DNA from: Takakia lepidozioides
Lineage: Eukaryota > Plantae > Bryophyta
Direction of reading: 5' to 3'
DNA length: 64,000 nt
Assembly: GCA_030704615.1 (NCBI GenBank)
Contig: CM060733.1
Span: 11,346,001-11,410,000 of the forward strand
Shown: in pieces, positions 1 through 64,000 of the stretch
How positions within the stretch are numbered: the first letter of the stretch is position 1
Layout of the letters: the number at the start of each line of letters is the position of its first letter
Program-made: the position numbers and the translations under genes
Notes under the pieces: model-generated
Database searches by the model: none
What the model was told of the DNA's origin: nothing
The model's input: the letters and a program-made list of their open reading frames with translations, nothing else

Positions 1-1231
1 TTCAGCCTTTCAAATGTCTGATCAGCTTTCTCGTCCCATACAAATTTGTCCTTCCCTGTGAGTCGTGTCAATGGTGTAGCAATCTTGGAGTAGTCATTGA
101 TGAAGATTCTAAGAAATTTACAAATCCCAGAAAACATTGTAGATCTCGGACCGAAGTTGGTTTAATCCACTCGATGATGGTTTATATTTTCTTCTGATCC
201 ATAAAGACGCCTTTGTCGGAAATAATGTAGCCCAGAAATTCGACCTCAGATTGATGGAAAAGACATTTTTTCAACTTGGCATATAGTCCTTTTTCTCAAG
301 TACCTTTGTCTGTTGTGGTCTTGATCGGAGTCGCATAAAATGAAAATGTCGCATTCTTTTTGGTAGCTCTCATGCAAGCTCTAGCTCCAAGGAAAAGGGG
401 TTGAATACCTTTGATATTTCTACATTTTTGTCTTGCAAAAAATTTCGCGATCGCCAGTCGATGTAAAGATTGTGAAGTACGAACCAGAGAAGTCCAAGGA
501 TTACAAGATTTGTTGAAGACTGGATGACGTTGAAAACAATATGTGATGTTTGATCTTCAAGCTTCACTTCAAGTGGTCGAGTTTCATGGTCAACATTTCC
601 TGATGCTAACGGTCGTCCATCAATGACTTCAATGGGGGCCAAGAGTTTCTTCTTTACGAGCTTTAAATTGTGTTGTTTCGCAAAGTTTTTGTCAATAAAA
701 CATGTTGAAGCCCCCGAGTCCAAAAGTGCTTCTATAGAGATATCTCGATTTTGCACTCTGATTTTTATCGGAATTATGAAGCAAGGTGCAGGGTCTGGAG
801 GTAGAAAGAGACCTATTTTTTGTGAGAAATTTGTGGTGTCCAGCCGCATAGCCCTACTGTGACTGAACATCTTCGTTTTCCGACCTCCTTGTATCAAACA
901 CTTGAGTTGCGCCCCGAACTTTGAATCTTTTCTTGTTGGGGCAGTTTAATGCTATGTGATCTTCTTCTCCGTAATAGAGGCATAATCCATTCGAGCGTCT
1001 TCAACAACTTGTATGGTTGAAGATCCATTGTTCGATTATTTTAACTCTGAAATTTGTTGTTGGAAATTGTAGAGAGCGTTGCCAAGATCTTGAGACTGAT
1101 CAGCTTGTAATTGGGCGGTAGAGGTACGAAGTTATTGCATCTGGAGCTGAAGACTCTTCAATGTGGCGACCATTTCCGCAAATGTGTCTTCCATCTTAAC
1201 TAACTAAGGAACAAACTTAGTCCCGCCAAAC
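1..1231 (-). mobile_element. Degenerate Ty3/Gypsy LTR retrotransposon internal region (gag remnant, aspartic protease, RT/connection fragment), probably Tcn1-like chromovirus
   Basis: ORF 370..897 has ALLDSGASTCFID...VIDGRPL...VILGLLW (retropepsin). Bases 1-300 read [22 protein letters not shown]...LQCFLGFVNF (RT C-terminus) with stops and frameshifts. A gag-like ATG follows the LTR end. There is a large internal deletion between protease and RT. Confidence 0.9.
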
Positions 1232-1438
1232 TGTCAAGGACGAGAACATGACTGAATACAAACAAGAAATCAGACTAGAGGTACAAGACTAGACAAGAAG
1301 TCAAGGTCAGCGTGACCGAATGCATGATGTGTAAACATAATCAAGATGATCTTTATAACAATGGACAAGAGTACAAGATACTGGAACTCGACTTGAATAT
1401 TGGAATGTTGGAAACTGGACTATAGTGCCAGATACTTG
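1232..1438 (-). repeat. Partial LTR of the Gypsy element (5' LTR in element orientation)
   Basis: Begins TGTCAAGGACGAGAAC and is near-identical to the sequence starting at 63611. It abuts the gag-side internal region. Confidence 0.85.
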
Positions 1439-1439
1439 T

Positions 1440-1610
1440 AGAATGGACCCCTCCAACGGACTACAGGGTGGGTGGACCCTCGAGCAGGCGACTGGATTGT
1501 CCAATGGACACTTTTGGTGGACCCGATGGATAGATAGTGGGCTTGTGAGGTGACCCCATGGGCAGTACTGGCAGGGCCATATGCGCATTGAAGACCCTAT
1601 TATCTTAAAA
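1440..1610. mobile_element. Terminal remnant of the same MULE family as 46345-58276
   Basis: CATTGAAGACCCTATTATCTTAAAA at about 1586-1610 matches the MULE TIR (CATTGAAGACCTTATTATCTTAAAA near 58244-58268). Confidence 0.6.
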
Positions 1611-2228
1611 AAAAAACCATTGATAACCTGCAGATAGAATTATTTTTACTATTGATAATCGATGGGTATTAAATTTTAAAATTTGCTTAATAACTGGGAC
1701 GGGAGAGTCGGTATAGGATTTGCAAACTTAATTTTGTAATATCCGGAACCCGTAGTTATAATTAAAAACTGATAATCGCCCAACAGTGGTCATGAGACGT
1801 CACCATCCACGCGTCCATCACCATCCAAATTGTATTCCTCAAGATTTATGTTGACAAACGTAGCGACGTGGGGTGTGAAGACCATCTCTCACATTCTAGC
1901 GACGACCGAAGGTCGGAAGCTAGTTTAGCATAGAGCAGGATTAGGGTGCTATAGTGCCACGTCATCAATTTCTTTGGAATCTGCCTAGACAGCCCGCGCG
2001 AAAAACCCCAAAGCGCGAAGTTGTTTTGGCATTGCCCGGACTGCTCGGTTCTTGGAGTTCTTGAACTGCACGAGCTCTGCGTTTCCGCCATCGTGCACCT
2101 TGCAAGCTCTCAACAGTCTCGCTGCTCAATGCAAACCGTGGCCTTTCCCTCATTCGATCAGCTTCGGTTTTCGTGCAAAGGCTCCGCACATCACATCATT
2201 TTGCTTGCTTAGGCTTGTGAACGTGTTT

Positions 2229-3140
2229 TGGTCGTGACAGCCACATCATCAATCATGATGGTAAGGTTGTTTGCTTTTGGGCCCTTTTCCAAGCATTGAA
2301 TAGAAAGTTTGGGGTAATGAATCAACAAGAAGTGATACAAAGTATGCTGATGAGCATAACAATGTTTTTCTGATGGAGTGAGATGTTTCTGAAACTCAAC
2401 AATGGTTGTCACAGACACATTCAAGGATAAAAAACTAACAAACATGTCTTCCTTCAAAATATGACTTGCTAAAGAGTGTGTTTTGAATTGGCAGTACGGG
2501 TGAGAGATCATGTCACCTCCCGTCTGATAGGGCACAATCAGGAGGTGTGTGGCCTCAAGTGGTCACCGTCAGGCCAACAGCTAGCAAGTGGAGGCAATGA
2601 CAACTTGCTCCACATTTTGGATGCAGCTGTCACATCATCATGACCTGAGTCAGCAGTCTATCTACACAGGCTGGACGACCACCAAGCAGCTGTGAAAGCA
2701 CTTGCCTGGTGCGCCTTCCAGGCCAACTTACTGGTGCCTGTATCAACAGTGTCCTATTTCTCGTGTAATGAGAAAGTTTTAGTGCACCGTATGTAGTTTC
2801 TTATGACTGAAAATGAGATGTTTGAAAAACTGTATTATATATGTTCCTCTAAATTCAGTTGGTGATATCTGAACTTTTCAGAATTGCATGAGCAAGTTAG
2901 GATGGCATATGTGAAGATGTTTTGCATCACACAAGGTTTCACTATTATTGATCTAGGTCTGGTGGTCAAACATTGGGTTGTGCACTCAGGTGTGTGCTCT
3001 GCAATGGAACCGGCATCAAAATGAGATACTGAGCAGCCATGGGTTCAGCTAGAATCAACTGTGCTTGCGGAAGTATCCATCTATGGCCAAAATTACTGAA
3101 CTCACTGGTCACACTGCCCGTGTTCTCCATCTTGCCCAAT
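2229..3140 (+). pseudogene. CDC20: CDC20/Fizzy WD40 gene fragment (intron-containing)
   Basis: Exon pieces read GRDSHIINHD | [41 protein letters not shown]...[11 protein letters not shown]...QANLL | [50 protein letters not shown]. It has in-frame stops, an internal deletion and no 5' or 3' end. Confidence 0.88.
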
Positions 3141-3229
3141 AACCGGTTTAGTACAAGTATGTACTCGATTTGTGAATTTTTCTTTGAAATCTGGCTCTGC
3201 CTCTCAATAGATTTTCTTTGTGTTGTACA

Positions 3230-4108
3230 GATTTTGCAGATGAGTTGAAGAAGGCATGCCAGTTTGGAAGTCTAACGACATTTGGACGTGGCTTGCCCAG
3301 AGGGGGTGAAGTATCAGCTATAAAATCCCTTGAGAGACAGGAGGGGATTCTTCGATCCCTAGCCCGACATGACCCTTTGGTATGCTTTTTCATTACATCT
3401 GAATTTGGTTGCTACAACAGGAAAGTCTGTTTCAATGTTTAATGAGAGCACCAACCTTCAGAAGTGGTAAATAGTTAAAGAGGGCTGCATACTGGATGGC
3501 CGGGCTTGCAGGTGAGCACACGATGTCTTCAGAAAGTAAGCAAGGGGCATCAGGCTGGGCATGGTGTGGGTCCAACGAGTTGGAGAGCTGCACAAGGCTG
3601 AGGTGGCAACGGAGTGGGGGTGCACTGTGCGTGATGTTGATGCCGTACTGGCAAAGTACGAGTGGGCAAAGGAGGCAAACATGCGTGTGATAAAGCTTAA
3701 GGAGGAAGGCAAGCTGCTTGCCAAGTCTCTTGACGAGGTTAGTCTCCCGTGTTTGCTGCCTAAGAGCTCTTGTATGTTTTTGTTATGCTCTGGCAGCTGC
3801 ATTATCGTCTCAAAATCTCTCCTCCCGCTGTCTCACCAATGGCTTTCCACTGTTTGTCTGTTTCCTACCATCTTTTAATACCTTGAATAATGAAATATAT
3901 TTGTCCCTATACCTTGAATATAAGGTGGCCATAGCTGGGAGATGAAGGGTCTGGCCTGAGGTTGACACCATGGATTTGTTGGTTGGTGAAGGTGGAAGAG
4001 TTGATGGGGGGTCGCTGGGATGCGGCAGCATCTGTGAATCTTGCAAAAAGTGGACAACTGAGTCGAAATGCTGCTTTTCCATCCGGCTCTGGAAAGAAGT
4101 ACAAGAGG
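3230..4108 (+). pseudogene. Fragment of plant SRP54-M-like/SEC-C-motif protein gene (At3g04950-like)
   Basis: Three exon-like pieces: FADELKKACQFG...ERQEGILRSLARHDP; KAEVATEWGCTVRDVDAVLAKYEWAKEA...KLKEEGKLLAKSLDEV; NLAKSGQLSRNAAFPSGSGKKYKR. The SEC-C CPCGS cysteines are lost. Confidence 0.7.
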
Positions 4109-4353
4109 TGGGTTCTTTGCTCTTTTCACAACTCCTCTCATCTCTCTGCCCCATTCCAATGGGAGTGTCGTAAGGCGGAGAGAAGCAATGTTTCTGGCTA
4201 CTTTATCTCACACTCATACTTAAACAGATGGATTTTGCGGCTAGATGAGTCAAATTTCAAACTTAAAGCAAAGCAAGTAGTACTATCAAACATCAGGTAG
4301 GCTGGCAATAAGCTGGCCGTTCTGTGGCTTGAACACTATCTTACGTTTCACGC

Positions 4354-7300
4354 AATGTGGTGAGGGCACCTTCTTCTTCGACCTATTTCAGCCTGTTTTA
4401 TCTCTCATGAGACTCGGCCCTGAGATCCTGTTATCAGAGTCGTCCCTAAATTCTGATGTTGAACTCTGCAAGGTAGCTTGTTGGTGGATCTATGGTGGTT
4501 TTGGAGTGATTTTAACATGTTACTGCCAATGTGGCAACAGGAAAGAATCGAAATGCTCACCTCAACGATGACTGCAGCTTCTGAAAGAGGATCAAGAGAG
4601 GGAGTCCACAATGCCTCTTCTGGCACTTCTGCGCATGTGAAGATGCTTTGTGAGGCAGGTAGACTGACATAGGCTCTCTGCATAGATAGCTGAAGGAGCA
4701 GGGATAGAGGGTGGGTCTAGATTCATCTAAGAGGGCCGGATTTCAAGCTCCAGATCACCTATGATTCCCTGTGGAAAGACAGGTACAAGAAACAGATGGT
4801 CAACTGCAACCCGCAGCGGCAGCGGTCAGACACTGCTAATGAAGGCACCTTCTTCAACACATTTCACCCTGTTTTTCCTCTTATCAAAGTCGGCCCTAAA
4901 TTTCCGTGTTGAATTCTGCAAGTTAGCTGGTTGAGTGAACCTTTGATAGTTCGGAGTGAATGACATGATACGGCCAATGTGACAACAGGAAAGTATCCAG
5001 AAACGGGTAACAGAGCTGAGGAGAAACTGTGGAATGAATACTTTTCCTGACCCCAGTTAATGGTGGGACAACTGAGGCAAAAAGGTGAATGCATGTTGGA
5101 TTACAGAGAGTAGCAGATGCAATTGAGCATACAAACTAGTGTGATAAGTTGAGTTGGGTGTTTCCTAGAACTTCAAGCTCCAAATTACCTATGATTCCCT
5201 GTGGATCAATAGCTACAAGAAACCTGCATCGGTAGATGGTCACCTAAAGGCAGCAGCTGCAGCGGCACCTTTGCTAAAATCAGGCACCTCAACCATGACC
5301 ACAGCTTCTGCAAGGGGATCAAGAGAGGGAGTCCACAATGCCTCTTCTGGCACTTCTGGGCATGTGAAGATGCTTTGTGCGGCAAGTAGTCTGATAGAGG
5401 CTCTACAGACTTTAAACAAAGGAGGCATTTCAGCAGATTCAGATACGTATGTCTGTCTCTTGCTTAAGTGCATCAAGATGGAAGGTCTGGAAGCTGGAAA
5501 GCAGATGCACACTCACATTATCCAAAGTGTATTCCCGCCAAGTGTTTTTCTACTCAACACCCTTGTCTACATGTATATTAAGTGCAGGAGCATCATGGAT
5601 GCTCACCAAGTGTTCAACAGAATGCCTCAACCATCTTTGATCACGTGGAACGCGATGCTTGCAGGGTATGCACAGTAGTGGCGTGGTATGGAGGCCTTGG
5701 AGACCTATGATCAAATGATGGGGGAAGGGGTGAAGCCCGACCACATCACGTTTTTGTGCATTTGCAATGCGTGTGCAAGCCTGGCAGCTATGGAAAAGGG
5801 TGAAGAGGTGCATGGCGACATTGTCAGAGCTGCAATTGTACCAAATGTCATTATGAACAATACCCTCGTGGACATGTATGAAGGGAATGTTCGACAATAT
5901 GGCTGAACAAGATGTGGTGTCGTGGAGTGCGATGATTGCAGGATATGCACAACAACGGCACGGGATGGAGGCTCTGGAACACGATGCTTGCAGGGTATGC
6001 ACAGCAGGGGCGCGGTATGGAGGCTTTGGAGACCTATGAGCAAAAGATGTGCGAAGGGGTGAAGCCTGACCACATCACATTTGTTTGTGATTGCAATGCG
6101 TGTGCAAGCCTGGGAGCTCTGGAAAATGGGAAAGACGTCCATGGTGACATCGTCAAAGCTGGAATTGCACCAGATTCATCCTGAACACTACGCTGGTGGA
6201 CATATGCCAAATGTGAGTGGATCGAGGATGCGAAGGGAGTTTTCAACACTGTGGCTGAACGAGATGTGGTGTCGTGGAACACGATGCTTGCAGGGTATGC
6301 ACAGCAGGGGCACGGGATGGAGGCTTTGGAGACCTATGAACAAATGATGGGGGAAGTGGTGAAGCCCGACCACATCACGTTTGTGTGCATTTGCAGTGCG
6401 TATGCAAGCCTGACAGCCCTGGAAAAGGGCATGGTTGCATCGCCAAAGCTGGAATTGTACCAGATGCGGTTCTGAACAATACCCTCGTGGACATGTATGC
6501 CAGATGTGGAATGCGATGATCGCAGGATATGCCCAGCATGTTGTCATAGGGAGGTCCTACAACTATTTGAAGGAATGCAAAAGAACGGCTTGAAGCTGGA
6601 CAACCTTTATATGTGTTCTCTCTGCATGCAGTCACACTGGCCTACTAAATGAAGGAAGACACTACTTCGATTCCCTGAGTCAAGATCATGGTATCACTCC
6701 GACAGTAAAGCACTTTGGCTGCATGGTGGACCTTCTTGGACGTGCGGGACAACTGCATGAGGCAGTGGACCCGATTAATAAAATGCCAATCAATCCAGAT
6801 GTTGTGGTGTGGAAGGCCTTGCTTGGTGCCTGCAGAATCCATGGCAATGTGGAGATGGCTAAACGTGTGGCAACATCTATCCTCAAGTAGGATGAACAGG
6901 ATGCCGCGACTTATGTGCTATTATCAAACATCTATGCTGCAGCTGGCAGGTGGGATGATACTGCACAAGTGAGAAGAATGATGAAGGTGAGAGGGGTTAA
7001 AAAGGAGCCAGGTCGCTGCTGCATTGAGGTTGACAACAGGGTGCACACTTTCGTTGTAGATGACAAGTTGCATCCCAGAATTAAGGAAATCCATGCTGAG
7101 CTACAAGATTGTCTGGGCAGATGAAGAAGGTGGGGTATGTGCCTGACACGCACTTTGTATTGCATGATGTGGGGAGGAGGAAAATGAATTTTCTCTTTGC
7201 CACCACAGTGAGAAGCTGGCCATTGGTTTTGGGCTGATCAGACGACCCCTAGGACGCCTCTCCGTCTCATCAAGAATCTTCGAGTGTGTGGTGACTGCCA

Positions 7301-7412
7301 TACCTCCACCAAATTCATCTCAAAGATTGTTGGCCGAGCAATTGTTGTACGGGACGCTAACCGCTTTCACCACTTTGAAGATGGGATTTGTTCTTGTGGT
7401 GATTACTGGTGA
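4354..7412 (+). pseudogene. PDF-motif/PLS-PPR-E-DYW editing factor pseudogene
   Basis: PDF halves: 4721-4825 IHLRGPDFKLQITYDSLW; 4989-5084 EEKLWNEYF..P..WWDN; 5170-5250 FKLQITYDSLWINSYKKPASVDG, which runs in frame into PPR ORF 5271..5678. P-L-S repeats follow, then E (LLSNIYAAAGRWDD), PG box (PGRCCIEVDNRVHTF), [22 protein letters not shown] and [14 protein letters not shown] ending at 7412. Many stops and frameshifts. Confidence 0.92.
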
Positions 7413-8269
7413 AAGGATGTTTTCTTGGAAAGATGTGAGTGTCTTGCTTCATTCATTGATCTGTGTAGCTACTTAGACCATCCACCATTTCCTGGGAGTA
7501 TTGACCATCATGGGGTCTACCCGGCATAGGTGGGAAGTCAACCCATAATTGCACTTGACTGAAAGGGTGTTTTTTGACTGATTCTGGTGACAGTGGATGG
7601 AACTCAGAGTGCTGTCCTAATTCTAGGTTTGGGTGGTGGAGCTTCTCCAAGGCTTGAAGATGAAAGTGAATACGAATTTTAATGAGCTTGATGAGAGGGG
7701 CAGCCCTGTGCACAAGTTTGTTCAACATCTTAAATTTGGACATTTGGACATGTTTGTTTGTTTATCGTGATGTGGCTTTGGATGGAGCCCTCGACAAACT
7801 TGCATGAATATTGTCAAAAGCTAGCCTTAACCCACCAAGATCCAATCCCATGGTGGCTGCTTGAAAGTTCATATAGTGATTGTAAGGGTATTTGGATATG
7901 TTGTTATTGATTGATGCGGCTTGCCTGCCTCACACTATTACATCGGTTTGTGCATGTTGGAGTTCAAGGTTGGGGGTAACTACTTGAGGTGCCAATCTCA
8001 AACAAGCCGAAAAACTGCTCCTCCTTGTGGATCTACTGGTCTTTCTCTTTATCTCTCTCTCTCTCTCTCTCTCTGGTCCAGCTTGAAATTTTAGTTTTTG
8101 TTCCTGCAGGTTCTGAAGCATTTGTTGATGCATAGTCCTCCAGAACAAGCTCTGATCCTGTTGCCTCGTTGCTGTCAAGTGTGAATGGATTTGAGGTGTC
8201 TCATCACGTGTGGAAGTGTCTGCATATTGGGCAGAAAAGGGGGTTCAACTCCCCCTCACTTCTTGGCAG

Positions 8270-9705
8270 GATTTACCAAGCATGGGTGTGGTAGGAATAC
8301 TTTGGAGACCTATGTGCAAATTCTGCGCGAAGGGGTGAAGCCCAACCACATCACATTTGTTTGTGTTTGCAATGCGTGTGCAAGCTCTGGAAAAGGGGAA
8401 AGAGGTCCTGCTGACATCGTCAAAGCTGGAATTGTACCAGATGTTATTCCGAACACTGCCCTGGTGGAAATGTATGTCGAATGTGCGTGCATCGAGGATC
8501 CCAAGGGAGTGCTTGAAAGTATGGCTGAATGAGATGTGGAGTGCGATGATTGCAGGCTATGCACAACAAGGATGCGGGATGGAGGCTTTGGAGACCTATG
8601 AGCAAGTGATGTGCGAAGGAGTGAAGCCCAATCACATAACGTTTGTTTTTGTTTGCAATGCATGTGCAAGCCTTGGAGCTCTGGAAAAAGGGAAAGAGGT
8701 CCATGGTGACATCGTCAAAGCTGGAAATGTACCAGATGTCATCCTGAACACTGCCCTGGTCGACATGTATGCACGGGATGGAGGCTTTGGAGACCTATGA
8801 GCAAATGTGCAAAGGGGGGAGGGGATTCCACGCCTGGATTGCCCTTGCATTCAGATGCTGCCCTCCGCAAGCCTGGCACCCTGGAAAAGGGCAAGAGGTG
8901 CATGGTTGCATCACCAAAATCTGCGAAGGGAGGGTTCGGCACTATGGCCGAACGTGATGTGGTGTCGTGGAGCATGATGCTTACAGGGTATGCACAGCAG
9001 GGGCCCGGGAGGAGGCTTTGGATACCTATGAGCAAATGATGGGGGAAGGGGTGAAGCCCGACCACATCAGGTTTGTGCATTTGCAGTGTGTGTGCAAGCC
9101 TGGCAGCCCTGGAAAAGGGCAGAGGGTTTATGGTTGCATCGCCAAAGCTGGAATTCTACCAGATGTGGTTCTGAACAAACCCTCGTGGACATGTATGCCA
9201 AATGTGGGTGCATCGAGGATGTGGAGGGAGTGTTTGACCATATGGCCAAACGAGTGTGGTAGGCTTGGAGTGCCATGATTGTAGGATATGCACAGCAGGG
9301 GCACGGGATGGAGGCTATGGAGACCTACAAGCAAATGATATGGGAAGGGGTGAAGCCTGACCACATCACGTGTGTTGGTGTTTGCAACGTGTGTGCAAGC
9401 CTCGTAGCCCTGGAGAAGGGCAGAGAGGTCCATAGTGACATTGTCAAAGCTGGAATTGTACCAGATGTCGTTCCAAACAGTGCCCTGGTGGATATGTATG
9501 CCAAATGTGGGTGCATTGAAGACGAGAAGGGAGTGTTTGACAATATGGCTAAACAAAATGTGGTGTCTTGGAGTGCCATGACAATAGCATGGGTGTGGGA
9601 TGGAGGCTATGGAGACCTATGAGCAAATGATGCAGGAAAGGGGTGAAGCCAAATCACATCATGTTCTTGTGATTGCAATGTGTGTGCGAGCCTGGCAGCC
9701 CTGGG
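8270..9705 (+). pseudogene. PLS-PPR array fragment (degenerate)
   Basis: Repeated EALETYEQM..EGVKPNHITF / IVPDVILNTALVDMY / DVVSWSAMIAGY motifs broken by frameshifts and stops; no N- or C-terminus. Confidence 0.9.
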
Positions 9706-9794
9706 CACAATTATTCATGTTGTAGACAACATAAAGTAGAGGGAGTGTTTGAGAGAGATTCATCATTGCATAATGTTACCCCGTTTGTGGCTCA

Positions 9795-10180
9795 GGGTAT
9801 ATATATGCTGGTGGTGGGATTTTCCCGACTCCCCAAATATCTGCCTAAGGCCGTCTGGCGCTACCGTATGTCTTACATAGGCTTCCATATGTATGCTCTA
9901 TCAGATCGACACCAACCGAAGCAAGTGGGAAGATTTGGCAGCTGTCTTTGGCATGGTCATTGGCTACAAACTTATCTTCTTCCTCATGATAAAGTTTACT
10001 GAGGATGTGAGCCCAATCCTCCGCTCGCTCCTTGCCAAGCCTGCCCAGGGCTGCCTGACACGGAAAAATTCAGCTGTCCAGAACACAATTCGACCCCTCT
10101 CTATGACACCATCCCCTGTCCATGATGCTGCTCCGCTGCGGTATTCCACAGGCAAGCAATTTGGTGCGTCCCCATGCTGA
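9795..10180 (+). pseudogene. ABCG (WBC/ABCG11-like) half-transporter C-terminal fragment
   Basis: GIYMLVVGFSRLPKYLPKAVWRYRMSYIGFHMYAL, then after a deletion QIDTNRSKWEDLAAVFGMVIGYKLIFFLMIKFTEDVSP. Confidence 0.78.
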
Positions 10181-10930
10181 TTCTTACAACAGGGAAAAAG
10201 TACCTGTCACTATCTTAGGTAATCTAACAACTGCGCAAACAGTGCTGTTGTGAACATGATACGACAACAATGGTAATGCATGAAAGAGGGTGATTGATGG
10301 TTAACACCTCTAGCGGGACTGGAAAATTCATCTGGATCCCATTCACTGGTGGGAATTTGCAATAACAAAGCCTCTAGCTGAGAATATTGTTTTCTTTGCT
10401 TTTGGTTAGCTCAGTTGTAGAGAGAGCTGGTGCCACAAGAGTCTGATACAGAAATGTGAGGTAATTATTCTAGTCTATCAGTGGGGAATCCAGAGATTAA
10501 TGAAGCGATAAAGGTGGCAGTTACTTGTCCTGCCTCAATCATAGCAACAACCATTACTTCTAGGTACATAATTTATTGCTACACAAATTCTGTCATTGGC
10601 GCCTGCTGTGTATTATATTCTGCAGTGAAAAGCCTTGGACGGCTGCTTCTTTTTCCCTTGTTGAACGGATGGAATGCAACTGATCTGAGAATGTAATGCA
10701 AGAATGCAGTTTGCAATGTAGAGTCTGTATGGACAATGTAATGGTGATTCCAGCACTGGGACTGTGATACTGGCAACTATGAAGTGCGTAGAGAAAGCAG
10801 ACAGACCAACTTGAGAAGGAGAAATAAAAGAGAGACCACTGGACCACTTGAGGCTCCTCATGATATACTTAGTGCTTCAGAAAATAAATATGGATACTCT
10901 AATGCAAGGTGCACTACAATCTCAGATCCT

Positions 10931-11310
10931 GCTTTCCACCACTTTGAAGATGGGATTTGTTCTTGTGGTGATAGGATGTTTTCTTGGAAAGATGCTAGTG
11001 TCTGGTGACAATGGATGGAAATTAGAGTGCTGTCCTAATTCTGGGTTTGGGTGGTGGAGCTTCTTCAAAGCTTGAAGATGGAAGTGAATACGAATTTTAA
11101 TGAGCTTGATGAGAGGGGCAGCCCTGTACACGAGTTTGTTCAGCATCTTAAATTTAGACATGTTTGTTTGTTTCTCGTGGGGTGGCTTTGGATGGAGCCC
11201 TTGATGAACTTGCATGACTATTGTCAAAAGCTAGCCTTAACCCACCAAGATCCAATCCCATGGTGGATGCTTGAAAGTTCATATAGTGAATGTAAGAGTA
11301 TGCGGCTTGT
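10931..11310 (+). repeat. Duplicated DYW tail plus 3' flank (copy of about 7364-7435 and 7583-7925)
   Basis: [13 protein letters not shown] followed by a high-identity copy of the sequence downstream of the 7412 stop, with an internal deletion. Confidence 0.85.
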
Positions 11311-11497
11311 GAAAATTGAACATTGAAGTGCAGATCCGCCATTTTTCTTCCAGATAAAAACAAAACACGAGATCTCTGAATGTAACAGTGTGGGGATGAC
11401 CCACCCCTTTTTTGTGAAAAATTGAACATAGTTCTCAGAATTCGTCGCTAGTAGTGCGGAGCAACGCGAAGCCCTAGTTCCTACTTTTGCCGAGTTG

Positions 11498-11665
11498 GAC
11501 AACCAGCATGTAGCCAAGTGGTAATGGGCACACACCACGTTGGATGTGGTTGTGGGTTCAAACCAGGGTCTGGTTGTGTCAAGAAGGTATCCACCTTTCA
11601 GGCAGTGGCCCTTGTGGTGAAGAGACACCGTAAGCTCCGCTCCCTTGGGGAGGCGTCATACTTTT
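11498..11665 (+). mobile_element. tRNA-derived SINE (T-tailed), copy 1
   Basis: Starts GACAACCAGC, with A box TAGCCAAGTGG and B box GGTTCAAACC. Homologous over its length to 45925-46103. Confidence 0.75.
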
Positions 11666-12031
11666 ACTTTCGCCAGTCATCACGGAGGAGAGCAACAATG
11701 ACATGACGGTAGAGAGTAGCATTCAGACAGTGGACCGGAATATTCATAGTACATTCTTTTCGCATTGAGCCCACTCAGGTAGATTCAGTCAAACCATGAC
11801 TGCAGAGATGCGACAAAGGGCAAAGTGTGAGAGTATTAATGCCTGCGGGATCGCAGTTCCGGCTGTTCCGGTCTGTATGTTGCTGTCTCTCAGCCAGAGT
11901 ACATCGCAAGGTGGGGGGGTGTGTTTGCAATCCTTTCGTATACATAGAAGGGAGGGAAGTGTGCGGGGAGGTTCAAGGACTGACGGGTTTGATCGTCAAT
12001 CCGGGGAAGGCTGTACACGTCGGGGCGAGAT

Positions 12032-15000
12032 ATGCCAAGTCTCGTCCACGACGTTATGGCTGCCACTCCCAATGTGGGTAGGGTGTTAGAGTCTCAGGAG
12101 CAAGAGACACCAGAAACTTTTGATGGGAGCAATCACACACTTATTCTTGGATGGAGCAACAAACTGGTACTGATTTCTCTCCCTGCATGCTTCACCCAGG
12201 GTTTATGACCGCAAGGTTACAAGGCAGTCCCTGACACGCACATACACTCTGATGACCGTATGTAGTGAACTTAGGGTGCCGATTGAGTATGATTCTCCCG
12301 CTTTCTCTCTGTTTTGATACACACAGAACCTCCCCCCAAGTTGATGCCATTAGACATCAAAATCTTGCACTAAACCTGAAGATGATATGGTAGAGTGTGG
12401 GCTATGCAGGTATAGGGTCGTATATCAACAGCCCAGCTCGCAATTTAATGAGCCCATCTGAAAATCTCTCCCCCATGAAATCTATGGCAGAGCACAAATT
12501 TGAGCGTCTAAATAAACTAAGGTTGTATTCATACTGTATGAGGTGGAAGCTCCCCCAGGTCAGGCTCAACAGGCTTTGTCGATAGTAATCAAAGTTGGTT
12601 CCTTTCCTCAAAATGTATGCTACTTGTACAGGCTGTTGCAGAAGGTTTAAGATAGAACCATGGTAGTAGTTTTGGTAGCCTCACTTGCCACTGAAGGTCA
12701 GATTCCATAAAGGCTGGAGCAAAGTTCTGACTGTGAGTAAGCCCCACAAATTCTATATTGAGGTTATCCAAAAAGCAGGAGGGCTCACACCAAGAGAAGC
12801 AAGGCTATTGCATGTCGGTGATCGAGACAGGAACATGGTTAACACACCGCTTGATGATAGGATTCGCCTCATTTGTACTGTGCAACAAGTGTGACACAGT
12901 GATCATTTGTTTTTCTCTTGCATGGTATGTAGGATATGAGGAGGATATGCTTTGTCTTTCAGAGGCTGTTCAGCATTGGCTGAGGCCTTTACTTATCAAG
13001 ACCAGAATGGCAGACTTAACTTTAGGATGCACTGTTTCTATTGAAGCCTAATTTGCTTTGTGTGTGATTAACACGTGTCCCATAAACTCACTTAAGCTTC
13101 CTTCGGATGCTAGAAAGTTCCCTCTTTCCTGCGGCCTCCTGTGATGTAGCAGTCCTCCCCCCCCCGCCCTTCTCTCTCCCTCTCTCTCTCCCCACCTGGT
13201 CCCATGGCCCTTGGTGGCCTTCTGCGGATGCTATTAAGGTTCTTTAACTCTACCTCCGCACAACCTATGAGACATCCCCTTGGTGTCTGTTGCTTAAGGA
13301 CATTTATTGATGTGGTGCAGAGTTCGCTTCTGACACAGCTGGCCATTGCAAATCAGAGCATGGGTGGGGGTGTGATTGTTATCCTGGCCAACCGCGAGAG
13401 GAAGCAGATGGAACTGGATATTGAAAGTGAAAAAATTGACTTGTTGGGGACAAAGGTCATATACAGCTGTGGCAGCCCCCTTGATGAGGCAGGTCTGCAG
13501 AAGGTGTGTGTCTGTATGAGGAGGGGCTGGGTTTTTGGGGGGGGAAAAGGGAGAGAGAATGTGCTCATAAGATGGGGCTTGCTGTAACCTTGTGGCCATA
13601 GACCCCCGCCTACTTTGGGCGAAACAGGAGGGAACAGACAATACCTTTGTGACAGGCTCACTCTAGTAGTAGGCCTTACCTTGATATAAACAAATTGGTC
13701 AGGCCTTCCAGATTTCCTCCTTCACAAGTCAATCTGCTGTGGAGATTGTACTCATAAGACGTTGTTTGCCGTAGCCTTGTGGCCAATCTGCTGTGGAGAG
13801 AGAGAGACAGATGTACTCATAAGACTTTGTTTGACCTTGTGGCCATAGACCCTGCGCCCAGTTTGGGCGGAACAAAAGGGACCAGGACCTTTGTGAGGGG
13901 CTCACAAAGAGAGAGAGATTGTACTCATAAGACAGTGTTTGCCGTAGCCTTGTGGCCATTGACCCCGCGCCCAGTTTGAACGGAACATATAGGGACAGAA
14001 ACTACCTTTGTCAGGGGCTGACACCGGTAGTATGATTTACCTTGGAATAAACAGTTGATCCGAGATTTCCAGATATCCTCCAGAAATCCCTTCACACAAG
14101 CATCAATCTAATGTGTGTGATTTGCCCAATAGCTAGACCCCAAAAGGGCCTGGGCTTTTGGCTCAGCCTCAAGATTTTCAAAGCTGTTAAACAGAGGTAC
14201 AGGCACAATTTCCTTGATGGAATTGAAGAGGGTGTCCCGTTGGTGAGAGTAGCCATGACAATGAATCAGGAAGTGAATATTGTCTTCAGGTTGCCCACAC
14301 AACGGGCACTTACAATCCCCCTTTCCTCTCTGCTACTGTTTGTTGTTCAAAGGTAGGCTACCCGCCCTGAGTTTGAATTTCAGTCTAGTGCCGAGGTGGG
14401 TAGACCCTTGAGGTCATCCATGATGGCGTCACCCATGTCACAGACTGGAAAGAGGTTCAGGGAAGTTTTCTGCCTAACTTCATTTTCTTCAGACAATTTC
14501 CTGGCAATAGACATGGCTTCGGAAACTTCAGCTTCTAAGCCGGATTTATCCAGCAGGGTCATGGCTAGTGGACTAAGATTCAGATCCTTGAAAATCTCTT
14601 CTACCCTTTTCCGCCAGGATTTAATCTGTTTGACAGGGCGGTCCTGCTTCCAAGATATAGAGTCGATTAACTTAGGATATCTGGTATTTAGCCATACGTT
14701 GCAGCTGACCCTACCATCTGATTTTGAATTCATCGCGTCGGGAGCTTAAGGGAGGAATGCCAAACCCACCCCGAACAGCCACATTAGCTGTTTTGGAGCA
14801 TGTTGACATGCACTCCTTGAGCACCCCGACTTGGATGGATTCAAGAGACTTAGCCTGGTTGGATTTATCAACCCATACAGCAGATGCATACTCCAAGGCC
14901 GGCCTGATAACGCGGCAAAGCATGGTTTTTTTGACTTCAGAGTTGATCCCTCTGCAGTGGAAAATTTTAATGAGACCCAGCGCTTTGCGTTTGCCAGATT

Positions 15001-18000
15001 GAACCACTCTTTCAATATGTGCTTCCCAATTACAGTTGGAGGAAAACTCAACGCCAAGATAGGTGTAGGAGGGGAGAACAGGGATCTCTTGGCTTCCCCA
15101 CTGAAACTTGAGATCGCCTCCTCCTTCCCCCCAGTCGTTGAATGCCACCACTGCGCATTTACTGACATTGGCCTCTACCCCCCAAAGATCAAAGTATCTC
15201 TTCGCGCAATCTATCAGTCCCTGGAGGTTGGAAGGAGTCTCCCCTATGCCTGCGAAGTCATCCGAACATAAGGGCTGGTATGGTGGCATCACCCACCCTT
15301 AACCCAAATCCCTCACTTTCCACATCCTCCAGTAGTTGATTGATGAAAACATTGAAGAGCAGAGGGGAGAGGGTACATCCTTGAGCTACACCTTGGTCTA
15401 TGTCAAAGAAATTAGACTTCTGTCCATTTACAGTGACACAGCTTTTAGTGTGAGCATACAAGTTATGGACCACTCTCCACATCTTTCCCTTGATCCCGGA
15501 AGACCAGAGTCGGAGCCATAGACCGTCTCTCCACACAGTGTCATAGGCCTTTTTGACATCCAGGAAAAAGACAAAAGTAGGTTTCCCTTCTTTTTTCCTT
15601 CCCTGGATAATCTGGCTGAGTGTGAAGATATGATCCACGCAACCCCTGTTTCACCGAAAGCCAGCTTGGCCTTCATGGAAACAACCTCTGGACTCCAGAT
15701 CAACCTCGAGACGAGTACTTATAACTCTGCAGAATATCTTGCCAACTGCATTAAGAAGCGTGTTGCCCCGATAGTTACCCGGCTCTTCTCTGTCACCTTT
15801 CTTATATAAATTGACAATGACCCCCTGCCGCCAACGAAAGGAATTTCAGTCCTCCACATAAGGTTAAAGAGAAGAACAAGGGCCTCTATCATAGGGTCAC
15901 CACCATGCTTGATAAGCTCATTGACAATGCCATCAGGGCCACCAGCTTTGTATCCGTTTAGGTGCTCAATTGCTTCCGCAATCTCAGAGGAACTAATGGG
16001 AGCGTTATAACCCTTTGAAATATACTCCAGTTCATCAGGGCTGTCTTGAATCATAGACACAGTTCTTTCTACTGTGTCATTCCATTCTTCAGAAAACCCC
16101 TCGCTGCTAGAACTAGAATTTCTGCCAAGTGTACTGTAGTGGGTTTCAAAGGTGTTGACAATGTCAGCCGTTGAAGTCACCACTGCACCCTTAGGGGTCC
16201 TCAGCGCTTGTACTTGCTGACAATTTTTCGGCTTGTACGGACGTTGAAGGGCCAAGCAGAATTTCTTGTCATTACCACCATGGTGGTTTGAGTTTATTTC
16301 CCCGTATAATTTATCCCAATATAGTTTCTTCTGAGACCTTACAAGCTGATTGATATCTTTGCGGAGCTGGTAGTACTTAACCCAAAGGTCATTATTGACT
16401 TTCATTCTGCAGCACTCTTTATAGAGGGCTCGTCTCTCGGCAATCTTGTGTTTGATCTCATTGGTCCACCAATTAACAGCTCTACCGCAGACAATTAGTT
16501 TCCTCCCAATGATCTTTTCAGCCACAGAAGAGACGAAACTCTCCCAAGAGTCCACCGCACTTTCGACTTCATTTCTTGCATTGCCAGCGCGAGATTGAAG
16601 GTCTTGGAGCGAATGGACAAAGTTGGGCAGAGCCTCTCGCAAGGCCTGGACATACTCAGCCTTGACCTCTTCATTTCGGAATTTTTCAATGCGCCACTTC
16701 TGGATCGAACGTTTCACAGATCTCTTGGTGTTGGGGAAACACCTTTTGATCTCAGTCCAAACCAGAAAGTGGTCAGAGGTACCAATATTAGTTCTGTCAA
16801 TTAATACATTGGCACACTGGGGAAACAGATTCTTGTCCACTATGATATAATCCACAATGGATCGTTCCCCAGTTTGGGCTTTCTCACGAGTCCACTGCAT
16901 TGGGTCACCTTTTGACCTATTGTTCAGGGTCGAAAGCTGAAGCTCTTCCAAACAGTTAATTAACCGTCTTCCCTTAGAGTTCAGCTCGTCCTCACCAAAA
17001 GGTCCGATGATATCATCCTGGTGAAGACCTTTACCCACCCGGGCATTGAAGTCACCCAATAAGACCACCTGACCCTTGGCAAGGAACTTAGCACAGTCCA
17101 GCTTTACGTCTTCGAAGGCTTTATCTGCGTCAGCACTAAGGGTCCCTCTGTGGGCATGTAAACACATCCCACAAAGAGGTCCTTCCTACTCACGCTGCCC
17201 TTCAATTTCAGTTTCAGCCAGATACTGTGCTCATACCGCAAATCCTTGTTGATAATTTCACAATTGTCACACAAGAAATCTCAGACAAAGAAGCCAACAC
17301 CTTTTTGCCCACGCTTGGGAGAGGTCACCGTAAGCGCACACATCTTGCCAAACCAACGGTAGCCGTTGACATCTCCAACCAGTTTGTCCGAAGTTTCCCA
17401 TGTCTCTTGCCCAGCACAGATATGAATACCATTTGACTGAAGAACTTGTCCCACTTCAAATTGTTTCCTTTGGTTAGTCAACCCCGAGAAGCTGAAAGTG
17501 CCCAGCCGCAAGCCAGCCTTTTGCATATGGATTGTTTGCCGTCTAGGGAGCCTATGATTGCTCCTGAACGACCAACCGCTCTGCAAAGGGGGATCAGTTG
17601 CCGCATGTATTTTGGGCGTCTAGAGTAAACTTTATAAGGATTGGCAAACCATGCAGAGTGCCAAATCCTTCAGGCGAAGATTTAATTCTTCTAGAGTAAA
17701 CCTTAAGGATTGGCGCAAACCATTCAGAGTGCCAAATCCTTCAGGCGAAGATTTAATTCTTCTAGAGTAAACCTTAAGGATTGGCAATCCATTCAGAGTG
17801 CCAAATCCTTCAGGTTCCTGACGCTCAGCCTCAGCACACATAGGGCCAACTAACCTGTCTGGCTGCTTGGTATCAATCTCTTCCAGGGCTTCAAACCGGT
17901 TAGAAACTTTCAAGTTGAAGTCCCCACAGTTGACTGTCTTCCTAGAGCCCCTCATTGAATCACCAATGTCTAAGACCGCCCTCCAACCAGTCAAGTGGCG

Positions 18001-21000
18001 AATTTCTTTGAAGCTGATTTGATGTGGGATTCTATTTGTAGCAGATTTAGGCAATGAAACCTTCAAAGTACCTCTGTTATCCAATCTTGAGATGGTGCCA
18101 TTAGCCACATAATCCAAGCCTAAGCTGGAGCAGATAGTTTTAAAGGACACATCGTCCATCCTGGGATTCACCCCAAAAACTACACATGAAGCTCTAGATT
18201 TGGCATAAGTAACCATTTCCCAGGAATCACCCTGAGTAGTGTTATTATCGGAGTGGCCAAATATTTTTTCTGTATACGCAGGCTGTAAGTTTAAGCACAA
18301 GGACCAACCCTAGCCCAAGTGCCGAGCATGCTCCATTTTGGGCGGAGGGGCTGCCCCCAAGCGGTAGGGGTCCGCTTGTTACCATCCAGAGATCACCACT
18401 CCAAAGGAGCTGCAGGGAATGGCCCGCGTAGACATGTTCTAAAGAGGGAGAGGCCCCAGACTCTCCAACTAAATCCAATGTACTACCTTACCCAAAGCAG
18501 AGTGCTTCAGGTCAAAACAAACCAAGACACGAGGTCGCAAGGCCGGCATTTAGTCACAGAGACATTTATGTACTCCCATTTCAAGTCCACCCAATGTCGA
18601 TAGGCTTCCTAGAGGCAGGGAGGTGACACAAAGAGAGAGAGAGAGAGGGAGAGAGAGAGAGTAATTGGCTATGACACATCCTTGTGGGCATGTACTGTGA
18701 ATGACAATCTGGGATTGAGTGTCGATGTATGGGCGTGGTAGGTAGGCCTCCAAGTGCCTTTGACTATCATAGCTGAGACTGTCAAGGATAAGGAATTTCT
18801 GAAAAGACGTGTATCTACCTCTGATCGCAGTAAAGTGAGCCAAGACATGTGCATGCATGGGGAAATATCCATTCCATTTGAGATAACTGAGCCCATCCAC
18901 TTTTTCCAAGTGTTAGCAAGCTCTTTGGCAACCCAGCCCTCTGGTGATGGATGTCGAAAACAAGGCAAACAGATGGTAAAGGCTTTAAAAAAATGGCTGT
19001 CCCTGAGTTCAATGCAAGTGTTTCAATACAACTTGATATCTCGGCCCTCAGGTCACTGCACATGTATCCTCCAGCGCAGAGATAGAGCTCAGAGACAGAT
19101 TCATTTATTGTTGAGAAGAATCCACGTTGGACTGTTGACTGTAAGGCCATTATCCTGGTGCATGGAACAAGAGATACAATCAGGAATGTAACTATACTCT
19201 GTGTTGGGGTTTTGCAGGTCTCGGTGTCTGAGGCTCGCTCTATAATTGTCCTTGCAGAGTCTGATGATGCAGATGAGGTAAGATGGCTTTCCACTGCTTG
19301 CTGATTAGATATTTTCATAGGAAGTTGAGCTGGTAGGAGCCAGCCTCACGGGTGGAGAAGAAAAAGAAGAAAATGTGGCCTCATCTATGACGCGAAAGAA
19401 TAAAGTTTATTATGTTCACTGCGATCCTGAAAGGCAGAGCAAGAGCAAGAGAGAGACACTAGCGGAGCCATTTCAAAGAGAATCAGACAAACACATGATG
19501 AAAACTGATACATAGGGGTGTCTGGCAGAGTGATGAGCTGGCAAGGAAGATTGTACAAACTATATTAACAAGTGGGGATCAAGGGATTTGGGGTCATATC
19601 GTGGTGGAGCTCATCGACAAGGAGAATGAAGCTTGGGTGAAGCAAGCAGGTGGCGAGCTTGTAGAGACAGTTGTGGCGCACGATGTGATAGACCGCCTCA
19701 TGGTCCAATTTGCACGCCAACCTGGTCTTGCTCAGGTCCAATTCAGACTTTGCAGATGTGTAATTGGGGCAACCTGACTCATGCATGGCTAACATTCTCA
19801 CAGGAGCTCAGGTTAAGAAGCCGGGGAATGGTTGTAGCCATAGATTTCAGTCTTTCTCTTTTGGTTCATTAGCCTTGGCTGTTCTTCCTTCTTTGTTTGT
19901 TTGTTCCACGTTTTTGACTGATAAGCTTTGGGCTTCTTGTCGATGTCAGGAAGTTTAGTTCCTTTTTCATTTCCCTTGCGAGTGTTAATATTCTTTCAGT
20001 GAATGCAGGTATGGCAGGATATCCTGGGATTTGACAATGCCGAGTTCTATGTGAAGAGGTGGCCAGAGTTAGACGGTCTTCGCTTTGGAGATGTGTTGAT
20101 CAGCTTTCCAGATGCAATACCTTGTGGCGTCAAAGTGATGGCCAATGATGGCAAGATTGTGTTGAATCCTGATGATGAGTACATACTCTCTGAGGGGGAT
20201 GAGCTGCTGGTTGTCGCTGAGGATGATGACTCGTATGCCCCTTCTGGGTCCTTACCAGAAGTACGTTCTGTTTCTACTAGAAAATTTGGCTGATTTCCGT
20301 CTGCATCAGAGCCCTTTTATCGTCGGGTTGACTGTGAATGGGTTTTCAAAGCTTCGACAAGAGAAGGCATATTGTTGATGAGATGTTAGTTTGTTTTTCA
20401 CACACAAGGTGCCTTTTATGATGCACCATGCTCACATTTTCTTCCCACTCTCCTGTTTCTGCTGTAGATCCGGAAAAGCTCACTACCTAAGAGTGGAAGC
20501 AATTTGAAGGTTCCAAAGAAAGTTTTGTTCTGTGGATGGCGTCGCGACATGGATGACATGATCACGGTAGGTCCTTGTGAGATGTAGCTCTTGGGCTTTG
20601 GAGGGTATACATTTAAAATACAATCACTATTGCTGCAAGTTGGAGAGTAGAGGAAGGATGGGGTGTGGGCTCTGTTGTGTCAATCTCTAGTCAGATGGGG
20701 TTCTCTGCTTATGAAGTTTTGTGGCTGAGGAGCAAAGTATGCATGGAGATTGCTTTATGTGTTCGACAATTGGGGTCTTTTCTGGATCTGTACCCAGAAA
20801 TTTGGGCTTTATTCTGACATCATACATTGTGGGGGGACTTTGTTCTTGTGCAGGTGTTGGAGTCATCATTAGCCCCAGATTCAGAGCTCTGGATATTCAG
20901 TGAGGTGCCTGAACACGAAAGGGAAAAGAGACTAATGGAGAAAGGCGTCCATGCAAGGGAGTTCAAAAATGTGAAGCTCATCCACTGCGAGGGAAATGCT

Positions 21001-22286
21001 GTCAACAAAAAACATCTTGAACACCTACCCCTCGAAACATTTGATTCGGTGGGTGGCTTATACATTGATTAGTTGTCCCTCCTCGCTTAATTTTCTGACA
21101 TGTTTACTTCAAACATTCTGGAGCTGTAGGCAAAGAGTAAAAATGTCTGTAGTCTTCCAGTGAGCATCTACCATAGAAGTTGTAGCTCATTTGAAAAGTA
21201 CCTACCGGAAGCGCCTTTAATGTTTTCTAGAGAGACTCTCTCACTCTCACCCTCTGGAGGATCTCAAGTGTGATCATGATTGACTGATAAGTAAGTGTTG
21301 TTCTGGCCCTGCAGATTTTGGTTGTTATGGACGGAGATGCTCCAATGGATGCTGAACACTCCCCCCTCGCAACTTTGCTGTTAATCCGTAGTATTCAGGT
21401 ACTTTTGAGAGTTCAATACTTCTCTCCTTCTGCCTTGGAAGGGACTTAACCTTCGTATCCTTGCTACTCTCCATGTTTGTTAGATTTTCTTGGTAAGAAG
21501 TCCAGAGTTCGTAGGCCCTGATTTTCCTCCTGGTAAGAACAGGAGGAGGATTTTGTGCGCTTCTACCTTTTTTTTATCAACCCTCCATTCTGACAAAGGT
21601 GAGGTTCTTGTGGTTGTTTTGTGCTGTAGTCAAAGCGAATGCCCCACAGCGAAGCCAAGGCCATTCAATTACGTCAAGGGGGCTCCACGAAAAGCACCTG
21701 GATCCACGAAATACTGCACTGTCCGAAACAGTCAATAATAATCAATGAAATTCTTGATGCCGGGACAAAAGATCTCCTTCCTGAAGCAGATTATCCGCTT
21801 ATGCATAAGACAGATGATGTGATGGTGAGCATGGCACTGGCTATGGTGGCAGAAGACAAGCAAATCAATGGTGTGCTGGATGAGCTTTTTGCAGATGAGG
21901 TAAGCTCTTCTCCGAACACTTTTAACCCTTGGAGTTCAATCTTCTAATTCTAGACCCACTGTGGTACCTTAGGGCATAGATTTTAAGAGATTGCCTGTCA
22001 TACTAAAGCTATTCGATCTGAGAGGTTCTAAGATTGTGAACTTATTTAGATGATTATTTGGTGTGTGGGGCAGGGGAATGAAATTTACATTCGGCCAGCT
22101 GATATGTATCTAGATGAAGACAAAGAGGAGCTAAGCTTCTATGAGCTCATGCTACGTGCTCGTCAGAGACAAGAGATCATCATAGGCTACCAATCAGATC
22201 GAGCAGTCATCAACCCACCCCAGAAAGAGGTCCAGAAAAACTGGTCCATGGATGACAGCTTCATTGTTCTTGCACAAAAAGCATGA
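12032..22286 (+). CDS. CASTOR/POLLUX (DMI1)-like protein, RCK gating-ring domains only (about 557-565 aa, 10 exons)
   Basis: Exons: 12032 or 12056-12166 (NHTLILGWSNKL); 13321-13503 (SLLTQLAIANQSMGGG...GSPL); 19218-19277 (VSVSEARSIIVLA); 19529-19735 (GHIVVEL...ETVVAHDVI...ARQPGLAQ); 20009-20260 (WQDILGFDNAEFYVKRWP...AEDDDSYAP); 20468-20566 (FCGWRRDMDDMI); 20854-21048 (LPLETFDS); 21315-21398 (LATLLLIR); 21630-21899 (SMALAMVAEDKQINGVLDELFA); 22074-22286 (GNEIYIRPA...stop). All introns are GT-AG, phase 0, and the spliced frame has no internal stops. Confidence 0.9.
13550..13902 (-). mobile_element. Three stacked 5'-truncated 3'-end copies of the adjacent LINE family
   Basis: The motif TG(T/C)ACTCATAAGA...CCTTGTGGCCA recurs at about 13560, 13746 and 13812, each preceded by GA repeats. 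Insert 13746-13783 is flanked by a 16-bp direct repeat CAATCTGCTGTGGAGA (13730-13745 and 13784-13799). Confidence 0.8.
13919..18626 (-). mobile_element. Full-length non-LTR retrotransposon (LINE; APE endonuclease + RT + C-terminal Cys/His motif, RTE-X-like) in intron 2 of the CASTOR-like gene
   Basis: ORF1 17632..18300. ORF2 is in pieces: GIHICAGQETW, LLGDFNARVG, SIVDYII, SDHFLV; FLDVKKAYDTV, GVAQGCTLSPLLF, YTYLGV; CGQPEDNIHFLIHC. 16-bp TSD CACAAAGAGAGAGAGA at 13903-13918 and 18627-18642. Confidence 0.93.
17619..17813. repeat. About 70-bp tandem repeat (about 2.8 copies) at the LINE ORF1/ORF2 junction
   Basis: Unit TCTAGAGTAAACCTTAAGGATTGGC..AACCATTCAGAGTGCCAAATCCTTCAGGCGAAGATTTAATTCT repeated. 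Confidence 0.9.
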
Positions 22287-23689
22287 GGCTAGACCTTTCT
22301 TCCTTTCCCTGCCTTCTTATTCTTGGAAGGGGTGATATAGATTGGCATCAAATTCAACAATTGCTCACATAACAAGGTGGAGATGTTCATCCTACCCTCG
22401 CTAGTTCTGACCTCCGTATGTGTTACATTGCTTTGATTGCAATTGAGCAGGCAGCCCAATGGTTGAGTGTTGGTGCCTTGCCTGTGAGGGGATGATCCTG
22501 ACCTTTAACCGCCCATTGAGCCCTCTTGGGCTGTGCGTTGCCCAACTTTAGGTTAATCTCTTACATGTGCATATGTCAATCTTGGACAAATCGCCCTGCA
22601 CGACTGAAAAGGTCTGACATGCAGCCACAATGCTCCAATGTAGGAGTGAGGACTCATACAGTTACAGCGTTCCTCCACTGGCCCAAATGGCTACATGCAG
22701 AAAGAACATGAAGAAAGGTGATACCGTCAAGCTACAGGCATTTCTGTTGCATTTGTTGGCCATGCCTTCCTAAGGCGGGACTACTTTAGCACAGATACTT
22801 TCAATTACGCTTCCCATTCGATCAAGACAGTTGCCACCAGAATACTCTGTCCATATTTTTAATGAATGACATCCCTTGGATGAACAATTTCAATGCCTTT
22901 AGATCTGGAGTTCAACTTCTTATGCATGCCGGGTGATTCAGGGCTCAAATCCTGTTACCGCGATATTTATTAATAAACACTATGTGATCTTCCAAATTTT
23001 TACTATCTATTCATAATTACTAGAGGGCAGGGCTTGCATGAATTGCATGCATTTGTTCAAGTACTGTAGTTGAAGACACCATTCTAGCTTTGATGATGTC
23101 AAAAGTGACTTCTTTTGCCTAGGTCCATCCTCTCTCTTTGCGCTCATGAAAGCTGTTAACAGTGATTATTCAGGCTAGCACTCAAATCTGAAGAGCCTCT
23201 CTAGTGCATGCGTCGATTGTGCCAAGTTCTGTTAATTCAGGTCCTTCGATGCAATTGTGAGATCCTCATGTTTGCACTCTCATGTGTTAAATTGGTGTCA
23301 ACATGTATCCAGATACTGATGTTCCTCAGTCATTCAAAGACAATCAGCCTCCAAATACCCAGTCTTCTGCAGTTCTGGGGGGGTCACCTTGTTCAACCTC
23401 TCGTGGTGCAAAACTTTCACCCCAAGACTTCGGCATTTGACTGTCCACTGCAACTGCTGACATCTTCTGCAATGAGATTTTCTGGCTGCTGTTAGATAAC
23501 CAAATGATTATTCCAATCTCCAGCTCACAGTGTGTAGTACTGACTGTGCAAGACATCACACATCATTTCTTCCAACTGGATCCTTTCATACAAAGCTAAT
23601 GACAACTTCTGACCTTTTCGCCCTGATGTTTGAAGTGGCAAGCTTTCTTCCGTTTCTGTTGCTTACTTCACCAGTGATCCCCTGAGAGC

Positions 23690-23940
23690 AGACTGGGGTG
23701 AAAGCACTTGCTATCTCTCATAACAACTGGTAACCCGTAAATCTTCGAGATGAACTTGGCCACGGTGGTGCAATATGACACACCCCAAGGTTGCTGATGA
23801 CATGGATGGGGCGTGCTGATGACACAAAAAGAAATGGTGAGTTCGCAATGTGGTGGCCAAGACATAATCCCTTTTGCTCCTCCACCTCATGCAATATAAA
23901 GCATGTGCCAGGCACCTACCCAGCCTCCATCCACCCGAAT
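23690..23940 (-). pseudogene. Eroded DYW deaminase domain belonging to the upstream PPR gene
   Basis: MEAG*VPGTCFILHEVEEQKGLCLGHH...ISFCVISTP...CTTVAKFISKIYGLPVVMRDSKCFH across frameshifts. Confidence 0.75.
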
Positions 23941-24968
23941 GGGCATCCATCTCCGTCTGATTGGCAAGCTTACGTAGCACTGGAAGGCCTTTCTCTGTTA
24001 CCAGATCATGGGCACCTGCTGGGCAACAGTAGTGATGGATTCAAGCCAAGACTACATTCATGTCAGTAATCCACTACTAATGGAGGCTTTACACACCCAG
24101 GTGACTGTCATGGAGGGTATTGGATAACAAAAATGTCAGCACAACCATGGGTGAGGTCTAGGTTCACATCTATGTTTGAAGAAGGGGTCAAGGTGGAAGC
24201 CACACAAACCTGGACTGTGTGACAGACAGGCCCGCAGTCAGAGCTGAGTTTGTCAGTGGCGAGTCTTTGGTGCTGCCAGCCTGAGCTGCCATAGCCAGTA
24301 GGGCAGAGCTCCACCAAGCTGCAACGTCACTAAAACCCTAGTCCACATTCTGTAGGAGATACATCATCGCCTTTGCCACATGCCACCTCACTGTTCGCTC
24401 AGGTGGCAGAACAGCCGCTAGTGAGGCATCACCTTCCTTATCAATTTGGGCTATTGTTGACCGGTTTCTACTTGAGGCCTGTGCCCATGTGGCAAGTGCC
24501 CTAGCTGCCAATGGCACTGCAACATATCAACCTGGAAGGTCATCCTGCAGACCATAGCTGCTACCAGGGCTTCCACTAGATTCTTTATGATCCCTCTGGC
24601 ATCCTCTGTGCCTTCTATCCTCAGAGACTTCACAGTCCCAACAGGACCTCAGGTCTGAAAAGTAAAGTCTTTTTGCTCCACTCAGCTGTGGCAACCTGTG
24701 GAAAATACTCTTCCAGTCTTTGGATGCCAACAATGTCTGCCTGGATGCACTAATGTTTCAGGTACAGAGACCCCCCCTATCCTTTCCATCCTTTCCCTTA
24801 GAGGGAAGCGTCCTCTGTGAGCCAGCCACCCCCCACCACTTACAAACTGTCACAACATCTGCTGGGTCCACATTCCCTGTAGAATTCAACCCAATCACAA
24901 CAACAGCTGCTCAGCATTGCTTTCCTCACATTGTCATCTCCGTTGAGCGTATGAGTTGCTGTATCATC

Positions 24969-27390
24969 TTATGCAGCACGGATATTCGATGTCAGCACAT
25001 TAGTGGGAGCCTCCTGTAGATTCCACGTGAGAAGGGATTTTGCGATGCGTTCTGCTACCTCTACATTTGAATGGATTCTGCAGGCACCAAGCAAGGCCAT
25101 CCACACTGCAGTACCTGGTTCAATTGGCATTTTGTTAATGAACTCCTCTGCATCATCCACATGCCCTGCGCGGCCGAAAAGGTCCACCAGGCAGCCAAAA
25201 TGCTCCTCTGTAGGCATGAAACCATGATCTTGACTCATGGAATCAAAGTAGTGACAGCCTTCATCTACCAGGCCCATATGGCTGCATGCAGAGAAAACTC
25301 CTAGAAAGGTGATACTGTTTGGCTTCAAGCCATGTTGTTGCATTTGTTCAAATAGTTTGAGGGCCTCCCTACCACACCCATGCCGAGCATATCCTGCAAT
25401 CATCACATTCCAAGAGACCACATCAGATTCAGCCATATTGTCAAACATTTGGCGTGCTTCATTCATGTTCCCGCATTTGGCATGCATGTTCACAAGGGCA
25501 GTCTCCAGAATTGTATCTGGCACAATTTGAGCTTTGATGAGATCAGCATGGACCTCTTTGCCCTTTTCCAGTGCTGTCAGGCTGGCACAAGCGTTGAGAA
25601 TGCAAATGAATGTAACTTTGTCCGGCGTCACCCCTTCCTGTACCATTTGCTCATACATCTCCAAAGCCTCCACACCACACCCATATTGAGCATATCCTGC
25701 GATCATTGTACTCCATGAGATGACATCTCGATTAGACATCTTGTCAAACACTTGCCGCGCATCCTTCACACTCCCACATTTGGCATACATGTTAACAAGG
25801 GTATTCTCCAACTTGATATGTGACCCAATTCCAGCTTTGATGATGTAACCATGGACTTCTTTGCCCTTTTCGAGGGCTGCCAGACTGGCACACCCATTGA
25901 GAACAGAAGTGAATGTGACCTCGTTGGGTGTCACTCCACTCTGTATCATTTGCTCATAGATCTCATAAGCCTCCATACCATACCCCTGCTGAGCATATCC
26001 TGCGATCATTGCACTCCATGAGACCACATCGCGTTGAGCCATATTATCAAACACTTGGTGCGCATCCTTCATGCTTCCGCATTTGGCATACATGTCGATA
26101 AGGACAGTCTCCAGAATGATATCTAGGGGGATTCTAGCTTTGATGATGTCAGCATGCACATCTTTGCCCTTTTCCAGGGCTGCCATCCTGACACATGCAT
26201 CAAGAATGCAAAGGAACGTGGCTTTGTCTGGCTTCACTGCTTCGTGTTTCATTTGCTCATAGATGTTGAAAGCAGCCCTACCGCACTCCTGCTGAGCATA
26301 TGCTGCGATCATCACATTCCAAGCAACCACATCTCGTTGAGCCATATTGTCAAACACTTCACGAGCATCCTTCATGTTTCCACATTTGGCATACATGGCA
26401 GCAAGGGAAGTCTCAAGCATGATATCTGGTTCAATACTAGCTTTGATGATGTCAGCATGGACCTCTTCACCCTTTTGCAGGGCTCCTGAGCTGGCACACG
26501 CCTTGAGAGCGCAAATGAATGTAACCTTGTTGGGCATCACACCTTCCCGTATCGTCTGCTGGTAGATCTCCAAAGCCTCCCTATTGCACCCATGCTTCAC
26601 ATATCCTGCCATCATCATAGTCCATGTATACACATCTCTTTTAGGCATTTTGTCAAGTACTAGGCGTGCATCCACCACACTTCCACACTTGGCATACATG
26701 TTGACAAGCATATTGAGTAGGAAGATGTCTGCCTTGAATCCACTCTGAATGATGTGAGCGTGTACTTGCTTTCCCATTTCAAGGTTTTCAATTCTGATGC
26801 ACCCCCGCAGGAGACAAACATAAGTATTAGTATCTGCTGAAATCCCTTGGGTGTGCAAAATATGCAGGGCCTTGGTCAGTTCTCCTGCCTTGCATAGTGA
26901 CATTATATCACCATATAGGGCTTGACCATGTATCATGGCAGTTAGCGCTGCTTCCACCCAAGGAGGGTTTGATTGACTCTGAATCCAAAGGGCCTCGTTT
27001 GTGTGCCTATGTCTGAAGTCTGGTGATCTTGGACTTATCTGCAAGAACAAGTAGTGGGCAGCTAAGCAGCCTTAGTCAAACCACAGCCTCTCTTTGACCA
27101 GGCTACAACAAGCAGAGCTCCAACCATCTTCCAAATAACAGGGAACAACCTACTGACAGCAACAGTAATCACCACATTTTTATGATGAAGAAAAAATTAG
27201 TCATTAATTAAGGGCATGGAATACCATCTGTCCACAAAACATCATCATGTGGGCTGACTTACAAACCCTCCTGACAAATTTTATCACTCTGTGAATGAAG
27301 ATAGCCTGACCTTATCAAACCTGTTATCCCACCACTGTAAAGGATCTGAAAAGAACTCCTGCCAGAGTTGTTCACTGGTCTTTTCTTCAC
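24969..27390 (-). CDS. PDF-motif + PLS-class PPR protein (17 PPR motifs + E1 + truncated E2); upstream exons unresolved
   Basis: Exon 27390-27311 (EKTSEQLWQEFFSDPLQWWDNRFDK, AG/GT bounded) splices in frame to exon 27038-24969 (ISPRSPDFRHRHTNEALWIQSQSNPPWV, then an uninterrupted L-S-P array, P2-L2-S2 and E1 AVWMALLGACRIH). Confidence 0.85.
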
Positions 27391-27917
27391 CTGTGAGCAA
27401 GAACTACAAGACCATGAGAACTGGGCCAGTTTCTTAAGGATCACTTGTGCTTAGACACATATCTCAAGCAGTTTCTAGTTCACCTGGATTTTACTGAGGA
27501 AGGCTAGTGTAGGATTTCAGTAAGCTTCACCTCTGACTCTCTCTCAAGGATGGCCTGCACTCTCATAGACAGTGTCATATTGATTGGGGATGTGTGTCAG
27601 AATGGATTGTTTAAGAAGCTCAAGACATTGCTGACAGCTGTGACCCTTGGCTCTAATTGCTTGAGTGATGGCACAGAATCTGAAAGGGCAGAGTCAACTC
27701 ATTTTTGAAGGTAAGTCCAGCAACTGGAGAAAGACTTCTGTTACAATGATGCCCACAGATCAGTCACATGGAATCCCAGCAAGATAATCACTTCCTTGCA
27801 GCATGTTTGGGTTTTGGAACATCATGGTCATTGAGAGACACAACTGCGACTCCGGATGCCAGAAAGTTCTCAATGCCTCTTGTTGTCTGTTTCTCCTGTG
27901 GGAACACAGGCATTCAC

Positions 27918-28003
27918 CTTTTTGCCTCGATTGTTGTATCCTCAACTGGGGTTTGCAAAATATCTGTTCCAAGGCTTCTCCACTTGACTTTTTGGACGTT
28001 TGC
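27918..28003 (-). pseudogene. Degenerate additional PDF-motif first-half exon
   Basis: AG|..KSQVEKPWNRYFANPS*GYNNRGKK|GTGAATGC; same donor context as the exon at 4989-5084. Confidence 0.65.
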
Positions 28004-29117
28004 CTGCAAGCCCAGTAGCAGAATCATGTCACGAACACCCAGATCCACTAATTCAGCAACTTGTAATAAACTTAGGGTGCATGTTGTTCCAACTCGATGT
28101 GGAATTCAGACCTGAACTCTGGAATAGATGAATCGCCTGAAATACTAGAAGTGCACTCAGTTGAAAGTTCCCTAGTTGATAAAGGCTTGCATCACTGCTA
28201 GGTGGAGCTGCTCTATCCCTCCCCTTTCAAGAAGATGCGATTCACTGAGACACAATACAACAATAGTAAGTGTATGGGACATGCCTAGAAAGTTTCCTTG
28301 AGATGGAATGGGGAGCCTGAAAGTTGTGAAAGGTGTGATGACTTGCAAGCCCAGCAGCAACAACTGCTATAGGAACATCACAAACTTTGAGGGTTGAGTA
28401 AATCTAACCAAGACTCCACCCATATCCAGAGGGGTGTGGGTAGAGACAGATGAACTTATTACTGAGACTGTGCTTGCCATAGCCTTGTGGCAATAGACCC
28501 CACCCCAATTTGACAGAGGATAAAGGGAGAGACCAGAAGGGAGAAAAGACAACAGGAGACAGATGCAGTGCAATGTGTACTTCTCTGTGTTATGCTTATT
28601 CAATGGCTCTGAAAGCTGTGACCCTCCCGTGGCTCTGAGTTCTAGAGTGAAGTTGTGATGCTATGAGAAAACTGTCTGGAGAAATTTTCTGTTGCTATCA
28701 GGCCCAAATGTCAGGCACAGGAATCCCCTTCTTTGTGGGTCACTAACAGTAAGAGGAAGGCAGCCTCAGTTTAAGTTTCAGTCCAACACCAAGAGTGTGA
28801 AGGGCACCGAGGTGTTTGCTGGGTCCAACTTAAATGACCCATACAATGAACAATCCCTGGCCCCTCCCTGGGCCCATACTGTTGCTGCCTGGAATGACCG
28901 AACCTTGTTCATCTCTACCCTTGACATTAGACAATCATTGCACCCCACCAACCGAGAAGAAGCCGGTAAGGTTTGCAAGATGCAGAGACTGAATCCGCAA
29001 GCCTGCCCCTTTCCCCAATTTACTACAAATGAGAGGAACTGTAGCAGTCCATCTCTTGGCATCTGTTATCCCTCGGTGTAAAGATTGCTACTGATTTGGA
29101 CAAGGACAAAGGCTTAC

Positions 29118-29488
29118 CGGCTTGGAGATTCTGTTTCAGTAACAGCCTTTGGCACAGCAAGTCTGCATTTCAGTTTTGCAGTATCAAAGTACGTGATTTT
29201 CATGTCATTGCCCACACGTCCAATAAGGGGCACTGAGTTGGCAATGCCCTTGCTCCATGTGACCACTGGCCGCTCCTTTTTCTCCACCTTCACGTAGCAT
29301 CCTTGCTCATCCCCCTGGCCAAAAACCTCCTCCTTGTCTTCGATTGGTCTCCATTGCCCCGGAATTGGATTGCAATTGTCTAAAACACATCTCAATCCAA
29401 CCCAGGTCTGAAAATGCAGAGGGGGATATAGTCCACAACATCTTGAAGCTCTCAGCACAGGGCTGGACGTGCTACTCCCACTCTTCAT
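29118..29488 (-). CDS. OSB-type exon 1: putative transit peptide + N-terminal half of SSB OB-fold
   Basis: ATG at 29488, Ser/Arg-rich N-terminus, then ERPVVTWSKGIANSVPLIGRVGNDMKITYFDTAKLKCRLAVPK (resembles OSB RP..I.W.K.LANSV.LIG and SSB N.V.LIGRVG.D). Ends at a GTAAG donor. The second OB-fold half was not found. Confidence 0.65.
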
Positions 29489-29699
29489 TTAATTCATTTC
29501 AGAAACTAACATTCTGTGAACTCGAAGAAAGCCCAAAACTATCACGAGGGGGAAAGCGAGACTCTGGAGTGAAATTTGTATAGAGATGGTCTCTACACTT
29601 TTTACTTGTACTTGGGACATGTTTTCCCTCTCATCTATTCATTCATTTATTTATTTATTTTTGTTTTTTAAGAACAGGGGACTCTTTCTCCCATAAGCA

Positions 29700-30115
29700 C
29701 TACTAGGGTAGCCTGTGCCGTTGGCCCAAGTGTCGAGTGTCATCTAAGTCCAAGTGCATCAATATATGAAGCAAGCCATATCCAATCAGTTTTTTTTTCA
29801 CAGAGCCTACGGCCAGATTTGAACCGGAGACCTTTCCCTTGATATCTCCAGTGTTATCCCTTATATATCCAAGTGTGTCTCCTATGTCGAGACTCAAATG
29901 CGACCTCTAGGGTAGCTTGTGCAGTTGGCCCAAATGCAAGATCTCATATGTATCCTAGTGTGTCTCCTAAGTGAGGCCCAAGTGCGACCTCTAGGGTGGC
30001 CTGCACTGTTGGCCCAAGTGTCCACTGTCATCTAAGTCTAATGAATTAACCATATCTAATCATTTTTTTTCCCACATTGCCTATGACCAGATTTGAACTG
30101 AAGACCTCTCCCTTG
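29700..30115. repeat. Local direct repeats with tRNA-like 3' half (possible SINE remnants)
   Basis: CTAGGGT.GCCTG...GTTGGCCCAAG occurs three times. CCAGATTTGAAC.G.AGACCT occurs twice; its reverse complement resembles a B box/T-loop (GGTTCAAATC). Confidence 0.45.
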
Positions 30116-30170
30116 TTGTCTCTCCCATCAAGGCTCCAACCATTCTCCCGGGATTCTTCTTTTCCTATGG

Positions 30171-33100
30171 TTGTCAAGGAGTACAACGATCAAGGAGTAC
30201 AATGATGACTCTACTAAGCTAACTGATGGAGCTTTGTATCTGTCGATCTCTCCATCAGCATTAAGTTTAAATTTATACACCCATTTGCAACTTATACATT
30301 TGCGATTTGGAGGTAAAAACTGTAACTCCCAAGTCTCGTTTTCCATGAGAGACTCATATTCTTCGATCATTGCTTGCTGCCACTGTGCAGTTTCATGACA
30401 ACGTACAACCTCGTTGTAACTTGATAGCTCTTCTGGCAACGTTGGCTCTTCATGATTTGTAGCAAAATAAGCCTCGTGCAGTCCTGGATAAAACCAATCT
30501 CCATACATCGTTGGTGGCCTTCGTATTCTTGGCTCCAGAGTTGGAGCTACCTCTTGGTCACTTGGTTCTGCTCATCTGTTGGTCACTGGAGATTGCAAAA
30601 CACTGGTGCTTATGGGATGACTCACAAGCAAATCTTGGAGCTCCTGATCAAGCGCTGGTTCCACTTCCACTGCTCCTACTTGCAACATGTCTCCCACTGG
30701 CGCTGCATCTCCCACTGACGCGACATCTCTCACTGACGTGACACCTCCCACTGGCGCCAACACCACTCCTGTTGGCTCTGCATGCAAGTTCTCAGTATCC
30801 TCAATCATGAATGACGTTGCATGGCTGGCTGCCCATGCATCACGTTCAGAGAATATTATTGTCCTCATTGAAAAGAACATCGCGGCTCTCCTCAATAGAG
30901 CGCTTATCATTCAACCAGATCCTGTAGGCCTTACTTGTGAAACTATACCCCATGAATACTCCTTTCTGGCTCTTTGCATCGAGCTTCGTTCTCATGTCTT
31001 TTGGCATATGTACGTATGCATCGCAACCGAACACTCTTATATGTGCAACGGCTTCTCCTTTGTCCAAATCTCAGACGGTGTCTTGACAGGTATCATATGG
31101 GTATACATACGGTTCAGAGTATATACGGCTGTTTGTGATGCTTCCCCCCAAAATCGCGGATGGACATTACTTGCGTAGATCATACTTCGTACCATTTCAA
31201 CGATAGTTCTGTTTCCCGTTCACAGGCTCCATTTTGTTCTGGAGTATAGCCTGCCGTCATCTCATGTTTGTCTGTCTCAAGCTTCATCTGTACTGTGTAT
31301 TGCTTGAAGCTTGGAAGCGCTTGTGACTTCTTGGCAATATGCTGAGTGGTCATCTTTGAAGACGATAAAATATTGCGCACCACCCACGGTCTTCACGCTA
31401 AAAGGCCCAACAAGATCGGTATGAACCAGGTGCCCAACATCTGCTGCTCTGGCTCTGATTTCATTCTTTGGAAAGGGGCTACGGTGATGCTTGCCAAAAG
31501 CACATCCCTCACAAAAAGACGGTTCTTTCCTGTTGGTCAATACCAAGCCTTCCACCATGTTTTCCGCTGCCATATGTTGGATAGATTGGCAGTTTACATG
31601 ACCCAATCTCATATGCCATAACCCTAGGCTTTTCTTGGCTTCAGTCTGACTTTCTCCGGCAAATGGTCCAACCAAACAAGCAACGGCACTACTTCTCTTG
31701 ATTTTGATATAGAGCTGCCAAAGATCATCGGTGATCCCTTCCATAACGACCACGCCACGATGAATGAGCTTTAACCCAGAGTTGTTTCGAATTACCCTAG
31801 TGCCCATTTTCACTGCCCCAAGTTCTGAAAATAAGTTCCGGCCTAAACCAGGAACATACAACACATTTGTCATCTTGCTTTCATACCAGACACCGTTTGC
31901 AAGTACCTCGATGTCAATTGTTCCCACGCCTTGTACCGCAAGTGTGATACCTCCCACTCCTTCTACAATCTCCTTGCGACCAGTGATATCCTCGAAATGT
32001 GTAAACCAGTCTCGCTTGCCTGTCATGTGTTGTGTACATCCAGAGTCAGTGATCCAGATGCTCTGTATGTCTCGTTGCTTTACTTGATCCACTGTGGCCA
32101 TCCAGGCCTTGTAGGTTGATATAGCTGGCTTGGTCTCATCTTTCTCGCCTTTTGTTTTGGCCTCTCCTTTCGCCTTGGGTTCATTTTGACATTCTCTAGC
32201 CCAATGACCCGTCTCTCCACAGTTAAAGCACGTGGTGCTTTTCTTCTCCTTTTGGATGGCTTCTCCCCGAGCCTTCCTCTGCTCCGGAGTCAACGAGGGG
32301 CGGCTTGCTGGTAAGCTAGACGACTGCCCTTCTTTCTTTACAACAAAGGCTTTGTTGGTTTTCGACTCTTCTATTTCGTTTTCCTGCCCTTCCTCCATTA
32401 GCAATCGAGAGGTAAGCAACTCGAGATTTTTGTTGGGACCATCTGGAACACTATCCCAGGCCGAACGAAAATGCTTGAGGTTTGACGATAGGTTACATAG
32501 GACCTTGGCAATCATTGAGGAATCGCTGAAGCTAGCATCTCCCAGTAGGTTCGCAAATGAGTTAAGATCATCTCAATCTTCCCAAGAAAATCAGCGATGG
32601 TATCTTCGTCTTTCATGCTGCACTTATAGAACTGTTCTTGCAAGCGATGCACATTATTTGTTGATCGCTGCTCGTTCACGGCACTGAGCTTGTTCCAGAA
32701 TGACCCTGAGGTCTCGCACCCTATTAAGATTCTTCAACTACTTATGATCGACAGCTTGGCAAAGAATACTAATGGCCTGATTATCTTTCTTCTTCCATGC
32801 GGCAATGGACACATCCTCTCATGCCTTGAGTACGTCATCTGCATTAGCTGTCCGTGTAGGCATTGGCTCTGCACCCGAGACAATGTCCACTAGCTCTTTT
32901 CCCCGAAAAATAGCTCACATTTGGTATTTCCACGCCTTCGCCATTGAATCTCTCAATGTTGCTCAGATCTGCCTTTGAAGAGTCACTCGCCATGACTACT
33001 AACACTTGCTTAAAGAAAAAAAAAACAGATAGGCTGGAAATCAGAAGTTTCAAAGTAGACTCACAAAACAGCATAGAAAAAAAAAACTGTGAGCTTCAAT

Positions 33101-33567
33101 GAGCTTGAACCTAGACTTCCATTTTCTTGTGATGTATTGACAAACATTCCCGGGAAATAAAGACTTTGAATATGGCACTTTCAGAAGCGTGGGCCCATAA
33201 CCTATTGAATATGCTTAATCAAATTCAGCCCACCCGGAAGACAAACGAAACAATCTTTGCCAATAACCAGATCTAATATTGTCAAGGAGTACAACGATGA
33301 CTCTACTAAGCTAACTGATCGATTACTCGATTACTTCTACTTCATGCATCCATCTCAGAGGCTACGATCCAGCAATCTACAGTTCACACAAGTGCATACA
33401 AATCACAAGGCAACGAGAGAATACATCTCAGCTCCGCACCAGCACCTCTGTATATATTCTCCCATCCTGATAGTACTGCTGATTTTTAGGAGTTCTAGTA
33501 AGATCACCGCTACCTACCAGCGGTGGCGACCTCCTATTAAACTGGCATTGATCTAGTTACTCTATCA
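30171..33567 (-). mobile_element. Truncated Ty1/Copia LTR retrotransposon
   Basis: LTR about 33203-33567, followed in element orientation by PBS GGTTATGGGCCC. Gag zinc knuckle CFNCGETGHWAREC, protease WITDSGCTQHMT, LWHMRLGH, integrase CEGCAFGKHHR and HTDLVGP, RT start WELQFLPPNRKCISCKWVYKFK. An LTR piece at 30171-30227 is joined directly to the truncated RT. Confidence 0.93.
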
Positions 33568-34625
33568 AGAAGATTGAAGACTGTCCAGATATGTCGTAGC
33601 AAAAATCTCGTCCAAAATGCTGTTCGCTGCGATGGCTACACCTGTGCTTGGTGTTGAGAGCTGCCTGCTGCTAATTCCAACCCATCCGAGGTGCAAGTTC
33701 AATGTGTTTCGGAGACTCTGGGGGATCCCAAAGGTATTACAAACCTCACCTACGGCCAAAGTTACACGGTTTATGTCGAATATTACCAACACCATACATC
33801 TTGCGGTCGTGCTATTTTGTGGACGAGCATAAAGCTCATTTCCTGTTGTGGCATCACTCCATCACTTCTATCACTCCATCACTCTTATCGTGAAACCCAC
33901 CCGCACAACGCCACATGCTAGTCTAGCAGATCTTTCTGAAAGGGTGGCAAAATTAAGGCAAAAGGCCGTCAAATCGAATGGCTCAGTTGTAACTGCAAAT
34001 CGGCCCTCAAATTTCAGCGCAAACCTTAGTCTAATCCCCTTGTCGGAACCAGATTCAGAACCCAGCTGGGTTAACAAACCTCCCAAGATACCTTTTCGGG
34101 GGTCTAACCTGACGAGTCCCAGCGATTCGGACCTGGAATTGTAAAATCTACGCACTAGTCTGATAGTGCATGCGGCATACATCTCAGCAGTATGGGTCGC
34201 AGAGGTCTGGTTGCTGATAGTATATAGAGATATACCGTAGTATGTGCACCATGAAGACAGATATGAATCGCAAATTACAGTGAACTCTTTGAATCAAAAC
34301 ACGCAATGAATTAATTTGTGTTTGTCTATATCGTGTACAAAATGAGTGCAGCTGCACATTGTCCAAATATCCTAAACGGCAGCCCTCTACAACCCTCACG
34401 AGCTCTTCATGTGCATTTACATGCAGCTTCTCGAAAATACAGCTAAACCCTGAGCTTAGAAGTCTGTTTTCCAAATAACACAGGTACGTGTGCTAGCTAA
34501 ATGGCGCCCACTGCTGATCATCTCTGTGCACAAAATGCGTCGATCTGAGTTGAAACTATTTACACGCGGTATATAATATACACAGGCAATATCCAAAGAG
34601 CTGCATACGGTTGTGAGGCGGCGAT

Positions 34626-34898
34626 CTAGATGGGAAGGCAGCTTGCAACACGGGGATAGACCACGGCAGCCGGGTGCCCCATGATGCGTCGCCCCTTGTG
34701 ATGTTTGAAGCACCACACAAAAGCTCCCACCGGCCATTCAATGGCTGCTGCCACGGCGAAAGCTACCACTCCCAACGTGGGGCCAACCACCCTGCAGTGG
34801 CACGGGTTGCGGTGAGTTCCACACTGGAAACAAGTTGGAATGACGGGGCAGCAAGGAGGGTTTGCAGTCGTCCCAGTCGTAGTCGCGATGGTCGTCAT
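34626..34898 (-). CDS. 90-aa Cys-rich small membrane protein, copy 1 (uncharacterised plant family)
   Basis: MTTIATTTGTTANPPCCPVIPTCFQCGTHRNPCHCRVVGPTLGVVAFAVAAAIEWPVGAFVWCFKHHKGRRIMGHPAAVVYPRVASCLPI. The ORF is intact in three copies, with mostly synonymous differences. Confidence 0.8.
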   Translation of the reverse strand: MTTIATTTGTTANPPCCPVIPTCFQCGTHRNPCHCRVVGPTLGVVAFAVAAAIEWPVGAFVWCFKHHKGRRIMGHPAAVVYPRVASCLPI

Positions 34899-36516
34899 TT
34901 GCGCTTCAAAGATACTGAAAACAGAGGAGTGCAAGAGCAAATGCTGCGAGGCAGAGACGATGTCAGAATGTGGGTCTGAAGAGACTCGAAGAGAGAAGAG
35001 TGATGGCGAGCAGCTGCAATGTCGGAAAAAACTGTAATTCTGAGAAAGAGAAGATGGAGACTGTGGCACGAGATACTGGCAGTTCGCAGGGCAGAGAGTT
35101 TTATATGAGTAGGGAGCCGGCACAACGCCAAGACAGAGACCGAGACAGCTGGCGGCCAGCGCTGCGAGCAAATCAGCTTGGCTTATGCGGCGCTGAAACG
35201 TGGCGCTGCATTAACATTCTGCCAAAGGAACGAAGTTTAGATCCACTAATCTGTTGAAACGTGGTGAGGCTTCAACCTTGAGGCCAGCTATGCACAGTAC
35301 CGCTCAGCACGTGGCCTCTTGGGATGGATTACAATTGACCGGCTGACGCACAAGGTAAGGACAATCATGCATCCAGTATCGACGAGGACGTTCATCCACC
35401 CTCTCAACGTCTTCAAGCAATGAGAACGTCTTGCGTGGCAGCTGGAGCCGTAGAGTAAAGAATCGAGTAAGAGTTCTGGCGAGAGCTTGGTAGGGCTAGA
35501 CGAACTCAGCACGACCTTACTGTGTGGAACGTAGTATTTGTTGGCGACAGTTTGAGTTTGTGCGATGAATTGGTAACATAATAGCTTTGCAAGAGATACA
35601 GGCCCATCGTATTTGTTTGATCAATGTGCAGCAGTGGGAAGGAATAAAATCCCCGGAGACGAAAAAGACACAGAAATGTTCCATTTTATATCCACCGAGG
35701 TTTTATTCCGTTCTCCTGTCAACCATACCTTGCGCAGTTGCGAAGGCCCAGCTAAGGATTTAGTGATCGGCATGTGAAGATCATACACGAACTCAGGGTA
35801 AAAAGGTTCTTGATTAGATAGCCCCACGAATTGGGAAGAGCAGGACTACACCTTGTATATCAGCCTGTTGGGTTTCTGCCTAAAAGAGATTTTGAGACTT
35901 GGGCTGTGGAGAGTGTTGTCCAGGAGCGCATGGTGAACTAACTTCGGATCAGTTGCGCAATTTTCAGCTAATTAAAATGGCCAGCCTGCTCATCGCCCTC
36001 AAAGATAGAACCAGGTTTCAGAGAAGGTCCAAGTAACAGCGAGAAAACCATTGTACCCGAGCATAGTATGTACATAGGTGCGCGAAACAAGATAGATCAT
36101 TGAAAACAGTTTAAGAGGTTGTGGAACAAGTACTTGTTCAAAAAAATTGGACAGTTATAATGAAATTGAAAGAAATTGTATCTTACACAATGGTGCACTA
36201 AAAAATATGTCTACGTTAGACAGGTCTCCAATGCTAACAAGCAGCCTCACAATATGTCACTTCTCGAAATCGCCCTAAAGTTCTTAGAATGATATCCCTT
36301 CACAGAATGGGCACAGAATACCGTGCATTGGTCCAGCTCCAACTAAAATGTGCTAGCTATTTTCAAGTCCACTTGATCAAGAGGAAGTGACCGAGCTACC
36401 GAATCAAGAATTCCCTGACCCCAGGCAGCCAGTTGAAAACATGCTATATTCACACATAACTCGAGACAGAGCTCATGAGGACTCCGAATTCCTATTGACG
36501 CTTGCGAGGCAGTGAT

Positions 36517-36789
36517 CTAGATGGGAAGGCAGCTTGCAACACGGGGATAGACCACAGCAGCTGGGTGAGCCATAATGCGTCGCCCCTTGTAATGTTTGAA
36601 GCACCACACAAAAGCTCCCACCGGCCATTCAATGGCGGCTGCCACAGCGAAAGCTACCACTCCCAACGTGGGGCCAACCACCCTGCAGTGGCACGGGTTG
36701 CGGTGAGTTCCACACTGGAAACAAGTTGGAATGACGGGGCAGCAAGGAGGGTTTGCAGTCGTCCCAGTCGTAGTCGCGATGGTCGTCAT
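36517..36789 (-). CDS. 90-aa Cys-rich small membrane protein, copy 2
   Basis: Same ORF as copy 1 with H>Y and G>A substitutions; 3' flank differs. Confidence 0.8.
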   Translation of the reverse strand: MTTIATTTGTTANPPCCPVIPTCFQCGTHRNPCHCRVVGPTLGVVAFAVAAAIEWPVGAFVWCFKHYKGRRIMAHPAAVVYPRVASCLPI

Positions 36790-37238
36790 TTGCGCTTCAA
36801 AGATACTGAAAACAGAGCAGTGCAAGAGCAAATGCTGCGAGGCAGAGACGATGTCAGAACGTGGGTCTGAAGAGACTCAAAGAGAGAAGAGTGAAGAGTG
36901 ATGGCGAGCAGCTGCAATGTCGGATAACTGTGGCTCTGAGAAACAGAAGATGGAGACTGTGGCACGAGATGAGTTACTGGCACGTCGCAGGGCAGAGAGT
37001 TTTATACGAGCAGAGACCACAACGCCAAGACACACACCGAGACAGCTGGCGGCCATCGCTGCGAGCACACCACAACGTGGCGCCAATATATTATTCAGAT
37101 AAAGTAATAAATTTAACTAAATCAAATTTTTTGCAACGTGGCGGGTATCGACCACAGAACCACAGGCAGGTGACCTATTTTCACTGGTTGGTGCTGAGTG
37201 CGTGGAGTTACCTTTATGCGGGTTATACCTGAGCTTGG

Positions 37239-37830
37239 CTAGTAGCCATGATCGGGGCAGGGTGGCAGGGGAGCACCACAGAGGTTGGGATTGCCGTCGA
37301 ACGATGCTGTTTGGAGGTTGGTGATGCAAAGGGGAATCACGCCACTGAAGTTGTTGTTGAATAAGAGGAGCGCTTGGAGGTTGTTGATCAGGCAGATCTG
37401 CCAGGGAAGGGGGCCGCTGAATCCATTGTTGCTCAGGTCCAGATACTGCACTGCCTGCGACCATCCGAACACTGTGGTCCCTGAGAGAGGGCCGGCCACA
37501 GCTGCGTTACTTAAGGTGAGAGACTGGAGGTGATTTAGATTTGCCCAGGTTGCGGGAATGTCGACCCCATCAAATCCCACGTACGCGAAGTTGAGTGTTT
37601 CGAGATACCCGAGGTTTCCTAGCGATGCTGCGAACACGCCATTGAAGGTCTTGTCTCGATAGAGAAGTGCAGTATTTCCAGAGTGTGAATCGTGAAACCG
37701 ACCGCTCAAGACCAGGGAAATGACACGTCCATTGTTGTTGCAAGTTACACTTGACGTTCCTTGCTCTGTCCACTGGCAGCAGTCGGGGCTGCTGTTGCTC
37801 CACGATGCCAGAAGGTTGAATGGGTCCACC
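37239..37830 (-). CDS. Small extracellular-type LRR protein (LRRNT + about 4 LRRs + C-cap); 5' end or signal peptide not located
   Basis: DPFNLLASW...DCCQW...VTCNNNGRVISLVL, SLGNLGYLETL, YLDLSNNGFSGPLP, NNNFSGVIP, SFDGNPNLCGAPLPPC*. No in-frame ATG at the ORF start. Confidence 0.8.
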
Positions 37831-38649
37831 AACTCTGCCAGTAGACATCCAATTCGAATCACTTTGTCAGGCCGGTTTTGATCCTACTCAACTGCAGACT
37901 GCAATAGCTCGATCATATAATTAGACAGAGGAAACGACTATATATCGAATCATTACGCAACTTAGGAATCACGGCCTCACATAGTACTAAGCATTTACGA
38001 CGATGTAAGGGAGAGACCACGCATTGGTGCCAAAAACGAGTAAGATCCTCAGATACCTCCACTAGATAGAACCTACATGAAGCACATAATCCTCCCCCAC
38101 TCAAATGCTTAACTTGAATGTACCTGATTGGATAAGACCCATAGGTGAATCTTACACATGTAAAATATGGATGGATGGATGGATGAATATGATGAATTAC
38201 GATGGATGAGTGAATGATTGGATGAGTGAATGTGCTCGAGTTTAGGGTTGTTAAGGTCGCAGTGTTGCAGGGGCTACGACTTAGTGTTTTTTGGGGTCTG
38301 CGTGTTCTTAGAGCCAAAGCAAGGTAGATGGTCTTGTTGATCTGCAGGATATGCATAGCTTGGGTGGATAACCGCAATCGCAAGGTGTGGCTTTTCGTTA
38401 GTACGATGTGAAGAAGTTTGTCCATCTTACAAATGTGGGCTCTTGGCTCCTTAGTACCATGATTTGGCATTCTTCATGATGTTTACAAGGTTCTTGGGAG
38501 AGTCGGTTTGGTTTAGCAGGCCGTGTTTCAATCTCTGCCCGCTCAGCTGCACCGTGGTGGTTCTCACAGACCAATCCGACATTACCTGACTACATACACA
38601 AGCAGAGGTGGTCAGTCAAATCCTCGATGGATCATGTCACAAGGTCGAG

Positions 38650-40058
38650 GACAATGTGGTGAGGGCATCTTCTTCTTCGACCTATTTCAGCCTGTTTTGC
38701 CCTCTCATCAGACTCAACCCTGAATTTGCAGCACGGAGCAGAGTTGGCGTGAGTTTTTTAAAGATCCTTCACGATGGTGGGACAACCGCAATCGCAAGGT
38801 GAGACTTTTTCTTAATGTACGATTGGGGCGTTTGCTAGAACACGGTTGGGGTGTTTGCTAGAACAAATGTAGGCTGTCATTGTCAGTTGCTAGCAGCAAG
38901 GCAAGGATGTATGCATGATTTGTGCAGAACATGGATAGCTTAAGGAGCAGGGGTAGAGTTTGGGTCCAGATTCATCCAAGAGTGCCGGATTTCAAGCTTA
39001 AGATTACCTATGATACCCTGTGGATCCATTGCTGCAAAAAACCTGCATGGGTAGATGGTCAACTGGAAGCCGCAGCAGCAGCGACACAATTTGATAAAAT
39101 CAGGCACTGCTAATGAAGGTACCTTCTTCAACACATTTCACCCTGGTTTTCCCTCTTATCAAAATCGGCCCTAAAACTCCATGTTGGGTTCTGCAAGTTA
39201 GCTGGTTGAGTGAATATTTGACAGTTTGGAGTGACTTTGACATGATACTGCCAACGTGAAAATAGGAAAGTATCCAAAAACATGGATGAGGTGTAGCTGT
39301 GGAATGAATACTTTTCTGATCCCAGTCAATGGTGGGACAACCACTTGGCAGAAAGGTGAATGCATGTTAGATTACAGAGAGGAGCAGGCGCAATTCAGCA
39401 TAGGAACTAGTGTGATAAGCTGAGTTGGGTGTTTCCTAGAACAAATATAGGTTGTCATTATCAGCTGCAAGGCAAGGATGTATGCATGATTTGTGCAGAG
39501 GCAGTGATAGCTGAAGGGGCAGGGATAGAGTTTGGGTCCAGACATCCAAGAGGGCCAGATTTCAAGCACAATATTACCTATAATTCCATGTGCATCAATA
39601 GCTACAAGAAACCTGCATGGGTAGATGGTCAACTAAAGGCAGGTGCTGCAGCGGCACAGTTGATAAAATCAAGCACCTCAACCATGACCACAGCTTCTGA
39701 AAGAGGATCAAGAGAGGGAGTCCACAATGCCTCTTCTGGCACTTCTAGGCACATGAAGATGCTTTGTTCAGAGGCAGGCAGACTGAAAGAGGCTCTACAG
39801 ACTTTAAACCAAGGAGGCATTTCAGCAGATTCAGATACGTATGTATCTCTCTTGCTTAAGTGCATCAAGATGAAAGGTCTTAGATCAAATGATGGGGAAA
39901 GGGGTGAAGCCCAACCACATCACGTTTTTTTGCATTTGCAATACATGTGCAAGCCTGGCCGCCCTGGAAAAGGGCAAAGAGGTGCATGGTTGCATCGCGA
40001 AAGCTGGAATTGTACCAGATGTCATTCTGAACAATACCCTCATGGACATGTATGCCAG
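38650..40058 (+). pseudogene. Second copy of the tandem-PDF/PPR 5' module (paralogue of 4354-5880), truncated
   Basis: TEQSWREFFKDPSRWWDNRNRK|GT (donor 38799) ...AG|IHPRVPDFKLKITYDTLWIHCCKKPAWVDGQL (38970). A second PDF follows: LWNEYFSDPSQWWDN | HPRGPDFKHNITYNSMCINSYKKPAWVDGQL, in frame with PPR ADSDTYVSLLLKC. Confidence 0.88.
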
Positions 40059-40126
40059 TAACTGTTGTTTGGATAATTAGCATTGTTTTTCTGATTGGTT
40101 CCTGTAGCAAGAAATACATATAGTCT

Positions 40127-42985
40127 TCACTTGGCACCAGCTTCATGATGTAGGCTTACTAGAAGATGAATCAAATGCAATTTTTCATCTTCAACGAAGG
40201 TGTGAACCGTGTTTCCAACTTCAATGCAGCAGCGACCTGGATGATTTTTGACACTTCTGACCTTCACCATTTTTCTTACTGCTGCAGCGTTGTCCCAGTT
40301 GTCAGCTGCACTAGAGATGTTTGATAGCAACACACATGTTGCAGCATCCTATTGATCCCATTTGAGGATAGACTTTGCAGCACGTTCTGCCACCTCCACA
40401 TTGCCATGACTTCTGCACGCAGCAACCAAGGCTCTCAACACCACAACATCTGATTTGATTAAAGGATTCGAAGAAGTGTTTGCCTTCATCCACTAAGCCA
40501 ACATGGCTACATGCAGAGAGAACAGACGTGAAGGGAGATGTGAAGGTGATATTGTCCGGCTTCAAGCCTTCCTTTTGTATTCCAGCTTCAAATGAGCTTC
40601 AAATAGTTGCAGGGCCTCCCCTGATGGGCAAATTCAGTGATCTTGCACTACAGGACACCACATCTTGTTGATGGTATTGTCAAACAATTCCTCTGCGTCC
40701 TCCATCCTCCCGCATTAGCATACATGTCCATGAGGGTAGTGTTAAGAATGACATCTGGAACAATTCCAGCTACCATGATGTCAGTATGAACCTCTTTGCC
40801 CTTTCTCAGGGCTGCCAGGCCGGCACAAGCCTTGAGAATGCAAACAAATGTGCCCTGGTCAGGTGTCACCCTATCCCACACCATCTGCGCATAGTTATCC
40901 AAGGCATTCCTACAGCACCCATGCTGGGCATATCCTGCGATCATTACACTCCAGGGCACCACATCTCGTTCAGCCATATTGTCAAACGCATCCTCCATGC
41001 TCCTGCATTTGGTGTACATGTGCACGAGCGTATTGTTCAGAATGACATCTGGTACGATTCGAGCTTCCATGATGTCACTATGACCTTTTTCAGGGCTATC
41101 AAGCCCGCACACACATTACAAGTACAAACAAACGTGACCTGGTTGGGCTTCATGGATCACCCCTTCCCGCATCATTTGCTCATAGTTCTCCAAGGCATTT
41201 CTACCACACCCATGCTGGCATATCCTGTGATCATCACATTCCAGGTCACTACATTCTGTTGAGCCATACTGTCAAACACTCCCTTTGCATCCTCCATGCT
41301 CCAGCATTTGGCATACATGTCCACGAGCGAATTGTTCAGAATGATATCTGGTACAATTCCAGCTTTCATGATGTCAGTATGGACTTCTTTGCCTTTCTCC
41401 AGCGCTCCAAGGCCTGCACACGCATTGCAAAATCACCCATGCTGACATATCCTGCAATCATTGCACTCCAGGAGACCACATCTCGTTCAGCCATTTTGTC
41501 AAATACTCCCTTTGTATCCTCCATGCTCCCACATTTGGCATACATGTCCACGAGCGTATTGTTCAGAATGATATCTGGTACAATCCCAGCTTTCATGATG
41601 TCAGGATGGACCTCTTTTCCTTTTCCAGGGCTGCCCGCACATGCATTGCAAACACAATTGAACGCGACCCGATCCAGCTTCACCCCTTCCCCCATCATTT
41701 GCTCATAGGTCTCCAATGCATTCCCACAACACCCATGCTGGCCATACCCTGCGATCATTGCACTCCAAGACACCACATTTCGTTCAGCCATATGGTCAAA
41801 CACTTCCTTTGCATCCTCCACGCTCCCGCATTTGGCACACGTCCACAAGGGTATTGTTCAGAATGACATCTGGTACCATTCCAGTTTTTATAATGTCAGT
41901 ATGGACCGCTCTTTTCCAGGGCTGCCAGGCCTGCACATGCATTGCAAACACAAACAAATGTGACCTGGTTGGGCTTCACCCCTTCCCGCATCATTTGCTC
42001 ATAGGTCTCCAAGGCATTTCTACCACACCCGTTCTGGGCCTATCCTGTGATCACTGCATTCCAGGTCACCACACTTCGTCCAGCCATATTGTCAAACACT
42101 TCCTTTGCATCCTCTATGCTCCCACATTTGGCATACATGTCCACGAGGGTATTGTTCAGAATGACGTCTGGTACAATTCCAGCTTCCATGATGCCAGTAT
42201 GGACCTCTTTGCCCTTTTCTGGGGCTGCCAGGCTCGCACACGCATGGCAAATGCAAGTAAATGTGACCTGGTTGGGCTTCACCCCTTCTTGCATCATTTG
42301 CTCGTAGGTCTCTAAAGCCTCCATCCCACACCAATGTTGGGCATATCCTGCAATCATTGCACTCCACGACACCATATCTCGTTCGGGCACATTATTGAAC
42401 ACTTCCCTTGCATCGTCCATGCTCCACATTTAGCATACATGTCCATGAGGGTATTGTTCAGAATCATATTAGGTGCAACTGCACTTTTCAAGATATCAGC
42501 ATGGACCTCTTTGCAGGGCTACCAGGTTCGCACACGCCTTGCAAATGCAAACAAATGTCACCTGGTTGGGCTTCACCCCTTCCAGCGTCATTTGATCATA
42601 AGCCTCCAAGGCATTCTTACCACACCCATGCTTGGTAAAGCCTGCCATCATTATCTTATAAGTGATTAAACCTCATTCAGGCATTTTGTTGAACATTTGG
42701 TGTGCATGTACGATGCTCCCACATTTGACATACATGTCAACAACAGTGTTGTGTAGAAACGCATTTGGCTTAAATCCACTGGGATAATGTGAGCATGCAC
42801 CTGCTTCCCTGCTGCCAGGCCTTTCACCTTGATGCACTTCCGCAAGAGACAGACATAAGTATCTGAATCTGCTGAAATGGTTCCTTGGTTCAAATTTGCA
42901 GAGCCTCTTTTATTTGTCCTGCCTCACATAGTGTTCTCACGTGCCCAGACCCAGAAGAGATCATCTGTACTCCCTCTCTTGGCAG
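40127..42985 (-). pseudogene. PLS-PPR-E(+) pseudogene truncated at the start of DYW
   Basis: Same linker (REGV...GHV..LCEAG), multiple frameshifted P-L-S triplets, SACSHVGLVDEG, LLSNISSAADNWD, PGRCCIEVGNTVHTF. Confidence 0.9.
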
Positions 42986-44969
42986 CAGACACAGGACTTA
43001 CCAAAGGCTGAGCAAGCACGTGGGTCAGAGGTTAAGAACTTCAGCCGCCCGAACTAAAATCACAAAATTTGTAGTGACAAACCCATTAGGCTACCTCGGA
43101 GATGGCCTACTCGGGTTATGGCGCATGCGACAGAATTGCCCCCACGAGCTATTGGGTGGGAAGCCAACTTCTCTCTTCTCTCATCGAGCTTGCAATGAGA
43201 TGCTGTGTAATAAGAGATCCTGGCGGTTCCTTGGATTCCCCCCATGCTAGAGGGAATATGCAACTCGAGCTCATAATTCGTTTCAAATGAGCTCCACATC
43301 GGCTGCAAATTGCTCTACACACCTATACTATTGAGCTCTCTCTCTCTCTACGCGGAATTGGCATGTGTGCCACTTCAAACCGAGGCCATCTTCCGGCTTA
43401 CAATCTTTCTCACAATGTTACAAGCCCTTCCACCCATAGGGCGGACAGCCCGGGCCCTCAAAACATCAGGCTCAAAACCGCTTTCGAGACCTCCTCGTAT
43501 GCTCGTGTCCAACATTTTTGAGCGCAATGGACTCCGTTGCTTCCCTACTGCCACAACAGAGAGGGGATGGAAAATGCGTCCAAACGATCGCAATAGATGC
43601 AACGGACGAGACGTCAAGGAACTTCACGGAAACTGGAAACCAGCCAATTGTACAACAAAACTGCAGTTCTGGAGGTCTTACGAGGATCAGAAGTGCTTAT
43701 CGACTCACCTGCAAGATGAGGCGTTGACTGTTACACAATCCCTTGAGCAGTAGTTGTTTTTGGGCTGCATGTGGTTGGGCCCACTCTCTTCCTCGATTCA
43801 TGCCTCCTCTTGTCCCATAAGCTCTTTGAGTTTTCCGTGGACGTTGTAAAGTATCATTTCATCTCTTCTCTCCGGATTGTTTGTTCTGTCTCTGGGATCC
43901 TCACGTCCTCACTCACAACCTTCTTATTAATTTAATCCCTAAACGCCTAAGCCCCTAAGCTTTTCTTACAATTTCTTTTTGTTTTCTGGGTGCTGTAAAT
44001 ACACCCAGCAGCACGGAGTCCCTTCGTGTCTCCCAATTCTGAGAGCACCTCTGCTGGGCCCTGCTCCTATGCAGCTACACTAAAAACTCATGGAATTTTC
44101 TTGAGATGGTTTCGTAGTGAAATTGTGCATTATGATAAAGATATCTGAACTTTCAGGCTAGGGACGGCTCAAATTTGGCCCCGGCCCCGGATAACTAACT
44201 CCCTTAGTAGAACCCAGATTCGTGTACCTGGAATTTCAGTAATCAGTCATCGAGGATAAGTTTACTAGAACAAACCAAATCCCCCATCCTCTTGTTCTCA
44301 CTCATTTCCTTCCTTCCTGCACACAATGCCCTCATTCCAATCGTCTATCTTTTCAAACACTTCGTCCTCACATTCGATTCGAGACGGTAGACAACGCAGT
44401 TCGAAAAACAAACGGCTACTTTTCAAATGTCGTGACACATGTTGGCATGAACGTTCGGCATCGCTCGTAACCAATGAGAGCAGGGCACCGACCTTAGCAA
44501 TCCTGTTTGTCTGTAAAGCCCACTCTCGCCACGCTGCAGGCTATGGGTGGTCGGATACTTGTTTCTTGATAGTCTGCGGCTAGAAAATCGAGACGGCGCC
44601 ACGTTGCAGGCCATTAATGGATGTAAACTATCTTTCTCCGAACAGAATGTTGAGACAAAGCCACGTTGCAACACAGTATAGGCCAAGCCGGTGTTCTCGC
44701 AGCGATGACTGCCAGCTGTCTCGGTCTCTGTCCTGGCGTTGTGGCTCCCTTCTCGTATAAAACTCTCTGCCCTGCGAACTGCTAGTAATTAATCTCGTGC
44801 CAGTCTCCATCTTCTCTTTTCTGAGTCAAAGTTTTCCGACATTGCAGCTGCTCGCCATCACTCTTCTCTCTTCTCTCTTCGAGTCTCTTCAGACCCACAT
44901 TCTGACATCGTCTCTGCCTCGCAGCATTCGCTCTTGCACGGCTCTGTTTTCAGTATCTTTGAAGCGCAA

Positions 44970-45242
44970 ATGACGACCATCGCGACCACGACTGGGACGA
45001 CTGCAAACCCTCCTTGCTGCCCCGTGATTCCAACTTGTTTCCAGTGTGGAACTCACCGCAACCCGTGCCACTGCAGGGTGGTCGGCCCCACGTTGGGAGT
45101 GGTAGCTTTCGCTGTGGCAGCAGCCATTGAATGGCCGGTGGGAGCTTTTGTGTGGTGCTTCAAACATTACAAGGGGCGACGCATCATGGCGCACCCGGCT
45201 GCTGTGGTTTATCCCCGTGTTGCAAGCTGCCTTCCCATCTAG
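44970..45242 (+). CDS. 90-aa Cys-rich small membrane protein, copy 3 (inverted)
   Basis: Protein identical to copy 2; flanks about 44600-45810 are the reverse complement of about 34075-35230. Confidence 0.8.
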   Translation: MTTIATTTGTTANPPCCPVIPTCFQCGTHRNPCHCRVVGPTLGVVAFAVAAAIEWPVGAFVWCFKHYKGRRIMAHPAAVVYPRVASCLPI

Positions 45243-45924
45243 ATCATCGCCTCGCAACCGTATGCAGCTCTGTGGATATTGCCTGGGTATATTATATACC
45301 CTGTAAATAGTACTTTCAACTGCGGATCGACGAATTTTTGTGCACAGGCATGATCAGCAGGGGGCGCCATTTTAGGTAGCACACATGTGTTATTTGGAGC
45401 TGCAGAGTAGTGAGCTATGATGTGAAGGAAACAGACTTCTAAGCTCGGATTTTAGCTGTATGTAAATGCACATGAAGAGCTTGTCAGGGTTGCAGAGGTC
45501 TGTCTTTTAGGATATTTGGACAATGTCCGGCTGGACTCAATTCTGTACACTTTATACACTTATATCCCAAATTAATTCATTGGGTGCTTTGATTCAAAAG
45601 TTCACTGTAATTTGCGTTTTATGTCTTCATGGTGTACACATCGACTGCGTTATACCTCGTTGTACCTTCAGTTGATTTGCAACCAGACCACTGCGACCCT
45701 TACTGCTGAGATCTATGTCGCATGCAGGAGCTAATTCGTGCGTGGGTCTTACACTTCCAGGCCCGAATCGCTGGGAGTGATCAGGTTAGACCCGAAAAGG
45801 TATTTGCGAGGTTTTTTAATTAGACAGCAGGAAGGTAGCAGGTCTAATTAAAAAACCTTGTGCACAGCAGGAAATATCAAGTGTTGTTGTTATTTTATTT
45901 CTTTTCTAAAAACAAATTGTTAAC

Positions 45925-46103
45925 CAAAAAAAAAAAAAAAAGGTATGGCGCTTCCCCAAGGGAGTGTAACTTATACTGTCACTTGACCCCCAAGGGCTAC
46001 TGCCTTCCAGCAGGAAGGTGGACACCTTCATGACACATGAGAGAGTGGTTTGAACCTACAACGTGGTATGTGCCCATTACCACTGGGCTACAGGCTGGTT
46101 GTC
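45925..46103 (-). mobile_element. tRNA-derived SINE (poly-T tail), copy 2
   Basis: Minus strand reads GACAACCAGCCTGTAGCCCAGTGG...GGTTCAAACC...poly-T. 9-bp TSD ATTGTTAAC at 45916-45924 and 46104-46112. Confidence 0.85.
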
Positions 46104-47573
46104 ATTGTTAACTAATGTACACTCCCGTCTTCATTGCACCATAAAGGCTACAAGATATGCTTGAGATAAGCTCCATAACTCCACTCCAGCTAGGTTAAGA
46201 TAAGAATACATCCTAAAATATAACAATCATAGGATCAAAAGGTAATCATAAGGTAATACTAACGTGATTAGAAGCTAATACAAATATTCATTAGTGTTTC
46301 TTGAGATGGAGGTTATTTTTTTATAGACATGACCACCTATGTACGCCTCTCATTTTAAGATAATAGGGTCTTCAATGGGCACGTGCGATGTGGCCGGTGC
46401 ATCCTGCGCACGGACGCCCGGCTCCCTAGCACCCCGCCCGCCGCTGCGCGCGGTTGCCCAGCCACGGGCGCGGCTGCAGCAACCGCGCCCGCGCCCCCGT
46501 CCGCCGCGCGGCCAGTCCCCCGCCCATGAATCCCCCGCCCTCCAGTCTGCCAGTCCGGTGCTGGCCAGTCGGTTGCCCAGCAGTCTGCCAGTCCGGTGTT
46601 GGCCAGTCCGCTGCCCAGCAGTATGCCAGTCCGCCAGTCTGCCCGCTAGTCCGCTGGCCAGTCCCCTGCCATCACGGCGCAGTCCGTTGACGGCGCGTTG
46701 ATCGCCACCGTCCATTCCCATAACCCATCCGAGCCCTCCATTTTTAGGGCTGCGAAAATGGCAATGATCTTCCACCAAATCCCGGCCGCTCTCTTTTTAC
46801 GGCTGTTTGTTGTCCGATGTTGCGGTAGGCGTTTCCATGCACGCGACTGTTCCTCTTTTGCGCGCAATGTTCATGATGATGATGAAGCGTGTGCTTGAAC
46901 ATGAGAGGACTGTCTCGGCACTACAGCCACCATCGTGCATATGCTTCAACTATTTTTGCCTTCTTGTTGTGCTTTCGGGAACCTTCGTTTTATGGTTTGG
47001 TTCTATGTCATAAATATGGAAATGCGGACATATGTCGTCGATAACGTCCTCTGCTTGTGATCCGTCATGATACGTTTAGCCCCTTCGTACTGCATCCCTC
47101 ATGAGAGCCTTCACAAGTTTAGTTCGTTAAAGGAACCCATGGGTAACATGGGCGCGAAAATGGTGGAAGCGTATGCACATGGGGGCGTGTATTGCAGATT
47201 TCGTATCGGACGATGGGACTGTTTATGTGACCAAGTATAGCGGCTTGCATCCGTCGTGCATAAGTTGTGGAAAATGGTGGAGAATCTGAAGAAACCCAGC
47301 TTTGTGATGGATCCACATGGTATTATATAAGGGATGGCAGCACAAAAAAACAATTCGAGTCGTCACGGAATACCATCCAGTCGTAAGGTCCTCAAACATC
47401 CACACGCACCTGCTGAATGCAGATGTCTGAGCCACGACGGGAGATGTCTGAGACAATTGCATCTGCAAATGCACGTGGATGTTTGAGGTCCGTTGTGTCG
47501 CAGTCTTTTCATAGGACTTTTATCTGTCGCTCTGTCGCTCATTGTCCTTGCACCTTCGTTTCATTCTGCAGCG

Positions 47574-50500
47574 ATGGAGGATGCTTGTGAAAACGGTGAA
47601 GCGGACTGGTGGATTTTGTGCACCAAACCAGACTGAAGAAGGAGCGAAGGTACTGGTACTCACTAGACGAGTTTGATCATAAAATAGTGGAAGCATTTGT
47701 AGACCTCCGCGCCCGGAAGCCCAAAAACTCGAATTGGCAAAATGACAAGCTCTTCTGTCCCTTCTGTGAAGAGGTAATCAAGGACAAAATCCAACTAAAT
47801 CGGCATTGTGTTGACACGGGTTGCAAGGAGACTGTTGCAATGATTCCACGAGATTTGAAGCCTTGTCCGATACTGAAAGAAATGTCGATTGTCAAAGAGG
47901 CCACAATGCGCTTGCGCGGATCAGTGCTTGACCCCCGCACTTTGGAATTAGACGAAGTGCGCGCACGGTATGACGTCCATTGTGGTGGCCCGTCAATGGA
48001 GGATTTGCAAGTGCAGGGAACGCCGGACGCTCCCAGAAAACGTAAACTGAGTGATGGGGCCCAAAAAAAGGAGAGGCAAAAAAATGAGAAGGCTGCAAGG
48101 TCTGCTCGCGAGGCAAGGGCAAAATCCACGCAACAGACTGAACCCCGTCCTGGGCGGCAGACCCACACCATCAGTACTGATACTGAAAGTGAATCTGCTC
48201 AGGACCTGGAAGGGGTGACAAGTCTAGTGGACATTGACTTGCCTGACCAGACTCGGCAGCAGACTCACACAAATATCGCGACCCATGCCATCGGTTTAGG
48301 GTCAAAACCAAAAACTCAACAGAGCACTGAAGGGTCAGTCTGCCCTGGCACATTGCGCCTCGTTGACTTTGGGCTTTTCCCACCAGAGTGCCCACCAATT
48401 GGGGATCCAGACTTCTTTCGGTTTTTCTACAGAGTTGCCCAGTCAGGTCTGCTACGCACATTCATCCGACAGGCGGAACAGAACTGGTTGAACAGCTTTG
48501 AAGATGAAGATGACGATGATGAAGTAGAGGAGGTAATGGTCAGTCTGACCGCCCAGTCTGTTCTCTGTGCTGTTTGAGTCCATCATCGAGGTCACGTTGC
48601 CTATTCAGTCTGGTCAGTCCGCTGCGTTCTCTCCTCAGTCCGCTGGCTCACTCCGCTCGTCAGTTAGTCTGTTTATGTCGCTGCATTACTTACTGAGTCC
48701 ATTTGTCAGTCCGCTGGTCCAGTCCACTGGTATAGTCTACTAGTTGCCTCCACCCTACGTACGCACGTTACAGTCTGCTGGTCTGTGAGTCCAGTCCGCT
48801 GCATGAGGTGAATATAGAGTCCACGTCCATGTTCCTGACGTCGAAGTTCTCTGCCGTGTACCAGGATGAACGTGTTTCTATTCGTAGGGCCATTCAGGCT
48901 TGGCGGATACCTAGCAATGATGCTTCTTTACAACCAACTGCAGTGCATGCGGAAGTGGACCGCGTGCGAGAGTACATATTATTGAAGTATCCTGGGTCAT
49001 CTGCTGCTTCTAGCGGCATTACATATTCAAGACGCGTCGGGAGGAATGCGTCTGGGACAGCCGAGTCTGCCATCCAGCAGACTCCCGTTCAGCAGCCTGT
49101 CATCCAGCAGACTCCAACGGAGCAGACTCCCAACGAGCAGCCTGTCATCCAGCAGACTCCACGGAGCAGACTCCTCTGCAGACTCCTCTCCAGGAGCCCA
49201 TCATGTAGCCCATGCCAATGGCCATGCCAATGGGAAGTCCTGTCATCCAACAGACTGCGGACCAGCAGACTGCCTTTCTCTCACATAGCACGGCGCTTTT
49301 TGCAGTTTGGCGATCGCCATCACCAGTAATTCGACCCGGAGCTGAAGACCTCACACTTCCCCGGCTTAGGGTGAGAGAAATTAATCCCCATTTGGATTGG
49401 CATAATGAGCTCCACCGGATTGTTGCGGACCGCCAGTGGTCATTTGTACCCTTTCATTATTCCATGGAGTTTTCTATTGAGGAAGCCAACCATGTTCTAG
49501 AAGCCGCCTCTGCTGTTGCCATTGAAGCCACAAACGACCAAAATGCGCCGCCTTTACTTCTGCAGCTGATTCTCATGGATGACCCACGGCCTGAAGACCT
49601 CAGACATATGCCTATGGCACATCCAACCTTTGGGGTGCGAAGAGAGCACTTGTTCGGATTGACTGAGGAGGACTTTGAGCGCATGGCAGCTTCCTTCCGA
49701 CAACACAGATGGATGCAATTTGACAATTTCCGCTCATACAACAAGTTGATGAAGGATCTGCATAGTTTGAGGATGGACTTACTCCATGGAACAGACCATT
49801 CACAGAAGTTTGTGGTGGATGACGCATTGCACTGGTTTGCATTGGTGATGGAGCGAGCAGTATTCGACATTGTTTTGCAGAATCCCAATGTCTTCAAAGT
49901 TCTATGGTGTGGGATCCCAACTGAAGACCGCATCGGCGCCATTGCTCATCTCGATGGAGCATGCCTGTGCCGGCAAATCAAGGACATTGGCCTCATCGGA
50001 AATCTCTTGGAAGGTAAAATGTATGGGCAACTTTCGTGTTTCAGCTCAATTTCTTTTGCTAACTTTTTTAGAAGTTCACATTTGCATAAACATGTGTTGC
50101 AGGGCGAGTTGATCTGGGAGACAAGCAAGTGCAGGCTGCTTTCGACTCTTTTGCCAGAGGTGCAAGGGACCTTGTCCTGGCTTTACAAGGAGTTCGGAGA
50201 CTGTCCAGCAGACTGGCCACAAGAATGTCGAACAACATATTCCCCACGACACATGTGGGCAGACTGCCCAAGTGCTGGAGACCGAGCATGAGCGCCTGAC
50301 CGTCCCGGGTAATAGGCCGGATCACTCCCAGCAGACTGCCCCGCACACACATACTCAGTATGTACAAACAGTACTGAGCGGGCAGCGAACTTTGCAGACT
50401 TTGCAGCAGACCGGAGAACAGACCGGCCAACAGACTGCCCCTCAACCGACTGTGCAGCAGACCAGCGAACATGGCCACCAGACTGCCCCTCAGCAAACTG

Positions 50501-51615
50501 TACAGCAGACCGACGAATCCAGCCAGCAGATTGCCCCTCAGCAGACCGTGCATCAGACCGACGAATCCAGCCAGCAGATTGCCCCTCAGCAGACTGTGCA
50601 GCACACTGACGAACCCACTCGGCAGATGGCCGAGCAGACTATCCAGGAGACTAACAGCCAGTCTGTTCCCTGGATTGTGCAACAGACTCGGATGCACTGG
50701 CCTCACCGGGACCCTGTGGACGAATTTTTGCTGAGTTCCCAACAACATGTTTTTGGATCTGCCAGTATGAGTGTTTTGATTGAGTCCACTTTTCCCCCAT
50801 GCACATTCACTGACAACGTCATCAGGTCACTGGTAAAGCATTCTTATCCAGCTCCCGGTGGCCTGCCTTCTATGACCTTCCAGGTTAGTCCCATTTTCGT
50901 GCGCTCAGTGGCGAAAGCCATAGATGAGTCTTACGTGATGACCAAACTCAATCTGGGAACGCAAAACCGTATCATAGATCTTACAGAAGAGTCTGAGGAC
51001 GCAATTGCCGGTGGGTCTTCCATACATGTTCTTGATGTTTCCCAAGTCCATGGAGATCCGAACACCCAGCCGGCTGTCCACCAGACTGACCAGCACACTG
51101 AACAGTGGACACATGGAAGGACTGCCGAGCAACCTGTGGCGGGGCAGCATACTGTCTTCATTGATGAGCGGACTAAACCGCAGACTAACCAGCAGACTAC
51201 ACACGTCACAGATGGAAGGACTGACCAGGATGGCTCGGAGCGGCAGACTGCACAGCTCAGTTCTGACTGCACTGTTCAGATTGCATGGCCTGACCAGCAC
51301 ACTGCACACTTCATAGAGGGAAGGACTGACGACCAACCTGCCACCGAGCACATTGCCCACATTGAGGAAGAGATTGAACCACAGAGTTGCCAGCAGACTG
51401 CACAGTTCACAGACGAAAGGACTGACGAAGAACCGGCGGCCGAGCAGACTGCCCACATTGAGCAACAGACTGAACATGCTGGCAGGCACACTGACAAGGA
51501 ATCACATGCGGCGCAGACACCGTCTGGTATAGCGCTGGATTACATGGAGTCTGCTCCCTCACCCCTTGGGCAGGTTGTGCCATTTCCTCTTTCAGCACTG
51601 TTGTTTATGTTTTAG
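47574..51615 (+). CDS. MULE passenger ORFs: C2H-type zinc-finger-like ORF, unknown domain and Gln/Thr-rich repeat region (probably exons of one long gene)
   Basis: ORF 47609..48577 (FCPFCEEVIKDKIQLNRHC, basic NLS-like PRKRK), then 48808..49329, 49212..50291 and 50272..51615 overlapping via frameshifts, with QQTVQQTDESSQQIAP repeats. Confidence 0.55.
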
Positions 51616-52297
51616 CACATTGTGAAATTGGGCTAATTCGACATTTTGCTCGGTATCCTCACAGGATGTTCGTCCCTCCGTTGGCAGACTGTCTACTTCT
51701 GAGGACATGACATCTTCCGCCCATGCTGCAAACGTGGGATCGACAACTAAGAAAGGTGTGGGGATAAGCACACCCCCCGATGTGCGGGTCAGTTCTACGC
51801 ATGCGACCCACGAAGCTACAAAGACAGGTCCAGCAAGTGTAAACAAACTTGCTGACCAGCCTCTGTTGCGAAGTAGGGCGGCAGCGCTGCGTTTGTCTGC
51901 TCTATCCAGCTCGCCTACAGCTGTCCTTGCTTCCCAGGGGAGAGGCAAAGCCAAGAAGCGGACTGTCGTGGACCATGCTGAGGAGGTCGAGGAGGGTCCG
52001 AGTACCAAGAGACCGGCGAAGAAAAAGTTTGGCGTCTTTATGAACAAGAACCGCAAGCTGGCCTTGGACATGGACAAAGATGTCGGTCGTTTCCTGGAGC
52101 AGCACACGTGAGTACTGTGCTCAGTCTCCTCGTCTGTCTTTGTCGTTAAGTGTTTTGCGCTCTGTTGTGGTCAGTCTGCACGCCGGTCAGTCTGCTGCTG
52201 GTTTCATCATTGTCTGTTGTGGTTAGTCTTGTCAGTCTGATGAATTGTTCAGCCTGTAGAATGTTTGGTACCATGTTGACGTCAGTCTGTTTAGTAC

Positions 52298-53249
52298 ATG
52301 AGGCTTCCCGAAGGATGGTCTACTCTGTGCAAGATGGGTGCTCGGTTTGGCAAAACACATGCTCTGCACGTGAAGGCGAGTAATTCCATGCTGATGTTTT
52401 TTGAAGGGGACCCACGGTTTGAATACAGACTGTCGCCGGATGATATAAAGGCGCTCCAGAAGGTTGAGTCGGAGTGCACAGATAGACTCCTAGAGCTGTG
52501 GTGTCGATTTTATGAGAAGTCGGTTGAGGCTGCGTTCACCAACACTATTGCTGTTCTTCCAACGTCGACGTGGACGGTGTTGAAGTCATTGGGGATGGGG
52601 CAACATGAAAGCCTTCTGAAAGGTTGCCTCAGCACTGAACGACTAGGCAAGGACTTGAAAGAGTGCGATTCATTTTGGTGCCAATTGGGGACGAGTAAGA
52701 ACTCTTCCGAGTCTACTGAGACTGTCTCCTGAGTCATAGTCTGGTTTTGCAGTGTCGTCTTGACTCTGAGCGATTAAGTTGACCTCTGTATTTGTGCAGT
52801 GGACTGGGTTGAAGATTGAGTCTGCTGAGTGTCAGTCTGCTTGAGTGAGTTGCCCATCATGATTGCGCCATGTTATTTGATACCATTGCAGGGGGCACTG
52901 GAGTGTTTGTATCATCGACCTCCGCAAGGGCTATTACACTCACCTGAACTCTATCAAGGACTCGCATAAATGTCTCTTTGTTCTAGGGTGGATTCGGAAG
53001 CTTCATGCTGAGTGCTTAAGGTACTTGATGGACTCACCAGAGTGGCATGAGATTGTCCAAGCATTTCAGTTCCACGCGCCTGATGTGCCCAGCACCATTC
53101 AGCTGGGAGTGTGGTTTTACGTCATGTCATTCATTCAAGTGTTTTATGAGTGGGTAAAAGTCAGAGCAAATGTCTCCAAGACTGCAAAGCCAGAGAGAGG
53201 AACACCTTTCACGAAGGACTGGTTTACTTTCAAGTTTGCACTTGGGTAG
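52298..53249 (+). CDS. ULP1-like (peptidase C48) domain within the MULE, locally frameshifted
   Basis: After AG at about 52891: GHWSVCIIDLRKGYYTHLNSIKDSH, then DVP followed by SWECGF in an alternate frame and YVMSFIQ. This matches the His...Asp/Asn...Cys arrangement of C48. Confidence 0.62.
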
Positions 53250-53859
53250 CGAATGCAGTGTGCCCAGTATATCATGCGGGGGTTGGACAATGTAGAGAAA
53301 CTGCTCTCATGAGTATGATGTACTTGTCCTGTAAAGTCTATGTACCGAAATAAAAAATGCGGGTCTTTTTGCTTACTATTCCAGTGGTGATGAGCACTTT
53401 TGTGTACTGTGGGTGCTGGCATGTTTTGTAATGTTGTCACTAAACTCAATGGACACAATGGTGTGTCAATTTTTCCATGCACTGTGCACCCGAGTCTGCT
53501 GAGCTTGAATGTGCGAGCAGTACGCTGCCAAGGCTAGGACTGCTGGGTCTGGTACCTAGTCTGGGAGGCACCATGTCCATAAGTCTGCTGGGACGCTGGA
53601 TTGGCATAAGTTGCAGGGATGAGGTGGAAGTGTGGTGAGCAGACTTTTGGAGTGGGCAGCAGACTGACCAGCAGACTGGCTTACTGGCGCTCGCAGTCTA
53701 TTGACTGTGACTCTGTTGGGAGACTGTGCGTGAGTCCGTTGGGAGACTATGCTTGGGAGACTATGTGGGAGTCAGTTGGGAGACTGGAGGAATCCGTTGG
53801 GAGACTCTGCATTAGTCCATTGCGGATTGTAATTTCAGAAAGGGACAATGCTACCAGAA

Positions 53860-54110
53860 GAATTGCAGACTTATATTGTCTTCTCGTGACACCTACACGA
53901 CATGAAACCTTGTCTCTTTTCGAGGAATTGCAGACTTATATTGTCTTCTTCGTGACACCTACACGATGAAACCTTGTCTCTTTTTGAGGAATTGCAGACT
54001 TATATTGTCTTCTCCGTGACACCTGTACGACGTGAAACCTTGTCTCTTTTTGAGGCATTGCAGACTTATATTGTCTTCTTCGTGACATCTACAAGACCTG
54101 AAACCTTGCG
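53860..54110. repeat. About 66-bp tandem repeat x4 between the convergent MULE genes
   Basis: Unit (GA)ATTGCAGACTTATATTGTCTTCT.CGTGACACCT..ACGA..TGAAACCTTGTCTCTTTT.GAG. Confidence 0.9.
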
Positions 54111-57100
54111 AATTTTCGAGTATATATGTGCTGCAGGTGCAGGTGCAGACACCCTCTTGCTGGTTCTCCGCAAAACCCTAGGCCGGGTTTTCCAGGCCTC
54201 CACGAAATCTCGTCTCCTTTCAGAGACATGTTGTTGTTGTCGTTCAGAGGACGGAAAGCCTTCGCTGCCGCAGGGTGCAACATTCCAGCCGCACTTTTCG
54301 CCAGGATATCAACGAGCTGCCCTCTGCACATATGAAGAGCAGATCGGGCATGTGCCTCTAGGTATTTGTCATCACCTACAATGCGAAGTATGTCCGCGAA
54401 TTCTTGTTCCAATGAGGCTGAGACCTCCAGAGGTGCCTCGTCGTAGGGGAAGTCGTCCGGAGGATGTCTTTCCATGAACTAATTGGATTCGTCGTTGCCG
54501 CCGGCACCATTGCCCAAGAGCAAGTTAGGTAATCCTCCATGAATGGTTCCTAGCGCCGTGCCACAAGCGCGCACAAGGAGGCCATCCTGCAGGTCAGGTG
54601 AAGCATCTTCAGGACACGGACCTGATGCTTGCATAAGTTTCCCTTCATTGCCCATGGGCACGTGCAACAACCCCAATCGCAATTAGGATTGTAATCAATG
54701 TATGTCGTGTCGGGGTGGTTGCTGCTGAGAACGTAGGCTGGTTCACCAGGACCCAAGGGAAGAGTAACACTCTCAGCATGAATGTTCGTGCCGCAAGTAT
54801 AGAACTGGATATGTACTTTTCGTGTTTGTCATTTCTTATGAACCGTGGGTCTTCAAATGGATTGCGTACCAATAGTGTGTTAGCACACGGCCAGTGAGTT
54901 CCCATATAAGCCAGTCCACTCTACGACCACTCATCTTGCCTTTCCCCATGGCAAGTCTTGCCTTCAGATTTCAATGGTATGCCTCAATGCTTGCGTTTGT
55001 GTCTTGGCTCGCATGAGGGACATGGCGGGCTGCTGTACACCACATTGCTATTTTGGGCTTCCAATACTGTTCGATATAGTCAAGAAATTCATGTCCTTTC
55101 GGGTATTTTGACCTCATACGACGGATTCTCCTTGCAACCCACCGAAGCGCTCTTTTCTCATGCGTGGGCCCCCTCTACAGTACATGAGGTCTCCCATATC
55201 CTTTAACAAGTTTACAGCGGCACGGGATCCTTCGTTTTCTTGCATGATTGCTTCACCCATGCCTTGCGGACATGCCAAAGGCAGAGGAAAATGAGTACTC
55301 TTTCAAAAACAATTCTGCACAACACACATGGTACACATTAGAGCCTTGGGATCAGACTGCAATGGTGGACTGCCGGAGTGGACTGTAACAGTGACCTGTA
55401 TCAGCGGGCAGAGCCACTGGACTCGCCCAGTGGACAGTACAATGCCATGACGTTGATGTGCTGGAATAACCCCATTGGACTACCCAGTGGACTTCCCCAT
55501 TGGACTTCCCTAGCTAGGACTGGGGCAGCGGACTGCATCAGCGGACTGCCCCATTGGACTGCCAGCGGACTGCGTGTGGACTTGGCAGCAGGACAGCCGA
55601 CCCCAGGGACTGCTGAGTGGACTTGGCAGCGGACTTGGCAGCGGACTGCCGAGCGGACTTGCCGGGGACTGCCAACGGAACTTGCCAGGGACTGATGAAC
55701 GGACTTGACAACGGACTACAGTGGATTTGCCCAGCGAACTGCCATCGGGTTTCGCCACAGGAGTCTGCCAGTGGACTGTAGCAATGGACTGCTGCAGTGG
55801 ACCTCGACAATGGACCGGTGCTGTGGCCAAACAGACTTACCGAATAGCGTTGATTTCTGCTTTGGCATCGTCCACAATGAAGGCATTGGATGGCCAGCTC
55901 GGCAAATCTGCGAGGAGTGAATCGCGCAAGGCTCTCATCCACGAAATCAGGTCTCTTGTCCGATTCCTCGCAGATAGGATATAGGCAACTGCCACTCGTC
56001 GAAGACCATCAACGTGTATAATGGGAACTGTTGGAATGCACAATGTAAGATGGTCAGAGCATGCAAATTCCGCTCAGTTCTGCACGAGAAGACTTCATAA
56101 GAGTGATGAGGTCTGTAGCGGTTCACACTGGGTCTGCCTCTCGGTCTTCCGCAACGTACACATAAAAACATACAGAAAGGGTCAGCACACCAAATATTAT
56201 GTGAATGTTGCATGGTACTATGCTATCATGCTCGTACAAGTCCATGGAATCGTTCGAATAGTACCTTGTCATGATTGTGCATCGACCGGGTTTGGTCAAT
56301 AGGGATGCGGATGGATTGAGTTGCAATCCATGCACGAGCTAGCAGGATGACATTGGAGCTCGGTGGCATGGTGAGACGGACGAGGAGATGGTGCCGGGAT
56401 GGCATGCATCTGCCTTTTTGTGTATCTTGGCATCGGGAGGTCGGGTTGGATCTACAACAGGGATGACTGTAGATGGAGTGTCTGAGGACCCTGAGGCTAG
56501 TGATGAGCCAGGTGGTGCCAGAGATATACATGAGGATTCTGCTCCTTTCCATAAATAGGTGGGCACTGACCATGAGGTAAGTAGTATCTGATTGGCCACT
56601 GCCAATATAACCAGTCATCTATCACATGCAACGATACGGTCATGTCATAGTTCCAGCATTCGTCGTTTCTGCCACGGAGTCTGTATGCCAATAGTGAATG
56701 TCAAATCTCCATCAAAATGCTCGAATGTGAGCTCTAATTTCTCCTCTTGATAGAAAAAAACGGACGCAGGATTCTGGTCTCTCCACATGGCGCACACTCT
56801 CTGCATCATCGCGTGCTTTTGAAGGTTTGCCACGCACGTTTCTCGCCAAGGTTGCGAACATCTTGCTCCAACAAGAAATCATCGCGGGTCCATGCATCGC
56901 CCAAGCCGGTGTTGTTCATCACGTGCTCTTTATGCTCCATCATGATTTGGGCGACCAACAGGCCTCAGCACAAACACTCGACGACCCAGGCTTTCAATTC
57001 CTCGCTAATGTGTGGTGCATAGGCGTGGCGGGTGTTCCTGAACTCTGCGGACTTCCATGCAAGGGTTTCCCTTGCGCATCTGTATGCTCCATGTTGTTGT

Positions 57101-57774
57101 AGTACGTGAGGACACAGATGTCAGGGGCGAGATAGCATTGCTGGACCTTGAAACAACATTGGCAACCACGTTTGTAAGACTCTCCATACTCCGACTTCTT
57201 TCTCCTTGGGCCTTTATGAGGGCAAGATGTTCCAGCACCCACAAAAGGTCCTCCACGCTTCTGTTTTGGATCCTCCACTATTGCCTTGTTAGTGCGCTTG
57301 TCATCAGGACCGTAGCAGCATTGATACCTGGACAGAAAATTCTAAAATCGATATCCAACGACTTGAGGAAGCATAAAATCAGAGAACTCGTGAAACAAAA
57401 AATGGCAACAGACATGCAATGAAACGTCAAAGGACTGAGGATGGTGCACACATAATACTAGACAGAAATGTGTTGGCTCTGGGTGCTTTTCGCGAGCCGG
57501 GTTCCACTTTAGAATGGACATTCACCCAAAACTGAGTGGGGTAGTCCTCCAGACTCTTCTCTCCCAGAACGAAGTCACCAACTCTATCCCAAGGTATGCA
57601 GGCCTTTTCAACATTCACTCGCACACCCATAAACCCATATTGCGTCTCACTCTTCCAATGGAGATCCTTCCTGTTGAAGGGTCCTGGTTTTGCTGTTTGC
57701 AAACATTGTCGAAGAGGTCGTATAAGCGGGCTTTCCGTGATCAGTATATCATCGGGTTTTGCTTCCACGTCCAT
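54089..57774 (-). pseudogene. Intron-containing MULE transposase with SWIM finger (At1g60560/At4g13970-like family), disrupted
   Basis: IPWDRVGDFVLGE; KRGCQCCFKV...EHTDAQGKPLHG; VFFYQE...FTIGIQTPWQ; FPLYTLMVFD; AFIVDDAKAEINAIR; LCLWHVRKAW; SWIM CTCPWAMKGNLCKH. Contains stops and frameshifts. Confidence 0.85.
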
Positions 57775-58817
57775 GCCCTATACAGTACAAAGGACACGCT
57801 TCTGAACATACAAGAAACGCGCCGCAGTACAAGACACGATCGACAACGTGCCAGGAGAACAGTGCGCACGTTCACGGCTGCTGGCAAGTGGCAGGCGGCA
57901 GGGATGCAGGTTTGAATTGCAGCCCTAAAAAATGGAGGGCTCGGATGGGTTATGGGAATGGACGGTGGCGATCCTGCGCCGTCAGCGGACTGGATGGCAG
58001 GGGACTGGCGGGCAGACTGGCGGACTGGCAGACTGCTGGGTAGCGGACTGACCAGCAGCGGACTCGCAGACTGGAGGGCAGCGGACTCATGGGCGGGGAC
58101 TGGCCGCGCGGCGGACGGGGGGGCGCGGGCGCGGGCGCGGTTGTTGCAGCCGCGCCCGCGGCTGGGCGACAGCGCGCAGCGGCGGGCGGGTGCAGGGAGC
58201 CGGGCATCCGTGCGCGGGGCCCACCGGCCACATCGCACGTGCCCATTGAAGACCTTATTATCTTAAAATGAGAGGCCCTATGTACTAGTTGTACGTGCAT
58301 CATATGTTTTGCAAGTATATTGTATTGAGATTGTGCCTTCAACTGCTCGTTTATAAGAAAATTCATCGGGGCTCCAATCCCCTGTTCTTTAAAAAAGAAA
58401 AACAATTGGTGATATGTTATTACTCTATTATTGTTATTTTTTTCTTACTCCCAAGGCGTAACAATAAAGGAGGGTCGACTGTATACGCTTACTTATATAG
58501 GCTTATAATATAATTTTTTTATGAAACCTAAAATAAAAAGCAGAAACTTAGAGATCAGAAAATACTTATATTTCTAAACAAAATCATTTTTAGATAAAAA
58601 TAAAATTAAAGTGAAATGTTTTTCGCTTTTAAAAATTCATGAGATTTATTACAGCACTAGGTATCACCTTAATACTATCCAAAAATAAACTGAGCCTAAA
58701 ATTTATTTATAATAATTCTGCCAGAAGTGCATATATTTGTAAGTAAATTTATATAAAAATTTAGAATTATAAAGATAAAGATAAAGATAAAACTATAAAG
58801 ATAAGAGCAAGGTTTAA

Positions 58818-59090
58818 CCATGAATTTCCTACCCTAATTTCCCAAGTGACCTGAATCGGGTCACTTTTGAATTTTCAGTTCGACCTAATTTTTGCAGACC
58901 TCTGATGGGGCCCACTTCTGAAGCTTTAATGACAAGGGATTTGTCTCGAGTATACTACAAAAAGAAAAATTTAACAAAAACAAACTACGACCTACAGAAA
59001 ATATCTTAGATCAATAATCACTTTTTGGGCGTGAAAAGGGCTTGTTGACTGCTGATGTGGCAGGTAAACAAGCCCAAAACATGTTTAGGG
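58818..59090. mobile_element. Left end of an element related to the piggyBac-like MITE at 61673
   Basis: About 260 bp (TTCCCAAG..GACCTGAATCGGGTCACTTT...GGTAAACAAGCCCAAAACA) highly similar to 61673-61926. No matching right end was found. Confidence 0.7.
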
Positions 59091-61209
59091 CACGCCGGCA
59101 GCCCACCCAATGGCCCTTATTTTTGGGACGGGTGGGTGGCGCCACGCAGCAAGGGAAAGAGACAGGCGGCTGGGTGGTTGATTTCATGTGTTGGGGCCGG
59201 TGGAGGTTATGAGTGGGTGCAGACACACGCCTCGCTGTATAAAGCGCATCCTAAAACAGAGGAGGATCCCGCATAAGGGATGTCCCCACAACCCATTTTT
59301 CTAGCGTATTGGACTACGTGCTCTAAGCGTCATCACGGCCAACAACAATTGATCCATCACAATGACATAGAGTTAGAATAAGAGAGGGGCATGGAGGGAG
59401 TGAGGATGCCAGGGGAAGGGGCAGGTGCAGGCAGCTGGTAATGGAGCGTCAGTTTCAGGCGCACCTTAAGCAAGGCGGCTATGAAGCATGGGCATTACTG
59501 GACTCAAGCCTGCGCATTGAAGTTGAACTCTATGGTGGGAAGATGAGGAGCTAGGATGGGAGATAGCGCGGCGGCCAAAGAGGGATGGGGTGTGCGATGG
59601 GAGGTGCAATGGCGGCCAACAAACAGCCGAGGTACTTGCCCTACCTTACTTGCTATCCATTTCCAGCCTTCACCTTCATTTATTATGTACATGCATTGCA
59701 TTTAGGGTTTAGATGCTCACAAGTTTAGTTGTCATGGTGTCATGGGCCTTTTTCTTACTTGGCATGCTTTTGGATGTTTCTTCACTTGTGGGTTGCATGT
59801 CAATGGGGCTAGGGATGTCAACATGGTGAGGACCTGCTGCATGTTGGACAATGGGGATGGGTTAAGATCTTGGAATGGGAGCATGTTACTTTTTTTGCCT
59901 TGAAGACTATATGTAATGTGAGTCGGGCTTTTATTGTGGAGTGTCTCTGCGCCTTCATTGTGCTTTCAACTTGCTTTGCTCAGGGCTGTGAAGAGGGAAT
60001 TCTCCACTATATCTCAGAGCTTCAGCTCTTTACCTGCATTATCATTGGAGTCATTAGAGTCAGCTAAGAGTGTTGTTAGAGAGTGGGCAATGAGTGTTCA
60101 ACATGCAAGTGATGAGCAAGTAGAAAAAATCATTGGTTGTTTGTGTGCACTTGTTTTGGAGTCTCTTCATGTACACCCAAGTGTAATCATTGGCCTTTGC
60201 ATCCCTTACCTACAAATTATAGGTATTTTTGGAAGAGACAAGTTACTGAGATACTAGGGTGGACTGAGAGAGGAGAAGAAAGAGACCCTAGGGGTTTTAG
60301 TGAGGAGGTCAATTTCTGCTTGAGAGAGAATGTCTGGCCAGATGGGCCATCTGAGAATGAAGCAATTAGCTCGAGAGAACCCAAGAAAGCAAAAAAGAAA
60401 GGACTGTGCATCCTTCAGAAGCCCCCCTGCTGTAGTCATGACACGCCCAAGGCTGGAAAGCAGCAACAGCCGTAGAATCTCTCTCTTCAATTCACCCAAG
60501 GGCAATGACATCATGAATAGCAAGTACTTTTCCAGATTCAGGCCCCAGTTTTGTTGGATATGCAGAAGCTGAGTCTAAATGCAACTTCCAAAGCCCTGTT
60601 ACATATATTGTGACTCGGGTCTGGAAGGAAGCTGGAAGGTAAGGTTGCATGCTACTCAGTTGCCTAGTTCTAGCTCTATTGTGAGAGATGAAGAGGAGTG
60701 GGTCAATGGTCAAGTGTTGGAGACATATGGTAGGACTGGTGGGGGTCCAAGAATGTTGATTGTGGACTGTGGGCATTATGACATGCATCATGTCTGTTCA
60801 AGTGTGTGTGAGGAGGTGACTTGTAGCTTGTGGAATGTGGAAGCTGCATGGGGGATTCTGTTCCTATGGGAGGAGGTGATGCTAATGTTCAGCCTATGTA
60901 TGTTGGTGATTCTGAGGACGAAGAAGACTTTCATGTTGGTTGGGATGTTGAGGATGATGCCACTTTGGATCTGAATTCATTCTTTGAAAGCCTTAAGAAC
61001 AAACACTGGAATTCTACCCTCACTACCTTTGTTGGCAAAGATAAGGAGAGGTTTGTGGGAGCCTCACCTTCTGGACCAAAAACTTCTTGTAAGCTGCTCC
61101 TCCTCACGTTTTCACGTTTTCAAGTAATTGAGATCAATTACTTAGTCTTGTACTTGTAAATATGATAGATGTCAGATCTGCTATCCAAGCGAAGGCCTGA
61201 ATAGATCTT

Positions 61210-61570
61210 TAAACTTCAAGCAAAAGAGAACCACCGAGTCACTGTGGATGGGTAGTTACAAGAAACCTTGAGGGGTAGATCCTCAACTGGAGGAAGGGGT
61301 CACACAGTTGTTTGAATTAAGAACATCCACTGTGATGAATCCATTTGACAGAGGACCAAGAGAGGGAGTCCACAAGAAATGTTTTGGCACCTATACAAGG
61401 ATGTGAGGAAACTATGTAATTGGTAATTGATGAATCCATTTGACAGAGGACCAAGAGAGGGAGTCCACAAGAAATGTTCTGGCACCTATACAAGGATGTG
61501 AGGAAACTATGTAATTGGTCAGATATAGGGTACAAACTTTAAAGCAAGGAGGCATTTCAGCAGATTCAAA
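61210..61570 (+). pseudogene. Degenerate PDF second half + PPR linker fragment with internal ~92-bp tandem duplication
   Basis: NFKQKRTTESLWMGSYKKP*GVDPQLE...RGPREGVH...TLKQGGISADS; 61333-61423 is duplicated at 61428-61519. Confidence 0.75.
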
Positions 61571-61672
61571 TGGCTACAATATTTTAGTACAACAAAATTT
61601 CAGTATTTCAGTATTTCAATATCTCAATATTTCAGCGAGTTTCTTAGCAAGTATTTCAAGCAAGTATTTTAA

Positions 61673-62494
61673 CCCTTAAGTTCCCAAGACCTGAATCGGG
61701 TCACTTTGAATTTGCAGTTGGACCTAATTTTTGCAGATCTAATCTGATGGGGCCCACTCCTGAAAGCTTTAATGACAAGGGATTTGTCTCGCATATGATG
61801 TAGAAAACAAAGTAAAAAAAAACAAAAGTTACGACCTACAAAAAATATCTTAGATCTGTCATTTACGTTTTTGGCCTGAAAAGGGCTTGTTGACCGCTGA
61901 TGTGTCAGGTAAACAAGCCCAAAACAGATTGCACTCCAAAGGCCATTTTTGGCAGAAAATTAACAATTTTGGAAAAAACACTTTACGTTGTGGTATGTGA
62001 GCATTACATACACACATCCACCATTGGCTTTTAAAAATTTTGTAGAAAAAAAAGTACTTCATTTGGAGGCACATTTTCTCTTGTCAATTTTGAGATTTCA
62101 ACCCCTATGTAATTGCATGCAAAGCAACCATAGGTGAAAAAATCAGTTGGACCTGCATTTTAGTGGGGTCATAGCCACTCCGCTATTGATTTGGAAATGG
62201 TGGGTCTTGGGGCAAGCAAAATTGAATAAAGCTAGGTTTTGATTTGGTCAAACCAATTTCTTTCTCACTTTTTCTTTGGGACCTGATATTTGAGGTCCGG
62301 GCCAATGTTATAATCTCACAATTTCCACGGTGGACTTGGCTCATTTTTTTGGTATGTCATGCATAAATGAGGTGGGCCCACTGCTATGAGGCTGGAATCT
62401 CTAGATGATTTTTGGTAGGATTCTAGGGGTAATTTACTGTAGCTTGGTACCCAGAATTGGTAAAAAGTCAAAAAAAGGCTTGGGAACTTAAGGG
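61673..62494. mobile_element. piggyBac-like non-autonomous element (822 bp)
   Basis: TTAA|CCCTTAAGTTCCCAAG ... CTTGGGAACTTAAGGG|TTAA: perfect 16-bp TIR with CCC/GGG ends and TTAA on both sides. Confidence 0.85.
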
Positions 62495-63610
62495 TTAATA
62501 TTTCAGCTCGTTCTTCAGCAAGTATTTAAGTATTCCAGTTAGTATTTCAACAAGCATTTCAATATTTTAATAATTAGTAAGCCTAAAGATCAGTGTTGTA
62601 ATATCGTAAATCAGTATATAATTCATACATCAATAAAAGTTCCATTAGGGGCCTTTCTATTTTATAAATAAAAATATTTTCCTCTTATGCAGAACAAGTT
62701 TAAAATATATTTTGAATATGTGATTATTTTATGTCAATATTACATTTTGAGGAAATTTTCTACTTAGAGTCTTAGGGTGGAGCCATTACGCGACTAGCCG
62801 CTTGCCACTTGTTAATCCCTCCCTAACTATTAATGTGTTAACCTTGTCTAAATGTTATTTTTTCTCTATTCCCCACCGTTAACACCAATCTAGGGCAGAC
62901 TGTACTCCCCTTTCTTGGTGGTGAAATATATAGTGAATTCTTCTTGTAAAATTATTGTTAAAAATTAGATGTATGTCCTATTTTGTTTCATGTCATTATG
63001 ACTCAAAGTCTGCGGTGTTTTTCCTTTAAATTATTCAACAAAGAGACAGAGAGAAAAACAAAACAAAAAATCTGCTTGTATAGACTTCTGATTTTCTAAG
63101 GATTGTGAAGTGAATAAGGAAAAACAGTTTTGGCTCTTGGCTGGTATGGTTCCTGTCCTCAGCTTTCCTTGAATCCCCCCGCACTGGGGATCCATGGCCC
63201 GATTATCTCTTCTATAGTGCTTCTCTGGTTCTTAGTAGATGGCTCATTCCAGCTTTAGCTTCCCTTAGTTCCCCAATCTATGGACTCATGGCTCAGAGTG
63301 GTATCTCATTCCTCTGCCTTATGGCCTTGTAAGGTTATTTTTTCTTTACCAGTTATTAATAAAGTTCACAGGGCTACAATCCCTTTGTTACTGTTAAAAA
63401 AACAAAAAAAACAAAAAAAAAAAAAACAAGCCTCAAACGGCAATGGGCTCTTTTGCTTTGGCAAAACATAAGGGGAAGTGAGACTAATAAGGGGCATGAC
63501 TCAGCACAACACACCAATGGGAGCCTTGACACGGTGTAAGGTCCTTTGACCATATTTTCTCCATTGACTTCAACATGTTGCAAAGTCTCTCTTCTATAGA
63601 AGAGAGCCAA

Positions 63611-64000
63611 TGTCAAGGACGAGAACATGACTGAACACAAACAAGATATCAGACTAGAGGTACAAGACTAAACAAGATATCAAGGTCAGCGTGGCCGAAT
63701 GCATGATGAGTAAACATGAATCAAGATGATCTTTATAACAATGGACAAGAGTACAAGATACTGGGATTCGACTTGAATACTGGAATGCTGGAAACTGGAC
63801 TAGACTGCTAGATACTGGAAACTGGGCTAGAGTACTGGAAGCTGAACTGGAGTACTGGAACTGGAAACAAGAGTAGCTTGAACTTGTATTGGCGAGATTG
63901 AAGAGTGTCCAGTCTCGCCTCCTATATATACTGGCTACTATGAAGTTCTCTAAGAAGCTTCCCCAATGGAAGTTTCTTAATGGAGAAGTTTCTAAGGTTA
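63611..64000 (-). repeat. Gypsy LTR of the same family as 1232-1438, running off the window
   Basis: TGTCAAGGACGAGAACATGACTGAA... near-identical to 1232 onward. The left flank differs, so this is a 3' LTR or solo LTR of another insertion. Confidence 0.85.

Follow-up and report, generated by a model that had tools for sequence, protein, structure and literature searches.

CASTOR, POLLUX and DMI1 belong to the core of the nuclear Ca2+-spiking machinery in root symbioses, and the gating ring of these nuclear-envelope cation channels decides the firing of the DMI1–CNGC15 complex. A ring without a pore would be a natural separation-of-function variant, informative about the stand-alone role of the ring (Ca2+ sensing, regulation of partners), and an RCK-only gene would be a case of a channel domain turned into a soluble protein. 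The locus described here, on the plus strand of a 64-kb stretch of Takakia DNA (the window, that is, the whole stretch that was analysed), raises the question of whether it is such a gene in an intact form, or rather the relic or the downstream part of something else. If the source is an early-diverging moss, it would be a deep-branching member of its family that has kept its introns and the most channel-like residues; in a lycophyte, such a gene would make the family as old as land plants. The best explanation, which we regard as likely, is an intact, RCK-only, pore-less offshoot of CASTOR/POLLUX/DMI1 that would encode a soluble, Ca2+-binding gating-ring protein.

Ten open exons at 12032-22286 (+) span both RCK domains of CASTOR/POLLUX/DMI1, exactly where the sequence-only reading had placed them. 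The gene model has 565 codons without a stop (557 counted from the second Met), and its nine introns are all phase 0 and GT-AG, with the 18 splice-site dinucleotides intact. Exon 1 contains two start codons, ATG 12032 and a second ATG at 12056 in better context (ATGG), and its phase-0 GT donor corresponds in position to the end of canonical exon 3 and of Sphagnum exon 1. The in-frame TGA at 11990 and the short hydrophilic leader before the first RCK strand, both noticed from the letters earlier, were confirmed. In the following list, Ca2+ ligands are numbered as in LjCASTOR and assembly-interface residues as in MtDMI1; the ligand numbering was verified against the 6O6J chain.

11990-11992, plus strand: in-frame TGA, closing the frame 13 codons 5' of the first ATG and 46 codons before the first RCK strand
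12032-12166, plus strand: exon 1, 33-residue hydrophilic acidic leader, then the first RCK1 strand (NHTLILGW...)
12167-13320, plus strand: intron 1, 1154 nt, GT-AG, phase 0
13321-13503, plus strand: exon 2, RCK1 N-lobe; Ca(III) ligand positions A342/S345 kept, interface positions D418/K420 changed to G and Q
13504-19217, plus strand: intron 2, 5714 nt
19218-19277, plus strand: exon 3, 20 codons
19529-19735, plus strand: exon 4, Ca(I)/Mg positions D442 (kept) and D444 (Glu); H463 kept; ENEAWVKQAG motif
20009-20260, plus strand: exon 5, Castor_Poll_mid domain; Ca(II) ligand E493 and Ca(III) ligands D553/D554 kept
20468-20566, plus strand: exon 6, linker and start of RCK2; R589/R590 kept
20854-21048, plus strand: exon 7, RCK2 N-lobe
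21315-21398, plus strand: exon 8, 28 codons; S708 position His, R718 kept; weak alone, collinear
21630-21899, plus strand: exon 9, RCK2; S760 position Asn, T767 kept
22074-22283, plus strand: exon 10, last coding exon, with the stop TGA at 22284-22286

Over the whole gating-ring part, the gene is homologous to the full-length channels (SYM8; LjCASTOR, PDB 6O6J/6O7A/6O7C; MtDMI1, PDB 7VM8), and its exons are collinear with PDB 7VM8 and 6O6J from chain residue ~19 through the C-terminus. Exon 5 matches DMI1 (7VM8) at E=1.7e-42, CASTOR (6O6J/6O7C) at E=1.2e-39 and Pfam Castor_Poll_mid (PF06241) at 5.4e-33; PDB matches were also obtained for exons 4 (1.9e-18), 2 (1e-14), 6 (3.5e-8) and 9 (4.2e-17), while exons 7 and 10 reach tblastn E values of 1e-17 to 1e-20. 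Exons 1, 3 and 8 are short and individually weak (exon 8 alone has no PDB match at E<=1); all three contain conserved motifs and lie collinear with the rest. The product would thus have the tandem RCK1–RCK2 soluble part with Castor_Poll_mid that is proper to the full-length family. The strong divergence seen by the sequence-only reading is real but moderate, since identity to full-length proteins, including both Diphasiastrum proteins, liverwort and Ginkgo, is ~62%. Starting with the end of exon 3 (...DKL) in the canonical Diphasiastrum gene (L008), the intron positions of the two genes are identical, and the intron homologous to the 5714-nt intron 2 measures ~9.1 kb in Diphasiastrum. A recent partial duplicate of a lycophyte channel was ruled out, because the ~62% identity equals the liverwort and Ginkgo level and such a placement is 128 lnL worse; judged by these comparisons, the locus is not a recent broken copy.

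Full-length channels possess an N-terminal region, TM helices, a pore helix and an ADSGNHA filter, whereas the window gene has none of these, and lacks the TM domain with pore helix and ADSGNHA-type filter by which membership in the channel family is recognized. Using at least six full-length channels from several plants as tblastn queries (including P0010, P0018, P0390 and P0391), no match to N-terminal, transmembrane or filter coding was found on either strand of the whole 64-kb window. Moreover, no exon contains a stretch of transmembrane grade (maximum 19-residue Kyte–Doolittle mean 1.35, threshold 1.6), and the ORFs upstream of the gene have no Pfam match, so the earlier statement that no transmembrane or pore-filter coding lies upstream holds. 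Compared with the moss leaders and with the canonical post-pore linker, the leader is not significantly similar to either; its homology to the end of the channel inner helix and linker, or to the moss leaders, suggested by eye, was dropped, as local alignment scores did not exceed those of shuffles. AG dinucleotides occur after the in-frame stop and ahead of the first homologous residues (candidate acceptors at 12010-12098), and, given these, an upstream exon splicing into exon 1 would be compatible with the sequence alone.

A search for RCK-only relatives in other genomes found proteins of 557-588 aa in Physcomitrium, Ceratodon (two loci) and three Sphagnum species:

Physcomitrium patens: XP_024364493.1 (UniProt A9RNF4), 558 aa
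Ceratodon purpureus: KAG0585160.1 and KAG0553345.1, two loci
Sphagnum magellanicum: KAH9572415.1, 568 aa
S. jensenii and S. troendelagicum: RCK-only proteins of 587-588 aa

These moss proteins are ~50-60% identical to the window protein and share its architecture of a short hydrophilic leader, RCK1 and RCK2 with no TM segment, with a size of ~560 aa and a start 20-45 residues before the first RCK strand. The Sphagnum gene (L005) has ten coding exons of nearly the same sizes as those of the window gene, and in both of them exon 1 comprises the leader and the first strand and is followed by a phase-0 intron after ...KL. In the Sphagnum mRNAs L006 and L007 all nine introns are spliced out and the first exon is the leader exon; these mRNAs are collinear with the genome 156-810 nt 5' of the ATG, where in-frame stops occur. 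Assemblies of sequencing runs contain 272 contigs (2-5 kb) that encode the P. patens protein, by which an RCK-only mRNA is implied, and the Bryopsida coding sequences have no introns, which fits a retrocopy made from an RCK-only mRNA. Transcription of the Takakia gene is predicted. No description of a pore-less CASTOR/DMI1 homologue was found in the literature searched; the moss members are only auto-named, and the RCK-only family is conserved, transcribed in relatives and apparently unstudied. Full-length DMI1 was absent among the best database relatives from mosses. An AlphaFold2 model of the Sphagnum member, built from a 17-row alignment (mean pLDDT 60.5, pTM 0.36), is confident in the two Rossmann lobes only, with a leader pLDDT below 30, a quality too low for a fold search.

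Placement, diagnostic sites and pN/pS were computed per exon, and the statistics alone were summed. When placed singly on the backbone tree, all ten exons have their best position either inside the moss RCK-only clade or on its stem. The summed lnL under LG+G4 is 112.6 above any outside placement and 127.8 above a position as sister to canonical Diphasiastrum, and under LG+C10+G4 the corresponding margins are 78.6 (best outside) and 83.8. By this placement, the window gene is sister to the moss RCK-only clade. Long branches lead to the window gene and to the moss clade alike. Some attraction between them is possible, although the mixture model and rare shared characters agree with the placement. 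These derived characters are a one-residue insertion (APSxSLPE) after DDDSY.P in exon 5, common to the moss RCK-only proteins; ENEAWVKQAG, identical in Sphagnum (ENE.W being the clade motif); the loss of the otherwise invariant ADLKK; and the change IR(D>S)IQ. At 45 diagnostic columns, the window gene has the moss state in 18, the canonical state in 17 and another in 10.

Strong long-term purifying selection on the window gene is indicated by the substitution pattern. The gene keeps 187 of the 201 family-invariant columns (93%), and in the per-exon comparison pN is 0.21-0.25 against a pS of 0.69-0.85, with synonymous sites saturated, values that average over a very long history and are blind to a recent loss of function. 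Sphagnum was the only usable partner for dN/dS of the window gene, owing to synonymous saturation elsewhere, and the moss pair gave a dN/dS of 0.105. The earlier suggestion that selection has kept the frame open is borne out by the invariant columns and by a pN far below the saturated pS, and that of a gene for the RCK ring alone is supported by clade membership, the Sphagnum-like ten-exon layout, the Sphagnum transcripts and this constraint.

The same observations bear on what else the locus might be. It could be a 5'-truncated, transcriptionally silent relic of an RCK-only or channel gene whose frame is still open and whose function is lost, as might be suspected in a region crowded with transposons and broken gene pieces (arrays of PPR pseudogenes, repeats, the LINE of intron 2) and from the alteration of several residues conserved in all full-length channels. 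However, the 565 codons and all splice-site dinucleotides are intact, pN is low at synonymous saturation with 93% of the invariant columns retained, and the altered residues are common to the whole RCK-only clade, in which moss dN/dS is ~0.1. Given the intact frame and the long-term constraint, any silencing would have to be recent, and a relic seems decidedly unlikely.

Less probable still is a full-length channel gene of which the window holds the 3' part, its pore and TM exons lying more than 12 kb upstream, beyond the window, or being too diverged to be recognized. The canonical Diphasiastrum gene does span 34 kb, with introns of up to ~15 kb, and acceptor-like AGs precede the homology. 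Nevertheless, a single exon of the canonical genes encodes pore, inner helix and first RCK strand together, whereas here a TGA stands 46 codons before that strand with nothing pore-like ahead; unrelated same-strand coding fragments occupy the upstream 7 kb, and the remaining clade members are all RCK-only, with transcript proof in Sphagnum. The least probable alternative is that an upstream exon links the RCK part with an N-terminal module unrelated to it (a targeting peptide or another membrane anchor), which would make the product pore-less but not a free soluble ring. The candidate acceptors at 12010-12098 and hydrophobic ORF fragments at 9673-10180 would fit it, but these fragments lack Pfam support and end in stops, the Sphagnum transcripts contain no such exon and the moss proteins all start with a short leader.

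For the preferred reading, an intact RCK-only gene, the functional residues suggest what the ring might do. All five Ca2+ ligands of LjCASTOR (S345, D442, E493, D553 and D554) are kept, and the D444 position, a Mg2+ ligand, is Glu. H463 and R589/R590 are also kept, whereas mosses have Lys (Bryopsida) and Gln. In contrast, the assembly-interface network that is conserved in full-length DMI1 is replaced in the window protein: relative to MtDMI1, D418 is Gly, K420 Gln, R448 Lys, E458 Gln, S708 His and S760 Asn; R718 and T767 are retained, the network as a whole is not. Disruption of the RCK1–RCK2 interface network renders DMI1 auto-active (PMC9407390), and Asn at the S760 position, found in the window protein and not in the moss RCK-only proteins, is the residue of the auto-active spd1 allele. 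Several residues invariant in full-length channels are altered across the whole RCK-only clade, and the altered interface residues might just as well reflect a loss of ring assembly.

The gene may have originated as an ancestral DNA-level copy that retained the last nine and a bit channel exons, with a breakpoint inside the exon coding for the pore and inner helix, and that gained a start codon of its own as well as a short acidic leader. The gene would encode a soluble protein of ~560 residues with tandem RCK1–RCK2, itself non-conducting, which is taken to bind Ca2+ because the Ca2+ ligands of the CASTOR ring are retained, and which probably forms a free ring-like oligomer. Since the resting-state residues D418, K420, E458, S708 and S760 (MtDMI1) are replaced in this ring, with Asn of the spd1 type, its most likely mode would be that of a soluble Ca2+ sensor or regulatory module acting on a partner, which might be another channel, e.g., of the CNGC15 type, or full-length DMI1 if present in the genome. 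A more far-reaching scenario, which we consider unlikely, is that the RCK-only lineage predates the moss/vascular split and in this genome sits beside full-length DMI1/POLLUX, its activated-like, free Ca2+-binding ring (S760 Asn, D418/K420/E458 lost) tuning or replacing the gating ring in the DMI1–CNGC15 nuclear Ca2+ oscillator, and that in mosses it is a remnant of oscillator regulation.

Soluble pore-less RCK polypeptides are known from prokaryotic K+ systems, such as the MthK M107 product and KtrA/TrkA, in which ligands drive a change of the ring; their chains contain one RCK each and assemble as octamers or attach to a distinct membrane protein. In the window protein, each chain carries two RCK domains, homologous to those of CASTOR/DMI1 and arranged in tandem as in Slo/BK and CASTOR. 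Moreover, translation from an internal start within the channel mRNA yields the soluble RCK of MthK, whereas the window protein seems to derive from a eukaryotic channel gene. The analogy with MthK drawn at first thus stands as far as a pore-less RCK polypeptide is concerned, but it is a resemblance only, given the tandem RCKs and a leader unlike the channel post-pore linker.

The surroundings of the gene are rich in transposons and PPR pseudogene pieces and arrays, and an Rfam search of the window gave no match. The PPR sequences have their best matches in Diphasiastrum; GC and GC3 differ from those of a Diphasiastrum locus, and no repeats in common with it were found. Exact look-ups of 11 ORFs of the window gave no match. 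Two repeat features lie close to the coding exons:

11001-11301, strand not assigned: direct repeat copy 2, 93% identical to copy 1 at 7583-7891
~14380-18300, minus strand: degenerate LINE within intron 2, with Exo_endo_phos_2 and RVT_1; limits approximate

The repeat-derived DNA ends ~730 bp 5' of the start codon, and the upstream 7 kb hold unrelated coding fragments on the same strand. The 5-kb intronic LINE stack reported earlier is indeed LINE sequence in intron 2, but a single degenerate minus-strand element instead of a stack, its reverse transcriptase divided among at least three ORFs. The hydrophobic same-strand ORF fragments at 9673-10180, ~2 kb upstream, end in stops; they resemble the end of an ABCG transporter, a reading that found no Pfam support.

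The plastid POLLUX-like PEC1/PEC2 belong to the same superfamily as the window protein and share the C-terminal CASTOR/POLLUX domain, and are full channels with transit peptides in a separate clade (PMC8644588). The main tree of that study was restricted to homologues of >=700 aa, thus RCK-only proteins of ~560 aa fell outside it. The presence of DMI1 in mosses needs rereading, as the automatic names ('probable ion channel CASTOR', 'RCK N-terminal domain-containing protein') say ion channel where the pore is missing. One moss member carries the JGI pipeline label 'Trk K+ transport system NAD-binding subunit'.

Similarity to the CASTOR/POLLUX/DMI1 channels is carried by ten open exons on the plus strand, at 12032-22286, whose limits were set from the codons read across every junction:

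Exons of the RCK-only gene (limits from junction codons)
12032-12166, plus strand, E1
13321-13503, plus strand, E2
19218-19277, plus strand, E3
19529-19735, plus strand, E4
20009-20260, plus strand, E5
20468-20566, plus strand, E6
20854-21048, plus strand, E7
21315-21398, plus strand, E8
21630-21899, plus strand, E9
22074-22283, plus strand, E10, with TGA next

All nine introns are in phase 0 and bounded by GT...AG, with lengths, from the first to the ninth, of 1154, 5714, 251, 273, 207, 287, 266, 231, and 174 nt. The model comprises 565 codons, or 557 if counted from the second ATG, at 12056, which has a better start context (ATGG) than the first, and a TGA at 11990-11992 shuts the reading frame upstream of E1. 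Searches were run exon by exon, with statistics computed per exon and then summed. E5 alone matched the solved chains of DMI1 (7VM8; 1.7e-42) and CASTOR (6O6J; 1.2e-39), as well as the Pfam family Castor_Poll_mid (5.4e-33), and E2, E4, E6, and E9 gave collinear matches to the same chains; on these comparisons, the likeness of the exons to CASTOR/DMI1 is beyond chance. The junction reading and the per-exon matches, thus, bear out the ten open RCK exons and the closing TGA at 11990 of the sequence-only reading, but the intronic "LINE stack" that it described is actually a single degenerate minus-strand LINE in intron 2, with endonuclease and RVT_1 domains. At the start of this intron (13504-13530), an in-frame VCVCMRRG loosely resembles VSVSEARS, the start of the next exon, and a tblastn match runs through it, a likeness that is probably due to chance or to a GT-rich donor region.

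The window's match to full-length channels (angiosperms, Ginkgo, Selaginella, Marchantia, and Diphasiastrum) begins only at the NHTLILGW strand, and the first 417-640 residues of these proteins have no match on either strand of the 64 kb, which upholds the earlier observation that no transmembrane or pore coding was seen upstream. The transmembrane check gave the same picture, with a TM-grade hydrophobic window in none of the ten exons, and ORFs within 2 kb upstream of the gene have no Pfam match. In the canonical Diphasiastrum channel gene (L008, 34 kb), a single exon codes for the pore, the inner helix, and the first RCK strand, ending in ...DKL; compared with it, E1 consists of a new leader and the final dozen codons of the pore exon, and all exon ends after E1 coincide between the two genes. 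Because the exon ends are shared and E1 is the tail of the pore exon, the ancestor of the gene is taken to be a DNA-level copy with a break inside the pore exon, and not a retrocopy. A recent duplication of a full-length channel is ruled out, since identity is ~62% to the full-length proteins of any land plant, both Diphasiastrum channels included; identity to moss RCK-only proteins is 50-60%. The analogy drawn previously with the soluble RCK subunit of MthK, which extends to KtrA/TrkA, holds as a functional resemblance but not as an equivalent build, since the protein carries its RCKs in tandem, with a leader that is not significantly similar to the post-pore linker.

E5, searched without a profile, recovered a 558-aa protein (P0002) that lacks both TM segments and filter and whose intronless ORF lies on an environmental contig. 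P0002 as a query returned RCK-only proteins of 557-588 aa from Physcomitrium patens (XP_024364493.1, with the database name "probable ion channel CASTOR"), Ceratodon purpureus (two loci), and three Sphagnum species (S. magellanicum, S. jensenii, and S. troendelagicum). In P. patens, the CDS has no introns, and the exact protein occurs on 272 contigs of 2-5 kb in sequencing-run assemblies. The Sphagnum gene has introns. Two assembled transcripts (L006 and L007) are both spliced at nine introns and have exon sizes close to those of the window gene; upstream of the ATG, they follow the genome without a break for 156 and 810 nt, through sequence with in-frame stops. The RCK-only mRNA therefore exists in Sphagnum, and E1 corresponds to its first exon. 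The nine introns are kept at canonical positions in Sphagnum (L005, 10001-14185) and in the window gene, and the coding sequences are intronless in Bryopsida (P. patens and an environmental Ceratodon-like contig; loci L001, 10001-11677, and L002, 10001-11677), where the copy looks like a retrogene from an RCK-only mRNA. A literature search found no paper describing pore-less RCK-only CASTOR-like proteins, and one study of the CASTOR/POLLUX family limited its main tree to homologues of at least 700 aa (PMC8644588). The 120 best-ranked relatives of Selaginella DMI1 include no full-length DMI1 from a moss, and liverwort channels rank sixth and seventh; these rankings hint that the RCK-only gene may be all that mosses retain.

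For phylogenetic placement, 9 moss RCK-only, 20 full-length, and 5 outgroup sequences were aligned with the window exons as separate fragments, and each exon was placed in turn on all 65 branches of a backbone ML tree, in which the moss RCK-only proteins form a clade with 100% support and a long stem amid the land-plant channels. All ten exons place within this clade or on its stem, with a summed lnL of +112.6 over the best outside branch and +127.8 over a position sister to the Diphasiastrum channels; under the site-heterogeneous LG+C10+G4 model, with all fragments laddered on one branch, the moss stem was ahead by 78.6 and 83.8. The gene shares with moss RCK-only proteins a one-residue insertion following DDDSY.P, the replacement of IRDIQ by IRSIQ, and the loss of ADLKK, which is invariant across all full-length and outgroup rows, and it has the ENEAWVKQAG of Sphagnum where channels have DNEPLVKLVG. 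Of 45 group-separating columns, 18 show the moss state in this gene, 17 the channel state, and 10 some other state, the pattern expected if the gene were sister to the moss RCK-only proteins and had left their stem early. Two sources fit this gene-tree position equally, namely a vascular plant with a copy of an ancient paralogue and an early-diverging, PPR-rich moss, for which Takakia, the sister of all other mosses, would be an example; GC is 41.8% in a Diphasiastrum locus versus 46.9% in the window, and GC3 is 0.36 versus 0.49. None of the window ORFs looked up had an exact counterpart in the protein collection.

Functional residues were taken from Kim et al. 2019 (PMC6697748), with numbering verified on the 6O6J and 7VM8 chains. 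The Ca2+ ligands (S345, D442, E493, D553, and D554 in LjCASTOR) are all present, and the inter-lobe H463 and R589/R590 are unchanged; mosses have Lys at H463 (Bryopsida only) and Gln at R589/R590. The Mg2+ ligand D444 is Glu here and likewise in mosses. Disruption of the RCK1-RCK2 assembly-interface network renders Medicago DMI1 auto-active (PMC9407390), and in the window gene this network carries Gly at D418, Gln at K420, Gln at E458, His at S708, and Asn at S760 (MtDMI1 numbering). Changes at the first four positions are common to mosses, which retain Ser at S760. The Asn lies in E9 (21630-21899) in the context SIIINEILD, aligned with S760 of Medicago DMI1, and is the same Ser-to-Asn change as in spd1, a gain-of-function DMI1 allele with spontaneous nuclear Ca2+ oscillations. 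For Physcomitrium, nuclear Ca2+ spiking is reported to occur spontaneously in protonemata (PMC8819110). The protein most likely folds like a CASTOR gating-ring subunit and binds Ca2+; on its own it could not conduct ions. The interface changes suggest either a ring that is not locked in the resting state of the channel or an altered assembly, and the protein would probably act as a soluble Ca2+-responsive regulatory module working on a partner.

The gene keeps 187 of the 201 columns that are (nearly) invariant in both the moss RCK-only and full-length groups. Summed over exons, pN is 0.21-0.25 and pS 0.69-0.85, the latter saturated, and the single finite estimate, against Sphagnum, is ~0.16; dN/dS between two Bryopsida RCK-only genes is 0.105. 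The selection proposed to act on the reading frame is supported, as a long-term average, by the conserved columns and by pN far below saturated pS, and these values point to purifying selection for most of the history of the lineage, with a recent loss of function possible. The core of the sequence-only reading, a pore-less RCK gating-ring gene, stands on its structure, its placement with the RCK-only clade, and the Sphagnum transcripts. The gene adds a new, deep-branching member to a pore-less variant within a known channel family; this variant is already in databases under automatic names, yet seems uncharacterised.

Several other features surround the gene. A direct repeat of ~310 nt with 93% identity (7583-7891 and 11001-11301, copies 3.4 kb apart) flanks PPR-like and other coding fragments, its second copy ending ~730 bp before the start codon of the gene; it could be a pair of LTRs or the result of a local duplication. 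Two overlapping ORFs (9673-10180, plus strand) lie ~2 kb upstream in the same orientation as the gene and have no Pfam match; their hydrophobic stretches may be similar to ABCG half-transporter helices of the C-terminal part. An intact 693-aa PPR ORF, whose best protein matches are Diphasiastrum complanatum PPRs at about 50-52% identity, is accompanied by long degenerate arrays (period ~303 nt, frame-shifted ORFs), and retrotransposon pieces of the Copia type carry zinc knuckle, Pol beta-barrel, and gag-pre-integrase domains, with a retropepsin-like ORF at the window start:

PPR and retrotransposon features
24969-27050, minus strand; 5200-9700, plus strand; 39400-42800, both strands: PPR ORF and arrays
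31277-32515, 30128-30508, and 370-897, all minus strand: Copia-type and retropepsin-like pieces

A repeat of ~440 nt occurs in three copies with 95-96% identity (34568-35003, 36498-36942, and 44817-45300; two direct, one inverted), each holding a 122-aa ORF on one strand; an adjoining 181-aa ORF has no Pfam match. At 47609-51615 on the plus strand lies a run of long ORFs (322, 173, 359, and 447 aa) that contain Gln/Thr-rich repeats and match no Pfam family; the run may represent an as yet unclassified gene or mobile element. A 207-aa ORF at 37239-37862 (minus strand), with LRRNT_2 and LRR repeats, is an LRR-protein fragment or a single exon.
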